Shown: one piece after another, positions 1 to 55,132 of the stretch
Numbering within the stretch: position 1 is the first letter of the stretch
Layout: each line of letters begins with the position of its first letter
Assembly (NCBI GenBank): GCA_028871115.1
Contig: JAGWOD010000004.1
Coordinates: forward strand, 1 to 55,132
From: Patescibacteria group bacterium
Lineage (GTDB): Bacteria; Patescibacteriota; Minisyncoccia; Phycocordibacterales; SBAW01
DNA length: 55,132 nucleotides
Direction of reading: 5' to 3'
Notes under the pieces: model-generated
What the model was told of the DNA's origin: nothing
Databases searched by the model: none
Seen by the model: the letters and a program-made list of their open reading frames with translations, nothing else
Program-made: the position numbers and the translations under genes

Positions 1-46
1 TGGCCATACGGCTGCCTGATACAGCCTCGAGCGAATAGTCGCACAT
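1..46 (-). CDS. 5' end of an unidentified CDS that runs off the window edge
   Basis: ATG at 46 (minus strand) is preceded by AGGAGG (61..56) with a 9-nt spacer. Only 15 codons are visible, so no product can be assigned. Confidence 0.25.
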   Translation of the reverse strand, partial: MCDYSLEAVSGSRMA

Positions 47-152
47 CGTCTTTTTCCTCCTGCGAACAGTTAAGGATTGTGAGAACCCGAATGAGCTCCC
101 ATATGCGAGAGTACTCCGGGAGCAGAGAAGAGACAAGCGCTCCTGGAGTGAA

Positions 153-470
153 CTAATGAGCGAGCCTTGGTATTCGCTGAAGCGCTTTACATATGTCCAT
201 GAGAAGAGCCAAAAACGCTACGGCAGCAATGAAGAGAGCCCCCTGCACGAGCAATTTCGTCTTAGCTATGGCTGTCGTCAAGAACAGAGCTGAACCTCCT
301 ACTCCGACTTGAGAGAGATTTTGAAGTACGTGTGGTACAGAGACGAATGATGCAATACCGAGGAGTGAGAGCGCGAGGAAATATGACTCAAGCGCTGTTC
401 TGCTCATAAGGAGGCGCCCAAAATAAATGAGGCGCACGGTGGCCATGGTTCGCTGTTCAATCGTGCTCAT
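153..470 (-). CDS. Small multi-pass membrane protein just downstream of the ECF sigma factor (possible anti-sigma partner, unproven)
   Basis: 105-aa ORF with 2-3 hydrophobic helices, starting 18 nt after the sigma gene stop on the same strand. No recognisable anti-sigma motif. Confidence 0.55.
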   Translation of the reverse strand: MSTIEQRTMATVRLIYFGRLLMSRTALESYFLALSLLGIASFVSVPHVLQNLSQVGVGGSALFLTTAIAKTKLLVQGALFIAAVAFLALLMDICKALQRIPRLAH

Positions 471-488
471 ACGATAAAAATACTCATA

Positions 489-1121
489 TCAGGCCCCAAT
501 GGTTTCATAGACCTCCCGAAACTCTTTCTTGGCGCGGTGCACTCTCGTTTTTACAGCTCCCACCGAAATGCCTTCGCGGCGGGCGATCTCTTCTTGCGAA
601 AGGCCATCGATAAAAAAGAGCGAGAGTACTCGGGCAAAAAGCGGGGACATGCGCACGAGGACCGAGGCTATAAGGTCCTCAAATTCCTTCTTTTCAAACT
701 GGCGGAGGTTCTTGTCAGGGATAAGCTCAAAGAGTTCAGGCTCGAGATCTGCCCGGACACCCTGCTCCCTGCGACGCTTTGCATAATGCGTAAGCGAGGT
801 GTTGATGAGTATACGCCATGCCCAAGAGCTAAATTGGGCTCCTTCCTGCTTCTTAAACTTCGAAGCGTTGAGATAAATTTTAGTGAACGTTTCCTGAACA
901 ATATCCTGCGCTTCCTCGGAAGAATGGATGATGGACTCTGCTCTGCGCAAAAATTGTGCTTCGTACTTACGCACGAGAAAAGCAAACAGCGAAGGTTGCG
1001 CGAGAGACGCCGTAAGAAGCTCTCCATCACTGAGATGTTCTAGGTGCTCCTCTTCAAGATATCCCTTCATGGCCACACTGTACAACATGGAAGATACAAT
1101 ATCTACAACATTCAAAAACAA
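489..1121 (-). CDS. RNA polymerase sigma-70 family, ECF-type sigma factor
   Basis: Region 2-like DIVQETFTKIY...WAWRILIN and region 4 HTH LSQEEIARREGISVGAVKTRVHRAKKEF. The track start is a TTG; an internal ATG start (Met18, nt 1070) is possible. Confidence 0.85.
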   Translation of the reverse strand: MFLNVVDIVSSMLYSVAMKGYLEEEHLEHLSDGELLTASLAQPSLFAFLVRKYEAQFLRRAESIIHSSEEAQDIVQETFTKIYLNASKFKKQEGAQFSSWAWRILINTSLTHYAKRRREQGVRADLEPELFELIPDKNLRQFEKKEFEDLIASVLVRMSPLFARVLSLFFIDGLSQEEIARREGISVGAVKTRVHRAKKEFREVYETIGA

Positions 1122-1185
1122 TCATACGTTACAGAGCCTTCGCATACGGCGTTCCCTGTCACGTCTAGGTATATACGTTCTTTTC

Positions 1186-1213
1186 TAGACAAGGAGAAAA
1201 ATGTGAGTACAAT
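1186..1213 (+). promoter_or_regulatory. Putative sigma-70-like promoter upstream of efp (TAGACA-16 nt-TACAAT)
   Basis: TAGACA at 1186-1191 and TACAAT at 1208-1213 with a 16-nt spacer, 34 nt upstream of the efp ATG. Sequence match only. Confidence 0.3.
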
Positions 1214-1246
1214 ACAGCCATTGCCCTCGGGCAATTTTTTATTGTC

Positions 1247-1813
1247 ATGGCCATGCTTGAATACAACGAAATACTTCCTAAAAAAGTAATACTCCTCGAC
1301 GAGCAGCCCTACGAGGTGCTCGATGCACACGTCTTTCGCAAGCAGCAGCGCAAACCAGTCAATCAAACTAAATTGCGCCACCTCATCACCGGCAAAGTGA
1401 CCGAGCAGGCATTCCATGTCTCCGAAAAGGTTGAAGAGGCTGATCTTTCGACGCGGCCAATAAAATTCCTTTATGAAAATCGAGGCGAGTATTATTTCTG
1501 TGCTCCGGATAACCCCCGCGAGCGATTCAGTCTACAGGCAGACGTTATAGGGAGTGGCAGAGCATTTATGAAGCAAAATTCGGTCGCTGATGCACTTATT
1601 TTCAATGAGCAGATCATTGCACTCAAAATTCCTGTTAAAGTCGATCTCGTTGTTAAAGAGGCTCCCCCCGCCGTCAAAGGCGACACAAGACAGGGTGGCA
1701 GCAAACAGATAACGCTCGAAACTGGAGCCACTATCAACGCTCCCCTCTTTATTAACGAGGGAGACGTGGTGCGAATAAACACGGAGCTCGGCACCTACGT
1801 CGAGCGAGCGTAA
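1247..1813 (+). CDS. efp: Elongation factor P
   Basis: 188 aa with EF-P-like sequence throughout (KPVNQTKLRHLITGKV..., C-terminal INAPLFINEGDVVRINTELGTYVERA). Confidence 0.95.
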   Translation: MAMLEYNEILPKKVILLDEQPYEVLDAHVFRKQQRKPVNQTKLRHLITGKVTEQAFHVSEKVEEADLSTRPIKFLYENRGEYYFCAPDNPRERFSLQADVIGSGRAFMKQNSVADALIFNEQIIALKIPVKVDLVVKEAPPAVKGDTRQGGSKQITLETGATINAPLFINEGDVVRINTELGTYVERA

Positions 1814-1821
1814 AAGGAAAA

Positions 1822-1846
1822 GGCCGCCAAGGAGGCGGCCTTTTTT
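1822..1846. terminator. Bidirectional intrinsic terminator between efp and the convergent 211-aa ORF
   Basis: GGCCGCC-aagga-GGCGGCC hairpin (1822-1840) followed by TTTTTT on the plus strand and by TTTTCCTTTT on the minus strand. Confidence 0.7.
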
Positions 1847-2480
1847 ATAGAAATTCATCGCACGCTCGTTCAACCGACATGGCCATCTCGGCGATAATCG
1901 GCAATTTGCTGATCATCCACTCGATACCTTTGGAATTGAACCTGGCCTGAAGCCACTGACGATAGATTCGATCGAAGAAGCGATGGGGGCTAAACGGTAG
2001 CTCCCGGATCTCGACATGGAAGAATGTCCTCGCCTCGTCTACGAGAATCCCTGAACCGACGAATGCGACTGGTTCGAGACTGCGTATCCTGGGGAGAAGC
2101 GACTGCAACTCGCTCTTGATGACTCGCAATCGCACGCCGATCGGATACTGCTCAAGTGCTGAGTTGAGAAGATGAAATTCCCATACGAGGGTTTCAGCTT
2201 CAAGCACCACGCCGTCACATAGCTTCCAGGCCTTGTTGCGGTGATGGGGTACTTCCTTATAGCAGCGGGGGTAAAGCCCCACTACCCCACACACGCTAGT
2301 GTAGAGTGGGTCGCCGTATTTTTTACGCTGTACGGCTTCATGCCAGGCGCATATGCGCTCCACGATGCCCATGCCACCGCAGGAAAAGAAGAGGCGCCAC
2401 CAGGTCCGTCTTGCTCGCCCTCCGTGGGTACGAGCGAGACGCTTAGGCGCCTGAGCGCCTGAAAACACGCGTTCACTCAT
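1845..2480 (-). CDS. Hypothetical protein, Cys/His-rich N-terminal half, no family recognised
   Basis: 211-aa ORF bracketed by hairpin terminators. Basic N-terminus (APKRLARTHGGRARRTWW), then C-x9-C-x2-H and C-x8-C-x5-HH spacings. Confidence 0.5.
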   Translation of the reverse strand: MSERVFSGAQAPKRLARTHGGRARRTWWRLFFSCGGMGIVERICAWHEAVQRKKYGDPLYTSVCGVVGLYPRCYKEVPHHRNKAWKLCDGVVLEAETLVWEFHLLNSALEQYPIGVRLRVIKSELQSLLPRIRSLEPVAFVGSGILVDEARTFFHVEIRELPFSPHRFFDRIYRQWLQARFNSKGIEWMISKLPIIAEMAMSVERACDEFL

Positions 2481-2570
2481 GTACCCTATTCCTCCAACAG
2501 ATGAATGGAACTAGCTCATAGCATTTTTACGACGTAATAGATTGCTGTCAAGATATTTCGGTATCACCTA

Positions 2571-2599
2571 AAACCCGCCAGGATACCGGCGGGTTTTTC
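2571..2599 (-). terminator. Intrinsic terminator after rpsR
   Basis: ACCCGCC...GGCGGGT hairpin 15 nt downstream of the rpsR stop, followed on the minus strand by TTTTAGG (short U-tract). Confidence 0.55.
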
Positions 2600-2613
2600 T
2601 TTAGGAGAATAAC

Positions 2614-2811
2614 TTATCGAATCACGTATGGGAGAAGCGCCATGTAGCGCGCCCGTTTGACTGCCTGAGCGAGGGAGCGCTGTCCTGCAGCGGAGAGTCT
2701 GGTGCGTCGGCGAGAGAGAATCTTTCCATAGGGATTAAGAAAGCGCTTCAAGACCTCGATGTCCTTGTAATCAAAGTAGGGATTTGGCGGAAGTCGCAGT
2801 TCAGTAGGCAT
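2614..2811 (-). CDS. rpsR: 30S ribosomal protein S18
   Basis: 65 aa with [49 protein letters not shown], typical of S18. Confidence 0.95.
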
Positions 2812-2829
2812 AAATAAGTTAAATGAAAA

Positions 2830-3261
2830 TTAAAACGGTATATCGTCAGGGTTAATATCCTCCTCAGGATAGGCAATTCCCTCTTCCTCCTTGGGAGGAG
2901 CTTTCTTACTTGCCTTCTCCTCGGAAGGGCTTTCTCCCCCTGCGCGAGGACCAAATTGGATACGCTCGGCGATGATCTCGGTGCGGTACTGCTTACCCTT
3001 GTCACCTTCCCAACTGCGGGTCTGTATGCGGCCTTCAATAAATGCTGAGCTCCCTTTCTTGAGATACTGAGAGACAGTGTCTGCTTGTCGGCCAAAGACT
3101 ACGATGTTGTGAAATTCAGTTGCCTCTTCCCATTTTTCATTCCGCTTAAAGCGGCGGTTAGTGGCGAGCCCGAAGGAGGCAACCTGGATGCCCGAGGGAA
3201 GCGAGCGAAGTTCAGGATCGCGCGTGAGATTGCCAAAGAGAAATATTTTGTTGATGTACAT
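2830..3261 (-). CDS. ssb: Single-stranded DNA-binding protein
   Basis: OB-fold N-terminus (NKIFLFGNLTRDPELR...FHNIVVFGRQA...IEGRIQTRSWE) and acidic C-terminal tail ending DDIPF. Confidence 0.95.
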   Translation of the reverse strand: MYINKIFLFGNLTRDPELRSLPSGIQVASFGLATNRRFKRNEKWEEATEFHNIVVFGRQADTVSQYLKKGSSAFIEGRIQTRSWEGDKGKQYRTEIIAERIQFGPRAGGESPSEEKASKKAPPKEEEGIAYPEEDINPDDIPF

Positions 3262-3266
3262 ACCGA

Positions 3267-3782
3267 TTATTGTACGAGCGCTTCAAGGGACTTCTCAAGT
3301 TCTTCCTCAGAAACCTGGCCAGTGCCCTTTTCCTGAGTCGTCTTCTTCTGAATAGTCTCACCCTCCAGGCGATCGGAAGCAAAAACAGCGCGCGGGGCAA
3401 AGGTGGGGACCTCCCGAACCGTGTGAATGAGGAGAAAGCGAATGATCTCGCGATCGCTCCGGAGCATATCCTCAAGCGCAGGAATGATCTGCGAAGACGC
3501 TTCGAATTTGATCCAGGTAAAATAGCCTTCCGTATATTTTTCGCGCTTCCCTGCAATCGAGCGTTCAATGCGGTAGGAGAACGTTATTCGCTTTGGAGCA
3601 CCCTCAGCAAGAATACTGCCGCCCCCCTTCTCAAGAGCCTCTCTCACACGGCCAAGAACCGAAGTAGCTTCCGCTTCGGAGAGCGTGGGGACGACATGAA
3701 AGCCCGCTTCATAGACGGCTCCTAGGTCGGCTTCGTTCGCTTGGGTGAAGGATCCCTCGGGACCCTGCGACATTTCTGCCAT
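3267..3782 (-). CDS. rpsF: 30S ribosomal protein S6 with N- and C-terminal extensions
   Basis: S6 core (YEAGFHVVP...GYFTWIKFEAS...LRSDREIIRFLLI) in the conserved rpsF-ssb-rpsR order. At 171 aa it is longer than typical S6. Confidence 0.9.
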   Translation of the reverse strand: MAEMSQGPEGSFTQANEADLGAVYEAGFHVVPTLSEAEATSVLGRVREALEKGGGSILAEGAPKRITFSYRIERSIAGKREKYTEGYFTWIKFEASSQIIPALEDMLRSDREIIRFLLIHTVREVPTFAPRAVFASDRLEGETIQKKTTQEKGTGQVSEEELEKSLEALVQ

Positions 3783-3818
3783 GGAGCGATACTAGCACGC
3801 TGATACTACCCCTGCAAC

Positions 3819-4610
3819 TTAGAAATCAAAACCGAAAGTGCGAGAGACGTTTTCCATAATATGTTCTTTCATACGCTCAAGCGGAATCTCCTTCAGCTGC
3901 GCGAGGCGCTGCACTGTTTCAATAACATAGGAGGGCTCGTTACGTTTCCCCCGGTGGGGCACGGGGGCCGCAAACGGAGCATCGGTCTCCGAAAGTATTC
4001 GTTCAAGGGGTGTCATGCGCACTATCTCATCATACTCACTGGTGAAGGTAATAATGCCGGGGAAGGACAAGAAACATCCGCGCTCGAGGTAGCGGGACGC
4101 CATCTCCGCATTACCCGTGAAAAAATGCATCACTGCCCGCACCCCTCTGTGCTCTGCGAGGATTTCAAGCATATCCCGATGGGCATTCATGGAATTACGG
4201 GTGGGGCGGCAGTGCACCATGAGAGGTTTCCCTACTTCCTCGGCAAGACGGATATGGGCCTCAAGACGCTCGCGCTGCCGTGCGCGCACTGCCTCGCTCG
4301 GTTCCTGACGGTAGTAATCGAGTCCGCACTCCCCTATTGCCAGAGTGAGAGGATTGCGGGCAAGCTCCCCAAATGAGGCCGTATCAAAGGCCTCCTCGGG
4401 CACATCGTTTGGATGAAGCCCTACTGCCGCGCGCAGAAAATCATGTGTCTCTGAAAGTTTTAGAGCTTCTTTGCTCGTTTTAAGATCAACGCCAACCACA
4501 AGAGCACCAACCCCTCGCTCACGCATGCGCAGAAGTACTGCCTCTCTATCTTCCTCGTATGAGGAGAGTTGTGGATGGCAATGTGAATCGAAATATCTAA
4601 GCGCTCTCAC
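3819..4610 (-). CDS. tatD: TatD-family metal-dependent hydrolase/DNase
   Basis: FDSHCHP, GLHP, GECGLDYY, HCR and ETDAPF motifs in the canonical order. Confidence 0.9.
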   Translation of the reverse strand: MRALRYFDSHCHPQLSSYEEDREAVLLRMRERGVGALVVGVDLKTSKEALKLSETHDFLRAAVGLHPNDVPEEAFDTASFGELARNPLTLAIGECGLDYYRQEPSEAVRARQRERLEAHIRLAEEVGKPLMVHCRPTRNSMNAHRDMLEILAEHRGVRAVMHFFTGNAEMASRYLERGCFLSFPGIITFTSEYDEIVRMTPLERILSETDAPFAAPVPHRGKRNEPSYVIETVQRLAQLKEIPLERMKEHIMENVSRTFGFDF

Positions 4611-4643
4611 TCAATTACTCTACCTTAGAAAGAACCTGGGATC

Positions 4644-6086
4644 TCATTTTCTGAGAAACAGTGTCTCTGGCTTTTTATTCTCTTGTATCGCGACCCATAT
4701 CTTGCGGGCCGTAGCGGGAATAACCGGTTCAAGCATAACAACGATAGCCGCGAGGCCAGCGACAAGCTCCGAGATACACTCCCTTCCTTTCTCGGGGTTC
4801 TCTTTCACCACCTTAAATGGCGCTGTTGCAGTTATTTTTTGATCAAGCTTCTGCACCGCTGTGGCAATAAGCTCCGCTGCGGCATTGACCTCAAATCGGT
4901 CGAGCGCCTCTGAGAATTCTCTCGGGAACGCGAGACGTGGAAGCGCAACAGGCTCCGGGAGATGGGACTCGGCAAGTGTGAGAATGCGTGCGGCAAGATT
5001 GCCGAGACCGTTTGCGAGATCGGCGTTATACGCATCCTTGAAGCTCTCGCGGGTAAGTTCACTGTCCTCAAACGGAGAGATGTGGCGGGCGAGATAAAAG
5101 CGCAGCGCGTCAGCCCCGTACGCTGTGATAAGTTCCTCCGGATCGATGACGTTTCCGAGACTTTTGGACATCTTCCGTCCGCCTGAAACGATGAATCCGT
5201 GCACGAGCAACGCCTTGGGAAGCGGGAGGTTCGCTGAGAGAAGCATGGCGGGCCAGATCGCCGCATGAAATCGCAAAATGTCTTTACCCATGACATGCAC
5301 CTGGGCGGGCCAGAATTGCCGGTAAAGTTCCTCATCGCTCTGGCCGAATCCAAGCGCCGTCAGATAATTCGCGAGCGCATCACACCACACATACATGACT
5401 TGGGTTTTGTCTCCCGGAACCGGAACGCCAATCGATCCTGCACTGGTGGGTCTCGAGAAACTGACATCCTGGAGCCCCTCGCGCAGGAGAGAGAGGATTT
5501 CATGCTTACGGGTCTCCGGAAAAATTGCGATCTCTCCTGATTCTATATGAGCCCGGACCGTCTCACTGTAGCGGGAGAGACGAAAGAAGTAGTTCTCTTC
5601 GCGTACCACCTTCGGTACTTCTCCGTGTTCGGGACACTTACCATCGACAAGATCCTTGGGGGTAAGAAATGCTTCATGTCCTACGCAGTAGAGTCCTTCG
5701 TATTCCTTTTTATATATATCCCCAGAGGCTTGGAGTTTTTGCCAGAGAAGCTGCGCGCCCGGCCAGTGCGCTTTTTCATCTGAGGTACGAATAAATTGAT
5801 CGTAGGAGATATCAAGCTCGGAGAAGAGATTCTTGAAATTTGCTACAACACCCTCCAAAAAATCCTCCGGGCGCTGCCCCACCGCCTTGGCTGCAGGAAG
5901 AATCTTCTGGGTGTTTTCGTCTGAACCCGTGAGGAAATAGACACGCTCTTCCTCCTCAGGAGCATAGCGGCCCTTGAGGCGATGATAGCGGGCAAGGATG
6001 TCGGAGACGGTCGTCGTATACGCGTGCCCGAGGTGGAGCTTCGCGTTGGGATAGAAAATGGGCGTCGTGATGTAGAAAGTGCGCAT
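4644..6086 (-). CDS. metG: Methionyl-tRNA synthetase, short form without the C-terminal tRNA-binding domain
   Basis: FYITTPIFYPNAKLHLGHAY (HIGH-type motif) and KMSKSLGNVIDP. At 480 aa it ends after the anticodon-binding helices. Confidence 0.95.
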   Translation of the reverse strand: MRTFYITTPIFYPNAKLHLGHAYTTTVSDILARYHRLKGRYAPEEEERVYFLTGSDENTQKILPAAKAVGQRPEDFLEGVVANFKNLFSELDISYDQFIRTSDEKAHWPGAQLLWQKLQASGDIYKKEYEGLYCVGHEAFLTPKDLVDGKCPEHGEVPKVVREENYFFRLSRYSETVRAHIESGEIAIFPETRKHEILSLLREGLQDVSFSRPTSAGSIGVPVPGDKTQVMYVWCDALANYLTALGFGQSDEELYRQFWPAQVHVMGKDILRFHAAIWPAMLLSANLPLPKALLVHGFIVSGGRKMSKSLGNVIDPEELITAYGADALRFYLARHISPFEDSELTRESFKDAYNADLANGLGNLAARILTLAESHLPEPVALPRLAFPREFSEALDRFEVNAAAELIATAVQKLDQKITATAPFKVVKENPEKGRECISELVAGLAAIVVMLEPVIPATARKIWVAIQENKKPETLFLRK

Positions 6087-6095
6087 GGCTCTTCA

Positions 6096-7160
6096 CTACT
6101 TTCCTTCCCCCTGGGAAACGGGCTTGCGCGTGCGACGATGCGATTCGATGTCGTTGACGAATTCGCGCAGGGCGGCGGCGAGCGGAACCGCGAGGAGCAC
6201 CCCTACAAATCCTGCAAGTTTGCCACCGACGATGAGAGCAAGAATAACGAGAAGCGGTGGAAGGCCGACCACCTTCTTCACGACGAGCGGATAAATGAGA
6301 TTCGATTCAAATTGCTGCACAATGATGAAAAGACCGAGTACCAGGAGCGCGAGCCCCGCTCCGCCGGTTGCAAACGCAATCGCGACTGAGGGAATAGCAG
6401 CGAGAATTTGGCCAAAGACCGGGATGAGCTCGAAGATGGCAGCGAGCACCGCAAGCAAAAGCGCATAGGGAACCTGGAGAATTGTGAGCCCGAGAAAGAG
6501 GAGAACTCCGATGATAAGCCCAAGCATCAGTTGTCCTTGCATCCACTTCCCTATCTTGTCTTTAGCCCGCTTCCAGAGTCCGAGAACGTAGCCGTGCTGC
6601 TCGACCGGGGTGATGATACGCAAAAAATCCTCTACCCCGGTCTCCTGTACGCAGAAGTAGAAAGAAAAGACAACTACTAGAATGAAGGAGACAATACCTC
6701 CGAAGAACGCCGAGAGTGCAGTAAGAAGACCCCCTGTCGATCCCCCGAGCGCCGAACTGAAGTTTCGAATAAGGTCAGCTGAAGAAAGGAGGCCTGCGAT
6801 ATCAGAGATGGGAAGTATGGAGGAAGAATCTGCGGAGAAATCAATAGAGTGGAGTGTATTGGGAAGTTGTGCGAGAAAGCTTGCCGCATCGTTGAGGACC
6901 GGCGGTAGGAAGAAGAGCACGATGCCAATAAAGATCGCGGCCACGATGAGGTATATGCAAATGATGGAGAGAATACGCGGCAGCCCCTGGCGCTCAAGCG
7001 CATGGATGCCCGGTTCCATCGCAGAGGCAATAACCACCGCGGTGAGAAGTATGAGAACGATATCGCGCAGGTACCACAGAAGCGCTGCCCCGATTATGAA
7101 AAGAATCGCGGTAAGAATAGTACCCGGGGTGATGCGCACCGTGATATCGCGCTGCGGCAT
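6096..7160 (-). CDS. AI-2E family transporter (PerM/UPF0118-like permease)
   Basis: 354 aa and multi-pass, with a characteristic C-terminal half (FELIPVFGQILAAIP...IIVQQFESNLIYPLVV). Confidence 0.85.
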   Translation of the reverse strand: MPQRDITVRITPGTILTAILFIIGAALLWYLRDIVLILLTAVVIASAMEPGIHALERQGLPRILSIICIYLIVAAIFIGIVLFFLPPVLNDAASFLAQLPNTLHSIDFSADSSSILPISDIAGLLSSADLIRNFSSALGGSTGGLLTALSAFFGGIVSFILVVVFSFYFCVQETGVEDFLRIITPVEQHGYVLGLWKRAKDKIGKWMQGQLMLGLIIGVLLFLGLTILQVPYALLLAVLAAIFELIPVFGQILAAIPSVAIAFATGGAGLALLVLGLFIIVQQFESNLIYPLVVKKVVGLPPLLVILALIVGGKLAGFVGVLLAVPLAAALREFVNDIESHRRTRKPVSQGEGK

Positions 7161-7172
7161 GGCGTAACTATA

Positions 7173-8564
7173 CTATGAGTGCCGTATTTTCTCCTGCACG
7201 TAGAAAGAAAGCTCCGCAAGCGCAACACGCTCCTGTGCCCCACTATCCCTCTCGCGCACGGTTACGGAATTATTCTCCAGAGTATCAAAATCGACCGTAA
7301 TGCAGAAGGGCGTCCCTATCTCATCTTGCCTTCGATAGCGCTTCCCGATATTGCCATTGTCATCCCAGAGCGTTTCGGGGATTTCCTTCTTAAGGGCTTC
7401 GTAGACACTTCGCGCTTTTGCAACAAGTTCGGGCTTATTTTTAAGAAGCGGAAATACTGCCACCTTGATCGGTGCTATGGATGGTTTGAATCTGAGTACC
7501 ACCCGCTTCTCGCCACCGATTTCGTCTTCGTGGTAGGCGTCGAGCATGGTGAAAAGAAGCGCCCGCCCAAGACCGCCGGAGGTTTCGATGATCCACGGCA
7601 GTATTTTTTCTCCAGAGTCAGTGGTATAGGTCATGGGCACTCCTGAATGTTCCTGGTGGCGGGCGAGATCCCAATCTCCCCGGTGGTGGATGCCCCACGC
7701 TTCCTTCCAGCCGAAGGGTGTGTGGTACTCAATATCCCAGGCGTCCTTGGCATAGTGCGCACGCTCATGCGCCTCATGCTGGCGAAACCGCAGGCGCTCC
7801 GCAGAGATGCCGAGCCCCTGGTACCAGTGCATACTCACTCCTTTCCAGTATTCATACTGCCGCCCTCCTTCCTCTATCTCTGGAGTGATGTAGTACTGCA
7901 ATTCCATTTGCTCGAATTCGCGGACACGGAAGAGAAAATTGCCCGGCACAATCTCATTGCGGAAGGCCTTTCCTATCTGGGCGATCCCGAAGGGAAGCTT
8001 CGGGTGGAATGCATCAACGACATTCTTGAAATTCACCTGTACGCCTTGGGTGATTTCACCGCGCAGATATACTTTTTCCTTCGCCCCTTCGACCGCGCCG
8101 ATGCCTGCTTCAACAAGAAGATTGAATATCTTCGGCTCCGTGAGTGGATTTCCTTCTGGGCTTTTCATCTTGAGCTCCGCCATCTTCTTTCCCATCTCTT
8201 CAAGAGAAAGATCATGTACGTCGACTCCCTGTTCTTCAAGCAGATGGTCGGCGCGATAGCGTTTGTGCGTCACCTTATCTTCGACTAAAGGATCGGTGAA
8301 TCCCTCCGTATGCCCGCTCGCCTTCCATACCTGCGGGTGCATCATGATGGATGCATCGAGGAGGTACGTGTCTTCGCGGGTATCGAGAAAAGTGTGCCGC
8401 CAATATTTCTTTATATTCTCATTGAGAAGCGCCCCCAGCGGCCCGTAGTCCCAGGTACCTGCGAGTCCACCATAAATCTCCGAACCCTGGAAAATAAACC
8501 CGCGGCGCTTGCACAGCGCGACAAGTTTCTCCATAGGGTCTCCTGAACTCTCTTTTGTTGCCAT
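7173..8564 (-). CDS. glyQS: Glycyl-tRNA synthetase, dimeric class II type
   Basis: LCKRRGFIFQGSEIYGGLAGTWDYGPLG, FRNEI and REFEQME motifs. 463 aa. Confidence 0.95.
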   Translation of the reverse strand: MATKESSGDPMEKLVALCKRRGFIFQGSEIYGGLAGTWDYGPLGALLNENIKKYWRHTFLDTREDTYLLDASIMMHPQVWKASGHTEGFTDPLVEDKVTHKRYRADHLLEEQGVDVHDLSLEEMGKKMAELKMKSPEGNPLTEPKIFNLLVEAGIGAVEGAKEKVYLRGEITQGVQVNFKNVVDAFHPKLPFGIAQIGKAFRNEIVPGNFLFRVREFEQMELQYYITPEIEEGGRQYEYWKGVSMHWYQGLGISAERLRFRQHEAHERAHYAKDAWDIEYHTPFGWKEAWGIHHRGDWDLARHQEHSGVPMTYTTDSGEKILPWIIETSGGLGRALLFTMLDAYHEDEIGGEKRVVLRFKPSIAPIKVAVFPLLKNKPELVAKARSVYEALKKEIPETLWDDNGNIGKRYRRQDEIGTPFCITVDFDTLENNSVTVRERDSGAQERVALAELSFYVQEKIRHS

Positions 8565-8567
8565 AGC

Positions 8568-10547
8568 TTAGTGCGCTGAAACAATATCCATTCCTTGCGT
8601 AAACCCAGAATCATTGGTGAGCGTCGTCGTGGGGCCCGGCGCGCTTGCCGTAACGGTAGTCTGCGCAAAATGATCTTGGCCCTGGAATTGTACCTCGCCG
8701 GTGAGCGCGGGGGCTTGCCCTACTTGCGAGAGGGAGGGTGTAAGCGTCACCTCGAAAGCTCCCTGCTGCGCCGTGGAGCTGTACCCTACTCCTGCCGGAA
8801 GATCCCCGATTGCCCAAGTGACCGTACGAGTCGAATCGTCATAGGTGATATTCTCTCCGGTTCCGGTCTGGGCGCCGTCCCACGTGACGTAGGGGGGAAG
8901 CGTTGCCGTCACTACTGCTTCCCCTATCGAATTAGATGAATTTTTAACGGACCACACAATGGCGTAGGTTGTACCCTCCCCCGCCACAGGAGGCATTGCT
9001 CCTGTCTCATTGAAAGGACCCGAGAAGTGGAGCGCCTCAGCGGAAAGAGAGATGGTAGAGGAGAGATCGATAGTAGCACTCGCAGCGGAGGAGACGCTTT
9101 GCGGCGTGCCGCTCTGGTCAAGCTGTGTCCCTGCGACCGTAAGCGTGAGACCGACTGACGGATTGACGAGAGCTCCTGCTGAAGGTTGGAGTGTGGCGAA
9201 GGAGAATTGAAGCGTCCCTGAGGCGCCGGGCGCCACCGAAGCAAGAGCAGGATCTTGCTGACTGTTCCAGACAATTTGATTCTTTGTTGAATCATAAAAC
9301 CCCCCTTGGGCCCCGACTGAGGAAGGATCAACAGCATTTCCTGCAAGAGAGAGCGTGAAGGTGAGGTCGGAGACGCTTTGCGAGAGGTTATTCTGCCAAT
9401 TAATTACTCCCTGCATGAGTTTTCCTTGCGGTTCGGCAATCGTTTGCCCCGTCTGTCCGTCGATTGCAATCTCACCGCTCACAAACGGTTTTGCAACCGT
9501 GATAGTTTCCGGCACTGATATAAGGGGTACCGCGATGGTCGTCTCCGTAGGATCGCTTTCAGAACCAACGAGGAAGTGAAAGACTCGCTGGTCTCCGTCT
9601 TGCCCGACAAGTACGCCTGTGAGGGACAGGTTTGTCGAGCCTCCCGGGTTGAGCGCTCCGAGATGCCACATCGTGCCGCTCGTATCAGATTCGGGTGTAG
9701 AACTCGCGAGAGAAAATCCGAACGGATACTGCCCTTGTACGGCGACATTCTGGAGCGGAGTCGCGGAATTGGAGGATACCTGGAGATTCATGGTGAAGGG
9801 CTGGCCTGAGATGACCTGCGAAGGAGCACTGATCGCGAGCGAGACGGGCGCTGATCCGATTGTGAAGAGCACTTCCGCCTGTTTGACGAAGATAGCGTTG
9901 GAACCGGGGATTTGGTACTCGAGAGTCGCGGTAATTTGCTCTTGGGTCCCTTCCGCACCATAAAAGACGGCCGAGGAAGTTTCTTTGAGCTCTTGTCCTG
10001 AGGCAATCGTGCCTATGTCTACCTGGTCATGGGGAAGATTTTGCGTCGTGTCACTCGGATCACGAGTGCCTTGAGGGTAGTCGATCGCGATATCCGCGTT
10101 TTGAAGCGTCGTCGAGTTTCTATTGTCGATGATGTACTGGACCGTCACTGTATCTCCACTGTTAACGAGCGAGGGCGCTACAATCTGCAGATCAATATTG
10201 CTCGAGGAGATGGTATTCCCCCCTCCAAAAAAGGTATACGCGGCAACACCGGAGGCAATAACAAAAAATATAAGCGCCCCCCATAGAAAGTAGGAGGAAA
10301 AAGGGCGCCGCCTCGGACCCCGGGGCATAAGATTGAGAGGTGCCACTCGCACGCTCCCCGGTGGCGCTCCACCCCCGACCTCCTCCGCAGGAGCGCTATC
10401 TCCGGGAGAGCGAATACCGTCCCATGAACGGGAGAGTTTGGAGCGCAAGGGAGAAAGTGGCGTGCGTGCTGCGGGATCGACCGAAGGGCCTCCCTTGCGA
10501 GAGTAGAGTCTGTCTTTCAGGCGCTCGACGGCGCTTTTTCCTGCCAT
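8568..10547 (-). CDS. Large membrane-anchored surface protein with several tandem beta-rich repeat domains (function unknown)
   Basis: 659 aa. About 85 aa of Pro/Arg/Ser-rich N-terminus, one TM helix (FFSSYFLWGALIFFVIASGVAAYTFF), then a long Ser/Thr/Gly/Gln/Val-rich ectodomain with recurring segments of about 100 aa. Its stop lies 3 nt before the glyQS start. Confidence 0.7.
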   Translation of the reverse strand: MAGKSAVERLKDRLYSRKGGPSVDPAARTPLSPLRSKLSRSWDGIRSPGDSAPAEEVGGGAPPGSVRVAPLNLMPRGPRRRPFSSYFLWGALIFFVIASGVAAYTFFGGGNTISSSNIDLQIVAPSLVNSGDTVTVQYIIDNRNSTTLQNADIAIDYPQGTRDPSDTTQNLPHDQVDIGTIASGQELKETSSAVFYGAEGTQEQITATLEYQIPGSNAIFVKQAEVLFTIGSAPVSLAISAPSQVISGQPFTMNLQVSSNSATPLQNVAVQGQYPFGFSLASSTPESDTSGTMWHLGALNPGGSTNLSLTGVLVGQDGDQRVFHFLVGSESDPTETTIAVPLISVPETITVAKPFVSGEIAIDGQTGQTIAEPQGKLMQGVINWQNNLSQSVSDLTFTLSLAGNAVDPSSVGAQGGFYDSTKNQIVWNSQQDPALASVAPGASGTLQFSFATLQPSAGALVNPSVGLTLTVAGTQLDQSGTPQSVSSAASATIDLSSTISLSAEALHFSGPFNETGAMPPVAGEGTTYAIVWSVKNSSNSIGEAVVTATLPPYVTWDGAQTGTGENITYDDSTRTVTWAIGDLPAGVGYSSTAQQGAFEVTLTPSLSQVGQAPALTGEVQFQGQDHFAQTTVTASAPGPTTTLTNDSGFTQGMDIVSAH

Positions 10548-10623
10548 TGTAGAAAATAATACCGCTTCTCTATCTGAACTCCTATAGGCCTATTTCTTAT
10601 GGTCAAGGCGCTATACTTACGAA

Positions 10624-10791
10624 ATGGAATCCCGCACGCTCATCTGGATAGGCCTTTTTGTCGGCTCAACGATTGGGGGGCTCATACCTGAACTCTGGGG
10701 CGCGGGAATGTTCTCCATGTCCTCTCTATTCTTGAGTGGCGCGGGAGCGATCGCTGGTATTTGGGTCGGATTCAAGGTCTCGCGATGGTAG
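10624..10791 (+). CDS. 55-aa glycine-zipper-like small membrane protein (below the ORF-track cutoff)
   Basis: ATG at 10624 to TAG at 10789-10791: MESRTLIWIGLFVGSTIGGLIPELWGAGMFSMSSLFLSGAGAIAGIWVGFKVSRW. Two Gly-rich hydrophobic helices. It competes with a featureless 68-aa minus-strand ORF. Confidence 0.4.
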   Translation: MESRTLIWIGLFVGSTIGGLIPELWGAGMFSMSSLFLSGAGAIAGIWVGFKVSRW

Positions 10792-10859
10792 TGGGGTCGC
10801 CTTGCAGCAGCGATCATTCTCAAGTAGCGTTAGCCCCAGAATCCCTATGGAGGAACTCC

Positions 10860-11444
10860 GTGCATCTGATCCTTCCTACTACACATCCTGACCTCCGGCA
10901 GTTTGAACATTTGCCTTTGTTTTTTCTCGCGGGACCCACTGAGGGCGGCGGCAATTGGCATCAGCGGATGTTGAAGCTTCTCGCGGAGAGAGTCGGCGAC
11001 TGTATCGTTGTCGATCCAAGTTGCTACCCTTCTGGTCATCCACTAGAGCGCCAGAAAATGAAAGGCCGCGAGGGTATGTTCCCTCGTCAAACCGACTGGG
11101 AACGCTATTACCTCCACACCGCCGCTGAGAAATGGACTGCCGGGTGTATCATCTTCTGGCTGCCCGAAGAAAGTGCGGATGAACCGCGCACTGATGGAAA
11201 ACCCTACACCATGAATACGAGCGATGCGATCGGTGAGTGGAGGGGCCGTCTCATGTTCAATAGGTGCTTGCGAGTCGTCGTAGGAGCTGAGCCCAATTTC
11301 CCGGGCCTCAGCCAGATCGCTCGAAACTTCGAGATGGCGCTCGGTAATGAGTTCAAGCTCTACGACAGTATGGAAGGCGTGGTCGAGCGTGCCGCTTATT
11401 TTGCGGACGCAAGTCATTCCTTCGAGACACGCGTGCGCCGCTAA
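10860..11444 (+). CDS. Nucleoside 2-deoxyribosyltransferase-like protein (tentative family call)
   Basis: The track ORF starts at TTG 10761. An in-frame GTG at 10860 has GGAGGA 5 nt upstream and avoids overlapping the small ORF. The PLFFLAGPTEGGGNWHQ strand-loop and CIIFWLP...AIGEW pattern resemble the NDT-like fold; not verified. Confidence 0.55.
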   Translation: MHLILPTTHPDLRQFEHLPLFFLAGPTEGGGNWHQRMLKLLAERVGDCIVVDPSCYPSGHPLERQKMKGREGMFPRQTDWERYYLHTAAEKWTAGCIIFWLPEESADEPRTDGKPYTMNTSDAIGEWRGRLMFNRCLRVVVGAEPNFPGLSQIARNFEMALGNEFKLYDSMEGVVERAAYFADASHSFETRVRR

Positions 11445-11450
11445 GCCTAT

Positions 11451-11488
11451 GCCGCCTTCCCTGTTCTCTGGAATGGCGGCTTTTCTTT
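11451..11488 (+). terminator. Intrinsic terminator after the NDT-like gene
   Basis: GCCGCCTTCC...GGAATGGCGGC hairpin followed by TTTTCTTT. Confidence 0.6.
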
Positions 11489-11565
11489 ACTGCGGAGAAG
11501 CTATTGATAAATAATCTGCTATAGGGTATTTAATCTCCAGTCCTATCAGTACCAGGGAGGAGAGT

Positions 11566-12006
11566 GTGGGGACAGTAGTGTTCCAGCGTGCTGACCTAAA
11601 ACACGCAAGAGAGATTGCCGCTATCGCTACCGAAGCATTCCAAAACAACCGGTGGACGGAAGGGTATGTCATCCACACAATGTACCGTTACTGTGTGTAT
11701 GTTTTGGAAGAAGGTTCCGAAGCTATCGGTTGCCTTATGTCTGAGAACATGGGGCCGACGTCAGCCTACATCGCAGGTGTTGCGATCAGAGCCAACCGAC
11801 GACGGATGGGCAACGGGCGCATCCTCCTCAAGCACGCGCTCAAACGGCTCGAGGACGAAAAGAAAAAAACATTACTCTTGCATACACTTTCCACCAATAC
11901 GCCGGCAATACGCCTCTATGAGTCAATGGGCTTTAAACCAACCGGCAATAAAAAGAAATTTCCGGGAGGATCGGAAGAAATTGAGTTCATTAGAACCACC
12001 CCGTAG
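11566..12006 (+). CDS. GNAT-family N-acetyltransferase
   Basis: Acetyl-CoA motif A (VAIRANRRRMGNGRILLKHAL) and TNTPAIRLYESMGFKPTG. GTG start with GGGAGG 5 nt upstream. Confidence 0.85.
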   Translation: MGTVVFQRADLKHAREIAAIATEAFQNNRWTEGYVIHTMYRYCVYVLEEGSEAIGCLMSENMGPTSAYIAGVAIRANRRRMGNGRILLKHALKRLEDEKKKTLLLHTLSTNTPAIRLYESMGFKPTGNKKKFPGGSEEIEFIRTTP

Positions 12007-12025
12007 CAAGACGGGGTGATTTTTT
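11997..12025 (+). terminator. Intrinsic terminator after the GNAT gene
   Basis: CACCCCGT-agcaag-ACGGGGTG hairpin spanning the stop codon, followed by TTTTTT. Confidence 0.7.
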
Positions 12026-12026
12026 A

Positions 12027-12608
12027 TTACAGTCCGCTCACAGAGAGCGAATCGTTGATGGCACGAATAAGGGTAGAGCGCCGCTGTGCTGCCCGAGCCG
12101 CAAGCTCAAGAGAAAGATCTTCATCAGCAATAAATGGCGCCAATTCCGCTGTCTTGGGCAGATACCCAAGCGAAAAAAGGATCCGCAACACTAAGACACA
12201 CTCGATGCTTTCGCACCCCTGAGAATCCGAAACACTTGAGAGAAGTGCGAATCCATGTGAGACATGTTCGTAGAGTTGTTGCGAGACCTCTTCGCCTTGA
12301 ATGAGGCGCACAAGGAGGCGACATACCCGCCCCGCAACAATCCGGGCACTCAAGGAAGCGCTCATGAGCGGATAGGAAATAGCATCAACTCCCGCCACCT
12401 TCCATTCGTGCCTGCCCGCTACAAGCGAAAAACGTCCACAGGTAAAGGGCTCAAGTCCATAGCGCAGTTTACTCTGCTCTCGCCGAGCGCTTTTCGCGGA
12501 AGCATAGATAAGCCCAAGTTCCCGAGTATGCAGTTGCACCAGAGTAGTAGCTTCACCGAGCCCCCGTTTCCCAAGCACAATTCCCTCAGTAGTTATCTTG
12601 CGCGTCAT
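12027..12608 (-). CDS. recO: DNA repair protein RecO (short form)
   Basis: N-terminal OB-fold pattern (EGIVLGKRGLGEATTLVQLHTRELGLIYASAKSARREQSKLRYGLEPF). ATGA start/stop overlap with ileS. Confidence 0.85.
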   Translation of the reverse strand: MTRKITTEGIVLGKRGLGEATTLVQLHTRELGLIYASAKSARREQSKLRYGLEPFTCGRFSLVAGRHEWKVAGVDAISYPLMSASLSARIVAGRVCRLLVRLIQGEEVSQQLYEHVSHGFALLSSVSDSQGCESIECVLVLRILFSLGYLPKTAELAPFIADEDLSLELAARAAQRRSTLIRAINDSLSVSGL

Positions 12609-15600
12609 GAAAACTCAAAAACAAGCGGGAAGGAAATATCTCCAATATGCTCTTCCCCTCCCTCTTTGGAGGCGAGAGAAGCGAGACCTGTCGCAGCGAT
12701 GATCTGCGCTTTGAATTTAGTAAGAAATGCTATTCCCTGAACATCCGTTACAACAGAGAGAGATGGTCGATCAATAACGGATAGGCCATGAGTTTTGCGT
12801 GCGTCTTGGATAGCACGCACAACATCCCGAAGCACTCCTTCTTCACGCAGCTCGGGAGTGATTTCCGTATCAAGCCACACCTCTTCCTTGAGGTTCGGAT
12901 TATGTGCCACACGCTTAACGTTTACTTCCTCAGAGAGGATCGTTCGTACTGCCTCATCCTCAGGAAGATCGCGCGCTTCAAGAAGCCCAAGGGGCTGGCG
13001 CACGCGAATGCCTGCACGCTCCCGCACCTCAAGCGCGCGGGAAGCGATAGCGCGGATAAGCGTCATATCGGCAAGGATGGTGTTATCGACCGCTCTCTCT
13101 GCGGGCCAGGGCTCAAGATGCACGCTCTCTTTTTCTCCGCCCGCTCCTGTATAGATGCTCTCGGCAATAAAAGGCATGATCGGCGCAATAAGCATGGCGA
13201 GAGTGAGGAGTGTCTCGCGCTGAGTGCCAAGAGCGTATTGTTTGTCCGCTTCGTCTTTGCCGCGCACCCGCTCGCGGGAGCGACGCACGTACCATGTCGA
13301 ATAGTCGTCAACAAACATCCGCACTGCCCGACAGGCACGAGGCGTATCATATGCGTCGAGCGCATCGGTTACTTCACGCATGAGCTCTCCCAAGCGGGAG
13401 CGCGCCCACCGATCGAGCGGGTTGGAGCTATCCGCCGCACGAATCCCAGGAGTATATTCGTGTTTATATAATTCGAAAAATTTAAAGGAGTTCCAAAGAA
13501 TTCCGATGACGCGGTTGTGCACCTCCCGAATGTCCTCGTCACGGAACGCGAGATCTTCGCCGTGCATGATGGGCCCTGCCATAAGATAAAAACGCAATGC
13601 GTCAGCTCCAAAACGCTCGAGAAGCATCAGAGGATCGGTGTAATTGCCTTTCGATTTGCTCATTTTTGAGCCGTCAGCGGCAAGAACCGTCCCCGTCGAG
13701 ACGACGTTGCGAAATGCATGCGAATTGAAGAGCGCCACGCTTATGGCGTGCATGTAGTAAAACCAGGTGCGTGTTTGGGCAATATACTCAGCGATAAAAT
13801 CGCCTGGGAAACGTCTCTTGAATTCCTTTTCATGATCGAACGGGTAGTGAAGCTCCGCGAATGGCATCGCGCCCGATTCCACCCAGCAGTCGATGACTTC
13901 GGGGATACGCTTGTACTCTCTCCCCTCATCATCAAGAAGCACAATCGAGTCGGTATAGGGGCGGTGCAGGTCGAGTTCAAATTTTTTATTGACCGGCAAG
14001 GGCACAAACGGAATCTCCCGTACTTCGGCAGGACCTGCGGTCATTCCCTCAGCAAGCGTAAATATCTCATTTCCTGAAAGGCCAGCAGCTGCCGTAAAGA
14101 GGGATGAGAATGCGACCTTGTGGGAGACAATGAGAACAATCGAGTTCTGGTAGCGCTCCTCATAGTCATACAGAGCCTGACCGAAGCGTATTTTTATCTC
14201 TTCAAGGCTTTCCCCTCCCTTTGGGAGGGCCGTATACCAATCGGGCTGTTCGATGAAATCGAAGTACTTCTTTCTCGGCTGTTCGTTAAATTCTCCAAAT
14301 CTAATTTCTTTCAACCGCTCATCGAAAACAATTTCTCCCTCGGGAACCCCGAGTTCTCTCGCCATGATTTCCGCCGTCTGCTGAGCGCGCAGAATCGGCG
14401 AAGCAATGATAACAAGCGGCATTCCGCGGGGAATTGCTCCAGCGGCTTCCCGCACCTGCTCCCGACCTTTTTCAGTGAGCGGATGCTTCCCTTCAAAATC
14501 ATCGGAATAGACGCCTTGAAGCATGTGGGTCGCTTCTCCGTGGCGCATAAGAAAATAGCGATTTCCAGAGCGCTTCGTGCGCCTCTTGAGCTCCTCGAGC
14601 GACCCGATGATCATCACACGATTTCCCTTCTTCTCTTTCCAGATAGGAAGCGGGGAGGCCCAAAATCGATTACGGGAGATGGTCCAATCAGGAGCTCCCT
14701 CGACAATGTTGCGGAAGCGTCCTTCTTTGAGGTGTTCGGGGACCCACCGGATACGTTCATTTTCTTCAAGCATGCGCTCCTTCACTGTTTTCTTCTCCCC
14801 CTTGGGGGCTGCATTAATCGCAATGAACCACGATGCTACGGCGTCATAGATAAGCGGCGTTCCGCAACGGTAGCAGTGAGGATAGGAGTGCGTGTGCATC
14901 TCGCGCTTGAAGAGAAGCCCCCGATGTTCGAGATCCTCTTTGATCACTTTTTCTGCCTTTTTTATATATTGGCCTTGAATGAAGGCGGGGGCCTCATGAG
15001 TGTAGTGTGCGCCGGGGTCAAGAAGCTGTACCATAGGGAGCCCTTCTTTCTCTCCGAGCTTGAAATCATCCTCTCCGTACATCACGGCGGTATGCACTAT
15101 GCCGGTGCCTTCATGGGTCGTAACAAACTCGGCAGGGAGTACGACATACTTTTTTCCGTGGTGAGCACTCACCGAAGGAATCTCGTAGAGAGGTTCGTAT
15201 TCACGCCCGGTAAGTTTTGCACCAGAAACTTTTTCAAGAATACGCGCGCCCGGAGCAACGGCTTCCACCCGATCGGCCGCAAGCCAGAGAGATCCCTCAG
15301 GAGTCTCTACCTTTACATACTGAACCTCCGGATTCACCGCGAGCGCGACATTGCCGGGGAGAGTCCAGGGAGTCGTCGTCCATGCAAGAAAATATTCGTT
15401 TTCCTTTCCTTTTGCTTTGAATCGCACCGTGAGCGCCTCTTCAGTGATGTCCTTATACGTGTTATCCATGGCGATCTCCGCCTTCGCAAGCGGGGTCTCG
15501 CAATGAGGGCAGTACATGAGTACTTTGCGGCCTTCGTAAAGGAGTCCTTTTTCCCAGAGGGACTTGAGAGCCCACCATACCGATTCGATATAGGAGTTAT

Positions 15601-16096
15601 CCATCGTCTTGTAGGAATTACGGAAATCCACCCACCGGCCGATGCGCTCGATATATTTCTCCCATTCACGATCAAACTGCATGACACTTGAACGTGCCGT
15701 CTCATTGAAGACATCGATGCCGAGCGTGAGTATGTCTTTCTTCGTTTTGAGACCGAGTTTTTTCTCAACGTAGGTTTCAATCGGCAAGCCATGACAATCC
15801 CATCCCCATCGTCGCTCTACTCGGTAACCACGCATCGTCTTATACCGACCGACGGCGTCTTTTATCGAGGAGCCCAAAATGTGTCCGATGTGCGGAAGAC
15901 CGTTAGCGAAGGGCGGACCGTCATAAAACACAAACTCCCCTTCCGGGGCCTCTTTAGCAACCGATTTATCAAAAATAGTATGCTCTTTCCAGAACGCGAG
16001 TATTTCTTCTTCGCGTTTGGTCGTTTCTGATTTTGCGGGCATATCAGGACCCGTCTTCAGCTTTACCATGTACGTGCCAATGATATGACACTCCAT
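12605..16096 (-). CDS. ileS: Isoleucyl-tRNA synthetase (type 2-like) carrying an internal histidine-phosphatase domain
   Basis: PPFANGLPHIGH (HIGH), the editing-domain signature WTTTPWTLPGN, WTISRNRFWASPLPIW and KMSKSKGN. The ORF opens at 16096. Met19 (nt 16042, MPAKSETTKREEEILAFW) is the more likely start, by comparison with other type-2 N-termini. Confidence 0.95.
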   Translation of the reverse strand: MECHIIGTYMVKLKTGPDMPAKSETTKREEEILAFWKEHTIFDKSVAKEAPEGEFVFYDGPPFANGLPHIGHILGSSIKDAVGRYKTMRGYRVERRWGWDCHGLPIETYVEKKLGLKTKKDILTLGIDVFNETARSSVMQFDREWEKYIERIGRWVDFRNSYKTMDNSYIESVWWALKSLWEKGLLYEGRKVLMYCPHCETPLAKAEIAMDNTYKDITEEALTVRFKAKGKENEYFLAWTTTPWTLPGNVALAVNPEVQYVKVETPEGSLWLAADRVEAVAPGARILEKVSGAKLTGREYEPLYEIPSVSAHHGKKYVVLPAEFVTTHEGTGIVHTAVMYGEDDFKLGEKEGLPMVQLLDPGAHYTHEAPAFIQGQYIKKAEKVIKEDLEHRGLLFKREMHTHSYPHCYRCGTPLIYDAVASWFIAINAAPKGEKKTVKERMLEENERIRWVPEHLKEGRFRNIVEGAPDWTISRNRFWASPLPIWKEKKGNRVMIIGSLEELKRRTKRSGNRYFLMRHGEATHMLQGVYSDDFEGKHPLTEKGREQVREAAGAIPRGMPLVIIASPILRAQQTAEIMARELGVPEGEIVFDERLKEIRFGEFNEQPRKKYFDFIEQPDWYTALPKGGESLEEIKIRFGQALYDYEERYQNSIVLIVSHKVAFSSLFTAAAGLSGNEIFTLAEGMTAGPAEVREIPFVPLPVNKKFELDLHRPYTDSIVLLDDEGREYKRIPEVIDCWVESGAMPFAELHYPFDHEKEFKRRFPGDFIAEYIAQTRTWFYYMHAISVALFNSHAFRNVVSTGTVLAADGSKMSKSKGNYTDPLMLLERFGADALRFYLMAGPIMHGEDLAFRDEDIREVHNRVIGILWNSFKFFELYKHEYTPGIRAADSSNPLDRWARSRLGELMREVTDALDAYDTPRACRAVRMFVDDYSTWYVRRSRERVRGKDEADKQYALGTQRETLLTLAMLIAPIMPFIAESIYTGAGGEKESVHLEPWPAERAVDNTILADMTLIRAIASRALEVRERAGIRVRQPLGLLEARDLPEDEAVRTILSEEVNVKRVAHNPNLKEEVWLDTEITPELREEGVLRDVVRAIQDARKTHGLSVIDRPSLSVVTDVQGIAFLTKFKAQIIAATGLASLASKEGGEEHIGDISFPLVFEFS
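13982..14569 (-). other. In-frame histidine phosphatase (PGAM/CobC-like, branch 1) domain inserted in IleRS (about residues 510-705)
   Basis: YFLMRHGEATH (RHG motif), LTEKGREQ, IIASPILRAQQTAEIMA, ERLKEIRFGEFNEQ, GGESLEE and IVLIVSHKVAFSS (distal His). The insert is flanked by IIGSLEELKRR and FELDLHRPYTDS of IleRS. Confidence 0.7.
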
Positions 16097-16100
16097 ACAT

Positions 16101-16130
16101 AAAAGAAAGTCGGCCGCGCGGCGGCCGACT
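16101..16130 (-). terminator. Strong intrinsic terminator/attenuator-like hairpin directly upstream of the ileS ORF
   Basis: Minus strand AGUCGGCCG-ccgcg-CGGCCGACU (9-bp GC-rich stem) followed by UUUCUUUUAU. The U-tract ends 4 nt before ATG 16096. Confidence 0.65.
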
Positions 16131-16293
16131 AAAGGGTATCGCTACTAAAAGACAGCGTGTTCGGATCATACGTTTGCTCCTTGGCAAACGTTTCATGTGG
16201 AGGTGCAGTCTCTTTTTGAAGAGCTCTGCGGACTTGTTCTTTGCGTGTCTCGATGTGCGCTGGCGGCTTCAGCCGCGAAGTTCGCAAACACAT
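16129..16293 (-). CDS. 54-codon ORF in the argS-ileS spacer (hypothetical; may instead be part of a regulatory leader)
   Basis: GGGGGAG 6 nt upstream of ATG 16293. Product MCLRTSRLKPPAHIETRKEQVRRALQKETAPPHETFAKEQTYDPNTLSFSSDTL. The stop TAG (16131-16129) overlaps the terminator stem by 2 nt. No family recognised. Confidence 0.3.
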   Translation of the reverse strand: MCLRTSRLKPPAHIETRKEQVRRALQKETAPPHETFAKEQTYDPNTLSFSSDTL

Positions 16294-16352
16294 ATTTCAC
16301 TCCCCCGTGAACTTGCTGCTATTAGCCTAGCATGTCTTTGCCAACAAGTGTG

Positions 16353-18041
16353 CTACATCTCCTCGGGCGCAGCGCAGCCGAGAAAGAAGAGCCCGTTACA
16401 TAGCGTCTGGCGTACTGCATCGACCAGTACAAGCCGGGAGGCTTCTCTACTGCCTCCATCAAGCACTCTTACTTGCCCATACCATGAATTGAATGCTCCA
16501 GAAAGCTCTGCGAGGTAGTGGACAAGGTAATGTGGTTCGTATTCCTCAGCGGCACGAGCCACTATTTCAGGAAAGCGGGGTAGTAATCGCTGGACCTCTG
16601 CCGCCGCTTCCTCTAGCTCCTCACCAAAGGAGGCCTTTGGAGCGGGTAGTACGCCTTTTTCTTTTGCCTTTTTGAGGATCGATACACAGCGCGTATGTGC
16701 ATACTGTAGATAGGGCCCTGAATCCCCCTCAAGAGAGAGAGACTTTTCTTCATCGAAGATAATATTCTTTCCGCTACTTTGTTTGAGTACGCTATATTTT
16801 ATGGCGGCTACGGCGATTTCTTCCGCCACTCTCTCCTTCTCGAGAGGCTCACGTCCTGTCATCTTGTCTTTCGCGGCAAGAATCATTTCTTTGATGAGCG
16901 CTTCTCCAGTGATGACATTTCCTTTGCGCGAGGACATTTTGCCGCTCGCAAGCTGCATCATGCCGTGAGGAAGATGCTCGAAGACGCCCCGCCAGGCTGG
17001 GTGGATTGAGAACAGTGCCGCGAAGACTACTTTGAAGTAATCACTCTGCTCGTTTGCCGTGATTGTTATCGAGTGATCAAATTTCACTCGTTCGCGCTTT
17101 AATTCCGCAAGCCCCAACTCCTTGGCCTCGTAGGTAGGCGTTCCCATGCGGGTAATAAACACGCGTGTGTGAAGACCCATCGCCTCACCTCGAAACACCA
17201 TCGCCCCATCGCTCTCTTCGAAAAATTCCTTGTGTGCACGGACAATTGCAATGCCGCGCGGGCCCGTTTCACTTTCAAAAAAATATTCGTCAAATTTCGT
17301 ACCGAGGAGCTGGTAGATTTCCTCGAAATGCTTCAGGGAGAGAGCGCGACCGTATTCGTAGAGCGTCTCAACCTTCGGATCGCTGTGTTCATAAATCGCT
17401 TTGTTGAGAATATCAATATCACCTCGAGCATGTTCATCGCTCTCATAGGCGCGATCCCCTTCTACATAGGCCTTTCCAATTTCTGCTATGGTGGGCTTCT
17501 CTACCCCTTCTCTCAGAAGAGCAAAAAGAGCCTTCGCCACGTGAGGCCCTACGTCTCCTTGATAATTGGCGCGGATAACCATTGCTCCCGTCGCTTCAAG
17601 AAGCCTCGCGACACTTTCTCCGAGCGCGTTGCTCATGAGGTGCCCGATGTGGAACTCTTTGAACGGATTGGGCTGCGTGTATTCGACCATGATCCGCTTC
17701 CTGACATTAGAAGTATTGCCGCCCCAGGCTTTTCCTGTTGGGGCAATTTGGGAGATTGTATTGTTAAAAAAATCCTGACTTAGCGTGAAGTTTATGAATC
17801 CTGGCGGAGCAATATCTATACGCGCAACAGCAGCAAGAGCACTCTCTTGAAGAGAAGCTCGCAGCGCTTCGGCAACTTCGCGCGGTTTCTTCCCGAGCGC
17901 CTTGGCAGCGCTGAGCGCAGCATTGGTCGCATAGTCGGCGTTCGTCTCTGCGGGCGGGTACTCAAGAGAAAATGCACTGTCCCCTGCCCCTAGGGCTTCG
18001 AGCGCTTCCCGCAAAGCGTTCTCTATATCTTCGCGAACCAT
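16353..18041 (-). CDS. argS: Arginyl-tRNA synthetase
   Basis: NPFKEFHIGHLMSNALGES (HIGH), the MSSRKGN loop and the C-terminal DALR-type anticodon-binding region. 562 aa. Confidence 0.95.
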   Translation of the reverse strand: MVREDIENALREALEALGAGDSAFSLEYPPAETNADYATNAALSAAKALGKKPREVAEALRASLQESALAAVARIDIAPPGFINFTLSQDFFNNTISQIAPTGKAWGGNTSNVRKRIMVEYTQPNPFKEFHIGHLMSNALGESVARLLEATGAMVIRANYQGDVGPHVAKALFALLREGVEKPTIAEIGKAYVEGDRAYESDEHARGDIDILNKAIYEHSDPKVETLYEYGRALSLKHFEEIYQLLGTKFDEYFFESETGPRGIAIVRAHKEFFEESDGAMVFRGEAMGLHTRVFITRMGTPTYEAKELGLAELKRERVKFDHSITITANEQSDYFKVVFAALFSIHPAWRGVFEHLPHGMMQLASGKMSSRKGNVITGEALIKEMILAAKDKMTGREPLEKERVAEEIAVAAIKYSVLKQSSGKNIIFDEEKSLSLEGDSGPYLQYAHTRCVSILKKAKEKGVLPAPKASFGEELEEAAAEVQRLLPRFPEIVARAAEEYEPHYLVHYLAELSGAFNSWYGQVRVLDGGSREASRLVLVDAVRQTLCNGLFFLGCAAPEEM

Positions 18042-18071
18042 ACGAAGAAGAGTACCAGATACCTGACCACA

Positions 18072-19175
18072 CTACATCTCGCGAGTGAGGAGCATCGGGG
18101 AGACGGTTGACGTCGCTACCGTGAAGGTCGCCTGCCCGATGATTTGATTCTGCGCAGTTTCAACACTACAGCGCCACTGCCCCGGCGTCACACCCTTTTC
18201 ACTGAATCCTTTATATCCAACTGAATTTCCTCCGACGATGGGATAGGTTATGGTGGCGCGCAGTACCCATTGGTTCGTTGCGGGGTCGAGATAGTACCAC
18301 TCGTGTTTTATCGGAGTGGTAAGGCCGGTCGGTGCAAAGACGGAAGAAAAGCAATAGGCAATCGAGCTCGTTGCAAGAGTAAATACCCCTGAAGTAGTTT
18401 GCCAAAAGTCCCACCACGGCGTCGGCTCGTAGATACCGACGTATCCTACGGTGTCACTCTTGGCGACAAAATGGTAGATGCCAATATCCTTGAGCGAGAG
18501 CGGCACCGGAGGTATGAGCTGCCCGAAATAGAGGATATTAAAGACAAGGTAAACCCCCGCGATGATCCCGACTGATTCGCCGAGAAGTCTGAGTCCAATC
18601 TTTCCACGAAATATTTTTGTTGAATTGCCGAGAATAAAAAGAAAGAGAGCTGCAATGATAAGGCTAAGGGCTCCGCTCGCAAAAAATTGAATGGGGCCAA
18701 TACTGTGGAGGATAAATGTCGGCACCGCAATCGTAGAATAGGTCAAAAGAAGAAGGTAGTAGACGGCGATATTGAAGCGATTTTGGGCGTAGCGCGTTCT
18801 TAGGAATTCATTCCCGATAAGTATCGCAAACAGAAGCCCGATGAATACAAGATTCCCTGCCGGTGTTCCACTTTTTCCATAGAGAATAAGAAGATTGCTT
18901 GAGAGACCGCCGAAGCAAAATTGCAAAAGAAGGAGCAAGAGAAGCGGCTCCGCAGCAGGTAGAGCGCTAGCACGCCTCGCCCGCAGGTTTATGAGCACTA
19001 TGATGGTCGCGGACGCTAAGAGATAGGAGAGGAGGAGAATGTTGTCATACACATTGTCAGGACGCTTGGCGATGATGAGATCAAAGGAGAAGCCGAGCAC
19101 CATTGAAGCAACAGAAAAGTGTCGCTCCCAACGCGCCCACCAATGCAGGAGCTTGTTGAAACGAGAGGTCGGCAT
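18072..19175 (-). CDS. Multi-pass membrane protein with a C-terminal DUF2914-like soluble domain
   Basis: About 8 TM helices, then a beta-rich C-terminus (HEWYYLDPATNQWVLRATITYPIVGG...GQWRCSVETAQNQIIGQATFTV). Confidence 0.7.
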   Translation of the reverse strand: MPTSRFNKLLHWWARWERHFSVASMVLGFSFDLIIAKRPDNVYDNILLLSYLLASATIIVLINLRARRASALPAAEPLLLLLLLQFCFGGLSSNLLILYGKSGTPAGNLVFIGLLFAILIGNEFLRTRYAQNRFNIAVYYLLLLTYSTIAVPTFILHSIGPIQFFASGALSLIIAALFLFILGNSTKIFRGKIGLRLLGESVGIIAGVYLVFNILYFGQLIPPVPLSLKDIGIYHFVAKSDTVGYVGIYEPTPWWDFWQTTSGVFTLATSSIAYCFSSVFAPTGLTTPIKHEWYYLDPATNQWVLRATITYPIVGGNSVGYKGFSEKGVTPGQWRCSVETAQNQIIGQATFTVATSTVSPMLLTREM

Positions 19176-19278
19176 AGAGTCCTATTGTACTAAACAAAGG
19201 TATGAGCGATTTTCTCCAATGCCGAGAAACACCTTGGCAAAAGAGCGCGGCGACAGAGACCGATATACGTGAGGCCCT

Positions 19279-20550
19279 TTATGCAAAGCGCTCAGGAATC
19301 GGAAACGTCGTGGATAACTCCTTTATTGCTTCTTGGGTGCTTTTGCGGACTTGTTGGTCTTTCGGATGCTTGAGGATATCCACCATAGACTGAGCAACAC
19401 GGAGAGATTCTTTTTCTTTCAATCCCCTCGTTGTTATTGCAGGAGTTCCAAAACGAATGCCCGAAGGATCCATCGGGCTTCGAGTATCATTTGCAATAGC
19501 ATTCTTATTAAGGGTAATACCTGCCTCATCAAGGATTTCTTCTGCTTCTTTCCCCGAAATTCCCAGCGAACCATATACATCTGCAAGCAGTAAGTGGTTG
19601 TCGGTACCCCCCGCAAGAAGTCGTATACCCTCACGTTTGAACACATCCTCCATCGCCTTCGCGTTACGCAGAATTTGGAGAGCGTATGTCTTAAACGATG
19701 GGCGCAGCGCTTCGCCGAAGGCTACCGCTTTTGCGGCAATGGTGTGCATATGGGGCCCGCCTTGAAAACCCGGGAACACGGTCTTGTCTATTTTTCTTGC
19801 AATTTCTTCACTCTCGCGCGTGAGGATCATCCCTCCGCGGGGACCACGCAGTGTCTTATGGGTGGTCGTGGTCATGACATCAAACCCATAGTCGAAGGGG
19901 TTCTTCGCGGCCTTCCCTGCTATGAGCCCGGCAATGTGCGCAATATCCATGACCGCATAGGCTCCGACGTCCCGCGCAATGTCGACAAATTTTTTATAGT
20001 CGAGCTCGCGTGGATACGCTGAGAAACCTGCAAGTACGATTTTCGGCCGAACTTTCTTTGCGATTGCGTGCATTTCCTCATAATCAATCTCACCTGTTTC
20101 TATATTGCGCATTTTATAGCGCACAAAATTGAAGATTTTGGTGATGTAGGTGACCGGATGCCCGTGCGTGAGGTGGCCGCCGTGGGAGAGGTCCATCCCG
20201 AGCACCGTGTCTCCAGGTTCCAGAAGCGCAAAATACATCGCGATGTTGGCGTTAGCTCCTCCGAGCGGCTGGACGTTTGCGTACCCAGCTCCGAAAAGCT
20301 TTTTCGCCCGCTCGAGCGCAATCATCTCGACCGCATCCGTGAACTCCTGACCGCCGTAGTAGCGCTTGCCGGGGTATCCTTCTGAGTATTTGTTGGTGAG
20401 AATGGAGCCACTGGCCTCGCGCACAGCGCGCGAAACATAATTCTCCGAAGGAATGAGTTCGAGCCCTAACGCTTCTCTATTCTCTTCACCCTGAAGCGCT
20501 TTATATATTTCGGAGTCCTCTTCTGCTATATGTGCGTAAAAATCTTCCAT
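19279..20550 (-). CDS. glyA: Serine hydroxymethyltransferase
   Basis: LIPSENY, GYPGKRYYGG and TTTTHKTLRGPRGG (PLP-lysine motif). Confidence 0.97.
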   Translation of the reverse strand: MEDFYAHIAEEDSEIYKALQGEENREALGLELIPSENYVSRAVREASGSILTNKYSEGYPGKRYYGGQEFTDAVEMIALERAKKLFGAGYANVQPLGGANANIAMYFALLEPGDTVLGMDLSHGGHLTHGHPVTYITKIFNFVRYKMRNIETGEIDYEEMHAIAKKVRPKIVLAGFSAYPRELDYKKFVDIARDVGAYAVMDIAHIAGLIAGKAAKNPFDYGFDVMTTTTHKTLRGPRGGMILTRESEEIARKIDKTVFPGFQGGPHMHTIAAKAVAFGEALRPSFKTYALQILRNAKAMEDVFKREGIRLLAGGTDNHLLLADVYGSLGISGKEAEEILDEAGITLNKNAIANDTRSPMDPSGIRFGTPAITTRGLKEKESLRVAQSMVDILKHPKDQQVRKSTQEAIKELSTTFPIPERFA

Positions 20551-20607
20551 GGTCGTAAGTCCAATGAGTAATCGTGACCGACGGAAGATACTAGACCATA
20601 TACAGGA

Positions 20608-21558
20608 TTATACGCTGTGGAGTTTCTTGTTGTACCCACCTGAGACCACAAGATCGGCCTTGATAGTCGTGTGTGGTTCGTAGCCGTTGAGCTCGACATA
20701 CTCCGGCTTGAACGAATCGAGTGAGTTGAAAGCATGCGTGAAGGAAATGGTTGGGAACATTTTAGGTTCGCGCGCGAGCTGTTCGCGGGCTGATTCCCTG
20801 TGTGTTTCGTATATATGGAGGTCGCCAAACGTATGGACGAACTCTCCGGGCTCGCGACCGAGTATCTTGGCAATGATGATAGTAAGAAGCGCATAGCTCG
20901 CGATGTTGAAAGGAACCCCGAGAAATACATCGGCGCTGCGTTGATAAAGCTGCAGACATACCCGCCCATGTTTTATGTTGAGTTGGTAGAGATTGTGGCA
21001 AATGGGAAAGCGTGCCGCCTGTCCGGGAGCCGCCATCGCGTAGAGATACTCAGGATTCCAGGAGGATACGAGCGTATTGTGAGCGTCCGGATCCTTCCGC
21101 AATTCCTCTATCGCCCAAGAGAGTTGATCCACTCTTCTGCCGTCCTGCGCCTCCCAGCGTCGCCAAAGTTCCCCGTAGATATGGGGCAGCTCGCCATACT
21201 CTCGTGCGAACGCTTTATCAGTCTTTATTTTCTCGATGAACGCTTCCTTCGTCAGGGTATTGCCATGCTTCTCTTGGTAGATTTTGTAGGGATAGTCGTC
21301 CCAAATATGGACGTCGTGGTCAACGAGATACTTTATGTTGCTCTGACCAGAGAGAAACCAATAAAGTTCATGGAGCACTCCTTTCCAGTAGACCCGCTTG
21401 GTTGTGAGGAGTGGGAACCCCTCAGAGAGATCGAACCGCATCTGCCGCCCAAATACGCTATAGGTTTTAGTGCCGTGATCCTTGTCGACTTGTTCTTCAC
21501 CCCGCTCGAGCGTTTCGCGCAGAAGGTCGAGATATTGCTGTTCGGGGTGGCGTTTCAT
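20608..21558 (-). CDS. thyA: Thymidylate synthase (ThyA type)
   Basis: EQQYLDLL, FGRQMRFDL, GFPLLTTKR, LHELYWFLSG, PICHNLYQL (catalytic Cys) and LYQRSADVFLGVPFNIASYALL. Confidence 0.97.
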   Translation of the reverse strand: MKRHPEQQYLDLLRETLERGEEQVDKDHGTKTYSVFGRQMRFDLSEGFPLLTTKRVYWKGVLHELYWFLSGQSNIKYLVDHDVHIWDDYPYKIYQEKHGNTLTKEAFIEKIKTDKAFAREYGELPHIYGELWRRWEAQDGRRVDQLSWAIEELRKDPDAHNTLVSSWNPEYLYAMAAPGQAARFPICHNLYQLNIKHGRVCLQLYQRSADVFLGVPFNIASYALLTIIIAKILGREPGEFVHTFGDLHIYETHRESAREQLAREPKMFPTISFTHAFNSLDSFKPEYVELNGYEPHTTIKADLVVSGGYNKKLHSV

Positions 21559-21564
21559 ATGAGG

Positions 21565-22134
21565 TTACTTCGCTGCCTTTGTTTTTGGGATCTTCCGCTT
21601 CTCTTCGACGTACCCCTTGATATTGTCGGCGGAATAGCGCCCGGTATCCTTGTAGCTCTGGCGCGGAGGCGAGGAGAGTTTTGAGAATGTGAGCTGCGCG
21701 ATTGCCATCCCGGGGTGAAGGACTATAGGTACGTTGTTGAGATTGCAGAGCTCGAGGGCAACATTGAGGAAATGTCCGGGGTTGATGAGCGCCGCGGAAT
21801 TGTGAACCAAGAGTCCGATGCGCGCGAGCGAACTTTTTCCGTTGACTTCAATGAGGTAACTGTCGGAGCCAAAATAGTCTTTTGAATAGCCGAGGATGGA
21901 GACACCTGGATGCAGAACAAATACGTCCCCGTCGGCAACCGTTACTTCCGTGGTTTTGGGGAACACTTTCTTTACCGGATCGATATAGGTTGAGGAATGG
22001 GCATCATTCACGAAGAAGGTATTGCCGAGGAGAATATCGTAGCTTGCAGGCTGGAGGCGCTTCTCGTCGAAAGGCTTGAGGATTATTTCCCCTTTCTCTA
22101 CCGCCTTCTTAATATCGACATCTGAAAGCATCAT
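21565..22134 (-). CDS. dcd: dCTP deaminase
   Basis: MMLSDVDIKKAVEKGEIILKPFD...LQPASYDILLG. I chose the start at ATG 22134, one nt after the stop of the upstream CYTH gene. The track ORF extends to 22248 and would overlap that gene. Confidence 0.9.
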   Translation of the reverse strand: MMLSDVDIKKAVEKGEIILKPFDEKRLQPASYDILLGNTFFVNDAHSSTYIDPVKKVFPKTTEVTVADGDVFVLHPGVSILGYSKDYFGSDSYLIEVNGKSSLARIGLLVHNSAALINPGHFLNVALELCNLNNVPIVLHPGMAIAQLTFSKLSSPPRQSYKDTGRYSADNIKGYVEEKRKIPKTKAAK

Positions 22135-22135
22135 G

Positions 22136-22813
22136 TTAGGCGACAGTGAATACCTTATCCGTTCCGTAATATTCCTGCCAATGCGCATTATAGAAAGAAA
22201 ACATGCGTTCAAGTCGATCCTGCGGAAGCTCCTGCACATCAAGTTCACGCATGAGAGCCCGTATTTCTTGGCGCGCAGCTTCGACAGCTTCTCTGTCTTC
22301 TACCATCTTTTCGAACTCGGCGAGCCAGCCATACCCCGCGTTTTTATCAAGGCAGATATTAATTCCTCGACAGAGATATTCCTCACGGTCACGAGACCAC
22401 TTTGCTTGGTAGATGAACCCGGAACCGAGAATGAGAGCGTCGAGAGCGTCGAGTGGAATATCTACCTTTTCGTCGAGCTCAATGCGCGAAATGCCGTTGT
22501 CGCTTGAGCTGTCGTCGATTGAGGCCTTAACGACAAGATACACCCCGGAATCTTTTTGACGCGTGCGCACTGAGAAAGTTTTCGCTTTTCTTGCAAGATC
22601 ATCAAACTGGATACATTTATCCTCCTCAAGGCAGCGTCGTGCAACCGATTCAGCAAGCGCATCAAGATTTCCTCCTTGGAAGTAATGGTTGAGCTGAGAA
22701 TTGTGGGCAACGAGTTTGGTAGCAGGATCAAGTCGAAATATTCGCTCGCGCAACGCATCCGCGTTCTCTTTGCTCCCAAGAAGCGACTTTATCTCTACTT
22801 CATAGCTGTGCAT
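22136..22813 (-). CDS. CYTH-domain (triphosphate tunnel metalloenzyme) protein
   Basis: N-terminal ExExK signature (YEVEIKSLL). Size and charged-residue pattern are compatible with CyaB/ThTPase-like proteins. It is the first gene of the dcd-thyA-glyA string. Confidence 0.6.
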   Translation of the reverse strand: MHSYEVEIKSLLGSKENADALRERIFRLDPATKLVAHNSQLNHYFQGGNLDALAESVARRCLEEDKCIQFDDLARKAKTFSVRTRQKDSGVYLVVKASIDDSSSDNGISRIELDEKVDIPLDALDALILGSGFIYQAKWSRDREEYLCRGINICLDKNAGYGWLAEFEKMVEDREAVEAARQEIRALMRELDVQELPQDRLERMFSFYNAHWQEYYGTDKVFTVA

Positions 22814-22891
22814 GAAAACATTTTAGCCTGCATGCCGCTGAAGGCAAAATGTGGGCGAAAGTAATTCTTTGTGGTGTGATATATTTCCCGC

Positions 22892-23392
22892 ATGCATAAA
22901 CCGAGAGTAAGTATGGTGGCCGCAATCGGAAAGAACCGAGTACTCGGAAAAGGAGGTGGCCTCCTCTGGCATATCCCAGAAGATCTCAAGCGTTTCAAAC
23001 GCCTCACCCTCGGCCACCCGATCATCATGGGACGCAAAACATTTGAATCAATCGCCCCCTATCTCAAAGGACCCTTGCCGGGACGCACTAACATCGTTCT
23101 AACGCGCGACCCCACATGGGGCTATGAAGGAGTCTTCACCTGCAAAAGCTTAGAGGAAGCGCTCAAGAAGGCAGGTGAGTTCACCAATGAAGAAATCTTC
23201 ATCGGCGGGGGTGGAGAATTATATACACAAGCCCTTCCCTATGCGGATAAACTCTATCTCACGATTGTGAAGGATGAAAAGGAAGGAGATGCTTTTTTCC
23301 CACCATATGAAAGATACTTCACTAAAAAAGTATTCGAGGAAGAACATGAGTGGAACGGGGTGAAATACACATGGATTGATTTTGAACGCTAA
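22892..23392 (+). CDS. folA: Dihydrofolate reductase
   Basis: MVAAIGKNRVLGKGGGLLWHIPEDLKRFKRLTLGHPIIMGRKTFESI and IGGGELY. The true start may be Met8 (nt 22913). Confidence 0.9.
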   Translation: MHKPRVSMVAAIGKNRVLGKGGGLLWHIPEDLKRFKRLTLGHPIIMGRKTFESIAPYLKGPLPGRTNIVLTRDPTWGYEGVFTCKSLEEALKKAGEFTNEEIFIGGGGELYTQALPYADKLYLTIVKDEKEGDAFFPPYERYFTKKVFEEEHEWNGVKYTWIDFER

Positions 23393-23435
23393 GAATTATA
23401 TGGTTTTGCAAGACGAACATAGAGGAGAGTGGTAG

Positions 23436-23780
23436 ATGGAATTACGCAGTGTAGCTCTGTACACCGCTCGGATTGATGCGGTCTGCAGTTTTTTAAAGAC
23501 TCTTGGGCTCACGCTGGTGTCCAAGCAACATAAAGATGGGCCGCCGCATTTTGTCTGCGAACTCGGCGGGACGATCTTGAAAATCTACCCGGGCCAAGTG
23601 CAGAGTCGGGTTCGGCTTGGATTTCGAGTTCCTTCTTTTTTCGGGTTCCGATTTCCCTCTTTGACCGAGCTGGGCAAGGATCTCGCTCTCAAAGGAGTTG
23701 CCCTTGAGGAGGAAGATCGCGGTGGCAATCATTACTTGGTTGCCCGAGGGCCTGAAATTAGCGTCGAGTTTAGTGAATAG
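23436..23780 (+). CDS. Small VOC/glyoxalase-like protein (tentative)
   Basis: 114 aa with a beta-alpha-beta-beta-beta-like pattern and weak similarity by eye. Followed by a terminator. Confidence 0.45.
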   Translation: MELRSVALYTARIDAVCSFLKTLGLTLVSKQHKDGPPHFVCELGGTILKIYPGQVQSRVRLGFRVPSFFGFRFPSLTELGKDLALKGVALEEEDRGGNHYLVARGPEISVEFSE

Positions 23781-23790
23781 GGAGATCAAC

Positions 23791-23825
23791 GAACCCTGCC
23801 ACTCTCATGGCAGGGTTCAAATTTT
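23791..23825 (+). terminator. Intrinsic terminator after the small VOC-like gene
   Basis: GAACCCTGCC-actctcat-GGCAGGGTTC hairpin followed by AAATTTTAT. Confidence 0.6.
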
Positions 23826-23837
23826 ATATATGAAATA

Positions 23838-24260
23838 TTATTTTACCTCGACGCCCATTGAGCGAGCTGAGCCTTCGATTATCCTCATCGCTTGATCAAT
23901 ATCCTGTGTATTGAGGTCTGCCATTTTCTTCTGAGCAATTTCTCGGACTTGCGCTTTTGTAAGGGTACCGACTTTGGAAGTATTGGGCTTACCTGATCCT
24001 TTATCTTTGCCAAGCGCCTTGAGAATAAGGTTAGAGGCGGGCGGCTTTTTTAGAATGAAGGAGTAGGAGCGGTCGTCATACACAGAAATGACCGCAGGTA
24101 CCATGTCCCCTTTCATATCCTTAGACGCTTCGTTGAATTTCTTTACGAATTCACCGATGTTGATACCCGCAGGCCCGAGCACCTGCCCCATGGCAGGGGT
24201 AAGAGTCGCGGCACCGCCTTGGGCAATTATCTTTATCTGTTTCACTACCTTTTTCGCCAT
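23838..24260 (-). CDS. rplK: 50S ribosomal protein L11
   Basis: KIIAQGGAATLTPAMGQVLGPAGINIGEFVKKFN... is typical L11. 140 aa. Confidence 0.97.
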   Translation of the reverse strand: MAKKVVKQIKIIAQGGAATLTPAMGQVLGPAGINIGEFVKKFNEASKDMKGDMVPAVISVYDDRSYSFILKKPPASNLILKALGKDKGSGKPNTSKVGTLTKAQVREIAQKKMADLNTQDIDQAMRIIEGSARSMGVEVK

Positions 24261-24271
24261 AGAGAGTTACG

Positions 24272-24817
24272 TTATATCCTTTTTACTTGGAGGAAATCAA
24301 GCTCGACCGGAGTTTCGCGTCCAAACATAGCAACGAGCACTTTTACCTTGCCACGAGCCTCGTCGACTTCGCCTACCTTACCGTCGAGATCTTTAAAGGG
24401 CCCGTCAACGATAGTGACGGAGTCTCCTTTCTGTAAATCAATGGCATGTTTGACGCCAGTCTCTTGCATGCGCCCAAGAAGTATCTCTACTTCTTCCTTA
24501 GAGAGCGGTACGGGGTGGACGCCAGATCCGACGAATCCTGTAACTCGGGGAGTGTTGCGCACTACGAACCAAGACTGGTCGTCGACGACCATATCGACGA
24601 GCACGTAGCCCGGATAGACCTTCTCTTCTTCCTCGACGCGCTTGCCGCCTTTGACCTTAATAGTGCGCTCCGTGGGAACGATCACGCTGAAGATCTTTTC
24701 CTGAAGCCCCATGGATTCGATGCGCTGGCGCAGGTTGCGTGCCACCGCGTTTTCATACCCCGCGTAGGTGTGGATGGCGTACCAGTTTCGTCCTTCGTTT
24801 ATATTTTGTTTCGACAT
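24272..24817 (-). CDS. nusG: Transcription termination/antitermination factor NusG
   Basis: Start at Met35 of the track ORF (MSKQNINEGRNWYAIHTYAGYENAV). NGN domain plus C-terminal KOW (GDSVTIVDGPFKDLDGKVGEVD). Confidence 0.95.
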   Translation of the reverse strand: MSKQNINEGRNWYAIHTYAGYENAVARNLRQRIESMGLQEKIFSVIVPTERTIKVKGGKRVEEEEKVYPGYVLVDMVVDDQSWFVVRNTPRVTGFVGSGVHPVPLSKEEVEILLGRMQETGVKHAIDLQKGDSVTIVDGPFKDLDGKVGEVDEARGKVKVLVAMFGRETPVELDFLQVKRI

Positions 24818-24830
24818 TGCCGTGAAAAAA

Positions 24831-25001
24831 TTAGATGATGTGCTGAAGAACCGCTGAGAAGAATTCATCGAGAAGACCCAGGTAGATAGCAACCGCGAGC
24901 GAAACGACAATGACGACAACCGTGTAGATAGTCGTTTGTCGACGGGAAGGCCATGTCACATGCCGCATCTCTGCTCTCACTTGCTTGAAATATTCGAACA
25001 T
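24831..25001 (-). CDS. secE: Preprotein translocase subunit SecE (56 aa, below the ORF-track cutoff)
   Basis: MFEYFKQVRAEMRHVTWPSRRQTTIYTVVVIVVSLAVAIYLGLLDEFFSAVLQHII. It has the V-x-W-P motif plus a single TM helix, in the conserved position just upstream of nusG. Confidence 0.8.
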   Translation of the reverse strand: MFEYFKQVRAEMRHVTWPSRRQTTIYTVVVIVVSLAVAIYLGLLDEFFSAVLQHII

Positions 25002-25086
25002 AAGGATAGGTATAGGGAAAATAAGGCAATTTTAAAAGCCCTCGCGGGCCGTTACGAGAATAGTATACCCTCCAAAGAGCAAAGAG

Positions 25087-25122
25087 CAAGGGCCTCTCCG
25101 GGGTACCCCGGAGAGGCCCTTG
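25087..25122 (-). terminator. Intrinsic terminator after the SIMPL-domain gene
   Basis: Perfect 17-bp palindrome CAAGGGCCTCTCCGGGG-ta-CCCCGGAGAGGCCCTTG, followed on the minus strand by a T-rich tract. Confidence 0.7.
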
Positions 25123-25132
25123 GGATGAAAAG

Positions 25133-25945
25133 TTAGCGTATCTCGTAGGTAATACTCACGTCCGAGGTCACCTCATTCTGTCCTGGCGAAATAGTAGGTG
25201 CGCTCGCCGCGACGTTACCTGCGGAGGCTGCCATCGCGTACATAGGGCCGGGAGGCTGGCCATTGGTTTCGGTGAAGGAAACAATGTGCCCGAGCGAAAC
25301 ACCGAGAGATTGCGCGAGCTCGGCGGCAGATGCCTTCGCCTGGGCGACTGCTTGATCACGCGCCTGTTCATCAACCGTAGTCGGATCAGAGACCGTGAAC
25401 GAAAGGCCGGAGACCTCGGTCGCGCCCTTGGAACCAATTCCAGTGAGAAGATCCCCCGCACTTGATAGAGAGTGCACCTTCACATCATTGGTCTGCTGTA
25501 CTTCATAGCCAATGAGAATTTGTCTTCCCGGCGGGCAATAGAGAGGAGTAGTCCCGGAGGAAACTGGGCAGGCTGCGTTTTGATATTGGTACTGCGGAGA
25601 AATGCTGTAGCCCGTTGTCTGTACATCCTGTGCCGATACTCCTGCGCTCTCAAGATAGCTCGTGACCGCGTTTGCGATAGTGGTCGCATCGCTCTGTGCC
25701 TCTGCTACGGTGGGCTTATCCGATACGACCGAGTAGGTGAATTCCGCAGTGTCGGGAATGGCGTAGGCATGACCTTCGCCTGAAACCGTAACGGTGTTGG
25801 TGGGTGTTACGCCCTGCCCCACATAACTAAAAGAAAGGAGTCCAAGAACAGTTTCAACTGCCAAAAAGGCTACAAGAAGCCATACCGCGACCATAACCGC
25901 AGTGCGAATCTGCTGTCCGGTTCTACCCTCGAAGAGTCCGTTCAT
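25133..25945 (-). CDS. SIMPL (DUF541) domain-containing secreted/membrane-anchored protein
   Basis: N-terminal TM helix, then VTVSGEGHAYAIPDTAEFTYSV...AEAQSDATTIANAVTSYLESAGVSAQDVQTTGYSISP, typical of SIMPL. Confidence 0.8.
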   Translation of the reverse strand: MNGLFEGRTGQQIRTAVMVAVWLLVAFLAVETVLGLLSFSYVGQGVTPTNTVTVSGEGHAYAIPDTAEFTYSVVSDKPTVAEAQSDATTIANAVTSYLESAGVSAQDVQTTGYSISPQYQYQNAACPVSSGTTPLYCPPGRQILIGYEVQQTNDVKVHSLSSAGDLLTGIGSKGATEVSGLSFTVSDPTTVDEQARDQAVAQAKASAAELAQSLGVSLGHIVSFTETNGQPPGPMYAMAASAGNVAASAPTISPGQNEVTSDVSITYEIR

Positions 25946-25972
25946 AGAGTCCGAAAATACTGCTGATAATGT

Positions 25973-26698
25973 TTAATGTTGCTTGGCAAGTACTGACTGT
26001 ACAATAGCACTAACTTCTGCCTCCGGAAGCGCTCCGGAAAAGGGCACCATCGTGCCGTCTTTGCCGACAACAATGGTAAAGGGCGTCCCCTGACCTCCAT
26101 TGGCAACTGCCTCTGCTTCGTCGGTGTTTATCCTGCTGTCGTATTCTTTATTCGCAACACACTGGGCAAAGGTTGTGGGGTTAGCACCAAGTTCCGCTGC
26201 AACTTTGGGGTAGAAATCGGGGCCAAGTTCCGACTGGTTGTTGAAATCGATGTCGACGAATTGCCAGAATGCATTGTTGCCGAGTTCCGCTGCAATGCAC
26301 TCCGCTGCTTCGGCAGCAGGCCGCGCTTGAGGATGAATGGAGTCAAGCGGAAAATTGCGGTAGACCCACGCTACTTGTCCGCTTGAGGACGCTACGATCG
26401 ACTTGAGAGTGGGGTAGATGAGTGAGCAGTATGGACATTCAAAATCAGCATATTCGACGATCACCACCTTCGCATCGGGGGAACCGACGATGTGGTCTTG
26501 CGCGGAGGGCGGGCGTATGGAAATTGAGGTTCCTCCAGCATTTGCCGAGGGAGTATTCACATGGGTGAGAACAATCGCGCCCGCAATGACGACTGAGGCA
26601 AAAACAATAGCGACCGGAAGGGTGAGCTCAAATTTTTTCTTATGCACTGGAGTCTCGGGCATGTGAGGTATGGTAGCGCCAAAGGGATGCGGAGACAA
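25973..26698 (-). CDS. DsbA-family thiol:disulfide oxidoreductase (thioredoxin fold, membrane anchored)
   Basis: N-terminal TM helix and VIVEYADFECPYCSLIYP with a CPYC active site. Confidence 0.85.
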   Translation of the reverse strand: MSPHPFGATIPHMPETPVHKKKFELTLPVAIVFASVVIAGAIVLTHVNTPSANAGGTSISIRPPSAQDHIVGSPDAKVVIVEYADFECPYCSLIYPTLKSIVASSSGQVAWVYRNFPLDSIHPQARPAAEAAECIAAELGNNAFWQFVDIDFNNQSELGPDFYPKVAAELGANPTTFAQCVANKEYDSRINTDEAEAVANGGQGTPFTIVVGKDGTMVPFSGALPEAEVSAIVQSVLAKQH

Positions 26699-26708
26699 TC
26701 AGGATAAG

Positions 26709-27152
26709 CTATTTCGCACTTCGTGCCTTAAGAAGATCCCGTATCTCTTCGAGAAGTCTCTCTTCCGGAGGTTTTTCGTGCTCAGGGGTTTTCTGCTCTT
26801 CCCCACTCTTGAAGAGATGCTCCTTCGCCATAGAAAGAAACTTAAAGACAAGGAAAATAGATCCGGAGACGATAAGGAAGTTGAATATGGTTTCGAAAAA
26901 CGAACCGTAATTGAGGGTAAGCGCAGGGACTGCAACTCCGTTTGATGAGGTGTATGCAGCGCGCATGACGAGCGCCAAGTTCTTAAAATCCACTTGGTTG
27001 GGAGTAAAGAGGCCGATGAGCGGCGTGATAATATCCGCCACCAGAGAATTGACTATGGCACTGAAGGCGTTGCCGACCACGACTGCCACGGCAAGTTGGA
27101 GTGCGTTGCCTCGTATGGCAAATTGGCGAAACTCTTCTACAAGCGCTTTCAT
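26709..27152 (-). CDS. mscL: Large-conductance mechanosensitive channel
   Basis: EFRQFAIRGNALQLAVAVVVGNAFSAIVNSLVADIITPLIG is typical MscL TM1. Confidence 0.95.
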   Translation of the reverse strand: MKALVEEFRQFAIRGNALQLAVAVVVGNAFSAIVNSLVADIITPLIGLFTPNQVDFKNLALVMRAAYTSSNGVAVPALTLNYGSFFETIFNFLIVSGSIFLVFKFLSMAKEHLFKSGEEQKTPEHEKPPEERLLEEIRDLLKARSAK

Positions 27153-27206
27153 AGCTCAGCGAGGAGTATACCATCTCTGAATCCAAACCAGTGATAGAAT
27201 TCTCGC

Positions 27207-28034
27207 ATGCGGGCGCATCACTCCCCTCAGACGACACGGGTGCGACATTCCTCCTACATGCATTACCCGCGCACGGAAAGTGCGCGGGTGTGGGAGTTCT
27301 TCATTCTGCCCGCTCTTATCCTTGCAGCGCTTTCAATATTGCTACGCTTTTCGGGTTTCTTCCCCGCGACCTACACCCAGGTATCATTGAGCGACGTCGG
27401 CATCGCCTCCGCATTTACCGTGGGAAGACTCCTCATCGCGTACATATGTGCTGTGATATGTGCCGTGCCGCTAGCACTTCTTGCTACCCACTCAGCGATT
27501 CTCCAGAGATTTCTTCTTCCCCTCTTCGACCTTCTTCAATCAGTCCCTATTCTTGCCTTCTTTCCGGTCGTCATTGTCCTATTTTTGAATATCGGGTCAG
27601 TCAATAGCGCCGCGATATTCATCCTCTTCCTTTCGATGCTTTGGAATATTGTTTTTGCGCTCATCGGAGGCGTCGGCCTCATCCCGCGCGACATTATTTA
27701 CGCAGCCGAGGTATTCGGTATCCGCGGCGTTTCGTATTTCACCCGCGTTATCATCCCTGCAATTGTGCCGCAAATGGTCGTGGGTTCAATTCTCGCTATG
27801 GCACAAGGATGGAACATTATCATCGTCGCTGAAGTTGTCCGGACGTATCTACCCGCAACATCCCCCATACAGAATCTCTTCGGGCTCGGCAGCATGCTGG
27901 TCTACGCTTCTTCCCATGGGCAAGATGGACTTTTTCTTGCAGCGCTTACCGCCTGTGTTTGCATCATAGCAATCATCAATTTCTTCGTGTGGCAGCGGCT
28001 GCTTAAATATGCACAACGATTCAAATTCGAATAG
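27207..28034 (+). CDS. ABC transporter permease (nitrate/sulfonate/taurine-type family)
   Basis: 275 aa with 6 TM helices and an EAA-like loop (IIYAAEVFGIRGVSYFTRVIIPAIVP). Confidence 0.85.
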   Translation: MRAHHSPQTTRVRHSSYMHYPRTESARVWEFFILPALILAALSILLRFSGFFPATYTQVSLSDVGIASAFTVGRLLIAYICAVICAVPLALLATHSAILQRFLLPLFDLLQSVPILAFFPVVIVLFLNIGSVNSAAIFILFLSMLWNIVFALIGGVGLIPRDIIYAAEVFGIRGVSYFTRVIIPAIVPQMVVGSILAMAQGWNIIIVAEVVRTYLPATSPIQNLFGLGSMLVYASSHGQDGLFLAALTACVCIIAIINFFVWQRLLKYAQRFKFE

Positions 28035-28764
28035 CGAACCCGCAGTTGCCTTCGAGGCAGTCGGGAAAACATACGAACCGCTCGGGACAGTAGCGCTCAG
28101 AAATGCGAGCTTCCGCGTCTCCCGCGGAGAATTCGTCTGCATCATAGGACCCTCCGGCGAGGGAAAATCGACCATTCTCAAGATAATTGCAGGACTCGAG
28201 CACGAAAGCTCGGGGAGCGTGAGACGACCACAGCGTGTCTCAATGGCATTTCAGAGCGGAGCTCTCTTCCCATGGCTCACGGTTGAGGAGAACATCGAGC
28301 TTGGGCTGCGCCCTATGCATTTGCCGAATAAAAAGATGACAGAAATTGTCCGTCAACAGGTAGAGCTACTGGAGCTTGGGGGACTTGAGAAAAAGCGTCC
28401 TCCAGAACTCTCCGGGGGACAAGCACAACGGGTGGGTATCGGTCGAGCGCTTGCGATTGATCCGGATGTGCTGCTTCTTGATGAGCCCTTCTCAGCGCTT
28501 GATCCGAAAACGACTGCAGAGCTCCACGACGATCTCATAAAAATCTGGGAGCACACGCATAAAACTATTATCATGGTCTCCCACAATATCGAAGAAGCGG
28601 TATCGCTTGCCGACCGCGTACTCCTTGTGCGGGAGGGGCAGGTGGAAAGAGAATATCCTGTTGCCCTTCCCTATCCGCGACGCGAACAGGGAGAAGCATT
28701 TCTGCACATCGTACAGGAAATACGCAAAGAATTTTTCAAGGATTCAGAAACTCAGCGCGCTTGA
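28009..28764 (+). CDS. ABC transporter ATP-binding protein
   Basis: Walker A GPSGEGKST, signature LSGGQAQRV, Walker B LLLDEPFSALD and an H-loop. It overlaps the permease gene by 26 nt. Confidence 0.9.
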   Translation: MHNDSNSNSEPAVAFEAVGKTYEPLGTVALRNASFRVSRGEFVCIIGPSGEGKSTILKIIAGLEHESSGSVRRPQRVSMAFQSGALFPWLTVEENIELGLRPMHLPNKKMTEIVRQQVELLELGGLEKKRPPELSGGQAQRVGIGRALAIDPDVLLLDEPFSALDPKTTAELHDDLIKIWEHTHKTIIMVSHNIEEAVSLADRVLLVREGQVEREYPVALPYPRREQGEAFLHIVQEIRKEFFKDSETQRA

Positions 28765-28944
28765 GTACGTCGAGAGGAGCGAATTAACTGCAAACGGCAG
28801 AAACAGAAGTGGCACGACGATGACGACAACACTCACCACAATTGTCCAAAATATATACTTGCGTGTTTTCTCAGCGGATCTATAGGCCGCATCTATTTTC
28901 TGCTCGAGGCGCTCAAGCTCTGCTTTGAGTTCTGGATCAATCAC
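28744..28944 (-). CDS. Small single-pass membrane protein (hypothetical)
   Basis: 66 aa: a charged amphipathic N-terminus (DPELKAELERLEQKIDAAYR), then one TM helix. It overlaps the 3' end of the ABC ATPase gene convergently by 21 nt. Confidence 0.4.
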   Translation of the reverse strand: MIDPELKAELERLEQKIDAAYRSAEKTRKYIFWTIVVSVVVIVVPLLFLPFAVNSLLSTYSSALSF

Positions 28945-29036
28945 TGTGGTACTCTACCACGAGGATAGGGCCATTCCCCCTTGTGCAATAAGGATATACA
29001 CACTCTTTAATTGATTCTTAAGGTTTGGAAGTATAT

Positions 29037-29058
29037 TATTCAACTATATGGTTGAATA
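29037..29058. promoter_or_regulatory. Putative ArsR-type operator: 8-bp inverted repeat spanning the arsR-like start codon
   Basis: TATTCAAC-tatatg-GTTGAATA. The ATG at 29048 lies in the spacer, and a TATATT -10-like box sits at 29032-29037. Confidence 0.45.
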
Positions 29059-29377
29059 TTCAGAGCGGCTCGATCATATCTTCGCTTCCCTTGCGGATCC
29101 GACCCGCAGAGATATTTTGCGGAGAATCTCAAGAAAAGAACTCTCCGTGGGAGAAATAGCAAAGTCCTATGAGCTTACGTTCGCAGCAGTATCGAAGCAT
29201 CTCCAGGTGCTCGAGCGAGCTAAGCTCGTAAAAAAAGAACGCCGAGGACGCGAGCAGGTCGTGCGCGTCTCTTTGCGGGCGCTTGGCGAGGCCGATCGAT
29301 ACCTTGAGCGCTATCGAGTGCTCTGGGAGGAGCGGCTTGATCGCCTGGAGGAATATTTATCTAAAGAAAATAAATAA
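29048..29377 (+). CDS. ArsR/SmtB-family transcriptional regulator
   Basis: LADPTRRDILRRIS...LSVGEIAKSYELTFAAVSKHLQVLERAKLV forms a winged HTH. Confidence 0.9.
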   Translation: MVEYSERLDHIFASLADPTRRDILRRISRKELSVGEIAKSYELTFAAVSKHLQVLERAKLVKKERRGREQVVRVSLRALGEADRYLERYRVLWEERLDRLEEYLSKENK

Positions 29378-29378
29378 T

Positions 29379-29873
29379 ATGGCTACTGAAATAAAAAAAG
29401 GAGGTGCAGCTCGTGAAGTGACTATTACCCGAGTGATGGATGCTCCTATAGAGAAGGTGTGGCGTGCGTGGACAGATCCAAAAGAAATCTCAAAATGGTG
29501 GGGGCCTCGAGGAGTAAGTAACCCGGTCTGCGAGATTGATTTGCGGGTAGGTGGATCGGTCTATATCGTGATGCTTGCTGGCAAGGAACTTGGTCCCCTT
29601 GCAGGAGAGCGCTGGCCAATGCGCGGGACCTTCCGCGAGATCGACTCCCCCCATCGGCTGGTCTTCGCTAATAACGCGGTTGATGAAGCGGGAAACATAC
29701 TTATCGAAGGTGAGACAACTCTTGTTCTGAAGGAGGAGGGTAAAAAGACCAGGCTCACGCTCACTACCCGAGCTCAAGGACGTGCGCCACAAGCCCCACA
29801 GATGCTTGATGGAATGAAAGCAGGATGGACACAAAGCATCGACAAGCTTGAAGAACTTCTGGGAGGTCGATGA
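29379..29873 (+). CDS. SRPBCC/AHSA1 (Aha1-like) domain protein
   Basis: Start at ATG 29379, 2 nt after the arsR stop. ITRVMDAPIEKVWRAWTDPKEISKWWGPRG is typical of AHSA1-family partners of ArsR regulators. Confidence 0.85.
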   Translation: MATEIKKGGAAREVTITRVMDAPIEKVWRAWTDPKEISKWWGPRGVSNPVCEIDLRVGGSVYIVMLAGKELGPLAGERWPMRGTFREIDSPHRLVFANNAVDEAGNILIEGETTLVLKEEGKKTRLTLTTRAQGRAPQAPQMLDGMKAGWTQSIDKLEELLGGR

Positions 29874-29913
29874 AAGAAATTAGTATTGGCATGTATCAAT
29901 ATAAAAATTTTCT

Positions 29914-30261
29914 ATGAAAAAATATTTCGTAGTGTACCGGGTGCCCACCGCATCCATGGATAATTGGATGAAAACTACTGATCCAAAAACCCGAAAAGAA
30001 CAAATGGACAAATTGATGAGCGATATGGCGCAGTGGACCAAGAAGCATAGTGCAAGTCTTACCGAGCAAGGTGCGCCGCTTGGCAAAACCAAGAGTGTAA
30101 CTTCAAACGGCATTACTGATACTCGAAACGACCTCAACTATTACACAATCGTTGAAGCCTCTTCTCACGAAGAAGCGGCGAAGCTTTTTGCGGACAATCC
30201 GCATCTACAGATTCCGACATCATCGATTGATGTCATGGACATACCTCATATGGGTATGTAG
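29914..30261 (+). CDS. Hypothetical 115-aa protein
   Basis: A clean ORF on the same strand after the SRPBCC gene. No family recognised by eye. Confidence 0.55.
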   Translation: MKKYFVVYRVPTASMDNWMKTTDPKTRKEQMDKLMSDMAQWTKKHSASLTEQGAPLGKTKSVTSNGITDTRNDLNYYTIVEASSHEEAAKLFADNPHLQIPTSSIDVMDIPHMGM

Positions 30262-30322
30262 AGAGATTCCCCCTTTGAATCCCAAACACAAAGTAAGAGC
30301 GGAGAAAAAACTAAGCTTGATT

Positions 30323-31123
30323 TTAGTTTTTCAGAGTTGAGCGATCAACGTCTATTCGCGTCAGTGCAAGATACCAAACGAAACCGACCAAAAGAATAGT
30401 AAGTATGAGGCTTACTATGCCGTCGCCCCAGCCAAGGCCTCCAACGGCCCGCGACTTACCAAACCAGTCGGCAAAGGAAGCGCCCAAGGGGCGTGTGAGG
30501 ATATAAGTGAACCAGAATGTGAGCACACTGTTGCGTGCTTGGTGCTGATGATGCTCCGAGAGCCATCCTTTGACTGCGTAATGTAGGATGGCGACGAGTG
30601 CGATGAGCGCAGCAAACAGGAGCCCTGAAGAAAGAAAGCCGAGATTAAGAGTGAACGCGGTCATGTCGCCTGCCGCGGTACCAAGCGCAAAGGTTGCCAT
30701 GACTGTGAGCCAATAAAACATCTCACGCCGCGGGGTCGTGATGCTGTGGATAGAAAGGGTCCTCTCAAGCGAGTACCAGAGGATAAAAATAATGACAAGC
30801 ACAATGGCGAAAAAGATGGTCGTGTAGAGATAGGGTATGCCAATGACGATATGTAAAATATCTGCACCCATGGTGCCGAAGACCGCAACCATAGTGACGG
30901 CAAGCCAATAGATCCATGCATTGTACCTCTGGCACCTAAATTGCAGCAGAAGTGCCAGCGCGAATGCAAGTGCTCCAATACCTACCGCGACGTAGGGGTT
31001 GATGGAGTATACGAGGAAATCCGACGTGCTCTCACCAAGAGCGGTCGTAATCACTTTCACTATCCAAAAGAAGACAGTGATCTGTGGAACTTTTCGCAAT
31101 GCGTATACCATGAGCCAGCGCAA
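30323..31123 (-). CDS. Multi-pass membrane protein (COG4705-like, tentative)
   Basis: 266 aa. VPQITVFFWIVKVITTALGESTSDFL is repeated as a second half (MFYWLTVMATFALGTAAGDM), suggesting an internal duplication. Confidence 0.65.
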   Translation of the reverse strand: MRWLMVYALRKVPQITVFFWIVKVITTALGESTSDFLVYSINPYVAVGIGALAFALALLLQFRCQRYNAWIYWLAVTMVAVFGTMGADILHIVIGIPYLYTTIFFAIVLVIIFILWYSLERTLSIHSITTPRREMFYWLTVMATFALGTAAGDMTAFTLNLGFLSSGLLFAALIALVAILHYAVKGWLSEHHQHQARNSVLTFWFTYILTRPLGASFADWFGKSRAVGGLGWGDGIVSLILTILLVGFVWYLALTRIDVDRSTLKN

Positions 31124-31127
31124 ACAA

Positions 31128-31802
31128 TTAAAAAATCCAAGGTATCAGATGAAAACGCACTTTATTACAGTACTCCTTGTAGCCGGGCAGGTTTTGCCTG
31201 AGGAACTTTTCTTCGTCAAAAAGTCGAATGACAAACCCGAGGGTTATGAGAGCGGCGGGTATGAGTCCCCACCAGGAACTGAGTGCCAAGGATATTCCAA
31301 CAAAGTACACCGAGGCGCTTGAATACATTGGATTGCGTACGATCGCATAGGGACCGGTGGAAATCACCTTTTGATCCTTCTGGAGTTCAACTGTCGCGGA
31401 ACCAAACGAGTTTTCTTTGAAGACCCTGTACACCATCCACATGCTTAGAAGTATCAACAGGTCGCCGACGACGATAATGGAGAGCGGTACGTTCGACCAG
31501 TCGAAGCGATGATCGAGTCCGGGAACAATAAAAACCGCGATCCACGCAGGCATCAAAGCAAACACGATGATTTTTTGGATGAGTCGCCCCTCGGGCGCAT
31601 ATCCTGCCTTGGACCTTCCCTCAAGCAATACCGGGTCTTTGGTTATATACAGCGCGAGAGGAATGCTCGTCACAAAGCCAACTGCGAGATAGACCCAGGC
31701 TTGCCAATAATTCAATGTTCCGGCTGAAAGAAGGAGTAGGAACACAATGATGAGAAAGCCGAAGAGAAAGCTGGACCACAATTTTGCCTTTGGATTCTTC
31801 AT
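31128..31802 (-). CDS. Isoprenylcysteine carboxyl methyltransferase (ICMT)/phospholipid methyltransferase-family membrane protein
   Basis: GPYAIVRNPMYSSASVYFVGISL...EEKFLRQNLPGYKEYCNKVRF, typical of the family's C-terminus. Confidence 0.8.
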   Translation of the reverse strand: MKNPKAKLWSSFLFGFLIIVFLLLLSAGTLNYWQAWVYLAVGFVTSIPLALYITKDPVLLEGRSKAGYAPEGRLIQKIIVFALMPAWIAVFIVPGLDHRFDWSNVPLSIIVVGDLLILLSMWMVYRVFKENSFGSATVELQKDQKVISTGPYAIVRNPMYSSASVYFVGISLALSSWWGLIPAALITLGFVIRLFDEEKFLRQNLPGYKEYCNKVRFHLIPWIF

Positions 31803-31859
31803 ATAATACTGAAAACTCTGGGCCGAGGGGGTGCGGCTAATCGAACCGGCGATCGTCCG

Positions 31860-32015
31860 TTATTTCTTCCTTCGCGCAACATCAATTGCAACGCCAATTG
31901 CAACGCCAATTGCGATACCGACTCCAACATTATGCATTCCCACACCCAGCGCAACGCCAATGGCGATGCCAAGAGCAATCCCAGAACCGGGCGGGAACTT
32001 TTTCATCAACATCAT
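31860..32015 (-). CDS. 51-aa glycine-zipper membrane mini-protein (below the ORF-track cutoff)
   Basis: MMLMKKFPPGSGIALGIAIGVALGVGMHNVGVGIAIGVAIGVAIDVARRKK. Part of it is encoded by three 12-nt tandem units (31881-31916). Confidence 0.45.
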   Translation of the reverse strand: MMLMKKFPPGSGIALGIAIGVALGVGMHNVGVGIAIGVAIGVAIDVARRKK

Positions 32016-32042
32016 TGTAGCAAACTAGACTCAAAAATTTTG

Positions 32043-32115
32043 GGCGACCGCCGGGAATTGAACCCGGATCAGCAGGACCACAATCTGCGGTGTTAACCGT
32101 TACACCACGGTCGCC
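32043..32115 (-). tRNA. tRNA-His (anticodon GTG) with a genomically encoded G-1
   Basis: Cloverleaf by eye: G-1, acceptor GCGACCG/CGGTCGC, D-stem GTGT/ACAC, anticodon loop TTGTGGT, T-arm CCGGG-TTCAATT-CCCGG, C73. No encoded CCA. Confidence 0.9.
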
Positions 32116-32224
32116 ATGAACACCACTATATACCACTTCCCCGCTAGGGATGGAAGAAAAAGGCTACCCCCATGTCCGAAAACAACGAAAGGCCCGGGGA
32201 AAGTATTTCCAAAGTATTTTTCTG

Positions 32225-32306
32225 TGCCCAGGAGAGGACTCGAACCTCCAAGCCTTGCGGCATATGCACCTCAAGCATACGCGTATACCAATTCCGCCAC
32301 CTGGGC
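32225..32306 (-). tRNA. tRNA-Leu (anticodon GAG), long variable arm
   Basis: Acceptor GCCCAGG/CCTGGGC, anticodon stem-loop TATGC-TTGAGGT-GCATA, long variable arm, T-loop TTCGAGT. No encoded CCA. Confidence 0.9.
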
Positions 32307-32334
32307 ATTTCTGCGAACCTCTACAACTTACAAT

Positions 32335-32365
32335 AAAAAAGGAGGCCCGCAAAGCGCAGGCCTCC
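32335..32365 (-). terminator. Intrinsic terminator after rplS
   Basis: Minus strand GGAGGCC-tgcgctttgcg-GGCCTCC followed by TTTTTT. Confidence 0.7.
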
Positions 32366-32389
32366 AGAAAATTTCTTTATCAGCACTTA

Positions 32390-32869
32390 CTAAACCGAGG
32401 CCGCTTCGGTAGTTTCAGAAGGAGTGGTGACCTCTTCAGAGACTGGGGTTGCCTCAGGTGAGACAAAGCGCGTGCGGCGCATAGCGCGCTTCACATCGCG
32501 AGCCGCCTTGCGACGAATGAAGTAGAGCTTTGCTCGACGCATTTGTGCGCGCTTCAGGACTTCAATTTTGTCGATCATTGGCGAGTAGAGAGGGAACGTT
32601 TTCTCAACTCCTACCCCGCTCGTGACACGGCGCACCGTGAAGGTCGCCCCCGACTCACTGCCATGTTTTACGGCAAGCACCAATCCCTCAAACGCCTGTC
32701 GGCGGACGCTTTTAGTCGTCACCTCTTTCTTATTGGCCTGTTTCTGCTGTTTGACCTCCTCTATTTTCTGCCAGACACGCACGGTATCACCCGCGCGAAG
32801 CCCGAGCGTTGTGCGCTCGTTCATATTTACAGAAGAAATCTTGATACCGCTTTTCTGGCTCATCTGCAT
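32390..32869 (-). CDS. rplS: 50S ribosomal protein L19 (with an internal insertion and a C-terminal tail)
   Basis: GDTVRVWQKI...RRQAFEGLVLAVKHGSESGATFTVRRVTSGVGVEKTFPLYSPMIDKIEVLKRAQMRRAKLYFIR. Start taken at Met13/Met15 of the track ORF so that it does not overlap the upstream rluA-family gene. Confidence 0.9.
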   Translation of the reverse strand: MQMSQKSGIKISSVNMNERTTLGLRAGDTVRVWQKIEEVKQQKQANKKEVTTKSVRRQAFEGLVLAVKHGSESGATFTVRRVTSGVGVEKTFPLYSPMIDKIEVLKRAQMRRAKLYFIRRKAARDVKRAMRRTRFVSPEATPVSEEVTTPSETTEAASV

Positions 32870-32905
32870 TTGGGCGAGTGTAGCACAGGGACACCTCCCC
32901 CGCAA

Positions 32906-33652
32906 TTATTCTGCTTCTTCCCGAAGAAGTTTCTCCGCATGGAGAAAATCATATGGAAGTGGCGCCTCAAAGGTGACTTGCTTGCCACTCTCGGGATGCA
33001 CGAAGGAAAGAGAGAGCGCGTGTAGCGCCAAGCGGGAAAAATTGAGAACCGCCGGACGGTTCGGAGCGTAGAGCTCATCGCAGATAACGGGGTTTCCTAT
33101 CGAGGCGAGGTGGACTCGTATTTGGTGCGTGCGGCCTGTTTTGGGAAATACCTCGAGATAGGAGGAGGGCTCAGAGGCACCGGGAGCGCTATGGAGAATC
33201 GTACGAAATAGTGTAAGCGCCTCGCGAAGCATGCCATGGGGGCGCGAAACGCTGCGACGCGACCCTGATCCGCGAGCGCGTCCTATAGGGCGTTCAATAG
33301 ATCCTCGCTCTTCTTTGAGCGCCCCGTATACAAATGCGCGGTAGGTCTTGTGCACCTCTCGGCGCTGAAACTGTTTTTTGAGACGGACAAATGCTTGCTG
33401 CGTGCGGGCTAGGAGAAGAATCCCCGATGTTTCCCGATCAATGCGGTGCACAATGCCGGGTCGAGGTACCGTCACACCCCCCAGACGCTGCGGTTCGCCA
33501 ACCTCAGCAAGCTCGGGGAAACGGATAATAAGCCAGTCAGCGAGGGTAGGCTCTTCTTTCCCTACCGCCTTGTGGACGGGTAGTCCGGAGGGTTTATCAA
33601 TAAGAATGATGGCGTCATCTTCGTATAAGACTGTCGGCTGAGTGATATCCAT
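32906..33652 (-). CDS. RluA-family pseudouridine synthase (no S4 domain)
   Basis: HRIDRETSGILLLART catalytic Asp motif and GRTHQIRVHL. Confidence 0.9.
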   Translation of the reverse strand: MDITQPTVLYEDDAIILIDKPSGLPVHKAVGKEEPTLADWLIIRFPELAEVGEPQRLGGVTVPRPGIVHRIDRETSGILLLARTQQAFVRLKKQFQRREVHKTYRAFVYGALKEERGSIERPIGRARGSGSRRSVSRPHGMLREALTLFRTILHSAPGASEPSSYLEVFPKTGRTHQIRVHLASIGNPVICDELYAPNRPAVLNFSRLALHALSLSFVHPESGKQVTFEAPLPYDFLHAEKLLREEAE

Positions 33653-33653
33653 A

Positions 33654-34946
33654 CTAGAGAGGAGCGCCCGCGATCTGCATCAAAAGGACAATATTGAGTC
33701 CGAGCACCGCAGCACCCGCGAGACCTGCGAAAGTATTGATGATAGGTCCGTTGGCAAATACCCCCATGACCGCGCGGCGGGAAGTAAGAATAAGAAGCGA
33801 AACAATAGGTATAGGCAGAACAAGGCTCAGTACCACCTGGCTTATGATAAGCGCCTGTGTGGCATTCACCCCCATAAGAACTACCACAAACGCAGGGATA
33901 ATCATGACGAGGCGCCGCACCCACAGCGGTATGGAGAAGTGGGTAAAATCTTGCATGATGGTCTGCCCCGCCATAGTGCCCACCACTGAACTTGAGAGAC
34001 CGGAGGCAAGAAGCGAGAGAAGGAAAATACCCGCCGCCCCAACACCCATGAGCGGCATGAGCGTCTGGTAGGCGCTTCCAATATCGGCAACATTTTGGTG
34101 GCCACTGAAATAGAAAACAGCGGCCGACATCGCGAGCATAGCCATATTCACTAGCCCTGCGACCCCGAGCGCTGCAAGCACTTCACCATTTGAATACCAC
34201 AATACCCGCCGACGCTCGGCGTCAGAGCGCGTTGGAATACGATTACGAGCAAGACTCGAGTGAAGATATATCGCATGGGGCATAACAGTCGCACCGATGA
34301 TGCTCACCGCAAGGAGGAGACTTCCCTCTCCGGGGAGCTGTGGGGCAACAGAATGGAACAGGAACGATCCCCAATCAGGACGGCTGAGTAGTATTTCGGC
34401 AAGGTAACTGAGGCTGATGATTGACACAAATGCGCCGATCACAATCTCCATGGGCCTAAATCCATATCCTTGAAGATGCAAAATGCCGTAGGTGATAAGT
34501 GCAACGATCGCGAGAGCCCATAGAAGCGGCAACCCAAAGAGGATGGAGAGTCCGACGGCCCCGCCCACGGTTTCTGCAAGATCGGTCGCCATGGCTGCTA
34601 TCTCGCTCGCCGCCCAGATGCAATAGACAAGCGGCCGGGGAAACCGATTCCGTATTTCCTCTGCGAGAGAGCGCCCCGTCACAATCCCGAGTTTTGCGGA
34701 AAGTGCCTGAAAGAGCATGGCAATGACGTTAGCGAGAAGCACCACCCACAACAGCGCGTAGCCGTAGTGCGCCCCGGATTGAATGTTGGTGGCAAAATTG
34801 CCCGGATCCATGTAGGCAATCGAAGCAATAATGGCAGGGCCAAGAAACGGGAGCCACCCTCTCAGTCCCCCCACTCTTCCTTCAAGGACCGCCTGTCCTG
34901 CAGTGGCGGTGCGCTCAGACCATTGTTGTATGGAATGTTTGTTCAT
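33654..34946 (-). CDS. mntH: NRAMP-family divalent metal (Mn2+/Fe2+) transporter
   Basis: AYMDPGNFATNIQSGAHYGYALLWVVLLANVIAMLFQALSAKLGIVTG. 430 aa, about 11 TM helices. Confidence 0.9.
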   Translation of the reverse strand: MNKHSIQQWSERTATAGQAVLEGRVGGLRGWLPFLGPAIIASIAYMDPGNFATNIQSGAHYGYALLWVVLLANVIAMLFQALSAKLGIVTGRSLAEEIRNRFPRPLVYCIWAASEIAAMATDLAETVGGAVGLSILFGLPLLWALAIVALITYGILHLQGYGFRPMEIVIGAFVSIISLSYLAEILLSRPDWGSFLFHSVAPQLPGEGSLLLAVSIIGATVMPHAIYLHSSLARNRIPTRSDAERRRVLWYSNGEVLAALGVAGLVNMAMLAMSAAVFYFSGHQNVADIGSAYQTLMPLMGVGAAGIFLLSLLASGLSSSVVGTMAGQTIMQDFTHFSIPLWVRRLVMIIPAFVVVLMGVNATQALIISQVVLSLVLPIPIVSLLILTSRRAVMGVFANGPIINTFAGLAGAAVLGLNIVLLMQIAGAPL

Positions 34947-34957
34947 ACGCTCCTCTC

Positions 34958-35033
34958 TGGTGCGCGCTGCAGGACTCGAACCTGCGACCTACCCGGTGTA
35001 AACGGGTTGCTCTACCAACTGAGCTAAGCGCGC
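34958..35033 (-). tRNA. tRNA-Val (anticodon TAC), CCA encoded
   Basis: GCGCGCT-TA-GCTC-AGTTGGTA-GAGC, anticodon stem-loop ACCCG-TTTACAC-CGGGT, T-arm GCAGG-TTCGAGT-CCTGC, AGCGCGC-A-CCA. Confidence 0.9.
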
Positions 35034-35034
35034 G

Positions 35035-35106
35035 CGCCCCTGCCAGGATTCGAACCCAGATCAACGCCTTAGAAGAGCGCTGCTCTATCCATTGAGCTAC
35101 AGGGGC
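35035..35106 (-). tRNA. tRNA-Arg (anticodon TCT)
   Basis: Acceptor GCCCCTG/CAGGGGC, D-arm GCTC-AATGGATA-GAGC, anticodon loop CTTCTAA. The T-stem has two tandem G-U pairs. No CCA. The 3' end lies 1 nt from the tRNA-Val 5' end. Confidence 0.8.
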
Positions 35107-35149
35107 ACTTCCACGCTACACCAAAACGCGAGGGATAAAAAGCGAAGCG

Positions 35150-35488
35150 CTACTGTGCAGGGTCGAGTGCAGCAGGAGCGTGCGCGAGAAGCGCTTGATA
35201 TTGCGCGGCCTGCGATTGATAGGTAGTGAGTACCCCCGAGAGCTGCGAGGCGCTGGGGCCGGGAGAAAGGGTCCCTACAGATCCCTGCTCTCCCCCTGAG
35301 GCGGTTTCTTCAACCGAAAGATACGCAACTGCCGAGAGCCCGGCAAACACAAGAAGAAGAATGAGAAATGTGACAAAGATCACGTGCCAGTCTCGATGCG
35401 GTTCTGCAATGGGGCCGTGACAAGTATCACGCGGCCGGCTCCGGTGGGTACCGATAAACTGGGTCATGGTTTGAAGAACGTCTTTCAT
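35150..35488 (-). CDS. Single-pass membrane protein, last gene of the pilM/N/O-like string (hypothetical)
   Basis: Start at Met16 of the track ORF (MKDVLQTM...), forming an ATGA overlap with the upstream stop. One TM helix (VIFVTFLILLLVFAGLSAVAYL). Confidence 0.55.
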   Translation of the reverse strand: MKDVLQTMTQFIGTHRSRPRDTCHGPIAEPHRDWHVIFVTFLILLLVFAGLSAVAYLSVEETASGGEQGSVGTLSPGPSASQLSGVLTTYQSQAAQYQALLAHAPAALDPAQ

Positions 35489-36033
35489 GGTGTGTCGAAG
35501 GAGAGCACGGAGAAGGAAAGGGTGCCGTTCCATGTTTTGGCCGTCGGATCATACTGGAGCGAGAGCGCTGATATTGAAGAACTTACCGGTTGCGTCTCAA
35601 GAAGTCCGATGAAGCGCATAATTTGTGTATAGCTCCCAGAGAAAGCGATGGTGAGTGAGAGCGAGCCTGGAGTCGCACTCTTGGACGGGGTAGCACTCAC
35701 CGCAGTAATTTCGCTTTGAGTTCCCGAAAGTACCCCGAGGTGCTCCACTTCCGCGATAAAGGCCGCGCCTTGCCCTGACGGTATGGGAAGTGTGGCAAGG
35801 GTTTGGCGCTGTGAGCGAGTTTGCTCGGCAAGCGTGTTGGCGTTTTGAAGTGCCTCCTCCTGTCCAATGGTACCGGAGAGTGTACTCGCTGCTTCCCCTG
35901 CGGCGCCCTCTGCAGAAAGTACCTGATACCCAACGATACAGAAGAACGCAAGCGCGAGAAGAGCGACGATGCTTGCGAATACGAGGTGCGCCATAGCGCT
36001 TTGTCTGCCGAAAGTGTTGTGGGAGGGATGCAT
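35485..36033 (-). CDS. PilO-like type IV pilus assembly protein (tentative)
   Basis: N-terminal TM helix, a coiled segment, then a ferredoxin-like C-terminus (LSLTIAFSGSYTQIMRFIGLLETQ). Positioned after pilN. Confidence 0.6.
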   Translation of the reverse strand: MHPSHNTFGRQSAMAHLVFASIVALLALAFFCIVGYQVLSAEGAAGEAASTLSGTIGQEEALQNANTLAEQTRSQRQTLATLPIPSGQGAAFIAEVEHLGVLSGTQSEITAVSATPSKSATPGSLSLTIAFSGSYTQIMRFIGLLETQPVSSSISALSLQYDPTAKTWNGTLSFSVLSFDTP

Positions 36034-36036
36034 AGG

Positions 36037-36606
36037 TTATTTACTTGAAGCACTGGGCGGGCTCCACGACACAGTGAGCGCGAAATCGATGTTCTGTGAG
36101 GCGGCGAGAGAATCTATAGGAAGATTAACGGCGCTCACTCCGGGAGCATTGGTAAGCTCATCTTTGAATGCGAGGAGATCATCGCGTGTATCTGCAACTC
36201 CCGATATATTGATCGTAAGCATCGCGGTCGAACCCGTGAGGGCAACAGGGCCATAGTTGAGGTAGCGCACCGAAATGCCTCTGGATGTATTTGAAAAAAG
36301 GTCGCTCAGAATCACCGTCGGCTCTGGGTAGTCCAATTGTTGTCGAACAGACGAGAAAATAGAGGCTGTGGCCTTCTCATCTTGGGAAGCTTTCGCGAGC
36401 GTGGGTTGCGAGAGAGTCTCCTGCGTAATTGCACTTTGATCATCGAGGGATGTGCGTGTTACCCACGCAAGAAAATAGGACGGAAGCAAGAGCGCAGCGC
36501 CAACAATAAGCGCGAAGGCCAAGGTAAATAACGCAACTGATGTGAGTCGGAGACGATACTCCAGAGTGATATGCTCGCGGGCTCCGGAAGGAAGAAGATT
36601 CACCAT
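36037..36606 (-). CDS. pilN: PilN-like type IV pilus assembly protein
   Basis: MVNLLPSGARE (the conserved INLLP-type N-terminus that binds PilM), then a single TM helix. Overlaps pilM by 7 nt. Confidence 0.7.
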   Translation of the reverse strand: MVNLLPSGAREHITLEYRLRLTSVALFTLAFALIVGAALLLPSYFLAWVTRTSLDDQSAITQETLSQPTLAKASQDEKATASIFSSVRQQLDYPEPTVILSDLFSNTSRGISVRYLNYGPVALTGSTAMLTINISGVADTRDDLLAFKDELTNAPGVSAVNLPIDSLAASQNIDFALTVSWSPPSASSK

Positions 36607-37724
36607 ATGGCTCTCTCGAGGGCGCGCTCAGCAAGACCGATGACCGTTGCATATCTCAGCGACTCGAAGCGCGGAATTGGAGGAACAACCCCTTCGCCGC
36701 CGAGCGCGGGGCGCAGGTCGGCAGCAGCGGCAGGGAGCCCCACGGTGCGGGCTAAGTACTCAGAGAGGCCGAGCATATTAGCGTTGCCGCCGTAGAGGAT
36801 AATCGAGGAAAGTTTCTCACGTCGCTCCCCTTTTTGCGTGCGAGATTGCCAGTAGACCATGACTTTTCCAATTGAGGAGGCGAGCGCGCCGGCGGTTGTC
36901 GAAAAAAGTGGTGCGGAGACGCCTTCAGGGGCGAGTCCTTCCTCGAACTTTATTCTCTCAAGCTCGCCTTCTATCTTCTCCTGGGGAATCCCAGCCGCCG
37001 CTGCCCGTTTGCGCAGCCCTTCGTCAAGCGCGAGCGTTCCTTCAGCAGAGGTAGCGAAACGCACGACACCATTTTGCATGATGGAGAGCACGCTTTTGTG
37101 GACTCCGAAATCGATAAGTAGGTGCGCTCCTGAAGCTTTTGCATGCTGGGCAAGCGCCCGACCTGCGGCCTGAGGTTCAAGCTCAAAGGAGAGCGGAGAG
37201 AACCCGCCCTCAGCGAGGGCTTCGACATAGGACTGCGCGGCGACTTCAGGGAATGCGGTGACGACGAGCGAGCGAGTAAACTCGTCGCTCTCCGAGCGAA
37301 CAGTTTCGCAGTCATATACCACCTCCGCAGGCGAGAGCGGCACATATTCCGGAAGCGCGATTGCAATACGGTCGCTAAGAGGTGTGTCGTCCTTGGGAAG
37401 GACGAGGTCGAAGAGATATCCTTTCTGTTCAGGAAGAGCAACATGCGCGAATGAAAAGCCGCAGCTTTTGCGCACCGCTCGCAGTGCCTCAGTGAGAGCC
37501 CCTTTATTGCGAATCTCGCCCGAGATCACTGCCTCGGAGGGAAGCGGGTGCTCGCCGAAGGAGAGAACCCTCGGGCGCTCACTGCGATCGTCGAACCGCA
37601 AGTATTTTATGGTGTGGCCAGAGATCTCGATACCGCCGCTTCCCATAGAAAGAAGCTTCGGCACCGGAAAGATTCTCGGAAAAAGGCGTGCCGCCATACT
37701 AGAGAGTAGTATACCGCGCCTCAA
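36600..37724 (-). CDS. pilM: PilM-like actin-fold type IV pilus assembly ATPase-like protein
   Basis: GIEISGHTIKYLRF, LLIDFGVHKSVLSIMQNGVVRFATS and IILYGGNANMLGLSEYLARTVGLP. Confidence 0.85.
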   Translation of the reverse strand: MRRGILLSSMAARLFPRIFPVPKLLSMGSGGIEISGHTIKYLRFDDRSERPRVLSFGEHPLPSEAVISGEIRNKGALTEALRAVRKSCGFSFAHVALPEQKGYLFDLVLPKDDTPLSDRIAIALPEYVPLSPAEVVYDCETVRSESDEFTRSLVVTAFPEVAAQSYVEALAEGGFSPLSFELEPQAAGRALAQHAKASGAHLLIDFGVHKSVLSIMQNGVVRFATSAEGTLALDEGLRKRAAAAGIPQEKIEGELERIKFEEGLAPEGVSAPLFSTTAGALASSIGKVMVYWQSRTQKGERREKLSSIILYGGNANMLGLSEYLARTVGLPAAAADLRPALGGEGVVPPIPRFESLRYATVIGLAERALERAIW

Positions 37725-37736
37725 TGAAAGGAATGG

Positions 37737-38354
37737 CTACAGAATGCCGCCGAACAGGAACGCGTGGAGAAGGAAATATAGAACAAGCGCAATCACAAGC
37801 GCCGCAAGGATCTCGAAGTAGCGGCGCACGATATTGAGGATATGAATACCCCAGCGGTTCACGAGCCATGCGACAAGCCCGAAGCGCAATGCCCGGCCCA
37901 AAAAGAAACCGGCGATGTAGGGGAGGAAGGGTACATGGAGGAATCCCGCAAGAATAATGAATACCTTGTCGGGGATGGGCGAGAACATGAGAAAGAGCAT
38001 GACGAAGAACACATTACCCGCGAGAAGATGTTGCACGACGTGGAACCATTGATGGAGCCCGTAGCGCGTGAGGAGAAATACACCAAATTCCCTAAAAAGA
38101 AATGCACCGACGGAGTAGCCTACGATGCCCCCGAGTGTTGAAGCAATCGTTGTTATTGCTGCATATTTCTTCCAGTAGTGCGGACCGGCGAGAATCATTG
38201 CAACCATAAGACTCTCTGGAGCGATAGGTACAAAGATCGGCTCAAGAAACGAAAGGAGAATGAGCCACGCTATAGCATGGCGACCGTGAGCACGGGCGGA
38301 GAACCACTCCCACCCCGACAACTGTGGTTGTTCTTCTCTTGCAGCCATATGCAT
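37737..38354 (-). CDS. YqaA/DedA-family (SNARE-associated) membrane protein
   Basis: LLSFLEPIFVPIAPESLMVAMIL...TIASTLGGIVGYSVGAFLF. Confidence 0.8.
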   Translation of the reverse strand: MHMAAREEQPQLSGWEWFSARAHGRHAIAWLILLSFLEPIFVPIAPESLMVAMILAGPHYWKKYAAITTIASTLGGIVGYSVGAFLFREFGVFLLTRYGLHQWFHVVQHLLAGNVFFVMLFLMFSPIPDKVFIILAGFLHVPFLPYIAGFFLGRALRFGLVAWLVNRWGIHILNIVRRYFEILAALVIALVLYFLLHAFLFGGIL

Positions 38355-38716
38355 CAGCGCACGCGTGCGCCAGGGCTGGCGCCTGTGGCTTCAAGAAGCG
38401 CGAAGGTCCCATCCTCCCCGCTTGCAGCAAGGATCATGCCATCGCTTTCAAGCCCTCGTATAGTGCGTGGTTTGAGATTGTAGGCGAACGCTACCCGCCT
38501 GCCAACAAGCGCCTGGGGATCAGGAAAATATGCCGAAATTCCTGAAACTATTTGACGCTCTTCCGAACCCCCGAAGTACACCCGCAAGCGCAAAAGCTTA
38601 TCCGCATTTTCGATCTTTTCAGCCGAGCGGATCTCCCCTACCCGTATTTCAGCACGCTTAAATGCATCGATGTCTATTTTGCCTTCTTGAGGCAGATTCT
38701 CCTGGGAGGATTCCAT
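38354..38716 (-). CDS. Free-standing tRNA-binding domain protein (Trbp111/CsaA/EMAP-like OB fold)
   Basis: IDAFKRAEIRVGEIRSAEKIENADKLLRLRVYFGG...RQIVSGISAYF...LVGRRVAFAYNLKPRTIRGLESDGMILAA. Confidence 0.85.
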   Translation of the reverse strand: MESSQENLPQEGKIDIDAFKRAEIRVGEIRSAEKIENADKLLRLRVYFGGSEERQIVSGISAYFPDPQALVGRRVAFAYNLKPRTIRGLESDGMILAASGEDGTFALLEATGASPGARVR

Positions 38717-38720
38717 TCCG

Positions 38721-39143
38721 TTATTCTACCCTTCCCCGCTTGTCGAGAAAACTCTGGAGAATGAGCGCGGCAGCTGAAGCATCATCGGGTCCGTTTTTGC
38801 GCTCTCCCCTGCCGCGAGTATTGGCAATAGGAGATGTTGCCCCTCCGGGAGGCCGCTGTGCAGCGATGCTTGTCATAAATTCAGGTTCGAAAAAGATAGG
38901 GCAAGTACCTTCAAGAACTGCCGCGAAGGAGCGTATATGTTGCATGATGGGATTTTCCTTTCCCTTGAGATCTTTTGACTCGCCAATGACAACGCCTGTG
39001 ATTCCCCGCTCTTTGATGAGCGTAGCCACCCGTTCAAGTGCTTCCCGCTCCGGCACTATTTCAAGAGGAAATGCCACACGTTCACCCTCATCGGAGAGTG
39101 CGATGCCGACACGCTTCTTTCCCCAGTCGATTCCGATATACAT
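38721..39143 (-). CDS. ruvX: Holliday junction resolvase-like RuvX/YqgF
   Basis: MYIGIDWGKKRVGIALSDE... with the C-terminal DDASAAALILQSFLD. Confidence 0.9.
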   Translation of the reverse strand: MYIGIDWGKKRVGIALSDEGERVAFPLEIVPEREALERVATLIKERGITGVVIGESKDLKGKENPIMQHIRSFAAVLEGTCPIFFEPEFMTSIAAQRPPGGATSPIANTRGRGERKNGPDDASAAALILQSFLDKRGRVE

Positions 39144-39192
39144 GCCCCCACCTTATATAAGAAGAGAAAAAAATGCTATAAGCTAGAGCAAC

Positions 39193-39277
39193 GGTGGGGT
39201 GGCCGAGTGGTTTAAGGCAGCGGTCTTGAAAACCGCCACGCCGAAAGGCGTCGTGAGTTCGAATCTCACCCCCACCG
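39193..39277 (+). tRNA. tRNA-Ser (anticodon TGA), long variable arm
   Basis: Acceptor GGTGGGG/CCCCACC, anticodon stem-loop GCGGT-CTTGAAA-ACCGC, long variable arm, T-arm GTGAG-TTCGAAT-CTCAC, G73. No CCA. Confidence 0.9.
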
Positions 39278-39292
39278 CAGGTTGGTTCTACT

Positions 39293-39802
39293 ATGAATAT
39301 CACACTCATTGGAATGCCAGGTTCGGGGAAGTCATTCATCGGCAAGAAACTTGCCGATCAGCTAGGATTTAGCTTGGTTGAAGCAGATAAAATAATCGAG
39401 CAGGAATTTAATCTGCCACTGCAACAGGTGGTCGAAAAACTGGGGAGCGACGTGTTCTTGGACAAGGAAGCAGAGACTGTAATAAAAAGTACCGACGGCC
39501 GAAATAATTTTGTGGTGTCTCCCGGTGGCAGCATTGTCTATAGACTGAACGCGATAAATCATCTGAAAAAGATTTCCAAAGTATTTTATTTGGAGGTATC
39601 GCTCAAAGTACTCAAGGGTAGGATTGGGGATGTTCCCCGTGGCATCGTAAACGCCGAAAACAAAACTTTCGCTGATTTGTATGCTGAACGAGCGCCTCTC
39701 TACAAAAAATTTGCTGACTACGTAGTGAACGGCGATCTTGATTCTGAAACTGTCATTGAAAAAATTTTGCTAGCTACAGAGCCAAGTGCTTCAGTTGTTT
39801 GA
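39293..39802 (+). CDS. Shikimate kinase-like P-loop kinase
   Basis: MNITLIGMPGSGKSFIGKKLADQLGFSLVEADKIIEQ. 169 aa. Markedly A/T-rich: seven hand-counted 60-nt lines average about 43% G+C. Confidence 0.7.
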   Translation: MNITLIGMPGSGKSFIGKKLADQLGFSLVEADKIIEQEFNLPLQQVVEKLGSDVFLDKEAETVIKSTDGRNNFVVSPGGSIVYRLNAINHLKKISKVFYLEVSLKVLKGRIGDVPRGIVNAENKTFADLYAERAPLYKKFADYVVNGDLDSETVIEKILLATEPSASVV

Positions 39803-39856
39803 CCAGTAAACTGAGGTTTCAATTATTTTCATGTGGAGGGGTATAGTATAAATACA

Positions 39857-40582
39857 ATGAGTAAAAACATCACTATCAAAGGCGCGAATGTCTACCATTC
39901 ATATCCGGAGAGTGACACAAAAGGTCCCGGGCTCATTCTTATTGAGGAGATCTGGGGAGTAAATGATCATATTAAAAATGTCGCTGACCGGTTTGCCAAA
40001 GAAGGCTACCGCGTCCTTGCACCGGAACTCTTGCCCGAGGGCCTGCTCGAACAGCTGACTCCACAGGTACAGAAAGATCTCTTCGATCCGGAAAAACGCA
40101 ACGAGGTACAACCGAAACTGCGTGCGGCGATGCAGCCTATCATGCAGCCGGAATATGCGCGGAGTACTCTTGAGATTCTCGTATCTTGTATCGACTATCT
40201 ACTCATCGATCCGCACGTGAGCAAAAAGGTTGGAGTCGTTGGGTTCTGCTTCGGTGGTACATACAGTTTCCACCTTGCGGCAAGCGATTCGCGTATACAA
40301 GCGGCAGTGCCCTTCTACGGCCAGTCGCCGGCTCAGGAGGAAATTGCAGGTATCAATTGTCCTATCCTCGCCTTCTACGGCGATCAAGACGCTAATCTCA
40401 TGCAGACGCTTCCAAACTTCAAGGAAGAAATGAAAAAACAGAAGAAATCATTTGAAGCTATCGTCTATGAGGGCATGGGGCATGCGTTTTTCAACGATAC
40501 GAATTCACGCACATATAACGCCCGCGTAGCACAGGATGCTTGGGGAAAGACACTCGCTTTCCTTGCCAAACATCTTTCCTAA
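39857..40582 (+). CDS. Dienelactone hydrolase-family alpha/beta hydrolase
   Basis: GPGLILIEEIWGVNDHIKNVADRFAKEGYRVLAPEL, the nucleophile elbow GFCFGG and GMGHAF. An alternative GTG start at 39833 is possible. Confidence 0.8.
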   Translation: MSKNITIKGANVYHSYPESDTKGPGLILIEEIWGVNDHIKNVADRFAKEGYRVLAPELLPEGLLEQLTPQVQKDLFDPEKRNEVQPKLRAAMQPIMQPEYARSTLEILVSCIDYLLIDPHVSKKVGVVGFCFGGTYSFHLAASDSRIQAAVPFYGQSPAQEEIAGINCPILAFYGDQDANLMQTLPNFKEEMKKQKKSFEAIVYEGMGHAFFNDTNSRTYNARVAQDAWGKTLAFLAKHLS

Positions 40583-40592
40583 AAGAAACGTG

Positions 40593-41141
40593 ATGCGAAA
40601 GAGCGTTACGAAGAAACACGTTTTGTTCACTGTCGGACATTCAACAAGAACAATCAAGGAATTTATTACTTTGCTCAAGGCCCATGGGGTTGAGACTGTA
40701 GCCGACATTCGCACTATCCCCCGCTCACGTCATAATCCACAATTCAATGAAAATCGCTTGCATAACTCACTTGAGAAGATAGAAATAAAGTACGTACATC
40801 TGGAGACTCTCGGCGGATTGCGCCATACAAAAAAAGATTCCAAAAATACAGGCTGGAGAAATGCATCCTTCCGGGGATATGCCGACTACATGGCTACTCC
40901 CGAATTTACTTCGGGCCTGCAAACTCTAGAGAAACTAGCAGAAAAAAGCACGACCGCAATTATGTGCGCAGAAGCACTCCCCTGGCGATGCCACCGATCG
41001 CTTGTCGGCGATGCGCTGAGCAAGCGAGGTTGGAGCGTTTACGACATTATGAGCGAGAGCAATGCTCCCAAACACCGTACAACACCTTTTCTCAAAGTAC
41101 GCGCAGGAGTGCTCATCTATCCCGCTCCCAAAGCCGCATAA
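40593..41141 (+). CDS. DUF488-domain protein
   Basis: LFTVGHSTRTIKEFITLLKAHGVETVADIRTIPRSRHNPQFN...YVHLETLGGLR...MCAEALPWRCHRSLV. Start taken at Met20 of the track ORF. Confidence 0.8.
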   Translation: MRKSVTKKHVLFTVGHSTRTIKEFITLLKAHGVETVADIRTIPRSRHNPQFNENRLHNSLEKIEIKYVHLETLGGLRHTKKDSKNTGWRNASFRGYADYMATPEFTSGLQTLEKLAEKSTTAIMCAEALPWRCHRSLVGDALSKRGWSVYDIMSESNAPKHRTTPFLKVRAGVLIYPAPKAA

Positions 41142-41171
41142 GTACGAAAGGCCGGTGGTATACTTTGCTCA

Positions 41172-41639
41172 ATGGCTCCCGAGGGAACAGTACTCTCCTG
41201 GACATCTCCAACGCATCTGAAGGCCGAGCGCAGTACCGACTGGTACTGGGCGCTTGGGTTACTTGCGATATGCGGCGTCATCGCTTCAGTGCTTTGGGGA
41301 AATCTCCTGTTCGCAGCAATCATCGCGCTTGGCGCGTTCATGATAGGCGTCATGGCGGCTCGAGAGCCACGGGAGTGCGAGATACATCTGAGTGCCGAGG
41401 GAATTGTGGTCGACCACGATTTTTATTCCTTTTCCTCCCTGCGCGCATTTTGGATCGAGACCCATCACGAATACCCGAAACTCTATCTCGCAACAACTGG
41501 GCTCATCCATCCGCATATTGTTATCATCCTGCGTCCCCCTGCGGGGACAGATAATGTGCACGAAATACTCTCTCGGTTTGTTCCCGAGGAAACACGCCAT
41601 TCGCTCGGCACTATTGTGGCCGAATTTCTGGGGCTCTAG
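41172..41639 (+). CDS. Hypothetical two-pass membrane protein with a soluble C-terminal domain
   Basis: 155 aa. Two adjacent TM helices (WYWALGLLAICGVIASVLWGNLLFAAIIALGAFMIGVMAA), then a roughly 90-aa tail. Confidence 0.6.
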   Translation: MAPEGTVLSWTSPTHLKAERSTDWYWALGLLAICGVIASVLWGNLLFAAIIALGAFMIGVMAAREPRECEIHLSAEGIVVDHDFYSFSSLRAFWIETHHEYPKLYLATTGLIHPHIVIILRPPAGTDNVHEILSRFVPEETRHSLGTIVAEFLGL

Positions 41640-41693
41640 AGGATAGACTCTGGAAAAAATGCCGAGTGCAGTGTAGTGTGTGGAGGTTCAATT

Positions 41694-41768
41694 CCTCTCG
41701 TAGTTCAATGGATAGAACGCAAGCTTGCGGAGCTTGTAATGCAGGTTCGATTCCTGCCGAGAGGACCA
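41694..41768 (+). tRNA. tRNA-Arg (anticodon GCG), CCA encoded
   Basis: CCTCTCG-TA-GTTC-AATGGATA-GAAC-G, anticodon stem-loop CAAGC-TTGCGGA-GCTTG, T-arm GCAGG-TTCGATT-CCTGC, CGAGAGG-A-CCA. Confidence 0.9.
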
Positions 41769-41771
41769 GCT

Positions 41772-41843
41772 GCTCCCATAGCTCAACGGATAGAGCGCAG
41801 GCCTCCGAAGCCTGAAATCGAGGTTCGAGTCCTCGTGGGAGCA
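41772..41843 (+). tRNA. tRNA-Arg (anticodon CCG)
   Basis: GCTCCCA-TA-GCTC-AACGGATA-GAGC-G, anticodon stem-loop CAGGC-CTCCGAA-GCCTG, T-arm CGAGG-TTCGAGT-CCTCG, TGGGAGC-A. No CCA. Starts 3 nt after the preceding tRNA. Confidence 0.9.
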
Positions 41844-41936
41844 CTCTAAGCACGTGTAAGGTGGGTGAAACCCAATCGTCTTACTATTTACGGGAGTAGA
41901 AGCTCCCGATGATTAGCAGCATAAACACCACCTCGT

Positions 41937-42524
41937 ATGAATCGCATATCGAGTTTCCTCGGAACGACGGCGGTTGCTGCCGCCCTCGTTCTCTCCCCGG
42001 TCATCGCTTCGGCTGAAGGGATCTCCGGCTCCGCACACGCGGGGGCAGGGATTTTCATTAGCCCAAGGGGCATTATTAAGGTCGTCGATGCGGACGTCAC
42101 GGCAGTCGGCAACGGCGTCGTGGACGCGATGAGCCAGTTCGGCAATTTGATGTTGAACTTCATCGTTAACACTTCTGCCTCGACCACCATAAAAGCCGGC
42201 GGATCGGCAAACGCTTCAACCACCGCTATCGCGGTCGGAGATAAGGTAAGCTTCGTTGGTTCACTCGCCTCAAGCACCAATTCGGTGCTCACGGTCACTG
42301 CAACTAAAATTCGTGACCTCACGAACTTTATTGCCTCAAGCACGCGCAAGCACGGCGACAACGATGCCGATGATGATGCAGCACTCTCCGGACATTCAAG
42401 TGTGGATGTGGGAACGAGTACTGACGCTGACTGGCATGGCAATGTGAGCGCAAAGGTTGGCGACAGCCACGACGGAGTTGGGTTCCTCGGTGGTCTGCAC
42501 CTGGGATTCGGCGGAGATAACTAA
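41937..42524 (+). CDS. Secreted hypothetical protein (signal peptide, Ala/Ser/Gly/Asp-rich)
   Basis: Signal peptide MNRISSFLGTTAVAAALVLSPVIASAEG, followed by a terminator. Preferred over the overlapping 184-aa minus-strand ORF, which has no signal peptide or motif. Confidence 0.55.
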   Translation: MNRISSFLGTTAVAAALVLSPVIASAEGISGSAHAGAGIFISPRGIIKVVDADVTAVGNGVVDAMSQFGNLMLNFIVNTSASTTIKAGGSANASTTAIAVGDKVSFVGSLASSTNSVLTVTATKIRDLTNFIASSTRKHGDNDADDDAALSGHSSVDVGTSTDADWHGNVSAKVGDSHDGVGFLGGLHLGFGGDN

Positions 42525-42542
42525 AGCAATAACTCCGATTAC

Positions 42543-42566
42543 AAAATGCCCCTTCGGGGCATTTTG
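42543..42566. terminator. Bidirectional intrinsic terminator between the secreted-protein gene and rpsT
   Basis: AAAATGCCCC-ttcg-GGGGCATTTT. The stem arms themselves provide U-tracts on both strands. Confidence 0.75.
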
Positions 42567-42584
42567 TATATGGGCTAAAAATAT

Positions 42585-42821
42585 TTACTTAGAAAGAAGC
42601 TTGGCGAGCTGGGATTTCTTGCGAGCCGCCGTGTTCTTCTTTATGACACCGCCCTTGAGTGCCTTGTCTATCGCCTGGTAGGCCTTAGCCAGATTCTCGC
42701 TCGAAATAGTGGTACGAATATCTTTTGCGGCTGCGCGCATTGCCCGAACACGTCTATCATTAAAAACCTTCCGGCGCATGGATTGGCGGAGTGCTTTCTT
42801 GGCCGATTTCGTAATTGCCAT
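42585..42821 (-). CDS. rpsT: 30S ribosomal protein S20
   Basis: Start at Met13 of the track ORF: MAITKSAKKALRQSMRRKVFNDRRVRAMRAAAK... Confidence 0.9.
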   Translation of the reverse strand: MAITKSAKKALRQSMRRKVFNDRRVRAMRAAAKDIRTTISSENLAKAYQAIDKALKGGVIKKNTAARKKSQLAKLLSK

Positions 42822-42883
42822 GCGCGTCACTCTACTATAAGAGAGAAGGCTCGGCAACTCTGGGTGTGGGGTATGATGAGGGC

Positions 42884-43486
42884 ATGATAGGTAAGCTCAA
42901 CGGGGTATTTGCAGGAGACGCCGGGGGCGGGACCATTCTCATCGATGTTGCGGGAGTAGGCTACGAGGTACGCGTCCCGGCGAGCGATCTTGCCGATACA
43001 TCCCTGCGCGAAGGAGACCCTGTTGAACTTTTCATTTACACCGCAGTCCGGGAAGATTCCATAGATCTCTACGGATTTCACACCAGTGAGGAACTTTCCT
43101 TCTTCAAGATGCTCCTTGGCGTTTCGGGAATTGGTCCGAAAACCGCGCTCGGCATACTTTCAATCGCTGACGTACCTTCACTTGAACGAGCGATTGGAGC
43201 AGGTGATGCAAGTATTCTCACCAAAGTATATGGAGTCGGAAAAAAGAGCGCAGAGCGTATCGTCGTGGAACTCAAAGACAAATTAGGCAAGAAAGTAATA
43301 CGCTCGGGAGCGCGGGTAGGCTCTCCAAGCGACATGGAAGTCCTCGAGGCCCTTGAATCGCTTGGATATTCAATCCCAGAGGGCCGCGCCGCCCTGCAGC
43401 ATGTCCCCGAGGAAGCCTCGGGAGTTCGCGAGAGGCTCGCAGCGGCACTTAAATATCTGGGCGCCCCGTCTAAAGCGCACTCATGA
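42884..43486 (+). CDS. ruvA: Holliday junction branch-migration complex subunit RuvA
   Basis: Start at Met24 of the track ORF: MIGKLNGVF...ILIDVAGVGYEVRVP...LYGF...E...FKMLLGVSGIGPKTALGILS. Confidence 0.9.
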   Translation: MIGKLNGVFAGDAGGGTILIDVAGVGYEVRVPASDLADTSLREGDPVELFIYTAVREDSIDLYGFHTSEELSFFKMLLGVSGIGPKTALGILSIADVPSLERAIGAGDASILTKVYGVGKKSAERIVVELKDKLGKKVIRSGARVGSPSDMEVLEALESLGYSIPEGRAALQHVPEEASGVRERLAAALKYLGAPSKAHS

Positions 43487-44763
43487 AAGAGAGTTTCGCG
43501 CGATTGTTGCGCTCTATTCTTCCCACTGCCTGGGCAAAAATTCTCTTTGACTCCTACCACCGCTCCCTTGCATTCTTCGGAGCGATTCGATATCGCCATC
43601 CCTCCCGAGAGCTACGCGTCATAGCGGTAACGGGCACTAAAGGAAAATCGACGGTAGTCGAGATCGTGCGCGCAATGTTGCGTGAAGGAGGTTTTTCCGT
43701 CGCTAGTGCAAGCACCATACGTTTCTGCATTAAAGAGAAGTGTGAGCCTAACCTCTACAAGATGACCATGGTCGGCCGCTTTTTCTTGCAGCATTTCCTG
43801 CGCCAAGCGGTCGAAGCGGGGTGCGACTATGCAGTCATTGAGATGACATCGGAAGGAGCCGTACAGTTTCGTCATAAAGGAATCGACCTTGACGGCCTCA
43901 TATTCACCAACCTCGCTCCTGAACACCTCGAAAGTCACGGCGGTATGGAAGCCTACGCTGCAGCAAAACTCTCTCTCGCAGCGCATCTTGAAGCATCTCC
44001 AAAACATATGCGCATCATCGTCGCCAACGCCGAGGATGCATACGGAGCGAAGTTTCTTGCTACAAAGGTCGAGATGCGTGTGCCGTTTTCTCTCAAAGAT
44101 GCACAACCCTACACTGTCGATGACAAAGGCGCGCGGTTCACCTGGCGCGGTGAGCTCTTTACCTCGCCACTTCCTGGTCTTTTCAATCTCAAAAATACGC
44201 TCGCCGCGCTTGCACTGTGCGAAGCACTTGGTATTCCTCGGCACGCTCTCAAGAGAGCAGTTGAAAAAACTGCCCACATCGCAGGCCGCGCCGAGCGCCT
44301 CGAGAGAGGACAGCCATTTTCCGTTGTTGTCGATTATGCCCATACTCCGGATTCTCTACGTGCTATCTATGAAACGTTCACCGCAGGAGAAGGTCGGCGC
44401 ATCTGCGTTTTGGGCTCCACCGGAGGTGGACGGGATACATGGAAGCGTCCTGCTATGGGGAACATCGCCGACAAATACTGCGACATCGCATTTCTTACGG
44501 ATGAAGATCCCTATGACGAAGACCCCCGCTCTATCGCCGAGGCGGTAGCGAAAGGTTTTGCGCGCCTTACTCCCCAGATTGTGATGGATCGACGGGAAGC
44601 GATTGCTTCGGCACTGCGGGAAGCGCGAGCGGGAGATGCGGTTCTCATCACCGGCAAGGGCACTGATCCCTATATCATGCGCGCGAAGGGAGAAAAAGAG
44701 TCTTGGAGCGACCGCCGTGTGGTTGAAGAGGAGCTTGATAAGCTCCTGTCCTCCAAAAAATAA
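43483..44763 (+). CDS. murE: Mur ligase family protein, MurE-like, with a very short N-terminal region
   Basis: P-loop VTGTKGKST at residues 49-57, DYAHTPDSL and a C-terminal ligase domain. ATGA overlap with the ruvA stop. Confidence 0.8.
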   Translation: MKESFARLLRSILPTAWAKILFDSYHRSLAFFGAIRYRHPSRELRVIAVTGTKGKSTVVEIVRAMLREGGFSVASASTIRFCIKEKCEPNLYKMTMVGRFFLQHFLRQAVEAGCDYAVIEMTSEGAVQFRHKGIDLDGLIFTNLAPEHLESHGGMEAYAAAKLSLAAHLEASPKHMRIIVANAEDAYGAKFLATKVEMRVPFSLKDAQPYTVDDKGARFTWRGELFTSPLPGLFNLKNTLAALALCEALGIPRHALKRAVEKTAHIAGRAERLERGQPFSVVVDYAHTPDSLRAIYETFTAGEGRRICVLGSTGGGRDTWKRPAMGNIADKYCDIAFLTDEDPYDEDPRSIAEAVAKGFARLTPQIVMDRREAIASALREARAGDAVLITGKGTDPYIMRAKGEKESWSDRRVVEEELDKLLSSKK

Positions 44764-44781
44764 ACCGGCTACACTACAGCC

Positions 44782-45729
44782 ATGGCGGAGGGGGAAAGGG
44801 AGAATGGCGGAGGCGGAGCATGGAGCGAATTCTGGCTCATCGTAGGCCTTCTCGCCGTTCTCGTTCTTTTTTGGTACGTAAGCGGAAAACCAGGCGCAAA
44901 TACATTAGGGAGCCTTACCATCTCTTCCCCCATCTCAACCTCGACTCCTCATAACTGGCTGCCGTTCTGGGGAGGTGCAACCGTATCGAGCGGTTCGAAC
45001 TCCTCCTATTCATACAAACCGCCGACAAACACTTTCGGAAGTGTTTCGCTCCCGGGATTCCAGACGAGCGCACTTGAGGGCGAAATCATGATTGAAGAAT
45101 ATGATGGCGCCCGCGCAAGCGATCCAGAAGAACAGTACATCACTCTTTATGCAAATCCAGGTAATTCTGGTTCGATAGATCTGAGCGGCTGGCAACTGCG
45201 AAGCATTAAGACAGGACAGAGTGTGCGTATTCCAGGAGCTGTTGAGACTGCGCTTCTCGGAGAAGCCCAGAGCCCCGGGGACGTGACGCTCGCCCCGGGA
45301 GATACGGCAGTAGTAACTACCGGTCGGTCCCCCATTGGAGTTTCATTCCTTGAAAACGAGTGCTCGCAATATCTCGCCCAGTTCCAACTTTATACACCGG
45401 GCTTTTCACTCGCGTGTCCTCTCCCCGAGAGCGAGATACAAAACACGCCGCTCGCTCAAGATCAAAGCTGCACAGAGGCCGTTGCGGGGGTTTCTCCCTG
45501 TCACACCCCCACGTCGGCTCCCTCGGGGGTTTCTCAGCAATGTTCAGATTTCATGGTCTCGCGCTTCAGTTACAACGGATGCGTACTTGCGCACCAAAAC
45601 GACACAAACTTCGAGGGTAAGCAATGGCGGATATTCCTCGGGCTTCAGAGCACACTGTGGAACAGTACGGGAGATACGATTGCACTGCTTGACCCAGAAG
45701 GACATCTGGTCGCCACAGTTACTTATTGA
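44782..45729 (+). CDS. Membrane-anchored protein with a lamin-tail-domain (LTD)-like region (tentative)
   Basis: TM helix (FWLIVGLLAVLVLFWYV), then EQYITLYANPGNSGSIDLSGWQLRS...LAPGDTAVVTTG and a C-terminal GDTIALLDPEGHLVATVTY, which resemble LTD strands. Confidence 0.55.
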   Translation: MAEGERENGGGGAWSEFWLIVGLLAVLVLFWYVSGKPGANTLGSLTISSPISTSTPHNWLPFWGGATVSSGSNSSYSYKPPTNTFGSVSLPGFQTSALEGEIMIEEYDGARASDPEEQYITLYANPGNSGSIDLSGWQLRSIKTGQSVRIPGAVETALLGEAQSPGDVTLAPGDTAVVTTGRSPIGVSFLENECSQYLAQFQLYTPGFSLACPLPESEIQNTPLAQDQSCTEAVAGVSPCHTPTSAPSGVSQQCSDFMVSRFSYNGCVLAHQNDTNFEGKQWRIFLGLQSTLWNSTGDTIALLDPEGHLVATVTY

Positions 45730-45748
45730 AATGTAGTATCATTATTTT

Positions 45749-46144
45749 ATGCTCAATCCTTTCCCCTCTCTTCTCGATTACACCTTCTTCGCTCCGACAC
45801 TTCTGCGCATTGTGGCAGCAATTGTAATTGCCGTGATGGTACGGCACCATTTCAAAAATCAGCGCGAGATCCGCGCTCTTATCCATCCAATCGTAGGAAA
45901 CCTTGCGCGCTACTTACTTGCACTCGTTCTTCTCATCGAGGCTGCAGTAGCAGTATGTCTATTTGTAGGATTTGAGACACAGCTCGCTGCTATCGTTGGA
46001 GCGCTGCTAGCCATTCGCTCGCTTCTGGTGCGCCCGCGTGTTCTTTCTCCTTTTGATCGAACCACTGATTGGCTGCTGCTCGCTGTGTGTGTGTCTCTTC
46101 TCATCACTGGCGCAGGAGGGTACGCATTTGATGTGCCGTTATAG
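45749..46144 (+). CDS. DoxX-like small membrane protein
   Basis: 131 aa with 4 TM helices, ending ITGAGGYAFDVPL (similar to the DoxX GAG-x-x-S/F-D end). Confidence 0.6.
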   Translation: MLNPFPSLLDYTFFAPTLLRIVAAIVIAVMVRHHFKNQREIRALIHPIVGNLARYLLALVLLIEAAVAVCLFVGFETQLAAIVGALLAIRSLLVRPRVLSPFDRTTDWLLLAVCVSLLITGAGGYAFDVPL

Positions 46145-46182
46145 GATTGATGAGCGTTTGATCGGGGTCTTTCCCTGACGAG

Positions 46183-46581
46183 CTACTTTGGCTGCCAATC
46201 AGTGGCTTGGAGCAAGCCAAAAACGTTGCCTTCGGTATCTACCGCACGGGAGAACCATCCCAAACCTTTCATTTCCCACTTTTCTTTACCTTGCCATGGT
46301 GCGATCTTACCTCCATTTGCTTTGATAGTCGTAATGACTTTCTCTAGATCATCTACGAGAATGGTGCAATCGAAGCTGTTGAGCTTACCCGTAGCGTCTT
46401 CGCGTTTGAAAAGTCCTCCGTTGATTCCAGGCCCCTCGCCAGTGTTGATCATCCAATAATCCATACCAACGCCAGGCATGCTTGTTTTTTCTATCTTCCA
46501 TCCAAGAGCTTTCTCATAAAATTTCTTGGCTCTCTCTGCATTGTCTGCTTGAATCTCAAAATGTATGGGTCGATTATTCAT
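46183..46581 (-). CDS. VOC/glyoxalase-family protein
   Basis: PIHFEIQADNAERAKKFYEKALGWKIE...GINGGLF...GWFSRAVDTEGNVFGLLQ. Confidence 0.8.
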   Translation of the reverse strand: MNNRPIHFEIQADNAERAKKFYEKALGWKIEKTSMPGVGMDYWMINTGEGPGINGGLFKREDATGKLNSFDCTILVDDLEKVITTIKANGGKIAPWQGKEKWEMKGLGWFSRAVDTEGNVFGLLQATDWQPK

Positions 46582-46668
46582 ATGTGTTGTATAAATACTA
46601 ATTACTTAAATTATAGCCCCTTATACATGAAATTGGCCTAATCTCGTCGCAGCTAGAGTATTAATTTG

Positions 46669-46741
46669 TCCGCCCAGAAGGACTCGAACCTTCAACAAAC
46701 GGCTTAAAAGGCCGCTGCTCTACCAATTGAGCTATGGGCGG
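46669..46741 (-). tRNA. tRNA-Lys (anticodon TTT)
   Basis: CCGCCCA-TA-GCTC-AATTGGTA-GAGC-A, anticodon stem-loop GCGGC-CTTTTAA-GCCGT, T-arm GAAGG-TTCGAGT-CCTTC, TGGGCGG-A. It has a C1-G72 first pair and no CCA. Confidence 0.85.
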
Positions 46742-46772
46742 ATGCGTTAGTTATATCAAACCTGGGGCCTTT

Positions 46773-47420
46773 TTAAAGCGTGAGTGCAAAACGCTCAAGC
46801 AGGAGCCCGAGATCCCCCGCTCCTCGGTGCGAGTCGTGATACATAACAACAAGCTCGCGTGAAACTCTCTCTAATTTTTTCCGCTCGAGAGGCGTCTGAG
46901 CGGCAGCGAGCATGGTGCGTGCCTTCCAGGCAAGCACTCCCGCTACATTTTCCGGAGCGATGCCATCTCGCAAGGCTTTGGTGAGAAGGAGCCACAGTCC
47001 TTTCCGATCCGCCCGAGCAAGGGCGGCCGAGATCTCAAATATATTAAACGCTTCTTTCTTTTCAGGCCTCTTGAGCTCATCGACGTGGGCACCAGACTTC
47101 GTAAGTTGCGTGAGGATTTTTGCGGTCACTTTTTCTTCTTCAAAAATAAAAATGTGGGGTGATTCGGAAAGTCCTTCCATTATTTCAAGCAGTGCATCCC
47201 GCCGCTCAGCGGTGTCTTCATTTTCCTCAGAAGCGGTCAAAAGTGCTCCGCGTAGAAAAAAAGATCGGTTCTCCCCTGTGAGAGTGAGTGTCCCCGCCAT
47301 GCTCGCAAGCTCGAGGGCGGAGATTGCAAGCGGATCAAGTTCCTCAAGAGCGCCTTTCACGCGCTTGCGGCGCATTTCGGCACGCTCTTGTGAAGTTCCT
47401 CCGGTGATAACGTAGAGCAT
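46773..47420 (-). CDS. Short DNA polymerase III delta (HolA)-like protein (tentative)
   Basis: 215 aa, starting 4 nt after the polA stop. The helical C-terminal half (FNIFEISAALARADRKGLWLLLTKALRDGIAPENVAGVLAWKARTML) resembles the delta-subunit domain III pattern. Confidence 0.45.
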   Translation of the reverse strand: MLYVITGGTSQERAEMRRKRVKGALEELDPLAISALELASMAGTLTLTGENRSFFLRGALLTASEENEDTAERRDALLEIMEGLSESPHIFIFEEEKVTAKILTQLTKSGAHVDELKRPEKKEAFNIFEISAALARADRKGLWLLLTKALRDGIAPENVAGVLAWKARTMLAAAQTPLERKKLERVSRELVVMYHDSHRGAGDLGLLLERFALTL

Positions 47421-47423
47421 GTA

Positions 47424-49793
47424 TTAGAGTTTTTTCATCTCTCCCCAATTTTTACCCGAGCTTCCCTCGGCAATAAGGGGGACACCGTGACGCTCCCGGG
47501 ATGAAAGGACCCCTTCCATTATCTCCTTGATCTTTGGCGTAAGCGAGGAGACCAATGAATCTTTGATCTCGAAGAGAAGCTCATCGTGAACCTGAAGAAG
47601 CATAAATGCGCCCTTATATTCCTTCTCCTCAAAGAGCGCCGCGAGCCGGATCATAGCGAGTTTTACGATATCCGACTGGGTTCCCTGCATCGGAGCATTC
47701 ACCGCCATGCGCTCCGCCGCCGCCCGCACATAGGGAATGGCCGAGCGAATACCTTCAAAATAACGACGCCGTCCGAAGAGCGTTTGCGTATAGCCGCGCC
47801 GTGCAGCATCCAACTTTGTCTCATCCAGATACTGCGATAGACGCGAGAACGTCTCAAAATAGTGGTTATAGAATTCTTGCGCCTCTTTCCTGCTTGTGCC
47901 GAGACCTTCCTTAAGCGCATTAACGCCCATACCGTAGAGAATACCGAAGTTAATAACCTTAGCCCGTCGTCGCTGTTCGTAGGTGACGTCTTTCTCTGAG
48001 ACGTTGAAGATGCGGGAAGCAACCGCAGCATGTACATCTTCTCCATGCTTAAAGATCTCCATGAGCGTCTCATCCTGCGAGAGAATGGCCGCGATACGTA
48101 ATTCAACTTGGGAATAGTCGAAAGAGACGAGGGTGAAGCCCTCTTCAGCAACAAATGCATTTCGGATCGCACGCCCAAGGTCACTTTTGATGGGAATATT
48201 CTGGAGATTGGGGTCTTGGGAAGCAATGCGTCCGGTGGTCGTACCCGTTTGTATGTAATGGGTGTGGAGGCGATCCTTCCCGTCAAGGAGCGCTGGAATA
48301 CTATCAATGTAGGTAGAAAGGAGCTTTTGGAGTTCCCGGTAGGAGAGCACCTCCCCGATGATTGGATGTTGGTCGCGCATTTTCTCGAGCTCTGATTCTC
48401 GTGTAGTGCGGGCGCCAGTAGCCGTCTTCTTTGGATTTTTGGGTACAAGACCCAATTTGTCGAAGAGCACTTCTCCGAGCTGGCGGGGTGAATTGATATT
48501 GAACTGTCCTCCTGCAAGCGCATATATCTGAAGAGCCAGTTTTTCGAGATCGGTGTGATATTTTTTCGAAAGATTCCCAAGAAGCTTGCGATCAAGGAGA
48601 ATCCCCCGCTCTTCCATCTGCCGCAGTACTGGTCGAAGCGGTAGTTCGATATCCTCATAGACGAACACGAGCTCGCGCTCCGTAAGTTCAGCAAGGATGT
48701 GCTTTCTGGCTTGCGAAAAATCTTTGCTCTTGCCGAGCCGTTCAATGTCCTCAAGGGTCGGTTCCGTTATCGAGGAATCAAGCACCCATGCGGCTAGACC
48801 GAGTTTCTCTACCTCCTCCTGGGGCGGCAGGTCGCCACGTACACTTGTTGTCTCTGAATTTTTTTCTTCCGGAGCAGCCGCGGCACCAAAAAGAGCACGC
48901 ACACGAGGCATGAGAGAGCGAAATTCAAGCTCTGAGAGGAGATCGAGCACCCGCTCGGGAGAAGCACTCTCCTTCCAAGATTTCTTTGGAAGCTCAAAAT
49001 CGATAGGAACATCCATGCGAATCTGCGCGAGCATTTTGGAGAATCGCGCCTCCTCTTCCTCAGCCGCAAGGCGCTCTAGCATACCCTCTTTTATGCCCGC
49101 CGCTTCGAGCTTTTTTGGTGCTTTTTTAAGAGCCGTATAGATGTTGTCGATCGAACCAAATGTAGAAATGAGAATGGTTGCAGTTTTTTCTCCTACTCCT
49201 TTGACCCCCGGAATATTGTCGGAAGGATCTCCGCGCAAGCCTTTATAGTCAGCGATGAGTGCGGGAGAAAATCCGAAACGGTCATTCACTCCTTTTTCGT
49301 CGTAGAGTACCGTCTCGGTAAGGCCTTTCTTGAGGGTATAAACCTTCACGCGGTCAGCCTCCACCAGCTGAAGCGTATCCATATCGCCGGAAGCGATAAT
49401 TATTTCGACATCGTTGTTCTTCTTGAGCTCCTGAGCCACGGTGCCAATAATATCGTCCGCCTCAAACCTTTCTTTTTCGTAAGAAGGAATACCGAAGGCT
49501 GCTATGACATCGCGAGAGCGTTTTATTTGTGCGACAAGGTCTTCTTGTGCCTTAGGTCGTGTTGCTTTGTATCCCTCGTAGACAAGGTGGCGAAGCGTCG
49601 GCTTAGGCAGATCGTAAGCTGCCACAATGTAGTCGGGCTTTAAATCCGAGATGATGCGCACAAGCATAGAAATGAGTCCGTAGAGAGCCCCCGTAGGCTC
49701 TCCTTTTGAGGAGGAAAAATCGGGCAGCGCGTGATAGGCGCGGTGCAAAATAGCGTGGGTATCGAGGAGCACCAAGCGCTTTTTTTCTGCCAT
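47424..49793 (-). CDS. polA: DNA polymerase I with a 5' nuclease domain and only a vestigial 3'-5' exonuclease region
   Basis: 5' nuclease motifs (LLDTHAILHRAYHA, GDMDTLQLV, GDPSDNIPGVKGVGEKTA). Pol motifs A (LVSFDYSQVELRIAA), B (RRRAKVINFGILYGM) and C (LLQVHDELLFE). Confidence 0.95.
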   Translation of the reverse strand: MAEKKRLVLLDTHAILHRAYHALPDFSSSKGEPTGALYGLISMLVRIISDLKPDYIVAAYDLPKPTLRHLVYEGYKATRPKAQEDLVAQIKRSRDVIAAFGIPSYEKERFEADDIIGTVAQELKKNNDVEIIIASGDMDTLQLVEADRVKVYTLKKGLTETVLYDEKGVNDRFGFSPALIADYKGLRGDPSDNIPGVKGVGEKTATILISTFGSIDNIYTALKKAPKKLEAAGIKEGMLERLAAEEEEARFSKMLAQIRMDVPIDFELPKKSWKESASPERVLDLLSELEFRSLMPRVRALFGAAAAPEEKNSETTSVRGDLPPQEEVEKLGLAAWVLDSSITEPTLEDIERLGKSKDFSQARKHILAELTERELVFVYEDIELPLRPVLRQMEERGILLDRKLLGNLSKKYHTDLEKLALQIYALAGGQFNINSPRQLGEVLFDKLGLVPKNPKKTATGARTTRESELEKMRDQHPIIGEVLSYRELQKLLSTYIDSIPALLDGKDRLHTHYIQTGTTTGRIASQDPNLQNIPIKSDLGRAIRNAFVAEEGFTLVSFDYSQVELRIAAILSQDETLMEIFKHGEDVHAAVASRIFNVSEKDVTYEQRRRAKVINFGILYGMGVNALKEGLGTSRKEAQEFYNHYFETFSRLSQYLDETKLDAARRGYTQTLFGRRRYFEGIRSAIPYVRAAAERMAVNAPMQGTQSDIVKLAMIRLAALFEEKEYKGAFMLLQVHDELLFEIKDSLVSSLTPKIKEIMEGVLSSRERHGVPLIAEGSSGKNWGEMKKL

Positions 49794-49833
49794 GCGCGAA
49801 TTGTAGCACCAGAGCTCTTTGGGGCAGAATCGC

Positions 49834-50043
49834 CTATATCTCTATGAGGGTAAAGCGCGGAACCCGCACCCCGTTGACCTCCACTGTTTCAAGAAACATC
49901 GCAAGAGGCCGGACCCACGTGCGATCCATCGCTTTCACATCTTTATAGACAACGAGGTCTTCAAGCGTCTCGGAGTGTTTTGCCAAAGCAACGATTTCAT
50001 ACTCGTTACCTTTATAGTGCCGATATCGCTCTCCAACATGCAT
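49834..50043 (-). CDS. DUF1653-domain protein
   Basis: YRHYKGNEYEIVALAKHSETLEDLVVYK...WVRPLAMF. Confidence 0.75.
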   Translation of the reverse strand: MHVGERYRHYKGNEYEIVALAKHSETLEDLVVYKDVKAMDRTWVRPLAMFLETVEVNGVRVPRFTLIEI

Positions 50044-50048
50044 AGTAT

Positions 50049-50477
50049 CTATTGTAGGTTTATCTCCCGCGAATCCATTGCATCACGATGCAAAAATTGA
50101 ATAGTGAGGTCGGGGTTTTGAAGCATCCCTTCAATCCGTTCCGGCCATTCGATACAGACGAGCGTATGAGGATCTTTCAAAAAATCATTAGGTCGCAGCG
50201 CCCGAAACTCATCAGGCTTCTCAAAGCGGTAGGCATCGATGTGTACGAGTTTCGTGAAGCCCTTATACGATATCGGGTAGGCGCGCATCAGTACGAAGGT
50301 CGGGCTTTGCACTGTGCCCTTGATACCTATCTCGCGGGCGAGCGCTTGCATAAATGTCGTTTTACCAGCACCCAATTCTCCCTGAAGAAAGAGAACAAAT
50401 GCGCGATTCTTTCTTTGCTCTATGTTCCCGAGCACCTCGCGGGAAAATGCGGGAAGATTTTCAAGCAGTACTTGCAT
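50049..50477 (-). CDS. tsaE: tRNA t6A37 biosynthesis ATPase TsaE (YjeE)
   Basis: LQGELGAGKTTFMQALAREIGI...VQSPTFVLMRAY...HIDAYRF. Confidence 0.9.
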   Translation of the reverse strand: MQVLLENLPAFSREVLGNIEQRKNRAFVLFLQGELGAGKTTFMQALAREIGIKGTVQSPTFVLMRAYPISYKGFTKLVHIDAYRFEKPDEFRALRPNDFLKDPHTLVCIEWPERIEGMLQNPDLTIQFLHRDAMDSREINLQ

Positions 50478-50514
50478 ACCGCACAGCCTAGCATGGCCCT
50501 GTTACAATGGAGCC

Positions 50515-52200
50515 ATGGTGCAGTTCGCTGACACAGAGCAGGAGAAGCGCCTAGAGCTTCTCCGAAAGCGCGAGGCCGAGGAACTCGCGGAGATCCTCTC
50601 ACAAAAGTACGATCTTCCCTACGTGGACCTCTCACTTGTCGCAATTAATACCGACGCGCTTCGGCTTATTGCGGAGGCGGAAGCGCGCGACGCAGAAGTC
50701 GCGGCGTTTGGGAAAGTAGGTAAGCGTGTCTCAATTGCGGTTCGCTCGCCTGAGAACGCAAAAACCAAAACAGCGATACAAAAACTCCAGGACCTCGGAT
50801 ACATCGTGACATTGTTTCTCTGCTCGGATGAGTCGCTCCGCCGGGCATTCGATCACTATCAAGATCTCTCCTACGCAATCCAGAACCAGGCAGGCATTTT
50901 CGATCTCGCGGGGGGCGATCTCGAGGGGCTTATTGCTGAAGCAACCTCCGTTCCAAAGATCTCCAACCTCATCGCCTCAACCATATCCCTCAAACGGGCC
51001 TACCGTACAACGCGGATCCTCCAGATCATTCTCGCAGGTGGGCTTTCAACCGAAGCATCGGACATTCATTTCGAACCAGAAGAAAAAGCGGTACGTTTAC
51101 GCTACCGGCTCGATGGCGTACTCCTCGATGTTCTCTCCTTCGACGAAGAAACCTATCGCCTGGTCCTCTCGCGCCTAAAGCTCCTCTCGGGGCTGAAGCT
51201 TAATGTGACGGAAAGCGCCCAGGACGGCCGCTTCAGCATAAAAATAAAGGGGGAGGAAATAGAGATGCGCACAAGCATACTTCCCGGAAACTACGGGGAG
51301 ACGATGGTGATGCGTATTCTCAATCCGAAAACAATCGGTGTACCCCTTGAGGGACTCGGCATGGAGGAAAAACTGCGTATTCGTATCGAAAAAGAAATCG
51401 ACAAGCCAAACGGCATGGTGCTCACAACAGGTCCCACTGGATCGGGTAAAACGACAACGCTCTATGCCTTCCTGCGTAAAGTAAACTCCTCAGAAACCAA
51501 GATTATCACCATCGAAGATCCCATTGAGTACCACCTCAGTGGGATCGTACAGACGCAGGTCGACAAAGAAAAGAACTACACCTTCGCCTCGGGTCTGCGC
51601 TCGGCGCTCCGGCAGGATCCCGACATCATCATGGTGGGTGAGATCCGTGATGAGGAAGTGGCAACGACCGCGATCAACGCAGCACTCACCGGGCACTTGG
51701 TGTTCTCGACGCTCCATACCAATGACGCCGCAGGTTCTTTCCCCCGTCTCATCGACCTTGGAGTGAGCGAGAAGGTCATGAGTTCCTCTGTTAATGTCGC
51801 GATAGCACAGCGACTCGTCCGAAAACTCTGTCCCACCTGTAAAAAACAACGCCCCGCGAACGCACAGGAAGAGGAAATTATTTCTCGCACACTCGCAGGT
51901 GTCGTCGACAAATCACTACTCCCTGAGAATCGCAAGATTGTGAGTGAGGCAAGCACTGGTAAGTGTGACACGTGTGGTGGGCGCGGGTATAAAGGGCGCG
52001 TCGGCATTTTCGAGGCAATTTTTATGGATAAAAAAATAGAGGAAATACTCCGCAGCAAGCCTTCGGAGCGGGAGATTTTTGCAGCGGCCCGGGCGCAAGG
52101 CACGCCGTCAATGATAGAGGACGGCATACTCAAGGCCCTGAGAGGGGTTACCTCGTTTGAGGAACTGCGCCGGGTTGTCGACCTTGATGCCCTCCCCTGA
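50515..52200 (+). CDS. pilB: Type II/IV secretion-system ATPase (GspE/PilB family)
   Basis: Start at Met32 of the track ORF. Walker A GPTGSGKTTTLY, Asp box, Walker B DPDIIMVGEIRD, His box TGHLVFSTLHTN and a tetracysteine CPTC...CDTCGGRGYKGR. Confidence 0.9.
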   Translation: MVQFADTEQEKRLELLRKREAEELAEILSQKYDLPYVDLSLVAINTDALRLIAEAEARDAEVAAFGKVGKRVSIAVRSPENAKTKTAIQKLQDLGYIVTLFLCSDESLRRAFDHYQDLSYAIQNQAGIFDLAGGDLEGLIAEATSVPKISNLIASTISLKRAYRTTRILQIILAGGLSTEASDIHFEPEEKAVRLRYRLDGVLLDVLSFDEETYRLVLSRLKLLSGLKLNVTESAQDGRFSIKIKGEEIEMRTSILPGNYGETMVMRILNPKTIGVPLEGLGMEEKLRIRIEKEIDKPNGMVLTTGPTGSGKTTTLYAFLRKVNSSETKIITIEDPIEYHLSGIVQTQVDKEKNYTFASGLRSALRQDPDIIMVGEIRDEEVATTAINAALTGHLVFSTLHTNDAAGSFPRLIDLGVSEKVMSSSVNVAIAQRLVRKLCPTCKKQRPANAQEEEIISRTLAGVVDKSLLPENRKIVSEASTGKCDTCGGRGYKGRVGIFEAIFMDKKIEEILRSKPSEREIFAAARAQGTPSMIEDGILKALRGVTSFEELRRVVDLDALP

Positions 52201-52211
52201 GTTATAGCGGT

Positions 52212-52715
52212 ATGACCCTTGCTACCCACGCGGTTGCAGGGGCGGCCGTGGCATCCTTCACGCCCGCCCATCCCCTTATCGGATTTTGTGCAGGATTTGT
52301 GAGTCACTTCGCGCTCGACGCTGTGCCGCATTGGAACTACCGCGTACGCTCGGCATCGCTTGACCCTACCCGTGGAGGCCCTATTACCTTCAATGGAGAT
52401 CTTTTGATAGACGCTATAGCGATTTTCATTGATGGGGGTATTGGGATCGCACTCGTAGTTGTGCTCTTCTTCAATCCTCTCGCGCTGCCTGCGATTCTTG
52501 CGGGGGCACTCGGGGGCCTGCTGCCTGATTTCCTTCATTTTGTTCACACCCGGCTGCCGAACATGGGTCTTAAAGCGTTTACGCGCCTTCATATACGAAT
52601 TCAGCAGGAGATCTTCCACGAGCGGCCCCTCATAGGGCTTCTCACGCAAGCGGGGTGGATAGCAGGCCTTGTGATTGCTTTTTTCATCATCAAAGTAGGT
52701 CTTTTACACCCATAG
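52212..52715 (+). CDS. Small multi-pass membrane protein, YdjM/DUF457-like metal-dependent hydrolase fold (tentative)
   Basis: 167 aa. THAVAGAAVA...SHFALDAVPHWNY His/Asp pattern within TM segments. Confidence 0.5.
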   Translation: MTLATHAVAGAAVASFTPAHPLIGFCAGFVSHFALDAVPHWNYRVRSASLDPTRGGPITFNGDLLIDAIAIFIDGGIGIALVVVLFFNPLALPAILAGALGGLLPDFLHFVHTRLPNMGLKAFTRLHIRIQQEIFHERPLIGLLTQAGWIAGLVIAFFIIKVGLLHP

Positions 52716-52724
52716 GCGAAAACG

Positions 52725-52985
52725 AAAAAAACGCGGGGTCAATGTTGCACCGCGTTGCAGGGAGCGTAGAGTGATGCGAGAATCAAGAAAGCGCACCTCT
52801 AAGCAATATCCATTTTCGAATATCGAAAAAGTGGTCACCCACTCTGAGGATAGCCCCCGCACTCCTGCGTAGTGCAGGCGCCGAGGCGTCCTTAAATAGG
52901 CACTCAAACCCTCTCAGGTTGCATTGCTTAGAGATGCGCTGTCTCGAGCACATCAGTTCTGACGAAATGAAAATCGCTCCATTGC
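52725..52985 (-). ncRNA. Candidate structured non-coding RNA of unknown class, antisense to both flanking genes
   Basis: Nested long-range helices: 52923-52939 pairs with 52791-52807 (17 bp), 52949-52955 with 52772-52778 (7 bp) and 52975-52980 with 52761-52766 (6 bp). Their single non-Watson-Crick positions are G-U only on the minus strand. There is a GUGA-capped hairpin (52830-52843), an AU hairpin (52813-52829) and a minus-strand terminator (stem 52730-52756 plus 7 U). Boundaries are approximate. Confidence 0.4.
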
Positions 52986-53026
52986 GGGAGCAAACACTTT
53001 TGATACCTTAGCATATTATAATTTTT

Positions 53027-54076
53027 ATGTCAAGAACCCCCGCAAAGGCCCCTAAAGATCCTGATCTTGAGGTAACTCCGCAAGAGCCTCAGCGCGTGGA
53101 AATTTTTCTTGATTCAACCTTGCGCCCCTCCTCCTGGAAGGAGTACGTGGGTCAAGAGAGTATCAAACAAAACCTCCATATCCTCATCACTGCTGCCAAA
53201 GAGCGCAGCACGCCTCCGGAACATATTCTCTTCTACGGTCCACCGGGGCTCGGAAAGACCACTCTCGCTCACCTTATCGCCCGCGAACTGGGCGGTGTGC
53301 TGCGCTCGACCTCGGGGCCTGCCATAGAGCGGGTAGGCGATCTTGCGGCACTCCTCTCCAACCTTTCCCCAGGCGACATACTTTTCATTGATGAAATACA
53401 CCGGCTCTCGCGCACCATTGAAGAGGTCCTCTACCCCGCCATGGAGTCGGGCGTACTCAACATCATCATCGGCAAGGGCCCTTCGGCACGCACCCTTGAA
53501 CTTCCCCTACCTCCCTTTACGCTCATTGCTGCGACGACTCGAGTGGCGAGTCTTTCGGCTCCTTTGCGCTCTCGCTTTTCAGGAGGTTCCTTCCGCTTGG
53601 AGTTTTATAGTGAAGAGGATATTGCTCAAATTATACGCCGTTCAGCAAAAATATTAGGAATTAAGATCGATGAGGAAGGTGTGGATGAAATTGCACGCCG
53701 CTCGCGCGCAACACCACGTACCGCGAACTATCTTCTGAAGCGGGTGCGTGATTATGCACAGCTCAAAAAAATTCCACTGAGCAAAAAAACAGTTGAGGAT
53801 GCGCTGGGGCTTCTTGAGGTGGATACCCTTGGACTTACACCGCTTGACCGAAAATTCCTCACCGTTCTTATTGAGCGCTTTGGTGGAGGCCCCGCGGGCG
53901 TCGGAGCTTTGGGTGCAGCTTTAAGCGAAGAGCCGAGCACGCTTTCGGAGGTGCATGAACCTTATCTCTTGCAGCTCGGCCTCATCGAGAGAACACCCCG
54001 CGGGCGTACAGCAACATCTAAAGCGTATCAGCACCTCAAGATTCAAGGGGCAGAGCCTCAAGGAACCCTTGTCTAG
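53027..54076 (+). CDS. ruvB: Holliday junction DNA helicase RuvB
   Basis: [13 protein letters not shown], Walker [16 protein letters not shown], Walker [11 protein letters not shown], sensor TLIAATTR and a C-terminal winged helix. Confidence 0.97.
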
Positions 54077-54103
54077 CCGGTTACGTAAATAGCTCGTCTG
54101 TTA

Positions 54104-55132
54104 TTAGATTTCTTTATACTCCGGCACCAACCCCACCACCACACTCTGCGTAGGCACGGAGTCATCGAGCCCCGTACAGGAGAGCGTGAAGGTCGTGGTT
54201 TGAGTAATTTCTGGCGTTGTGACCTCTCCCTCAGCGCTTTCTGCATTGGAGAGCGGGTGGTTGTAGCCTGGAGCGGTGATTGAACAAGAAGAAGCTTGTA
54301 CATTCTCCACACTCCAGCTCAGTTGCGTAGTGGCATTGGGAGCGACCCTTGTGGGAGAAGCGACGAGGGAGATGGTAGGGGTGACATAGGTGACAGTGAC
54401 GAGCGCTTGGGCGGAGTTCTGTTCTCCGTTGCCGCTGCAGGTAACGGTGTAGATGGTGTTTTGGGAGAGACTCACTTGGGCGGAGCCACTGATGCCTCCA
54501 TTAGTGTTGAAGTTGGTACCCGCACAAGAGGTTGCGCCCGTCGATTCCCACGTGAGGGTACTCTCCCCTGCTCCCTGCAGAGTGGAGGGATTGGCGGAGA
54601 TGGCTGCGGCAGGAAGGACACTAAACTGTGTCTCTCCAGAGCAGTTGTTGTTCTCATTGGTCTCAGCGATTACTCCATCGGGATACGGAGGGAGATCAGC
54701 ACACAGGCGTACCCAGTAGGTGCCTGAGGGAATGTTGGTCCAATTGCCGGAGACGGGAGTCGTGGAGTTCCCACCAACCGCAGGAGCTGCAGTGGTGACG
54801 TCATCGTAGGAGTCGCTGTCATTGAAATTGGGGCCGGTGAGGTCTACCTGGAAGAGAGAGGTGAAGCCCTGAGTGGTGCTTTCGTTGCCTTGATTGACTA
54901 CGGTGCCGGAGAAGGGGGCAGACCCTCCTGCAATTAGGTTGCTGCCGACGGATGGTGCATCCGCCGTCAGATCAGGCCCCCCAGAGATGGTGAAGGGGGT
55001 ACCTGCGGAGCAGTTGTTGTTTTCATTGGATTCTGGGATGACGCCGTTGGGGTAGGGGGGAAGATCGGCACAGAGACGCACATAGAAGGTGCCCTCCTGC
55101 GTGGGTATCCATGTGGTGGAGATGGGTACAGA
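54104..55132 (-). CDS. Large surface protein with CARDB-like and Ig-like repeat domains (5' end outside the window)
   Basis: WVRLCADLPPYPDGVIAETNENNNCS recurs (also RLCADLPPYPNGVIPESNENNNCS), which is the D-x-x-N-x-V-x-E-x-N-E-x-N-N ending of CARDB domains. The frame stays open to nt 55132. Confidence 0.75.
   Translation of the reverse strand, partial: SVPISTTWIPTQEGTFYVRLCADLPPYPNGVIPESNENNNCSAGTPFTISGGPDLTADAPSVGSNLIAGGSAPFSGTVVNQGNESTTQGFTSLFQVDLTGPNFNDSDSYDDVTTAAPAVGGNSTTPVSGNWTNIPSGTYWVRLCADLPPYPDGVIAETNENNNCSGETQFSVLPAAAISANPSTLQGAGESTLTWESTGATSCAGTNFNTNGGISGSAQVSLSQNTIYTVTCSGNGEQNSAQALVTVTYVTPTISLVASPTRVAPNATTQLSWSVENVQASSCSITAPGYNHPLSNAESAEGEVTTPEITQTTTFTLSCTGLDDSVPTQSVVVGLVPEYKEI

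Follow-up and report, generated by a model that had tools for sequence, protein, structure and literature searches.

Within the window (the whole 55,132-nucleotide stretch of DNA that was analyzed), a single ORF on the reverse strand encodes an isoleucyl-tRNA synthetase (IleRS) with a histidine phosphatase domain nested inside it (Table 1). The gene caller starts the protein nine codons downstream of the ORF start, giving a product (P0001) of 1154 aa. The protein passed the cutoff of the ileS equivalog TIGR00392 (818 bits versus 621.4), with a match that falls into two stretches split by the insert. The N-terminal part comprises the first half of the Rossmann/HUP catalytic domain and the CP1 editing domain, while the type-2 C-terminal domain (ARD3/DUF5915) was recognized by PF19302 (51 bits, cutoff 27). 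The best PDB matches, by both sequence and fold, were IleRS2 and the T. thermophilus and yeast enzymes. Among 119 fused homologues, the columns of the IleRS motifs (HIGH, KMSKS, TTTPWT, and GTG.VH...D) were invariant or nearly so. With its HIGH, KMSKS, editing site, and anticodon domains intact, the host is, to judge from its sequence, an ordinary, functional, housekeeping type-2 IleRS. The in-frame position within such a synthetase, as described in the initial annotation, was borne out by the single ORF and the equivalog match.

Table 1. Features of the IleRS-phosphatase gene, with positions in the window and residues of the 1163-codon ORF
Feature	Residues (aa)	Position	Strand	Remarks
IleRS-phosphatase fusion ORF	1-1163	12605..16096	(-)	1163 codons + stop, complete
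IleRS N-terminal part	1-506	14579..16096	(-)	aligns to 8c8u residues 7-477
HIGH	69-72	15881-15892	(-)	N-terminal part, Rossmann/HUP domain
TTTPWT	240-245	15362-15379	(-)	CP1 editing domain
Strand WTISRNRFWASPLPIW	471-486			IleRS N-terminal part, N side of insert
Inserted segment	507-707	13976..14578	(-)	gap relative to solved type-2 IleRS
Pfam His_Phos_1 (PF00300) match	515-679	14060..14554	(-)	
RHG motif: R518, H519 (predicted phospho-accepting nucleophile), G520	518-520	14537..14545	(-)	R and H in 153/153 copies
RHGE	518-521			
SPILRAQQT	566-574			
R570, phosphate-binding Arg of S-P-x-x-R-x-x-x-T	570	14387..14389	(-)	R in 161/162 aligned copies
LKEIRFGE	595-602			
E597, predicted general acid of L-x-E-x-x-x-G	597	14306..14308	(-)	E in 155/163 copies, D in 6/163
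VSHKV	657-661			
H659, distal catalytic His	659	14120..14122	(-)	H in 152/153 aligned copies
IleRS C-terminal part	708-1163	12608..13975	(-)	from Pfam, structure alignment, and motifs
ELDLHRPY	707-714			C side of insert
Active-site strand EVIDCWVESG	733-742			IleRS C-terminal part
KMSKS	811-815	13652-13666	(-)	
Anticodon-binding domain	895-1036			IleRS C-terminal part
Type-2 C-terminal domain DUF5915	1072-1137			IleRS C-terminal part

Alignment to the IleRS2 of P. megaterium (8c8u) paired residues 22-506 of the window protein with chain residues 7-477, and residues 708-1063 with chain residues 486-847. From these boundaries, about 200 residues stand in place of about 8. The insertion site is a surface hairpin of the Rossmann/HUP domain that forms a small zinc knuckle in other IleRS, and the four knuckle Cys of 8c8u (eCegC and tCpvC) lie opposite non-Cys residues in the window protein. 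Thus, the earlier description of this junction as normally a short, Cys-bearing linker agrees with the solved IleRS2 structures. The insert consists of the phosphatase domain and short linkers (KRSGN.. on the N side and ..PFVPLPVNKKF on the C side), and the interval originally assigned to the domain, 13982-14569, corresponds to residues 510-705 of the ORF. GC content was even over both junctions. In the full-length AF2 model (pLDDT 90, pTM 0.85), the junctions had pLDDT values of about 96-97, and Foldseek searches with the whole model matched solely IleRS, ValRS, and LeuRS chains.

Other features of the window protein can be compared with the known type-2 structures. With P. megaterium 8C8U/8C8V, T. 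thermophilus 1ILE, and yeast 7D5C/8WND, it shares the catalytic, editing, anticodon-binding, and DUF5915 organization, and the model superimposes on them with TM scores of 0.76-0.85 (normalized to the target). Unlike these enzymes, it carries a phosphatase between the two zinc-knuckle hairpins and lacks the four knuckle Cys. In the 8c8u alignment, the INS subdomain of ARD2 (~80 aa; chain ~848-926 of P. megaterium IleRS2) is likewise without a counterpart.

We found that the histidine-phosphatase identity proposed from the sequence is well founded. The whole protein matched His_Phos_1 with an E value of 2.3e-27 (96.4 bits) and the excised segment with an E value of 7.1e-29 (101.3 bits), against a cutoff of 21.7 bits. 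The RHG, S-P-x-x-R, acidic, and distal His motifs occur in the order first described, and R518, H519, R570, E597, and H659 are all retained. E597 aligns with the Glu of the conserved L-x-E-x-x-x-G motif of PhoE and CobC. One deviation lies close to the nucleophile, as the window copy has Met in place of the phosphate-contacting Asn of RHGExxxN, which is Asn in 135 of 153 copies.

The excised segment was predicted by AF2 to fold autonomously (pLDDT 90, pTM 0.88). Foldseek matched the model to CobC, GpgP, PspA, PhoE, and TIGAR (E values 5e-13 to 1e-10, TM scores 0.66-0.77, with 0.69-0.77 for CobC, GpgP, PspA, and PhoE as the best matches), while the longer dPGMs ranked below the ~200-aa phosphatases, with rmsd values of 6.6-8.3 Å. 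The cap subdomain aligned with that of PhoE almost without gaps. At 21-26% identity, the insert shares its fold, its length class, the R-H-G / R / E / H constellation, and the cap motif G-E-x...R with PhoE/YhfR (1H2E, 1EBB), the alpha-ribazole-5′-phosphatase CobC (6E4B, 6NRU), the phosphoserine phosphatase PspA (4IJ5), and GpgP Rv2419c (4PZ9). Unlike these enzymes, it is nested rather than free-standing.

The initial label of "PGAM-like" stands insofar as the domain is a branch-1 histidine phosphatase. It should not be read as "mutase," since the insert scored below the cutoff of every dPGM equivalog, the best being NF038349 (dPGM_arch; 83 of 225 bits), NF002901 (50 of 261), and NF002339 (29 of 316). 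What we take to be the mutase-specific W-R-R-S substrate-binding motif, as in the E. coli dPGM, is apparently absent. The CobC, PspA, and SixA equivalogs also fell below cutoff (TIGR03162, 62.3 of 162.9 bits; NF045917, 50.3 of 350; TIGR00249, 37.4 of 74.5). By sequence comparison and model, the insert is assigned to the ~200-aa PhoE/CobC/PspA-like phosphatase subgroup and not to the true mutases. We regard it as virtually certain that a real domain is nested in this IleRS.

The fusion is encoded in at least 587 GTDB species genomes of Paceibacteria/Parcubacteria-type CPR bacteria, so the insert, whose presence in related genomes had been left to be checked, is no rarity of a single genome. An orthologue is encoded in Kaiserbacteria (PFBM01000007.1). 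One uninterrupted reading frame was present in 79 of 80 independent assemblies. Across a large CPR clade, the phosphatase-bearing form is the standard IleRS. The catalytic set R/H/R/E/H was intact in 132 of 141 domain copies, with six of the nine exceptions being E to D. These five residues and E629 were 94-100% conserved over an insert background of 42% pairwise identity, a pattern that, at the level of sequence, shows strong purifying selection on the catalytic set. Pairwise identity was 65% for the IleRS core and correlated with that of the insert (r=0.68). Junction residues were conserved among the fused homologues, and argS-ileS-recO synteny was found at 67/80 and 71/80 loci. These comparisons show that the insert was inherited vertically with the synthetase through this clade. 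Most of the inserts are acidic (median pI 5.7), which is weak evidence against RNA binding.

The neighbors of ileS in the window are core housekeeping genes. The window holds no paralogue of the insert and, in what is a small sample, no glycolytic, pyrophosphatase, or serB-like genes were found among the annotated ORFs of its 55 kb. A neighboring GNAT gene (11566-12006) was considered as a Rosetta-stone partner and rejected, as a homologue lay beside ileS in none of 80 related loci. ValRS genes were also absent from the 80 ileS loci examined.

Related nested domains are found elsewhere. When 1.8 billion representatives were searched, nearly all of the closest relatives of the insert lay in IleRS and ValRS, sister tRNA-binding enzymes, and no other class I synthetase was a host among the best 150 representatives, a list saturated with IleRS and ValRS. 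In other CPR lineages (Magasanikbacteria/Falkowbacteria), ValRS contains related phosphatase domains as nested inserts. In IleRS of Gracilibacteria/Peregrinibacteria, one to four phosphatase copies sit at loops other than the one used in the window protein, accompanied by GNAT, HAD, P-loop kinase, hydrolase, and nuclease-like domains in mosaics of up to ~1860 aa. Altogether, phosphatases occupy at least three or four different loops, with up to four copies per protein. One loop holds, depending on lineage, either a His_Phos domain (P0158) or a HAD phosphatase (P0457), and the HAD domain at one such loop resembles phosphoglycolate phosphatase/PpaX. For the P-loop kinase (AAA_33), the best PDB match was the RNA-repair kinase Pnkp1 (E value 8e-4, a weak match), and the best NCBIfam match was seryl-tRNA(Sec) kinase (PSTK), at 38 bits far below the cutoff. 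Some distant IleRS relatives contain DUF559 nuclease-like and IS200-type transposase-like domains in frame, so mobile DNA has found its way into this family of genes. Among the best matches, several ~200-aa proteins that seem free-standing are probably fragments of genes; P0145, for one, falls into the same 90% cluster as a 723-aa protein. Genuine free tandem doubles of the phosphatase, of ~420 aa, also exist (e.g., P0212). The recurrence of nested phosphatases in Paceibacteria IleRS, Magasanikbacteria/Falkowbacteria ValRS, and the Gracilibacteria/Peregrinibacteria mosaics points to a selected link between phosphate-ester hydrolysis and these synthetases.

We favor, with a probability of roughly 0.55, a reading in which one polypeptide houses two enzymes, an IleRS and an active phosphomonoesterase that acts on a small soluble substrate, with the synthetase as scaffold. 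The guest would be an autonomous branch-1 histidine phosphatase of ~190 residues, of the short PhoE/CobC/PspA type, set in a surface hairpin of the catalytic domain. From the mechanism of the family, H519 would attack the phosphomonoester to give a phospho-histidine intermediate, R518, R570, and H659 would hold the phosphate, and E597 would protonate the leaving group and then activate water. The nested phosphatase is probably active. That its substrate is a small soluble phosphomonoester (a nucleotide, sugar-acid, or amino-acid phosphate) and not an aminoacylation intermediate is a tentative proposal, to which we give slightly less than even odds. This leaning rests on the PhoE-like cap, the acidic inserts, the variable sites and copy number, and the PpaX-like HAD domain; a small phosphoester is somewhat more likely to be the substrate than a tRNA end. 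In a tiny genome, the synthetase would probably serve as a scaffold that is permissive and constitutively expressed, and this would be the reason why related synthetases accept equivalent domains, as well as small-molecule enzymes of unrelated families, in several copies and at several different loops. A pure "passenger enzyme" does not explain the near-exclusive location of the closest relatives in IleRS and ValRS. In relatives, the phosphatase co-occurs with a kinase that weakly resembles RNA and tRNA kinases (Pnkp1, PSTK), an observation that runs against a small-molecule substrate. The Met close to the nucleophile in the window copy, and scores below the cutoff of every specific equivalog, also weigh against the favored reading.

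The alternatives differ in how much of this evidence they accommodate. It is hardly credible that the insert is an artefact of chimeric assembly or a selfish element, be it an intein or a mobile insertion of recent date. The DUF559 and IS200-type domains of distant relatives would fit such an origin, but the shared frame in 79/80 assemblies, the occurrence in at least 587 species, and the uniform GC content rule out a chimeric assembly, and the divergence of the insert follows that of its host. An intein or mobile element was likewise rejected: the window protein has no Hint, intein, LAGLIDADG, or homing-endonuclease Pfam match, the position that follows the conserved P-x-N junction (+1) varies and is not a conserved Cys, Ser, or Thr, and the phosphatase fold accounts for the whole insert in the AF2 model. 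A catalytically silent module, in which the fold is a structural or regulatory (ligand-sensing) stand-in for the lost zinc knuckle, would suit an insert that lies exactly where the Cys4 knuckle was lost, has conserved junction residues, and in the window copy carries the unusual Asn-to-Met change near the nucleophile. We nonetheless consider this very improbable, since catalytic conservation of 94-100% over such a divergent background is typical of active enzymes and not of pseudo-enzymes; moreover, eukaryotic type-2 IleRS, going by the human sequence, presumably lack the knuckle Cys and need no replacement domain. Almost as improbable is a built-in countermeasure, in which the nested domains neutralize a natural inhibitor of IleRS/ValRS or undo a modification that a toxin has made to them; a phosphorylated mimic of an aminoacyl-adenylate, or phosphate groups placed on the synthetase, would be candidates. 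IleRS is a classic natural-product target, and GNAT, peptidase, and phosphoramidase enzymes detoxify aminoacyl-nucleotide antibiotics. The nested acetyltransferase, phosphatases, P-loop/zeta-like kinase, and serine hydrolase resemble the repertoire of antibiotic-modifying and toxin/antitoxin enzymes, and type-2 IleRS has been linked to mupirocin resistance (10.64898/2026.02.03.703510). Against this, the insert is class-wide and vertically inherited, whereas resistance determinants are usually patchy, and the gene neighbors are core housekeeping genes. In addition, we know of no phosphomonoester inhibitor of IleRS.

The phosphatase could instead be directed at tRNA, acting in cis on RNA held by the synthetase as a built-in end-healing or quality-control activity. 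Its targets would be a 2′/3′-phosphate, a phosphate derived from a cyclic phosphate, a toxin-installed (pyro)phosphate at the tRNA 3′ end, or the phosphate of a phospho-aminoacyl-tRNA, and their removal would make tRNA(Ile) chargeable. Such a role, which we consider unlikely, would fit hosts that are nearly only IleRS and its sister ValRS, and the replacement of His_Phos by a HAD phosphatase at the same loop in different lineages. The conserved junctions, rigid in a model of high whole-protein pTM, suggest a fixed geometry. The phosphatase also accompanies an AAA_33 kinase in Gracilibacteria/Peregrinibacteria IleRS, and kinase plus phosphatase is the logic of T4 Pnkp. However, the kinase matches score far under the cutoffs of their families, the insert keeps the cap subdomain found in small-molecule phosphatases, and most inserts are acidic. 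The use of at least three or four different loops, and of as many as four copies, speaks against a geometry that is precise in cis. The best 150 representatives included no other class I synthetase as a host, yet such enzymes would have the same need. To our knowledge, no branch-1 histidine phosphatase acts on polynucleotide ends. In a broader and somewhat less probable version, IleRS and ValRS of CPR bacteria would each act as a platform for nested enzymes that repair their own tRNAs or control their quality, with the phosphatase freeing damaged or toxin-modified acceptor ends, or phospho-aminoacyl-tRNA, of blocking phosphates in cis ahead of charging. The window IleRS has only the phosphatase; in Gracilibacteria, Pnkp/PSTK-like kinases, GNATs, and hydrolases join it. 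If the platform reading is true, tRNA repair or anti-toxin defense would have a new layer built into the synthetase, and the domain would be the first branch-1 histidine phosphatase directed at polynucleotides.

It is well established that aminoacyl-tRNA synthetases can carry appended non-catalytic domains. The described repertoire does not include a bacterial housekeeping synthetase whose catalytic domain encloses an entire second enzyme, with an active site that has stayed intact across a class-level radiation. In line with the initial annotation, we found no description of a nested-phosphatase IleRS in the literature on combinations of synthetase, phosphatase, and CPR (a search that covered papers outside subscription-only journals). 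A February 2026 survey of IleRS architecture includes only HUP, CP, ED, ARD1-3, INS, and ZBD, and no phosphatase insert (10.64898/2026.02.03.703510). The nested domain could point to either a new step of tRNA repair or quality control or a general rule for the packing of enzymes into permissive loops of essential proteins in minimal genomes. CPR bacteria make up a large share of bacterial diversity and are biochemically almost unstudied.

Partial precedents exist for this arrangement. NF040702 (ileS_w_GNAT) is a curated case of a foreign enzyme domain within IleRS, and the GNAT-bearing IleRS of Gracilibacteria/Peregrinibacteria usually contain His_Phos as well. Unlike them, the window protein has no GNAT Pfam match and scored 300 bits against the NF040702 cutoff of 1999; there is no NCBIfam model for phosphatase-bearing IleRS. 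The second-best NCBIfam match of the insert (75 bits, cutoff 326) was NF005567, the bifunctional RNase H/acid phosphatase of the Rv2228c type, which likewise joins a nucleic-acid enzyme to a CobC-like histidine phosphatase. Unlike the window protein, that type is an end-to-end fusion with another partner enzyme. T4 and bacterial Pnkp offer a functional analogy only, namely a tRNA-handling protein that bears a phosphatase and, in some relatives, a P-loop kinase as well. The Pnkp phosphatase is of the HAD or calcineurin type, while the window domain is a histidine phosphatase, and no ligase partner was observed. The names given to these genes in public databases vary, among them "hypothetical protein," "class I tRNA ligase family protein," and "GNAT family N-acetyltransferase," and public pipelines automatically label some relatives as synthetase/phosphatase.

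The initial annotation had placed an in-frame histidine phosphatase inside the isoleucyl-tRNA synthetase gene ileS, and this was confirmed. Pfam located His_Phos_1 at amino acids 515-679 (E 2.3e-27, 96 bits against a cutoff of 21.7), between both tRNA-synt_1 halves of one uninterrupted ORF, and His_Phos_1 was the sole Pfam match of the excised 13982-14569 segment (E 7.1e-29). The gene-caller product (P0001, 1154 aa) starts nine codons downstream of the ORF start. The guest domain is a member of PF00300 and the host a type-2 IleRS, matching tRNA-synt_1 (E 8e-122), Anticodon_1, and DUF5915 (the C-terminal domain of type-2 IleRS), as well as the NCBIfam ileS equivalog (818 bits vs 621.4), which was split into two stretches. 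An intein was rejected for the insert, as was the curated GNAT-bearing IleRS (ileS_w_GNAT) for the whole protein.

Alignment to 8C8U, the solved P. megaterium type-2 IleRS structure, also gave two stretches (query 22-506 to 7-477, and 708-1063 to 486-847); therefore, ~200 residues stand in place of about eight. As had been proposed, the short Cys-bearing linker of characterised enzymes is replaced and its Cys are lost: at positions aligned to the zinc-knuckle pairs flanking the insert in 8C8U (eCegC and tCpvC), both pairs are gone. The ~80-aa INS subdomain of ARD2 (8C8U ~848-926) is absent from the window IleRS (region 12608-12883, minus strand); a 2026 preprint reports repeated loss of INS in prokaryotes.

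Features of the window, with coordinates
Feature	Position	Strand	Remarks
ileS fusion ORF	12605-16096	(-)	single uninterrupted frame, 1163 codons
recO	12027-12608	(-)	start overlapped by ileS stop, 4 bases
argS	16353-18041	(-)	argS-ileS-recO order
GNAT acetyltransferase gene	11566-12006	(+)	free-standing, ~600 bp from ileS
Antisense open frame over ileS	14120-15691	(+)	523 codons, without independent support
ORF	10761-11444	(+)	no Pfam match; no homologue in 80 related loci
ORF	1845-2480	(-)	no Pfam match
ORF	46773-47420	(-)	no Pfam match
Compact thymidylate/folate cluster	19279-23392	folA on opposite strand	glyA (SHMT), thyA, dCTP deaminase-like, CYTH-domain ORF, folA
Eight tRNA genes	32042-46741		adjacent Val-Arg and Arg-Arg pairs included
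PilM-like type IV pilus gene	36600-37724		
T2SSE ATPase, type IV pilus	50422-52200		

The insert has the full catalytic set of a branch-1 histidine phosphatase (R518-H519-G520, R570, E597, and H659), and all motifs cited in the initial annotation were found where it had placed them. From family knowledge, H519 would form the phospho-histidine intermediate, R518, R570, and H659 would hold the phosphate, and E597 would act as general acid/base. M525 (14522-14524, minus strand) occupies the slot of the conserved Asn of RHGExxxN, which is kept in 135/153 aligned copies; the Met variant, RHGEATHM, is common to the closest relatives of the window copy.

The segment is predicted with confidence to fold on its own (AlphaFold2, pLDDT 90, pTM 0.88), and its top solved structures in Foldseek were CobC alpha-ribazole phosphatase, GpgP, PspA phosphoserine phosphatase, PhoE, and TIGAR (E 5e-13 to 1e-10, TM 0.66-0.77). 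Since these are ~200-residue phosphomonoesterases, with longer cofactor-dependent mutases lower in the ranking, the insert belongs to the PGAM superfamily but is of the phosphatase type. Thus, the original "PGAM-like" label holds for the superfamily and not for a mutase. All specific phosphatase and mutase equivalogs in NCBIfam scored far under their cutoffs, and identity with dPGM, CobC, PspA, or SixA was rejected accordingly. The full-length model was also confident (pLDDT 90.4, pTM 0.85; insert linkers about 96-97 pLDDT), and its core matched type-2 IleRS structures with TM 0.76-0.85 (target-normalised).

The fusion is neither an artefact nor rare. The 120 best homologues (54-63% identity, 1091-1238 aa) share its Pfam combination without exception; the MAGs that encode them bear the names Kaiserbacteria, Paceibacterota, Parcubacteria, and Minisyncoccia. 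Scanning GTDB species-representative genomes with the insert alignment confirmed at least 587 loci, some of them in Nomurabacteria and Parcubacteria genomes that date from 2015 by deposition. A chimeric assembly was rejected, as a single stop-free frame spans IleRS-N, insert, and IleRS-C in 79 of 80 ileS loci from related genomes and GC content is flat across both junctions in the window. The sole broken gene (L045, Paceibacterota MAG WB02no19_35_22, locus positions ~4719-8040) has its N-terminal part in a different frame and lacks HMM positions ~358-447, probably through a frameshift, sequencing error, or pseudogene formation. The neighbours are shared in the same order, with argS at 67/80 and recO at 71/80 loci. 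The nearby GNAT gene drew attention since the IleRS of other CPR lineages contains nested GNAT domains; a homologue was found near ileS in 0/80 related loci.

Divergence of insert and core is correlated (r=0.68), with the insert evolving faster (mean pairwise identity 42% vs 65%). Against that divergence, the HIGH, KMSKS, and editing motifs of the synthetase are invariant. Of the 141 domain copies that aligned fully, 132 retain all five phosphatase catalytic residues, and an E to D change accounts for six of the nine that do not; multi-insert proteins keep the set in every copy. Judged from sequence, such conservation in host and guest is the signature of two putatively active enzymes under purifying selection. 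Together, our results show that the IleRS looks functional and that the phosphatase module is complete, well folded, under selection, and nested in a hairpin that elsewhere is a zinc knuckle.

Searching 1.84 billion cluster representatives with the insert alone gave 5782 matches at E<=1e-3 (414 at E<=1e-10), and the best 150 were classified with local HMMs, then Pfam and NCBIfam. The majority of these 150 were IleRS, whole or fragmentary, that share the window's insertion site; some carry a tandem phosphatase pair there (P0259, 1468 aa). Some apparently free-standing close relatives of ~200 aa are probably gene fragments. P0251 is a true valyl-tRNA synthetase (NF004349, 948 bits vs 704) and bears the phosphatase in the homologous loop, and the ValRS fragment P0123 has four copies. 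P0206 and homologues P0279-P0336 are further phosphatase-bearing ValRS. Among the best 120 homologues of the ValRS fusion, roughly 45-50 have the domain (labelled Magasanikbacteria, Falkowbacteria, or "Patescibacteria group"); it is missing from close relatives that are 55-60% identical.

Other IleRS are mosaics (among them P0158, P0185, P0254, P0398, P0410, P0451, P0457, P0474, and P0480). P0158 and P0185 have no insert at the window's site; their copies lie in two other loops, one following the ...HYPFEN motif and one preceding the anticodon-binding domain, and P0254 has a serine hydrolase in the loop after that motif. Gracilibacteria, Peregrinibacteria, and Peribacteria supply the homologues of P0158, which are up to 1859 aa long. 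His_Phos_1 is present in about 105 of the 120 listed, often joined by GNAT, DUF559 (nuclease-like), AAA_33/zeta-like P-loop kinase, serine hydrolase, or IS200-type Y1 transposase-like domains; in one, two HAD phosphatase stretches are present and His_Phos is absent. These mosaics carry 1-2 His_Phos copies and reuse three or four loops among domain types, and a few close relatives are ordinary IleRS of ~1030-1100 aa. Domain copies group by site within lineages, a pattern that points to ancient insertions passed on vertically and not to recent shuffling.

We consider the protein a bifunctional IleRS and predicted phosphomonoesterase, with an active guest (probability about 0.8). A silent structural module is very unlikely, and a countermeasure against inhibitors or toxins scarcely less so. 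For the substrate we favour, at slightly under even odds, a small soluble phosphoester. The cap region aligns with PhoE almost gap-free, all nearest structures act on metabolites, and most inserts are acidic (median pI 5.7). The domain can evidently function in several loops and at varying copy number, and the HAD domain that occupies one of them is similar to phosphoglycolate phosphatase/PpaX.

A role directed at tRNA, with a tRNA end as substrate, is unlikely, at clearly longer odds than a small phosphoester. It would fit hosts that are almost exclusively IleRS and ValRS, sister tRNA synthetases, and insert junctions that are rigid and conserved. Consistent with it, some relatives have a partner kinase whose weak best matches are the RNA-repair kinase Pnkp1 (E 8e-4) and seryl-tRNA(Sec) kinase (38 bits, far under cutoff).

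Full-text literature searches did not turn up any report of a histidine phosphatase within an aminoacyl-tRNA synthetase, in line with the initial annotation. A February 2026 structural and phylogenetic IleRS survey (10.64898/2026.02.03.703510) gives the architecture as HUP, CP, ED, ARD1-3, INS, and ZBD only and mentions neither phosphatase nor CPR, and phosphatase-bearing IleRS are absent from a 2026 review of the phylum. The fusion sequences have been public since 2015 with inconsistent automatic annotation, one pipeline label being "valyl-tRNA synthetase/broad specificity phosphatase PhoE", and NCBI curates an ileS_w_GNAT model. The phosphatase-bearing IleRS is undescribed but belongs to a known type, the bifunctional synthetase with several domains.

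Elsewhere in the window, the antisense frame over ileS most likely reflects the sense gene's codon composition. The three Pfam-less ORFs encode 211-227 aa, and the CYTH-domain ORF overlaps the dCTP deaminase-like gene by ~110 bases. An Nramp transporter is also present; the tRNA, type IV pilus, and Nramp content is typical of CPR bacteria.

Follow-up and report, generated by a model that had tools for sequence, protein, structure and literature searches.

A covarying minus-strand RNA interlocked with ruvB, a probable new family of structured RNAs in ultra-small Parcubacteria

Several classes of structured RNA have been recognised only through covariation, and orphan classes such as the raiA motif, OLE, ROOL, GOLLD and HEARO, known from the Weinberg/Breaker surveys, combine an elaborate conserved structure with a lineage-restricted distribution. 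The 6S RNA (ssrS; RF00013 and related families) is transcribed from a single-copy gene with a strong promoter and folds, over ~160-280 nt, into a long closing helix and an irregular arm, its sequences being known for strong divergence. In YrlA, whose partner Rsr is the Ro60 orthologue, the two ends pair into a long helix with a conserved segment, which is protein-binding in Y RNA, and the distal module is multi-branched with variable hairpins. The antisense RNAs of IstR/tisB (an SOS locus) and of the Listeria 'excludon' are small or lack structure, and pairing or interference is their only mode of action. A large part of bacterial diversity falls within the candidate phyla radiation, whose members are for the most part uncultured and have lost many functions that are otherwise universal; to our knowledge, their lineage-specific structured RNAs are almost unexplored. 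Here we describe a locus in one of them, located in a window of 55,132 nt that was analysed as a whole, where the minus strand opposite ruvB almost certainly encodes a real structured RNA.

The RNA lies in the spacer between an open reading frame ending at 52715 and the ruvB start at 53027, and this spacer (52716-53026, 311 nt) is indeed unusually long and holds nested inverted repeats, as stated in the initial annotation. Folded as RNA, the minus strand of 52716-53004 reaches -113.6 kcal/mol (z = -5.2), with none of 200 shuffles folding as well. The label 'DUF457-like' given earlier to the upstream gene was not confirmed, because a Pfam search with the ORF at 52212-52715 returned no family. 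Elsewhere in the window, ruvA is encoded ~10 kb from the RNA locus, and ARAGORN detects 8 tRNAs. The central proposal of that annotation, a novel structured minus-strand RNA with its own promoter and terminator, is supported by covariation, by the bias towards G-U pairs, by conservation of the promoter and by the lack of any match in Rfam.

Each of 98 related loci, from genomes and metagenomes, has a single copy of the core, the RNA is conserved in at least 120 metagenome contigs, and weaker copies in more distant Parcubacteria hold the same position; members of the family are confined to a clade of ultra-small Parcubacteria (Paceibacteria/Minisyncoccia, candidate phyla radiation). With 18 sequences, RNAalifold gave 42 pairs, 31 of them with compensatory changes. 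The comparison of homologous spacers that had been proposed as a check was carried out on 96 distinct homologues and supports the fold: 93.3% of cells are paired, against 38-51% with the partners slid by 1-3 columns, pairing percentages that are somewhat inflated because the alignment (A3) was fitted to the model, 35 of the 42 pairs are changed on both sides, and none of 500 shuffles reaches any of five covariation measures. This support is comparable to that of established RNA families. The top pairs by mutual information are the annotated helices, and the same analysis gave no pseudoknot signal and no convincing long-range pairs beyond these helices.

Covariation shows an architecture in which a closing helix P1 of ~26 bp is joined to a compact four-way junction with the hairpins P2 and P5 and an irregular P3-P4 arm (Table 1). 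Compensatory changes occur in 21 of the 25 P1 pairs, and the inner 13 nt of the helix, AUCUCUAAGCAAU (52935-52923), are nearly invariant in the family and replaced by UUUGUAGACAGU/ACUGUCUGCAAA in distant homologues. The sequence of P2 varies among relatives, where UUCG or GNRA caps are frequent, and the hairpin is missing in one of them (L001); its columns 31 and 49 covary (CG 41, GC 14, AU 12, GU 11), RNAalifold found no consensus pairs on its sub-alignment block, and the P5 block, which has covariation support, was the only one of three to yield a consensus fold. As a side observation, mutual information also suggests the extra column pairs 8-214, 63-138 and 31-49. All four P3 pairs are changed on both sides in the family, with 93% of cells paired, and in the window copy, where the covariance model aligned this conserved helix poorly, a register derived by hand was used in its place. 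In P4, an invariant AGGA/UCCU helix (52892-52889 with 52850-52847) is followed by a C/UA internal loop, a GCCUC/GGGGC helix and the invariant pair G52881-C52859, and the tip is a variable capping hairpin (52878-52864). The P3-P4 arm carries an invariant AGGAC...UAUCCU motif, and the motif GGA-N-RNYUUGG...CUGNNNYUAUUCC is kept in the distant homologues L041 and L027. A UAA/GAN-type internal loop adjoining P4 and processing of P1 by RNase III were both considered and set aside.

Table 1. Features of the RNA locus and of ruvB (positions in the window)
Feature	Positions	Strand	Basis or remarks
ruvB	53027..54076	+	RuvB_N, AAA_lid_4 and RuvB_C domains; divergent from the RNA gene; start codon inside the RNA promoter
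-35 box TTGACA	53028..53033	-	read directly; reverse complement within the first codons of ruvB, ATG TCA AG (53027-53034)
Extended -10 TGcTAAGGT	53005..53013	-	17 nt past the -35 box; family consensus TATGCTAnnCT
5' leader, ~50 nt	52949..52998	-	variable across the family; local hairpin 52993-52974; 5' half of a 7-bp P1 extension (52955-52949)
Structured core, 167 nt	52782..52948	-	covariance-model match, 112.6 bits, E = 1e-22
P1 5' strand	52922..52948	-	pairs with 52808-52782, 25 pairs
P2 hairpin AACCU-GAGA-GGGUU	52907..52920	-	inspection of the sub-alignment and one covarying pair
P3 5' strand GAGUG	52901..52905	-	pairs with CACUU (52833-52829); window register derived by hand
P4 arm	52847..52892	-	most conserved part of the family
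P5 hairpin UUUUCGA-UAU-UCGAAAA	52813..52829	-	RNAalifold on the sub-alignment; family consensus ACUUUU...AAAG
P1 3' strand	52782..52808	-	includes AUUGCUUAGAGGU (52807-52795)
3' tail	52725..52781	-	3' half of the window-specific P1 extension (52778-52772) and intrinsic terminator

The pairings first proposed from the window alone are retained in part. The longest, 52923-52939 with 52791-52807, is present as a section of P1, its single odd position being a U-G wobble (U52934-G52796) when the minus strand is read and an A-C mismatch when the plus strand is read. The adjacent pairing of 52949-52955 with 52772-52778 does form in the minimum free energy fold, with 7 bp including one U-G, but it is specific to the window rather than family-wide, the 18-nt flanks of P1 in 95 relatives pairing at -3.5 kcal/mol against -3.4 kcal/mol when shuffled. 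The outermost pairing (52975-52980 with 52761-52766) is doubtful, as its 5' half pairs locally in the leader hairpin and relatives hold no conserved equivalent. Within the core, the predicted UUUUCGA-UAU-UCGAAAA hairpin is real and conserved as P5. The AGUGG-GUGA-CCACU hairpin (52843-52830) can also be read in the sequence, but nothing equivalent occurs in relatives, and it competes with the P3 pairing of the window.

The stretch from 52998 to 52725 on the minus strand is an independent transcription unit of ~270 nt. The near-consensus promoter annotated initially (TTGACA at 53033-53028, a 17-nt spacer and TAAGGT at 53010-53005) was found again and is conserved in 93 of 94 relative loci, with a score of 12-13 of 14 in 74 of the 93, and CTTGACAT is conserved 5' of the core in relatives. 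A TG at 53013-53012 makes the -10 element an extended one, and the hexamer of the window, with 3 of 6 matches, is weaker than the family consensus. Judged from its sequence, this is a strong sigma-70-type promoter (TTGACA-17-TGnTAnnnT) predicted to drive transcription of the RNA away from ruvB. Transcription probably starts at ~52998 rather than at 52985, the 5' end proposed earlier. At the other end, the intrinsic terminator, a stem (52754-52748 with 52738-52732) followed by seven U (52731-52725), could be verified and faces the 3' end of the upstream gene; canonical terminators stand at the same place in many relatives, 44 of 98 have a hairpin with a T-run no more than 130 nt from the core, and that of L001 is clearly homologous to the terminator of the window.

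Expression is suggested by RNA-seq contigs from three runs, short, unstranded, assembled and of low depth, which cover exactly the core of the related locus L119 (6822-6993) at 93-99% identity; unlike this core, the ruvB gene of L119 has no contig coverage in the same three runs. None of the RNA runs searched for the window sequence itself holds it, and the natural variants found in DNA runs belong to strains that are nearly identical and carry no informative substitution in the RNA. Sense ORFs are short, the longest one measuring 27 aa at the median and 9 aa at the minimum, and there is no conserved small ORF. The general features of a stand-alone structured non-coding RNA are found here together, namely promoter, terminator, covariation and lack of an ORF, the transcript being represented by the unstranded contigs of relatives.

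The RNA very probably constitutes a new family that matches no catalogued one and of which the window copy is a founding member. Rfam 15 (4227 families), searched at gathering score over the whole window, gave no match to the RNA and only tRNAs elsewhere, and neither a search at E <= 10 over 52600-53130 (531 nt), which returned scattered chance hits, nor a search with 14 short relatives produced a match; the covariance-model scan proposed initially is thereby negative at both thresholds. One such chance hit was Pistol, at 13.5 bits and on the wrong strand. No description of the RNA was found in the literature on non-coding or small RNA, 6S RNA, RNA motifs, ruvB and metatranscriptomes in Patescibacteria/Parcubacteria. 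The early statement that the RNA is none of RNase P RNA, SRP RNA and tmRNA is supported by the lack of Rfam matches and by ARAGORN, which finds no tmRNA in the window. For RNase P RNA (type A/B), there is in addition no pseudoknot signal, and a GGAAAGUCC-type P4 strand is absent from the sequence. For SRP RNA, all hairpin tips vary, unlike the conserved helix 8 loops with their GNAR tetraloop, and the signal recognition particle is reported to be missing from Parcubacteria, with no ffh or ffs detected in their genomes (PMC4508563). Y RNA and YrlA gave no Rfam match at E <= 10. A riboswitch or 5' leader was rejected given that the RNA strand is opposite to ruvB, the next gene is convergent, and the RNA has its own promoter and terminator, and a MITE-like mobile element given that each locus has a single copy and that its syntenic position never changes.

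The relation of the RNA to ruvB is unusually close. The -35 box is the reverse complement of the first codons of ruvB (ATGTCAAG), i.e. of the start codon and the next two, and the two genes are therefore physically interlocked, a compact case of overlapping genetic information in which one promoter element doubles as coding sequence; an in-frame ATGTCAA is the ruvB start in 58 of 91 loci. Wherever ruvB is present (91 of 91 loci), the RNA and ruvB are divergent, and in 82 of 98 loci the RNA is convergent with a pilB-like gene; this second flank is also conserved, and the constant linkage to ruvB may simply reflect a gene order preserved in small genomes. In 42 of 94 relatives (~45%), the leader includes TGCTATAAT as its reverse complement, a consensus extended -10 element directed towards ruvB. 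In all 41 loci where this element and the RNA promoter were both found, the ruvB-directed TGnTAYAAT comes after the RNA promoter and before the core, so that two promoters face each other 30-55 bp apart. The leader of the window has no such element, and in its subgroup (the window, L001, L002, L004, L005 and L017) a search for a ruvB-directed promoter gave chance-level matches only, none of them convincing; here, ruvB may possibly be transcribed by read-through from the upstream ORF. Every ruvB mRNA would be transcribed head-on through the RNA promoter, and in ~45% of relatives the two transcripts would share complementary 5' ends. Given the overlap of the -35 box and the facing promoters, production of the RNA should exclude production of ruvB mRNA on one template, and vice versa, which might come about by promoter occlusion, collision or antisense pairing. 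The resulting prediction, that the RNA and a core recombination-repair gene are expressed reciprocally, is a tentative one, and we place functional reciprocity with ruvB somewhat below an even chance.

The position directly upstream of ruvB could also suggest a plus-strand element, that is, a structured 5' leader or riboswitch of ruvB mRNA; the plus strand of the same region folds better than shuffles as well (-98.8 kcal/mol, z = -3.8), and ruvB mRNA may be read through the region in the subgroup of the window. The pairing evidence is nevertheless strand-specific: the family holds 521 G-U against 71 A-C cells, bearing out the wobble argument made from the window, so that the RNA strand is the one opposite ruvB, and on the plus strand canonical pairing falls from 93.3% to 82.0% and the covariance-model score from 112.6 to 43.3 bits. 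Promoter and terminator are likewise oriented for the minus strand, and in the loci with a recognisable ruvB promoter, that promoter comes after the core when read in the direction of ruvB, and the core is therefore not part of ruvB mRNA there; a plus-strand element can thus hardly be credited. Nor is it credible, beyond a very slight chance, that the element acts at the DNA level, with its inverted repeats serving as operator, recombination or origin-associated sites or being the remnant of a miniature mobile element. The arms are, to be sure, nearly invariant 13-bp inverted repeats, and DnaA-box-like direct repeats adjoin the element in some relatives, from which an origin-of-replication role was considered and set aside. 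However, at one arm position half of the sequences lose the symmetry of the DNA and yet keep a G-U pair (pair 23/200: GU 48, GC 38, AU 10), covarying helices are also present in the 115 nt between the arms, and the element is found as one copy per locus in a fixed syntenic place; in the 55-kb window, the 13-mer occurs in the two P1 arms only, with no second copy or target, and a search of viral contigs for the RNA found none.

Among readings that do accept a minus-strand RNA, a divergent 6S-type RNA, mimicking an open promoter and thereby sequestering the RNA polymerase holoenzyme, would fit the size (core ~160 nt, transcript 200-280 nt), the single-copy gene with a strong housekeeping-type promoter and the ~26-bp helix of the 5' and 3' ends opposite an irregular arm of ~25 bp, and 6S sequences diverge strongly. 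We regard it as improbable, seeing that the 6S models of Rfam do not match even at E <= 10 (531 nt; 14 relatives), that both central strands are taken up by the stable hairpins P2 and P5, in which UUCG or GNRA caps are frequent, so that few junction nucleotides stay unpaired, and that the closing helix is conserved in sequence, for which 6S function has no need. The '6S-like rod' mentioned as an option in the initial annotation is not favoured for the same reason, because the centre is a closed four-way junction and not an open bubble. Somewhat less improbable, though still unlikely, is a device acting purely in cis on ruvB, by antisense or transcription interference, with the core merely stabilising the transcript. 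The invariable linkage, the -35 box inside the first codons, the facing promoters (41-42 of 94 loci) and, in that subgroup, a leader complementary to the ruvB 5' UTR all speak for such a device. Yet a stabiliser would not need a multi-helix core of 160 nt with invariant helices and internal loops, this core persists among relatives that share only 56-77% identity in RuvB, the leader, which is the sole part antisense to ruvB RNA, is the least conserved part, and the ruvB-directed promoter is undetectable in more than half of the loci, the window included.

Conservation within the RNA is concentrated in helices and internal loops, and the hairpin tips vary freely, often with stable tetraloops; this is more in line with a protein-binding RNA than with one that senses a ligand or acts by base pairing. 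The nearly invariant helix sequence points to a specific macromolecular partner, and the core would then act as a ribonucleoprotein scaffold or as a protein-titrating RNA. On this conservation pattern, we give a protein-binding core that acts in trans about even odds. Our best guess is a protein-binding RNA whose synthesis is reciprocal with that of ruvB, and as an overall explanation we lean, with reasonable but limited confidence, towards a stand-alone gene for a stable, protein-binding structured non-coding RNA of ~270 nt, reciprocal with ruvB and representing a new family restricted to Parcubacteria. Here one may also speculate on a putative partner in the Holliday-junction machinery, with the RNA, a compact four-way junction with two long arms, as a junction mimic or regulator that binds RuvA or RuvB and the promoter overlap as a feedback loop on RuvB dosage in these reduced genomes; only the invariable linkage to ruvB and the four-way architecture suggest this, and we consider it very unlikely. 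More broadly, the RNA could be a subunit of a ribonucleoprotein unique to Parcubacteria.

Compared with the systems described so far, the RNA resembles 6S RNA in its single-copy gene, promoter strength, size, long closing helix and irregular arm, but differs from it in the missing covariance-model match, the closed four-way junction, the conserved sequence of the closing helix and a gene locked to ruvB. With YrlA it shares the pairing of the ends into a long helix with a conserved segment and the multi-branched distal module with variable hairpins; in contrast to YrlA, it has no Rfam match, no T-loop-like or tRNA-like motifs were seen in it, and its immediate neighbours are the pilB-like gene and ruvB rather than rsr. 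The locus is reminiscent of IstR/tisB and of the Listeria excludons in that the RNA promoter overlaps the start region of a DNA-repair gene and in that the complementary transcript 5' ends of ~45% of relatives predict reciprocal expression, whereas here a covarying core of 160 nt lies outside the overlap and there is no small toxin ORF. In being recognised through covariation, in its lineage restriction and in its elaborate conserved structure, the RNA is like the orphan classes, to none of which in Rfam 15 it shows homology; many such motifs are already known, and the present finding overturns nothing, but it adds an RNA that is smaller than OLE, ROOL or GOLLD, belongs to the candidate phyla radiation and holds a fixed genomic position.

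Covariation, strand and promoter evidence together show that the 311-nt gap (52716-53026) separating the ORF that ends at 52715 from ruvB holds a genuine non-coding RNA on its minus strand, structured and transcribed as a unit of its own. It belongs to a family missing from Rfam 15 (no match at the gathering score or at E <= 10) and from the literature searched, in which we found no description of it. As such, the initial annotation, which had read a structured minus-strand RNA here, was essentially right. When 52716-53004 is folded as RNA, the minus strand reaches -113.6 kcal/mol (z = -5.2, an energy that no shuffle matched) and the plus strand -98.8 kcal/mol (z = -3.8). The main pairing proposed, 52923-52939 with 52791-52807, is present in the sequence, its sole odd position being U52934-G52796 in minus-strand RNA but A-C if the plus strand is read, and the suggested promoter and terminator are found as described (see the table). 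A second proposed pairing, of 7 bp with one U-G, exists in the window as an outward extension of P1 but is no family feature, the flanks of 95 relatives pairing no better than shuffled flanks, while a third, cgctcc/ggagcg, is doubtful, as a local hairpin at 52993-52974 competes with it. Likewise, the proposed GNRA hairpin at 52843-52830 is present in the window sequence, but nothing in relatives corresponds to it, and its pairing competes with that of P3.

Features of the RNA transcription unit and of the ruv genes in the window
Feature	Position	Strand	Remarks
P1	52948-52922 with 52808-52782	-	inner 13 bp nearly invariant across the family
P2	52920-52907	-	AACCU-GAGA-GGGUU; variable hairpin, absent in the related locus L001
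P3	52905-52901 with 52833-52829	-	GAGUG/CACUU; register set manually from the alignment
P4	52892-52889 with 52850-52847	-	AGGA/UCCU
P5	52829-52813	-	UUUUCGA-UAU-UCGAAAA; family consensus ACUUUU...AAAG
RNA promoter	53033-53028 and 53010-53005	-	TTGACA, 17-nt spacer, TAAGGT; extra TG at 53013-53012
RNA terminator	52754-52732, then 52731-52725	-	stem, then U7
ruvA	42815-43483	+	RuvA_N, HHH_5, RuvA_C; about 10 kb from ruvB, adjoins a Mur ligase gene
ruvB	53027-54076	+	Pfam: RuvB_N, AAA_lid_4, RuvB_C

The centre of the conserved core is a closed four-way junction. Beyond its AGGA/UCCU helix, P4 continues through an internal loop, C/UA, that is invariant, then a covarying helix of 5 bp and an invariant G-C pair to a variable capping hairpin. 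Across the family, inner P1, P4 and the base of P5 are conserved, and the hairpin tips, often UUCG or GNRA, are free to vary. RNAalifold predicted 42 pairs from an 18-sequence alignment, with compensatory changes in 31. Among 96 distinct sequences, both sides change in 35 of the 42 pairs, standard pairs occupy 93.3% of cells as against 38-51% once partners are shifted by 1-3 columns, and none of 500 shuffles reached any of five measures. The column pairs of highest mutual information are the annotated helices, with a few extras (8-214, 63-138 and 31-49), and the same analysis of alignment columns revealed no pseudoknot. The family alignment holds 521 G-U cells versus 71 A-C cells, the same columns read on the ruvB strand are only 82.0% canonical, and a covariance model scores the window at 112.6 bits on the minus strand against 43.3 bits on the plus; the strand opposite ruvB is therefore the functional one. 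No conserved ORF was found in the RNA sense, where the longest ORFs have a median length of 27 aa and can be as short as 9 aa.

RuvB similarity places the organism among Parcubacteria-type candidate-phyla-radiation bacteria (Kaiserbacteria, Paceibacteria, Minisyncoccia, Parcubacteria). In close relatives (RuvB 64-77% identical), the same 13-nt arms, AUCUCUAAGCAAU and AUUGCUUAGAGAU, enclose about 105-120 nt directly upstream of ruvB on the opposite strand, and all arm wobbles are G-U when read opposite to ruvB. Compensatory arm changes occur in L001 (AAGUAAU/UUACUU), in L012 and L015 (AAACAAU/AUUGUUU) and in L014 (UAGACAA/UUGUCUA). A pattern scan of metagenome contigs added at least 120 further loci, and none was found in the viral contigs scanned. 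R1, a covariance model built from the 18-sequence alignment, gave 98 matches at E < 1e-10 among the loci listed, exactly one per locus, including four relatives outside the training set (L009, L011, L020, L021), and no second copy in the window. R2, a second model from all 98 sequences, added weak matches (16-29 bits) in L041, L027, L028 and L024, all at the same site upstream of ruvB. The inner P1 helix is compensatorily rewritten in L041, L027 and L028 while the P4 motif survives in the distant L041 and L027, so that conservation reaches deepest in P4. A 97-nt AT-rich palindromic hairpin at L002:6601-6697 weakly matches the RNA model on both strands (~30 bits), probably through its long-helix part only and not as a homologue.

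Upstream of the core, a promoter CTTGACAT-N-TATGCTAnnCT was found in 93 of 94 loci, scoring 12-13 of 14 in 74 of the 93, and a hairpin with T-run lies within 130 nt downstream, often at 20-60 nt, in 44/98. None of the RNA runs searched holds a match to the window's own sequence. At L119, short contigs of three RNA-seq runs span exactly the core (6822-6993, 93-99% identity; model match 6827-6997), with no coverage of ruvB; these contigs, unstranded, of low depth and from relatives, show that a transcript is present and do not give its direction. In run X11, a soil metagenome with a near-identical strain, one T is missing at window 53022, in the T-run between TATAAT and the ruvB ATG, which shortens the RNA promoter spacer from 17 to 16 nt; no differences were seen within the RNA core. 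In loci with no obvious terminator (e.g. L004, L005, L010, L015, L021, L099, L103, L119, L124, L138), a CAATTGACA motif recurs 40-90 nt downstream of the core, often after an A-run, and may be the -35 region of the next promoter or another conserved site.

All 91 listed loci that contain ruvB have the RNA in divergent orientation to it, and in 82 of 98 a pilB-like ATPase gene converges on the RNA. The sole departure in the window is an additional 167-aa hydrophobic ORF (52212-52715, plus strand) between the pilB-like gene and the RNA. With no homologue among 200 related loci and no Pfam match at E <= 0.001, this ORF looks like a lineage-specific insertion; its earlier label 'DUF457-like' could not be reproduced. 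Beyond ruvB, a convergent 325-aa ORF (54104-55081, minus strand) carries a CARDB domain and an internal duplication (the peptide 'VRLCADLPPYP(N/D)GVI(P/A)E(S/T)NENNNCS' occurs twice), and probably encodes a surface protein.

Read in reverse complement, the opening codons of ruvB (ATG TCA AG, 53027-53034) give the -35 box of the RNA, so that CTTGACAT and the ruvB start form one 8-mer that is both -35 box and start codon, as also in L002 and L004; transcription of every ruvB mRNA must therefore run against the RNA promoter and through it. ATGTCAA serves as an in-frame start, uninterrupted by a stop, in 58 of 91 loci, the window among them (53027-53033). Moreover, the RNA leader of 42/94 relatives carries TGCTATAAT in reverse complement, an extended -10 directed towards ruvB, which sits between RNA promoter and core in 41/41 loci; there, the facing promoters lie 30-55 bp apart and the 5' ends of the transcripts are complementary. 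A ruvB promoter was also looked for in the window's own subgroup, with nothing convincing. Just upstream of the core, relatives such as L096:1372-1471, L100:1789-1888, L112, L113, L120, L127, L142, L145 and L148 carry three to four direct repeats (TTATCAACA / TATCCACA / TATACACA, RNA-sense strand, spaced by ~11-12 nt) that resemble DnaA boxes (consensus TTATCCACA). Located between the RNA promoter and a conserved ATTATAGCATTTG, a region common to the RNA leader and the ruvB 5' UTR, these repeats may bind DnaA or some other regulator, or may form an origin-associated cluster; the window copy has none.

The finding is genuine, and the mechanism we offer is a proposal from conservation and anatomy. 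Because its helices and internal loops are invariant in sequence and its tips free and tetraloop-capped, the core may well act in trans, as a platform to which a protein or other macromolecule binds. In addition, promoter occlusion, collision or antisense pairing might make RNA and ruvB synthesis reciprocal, an idea that draws on the -35/start-codon overlap and on the facing promoters seen in ~45% of loci. That the RNA is a pure interference device seems unlikely to us, and a divergent 6S-like RNA more doubtful still, as the closed junction replaces a bubble and Rfam 15 gave no match. A plus-strand leader has a very slim chance, given the lower score and canonical fraction on that strand, and we consider a DNA-level repeat equally improbable.

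Among other candidates, a mobile element is ruled out by single copy and synteny, and a leader of the downstream gene by the convergence of that gene. The variable tips are unlike SRP helix 8, and ffh and ffs have been reported lacking in Parcubacteria (PMC4508563). ARAGORN found no tmRNA, the P4-type pseudoknot of RNase P RNA is absent, and the centre of the RNA is not a 6S-type bubble. New orphan RNA motifs are not rare; this one represents a new family from a little-studied bacterial radiation and overlaps ruvB in an unusual way, in a genome where ruvA and ruvB stand apart, unlike the ruvAB operon typical of many bacteria.
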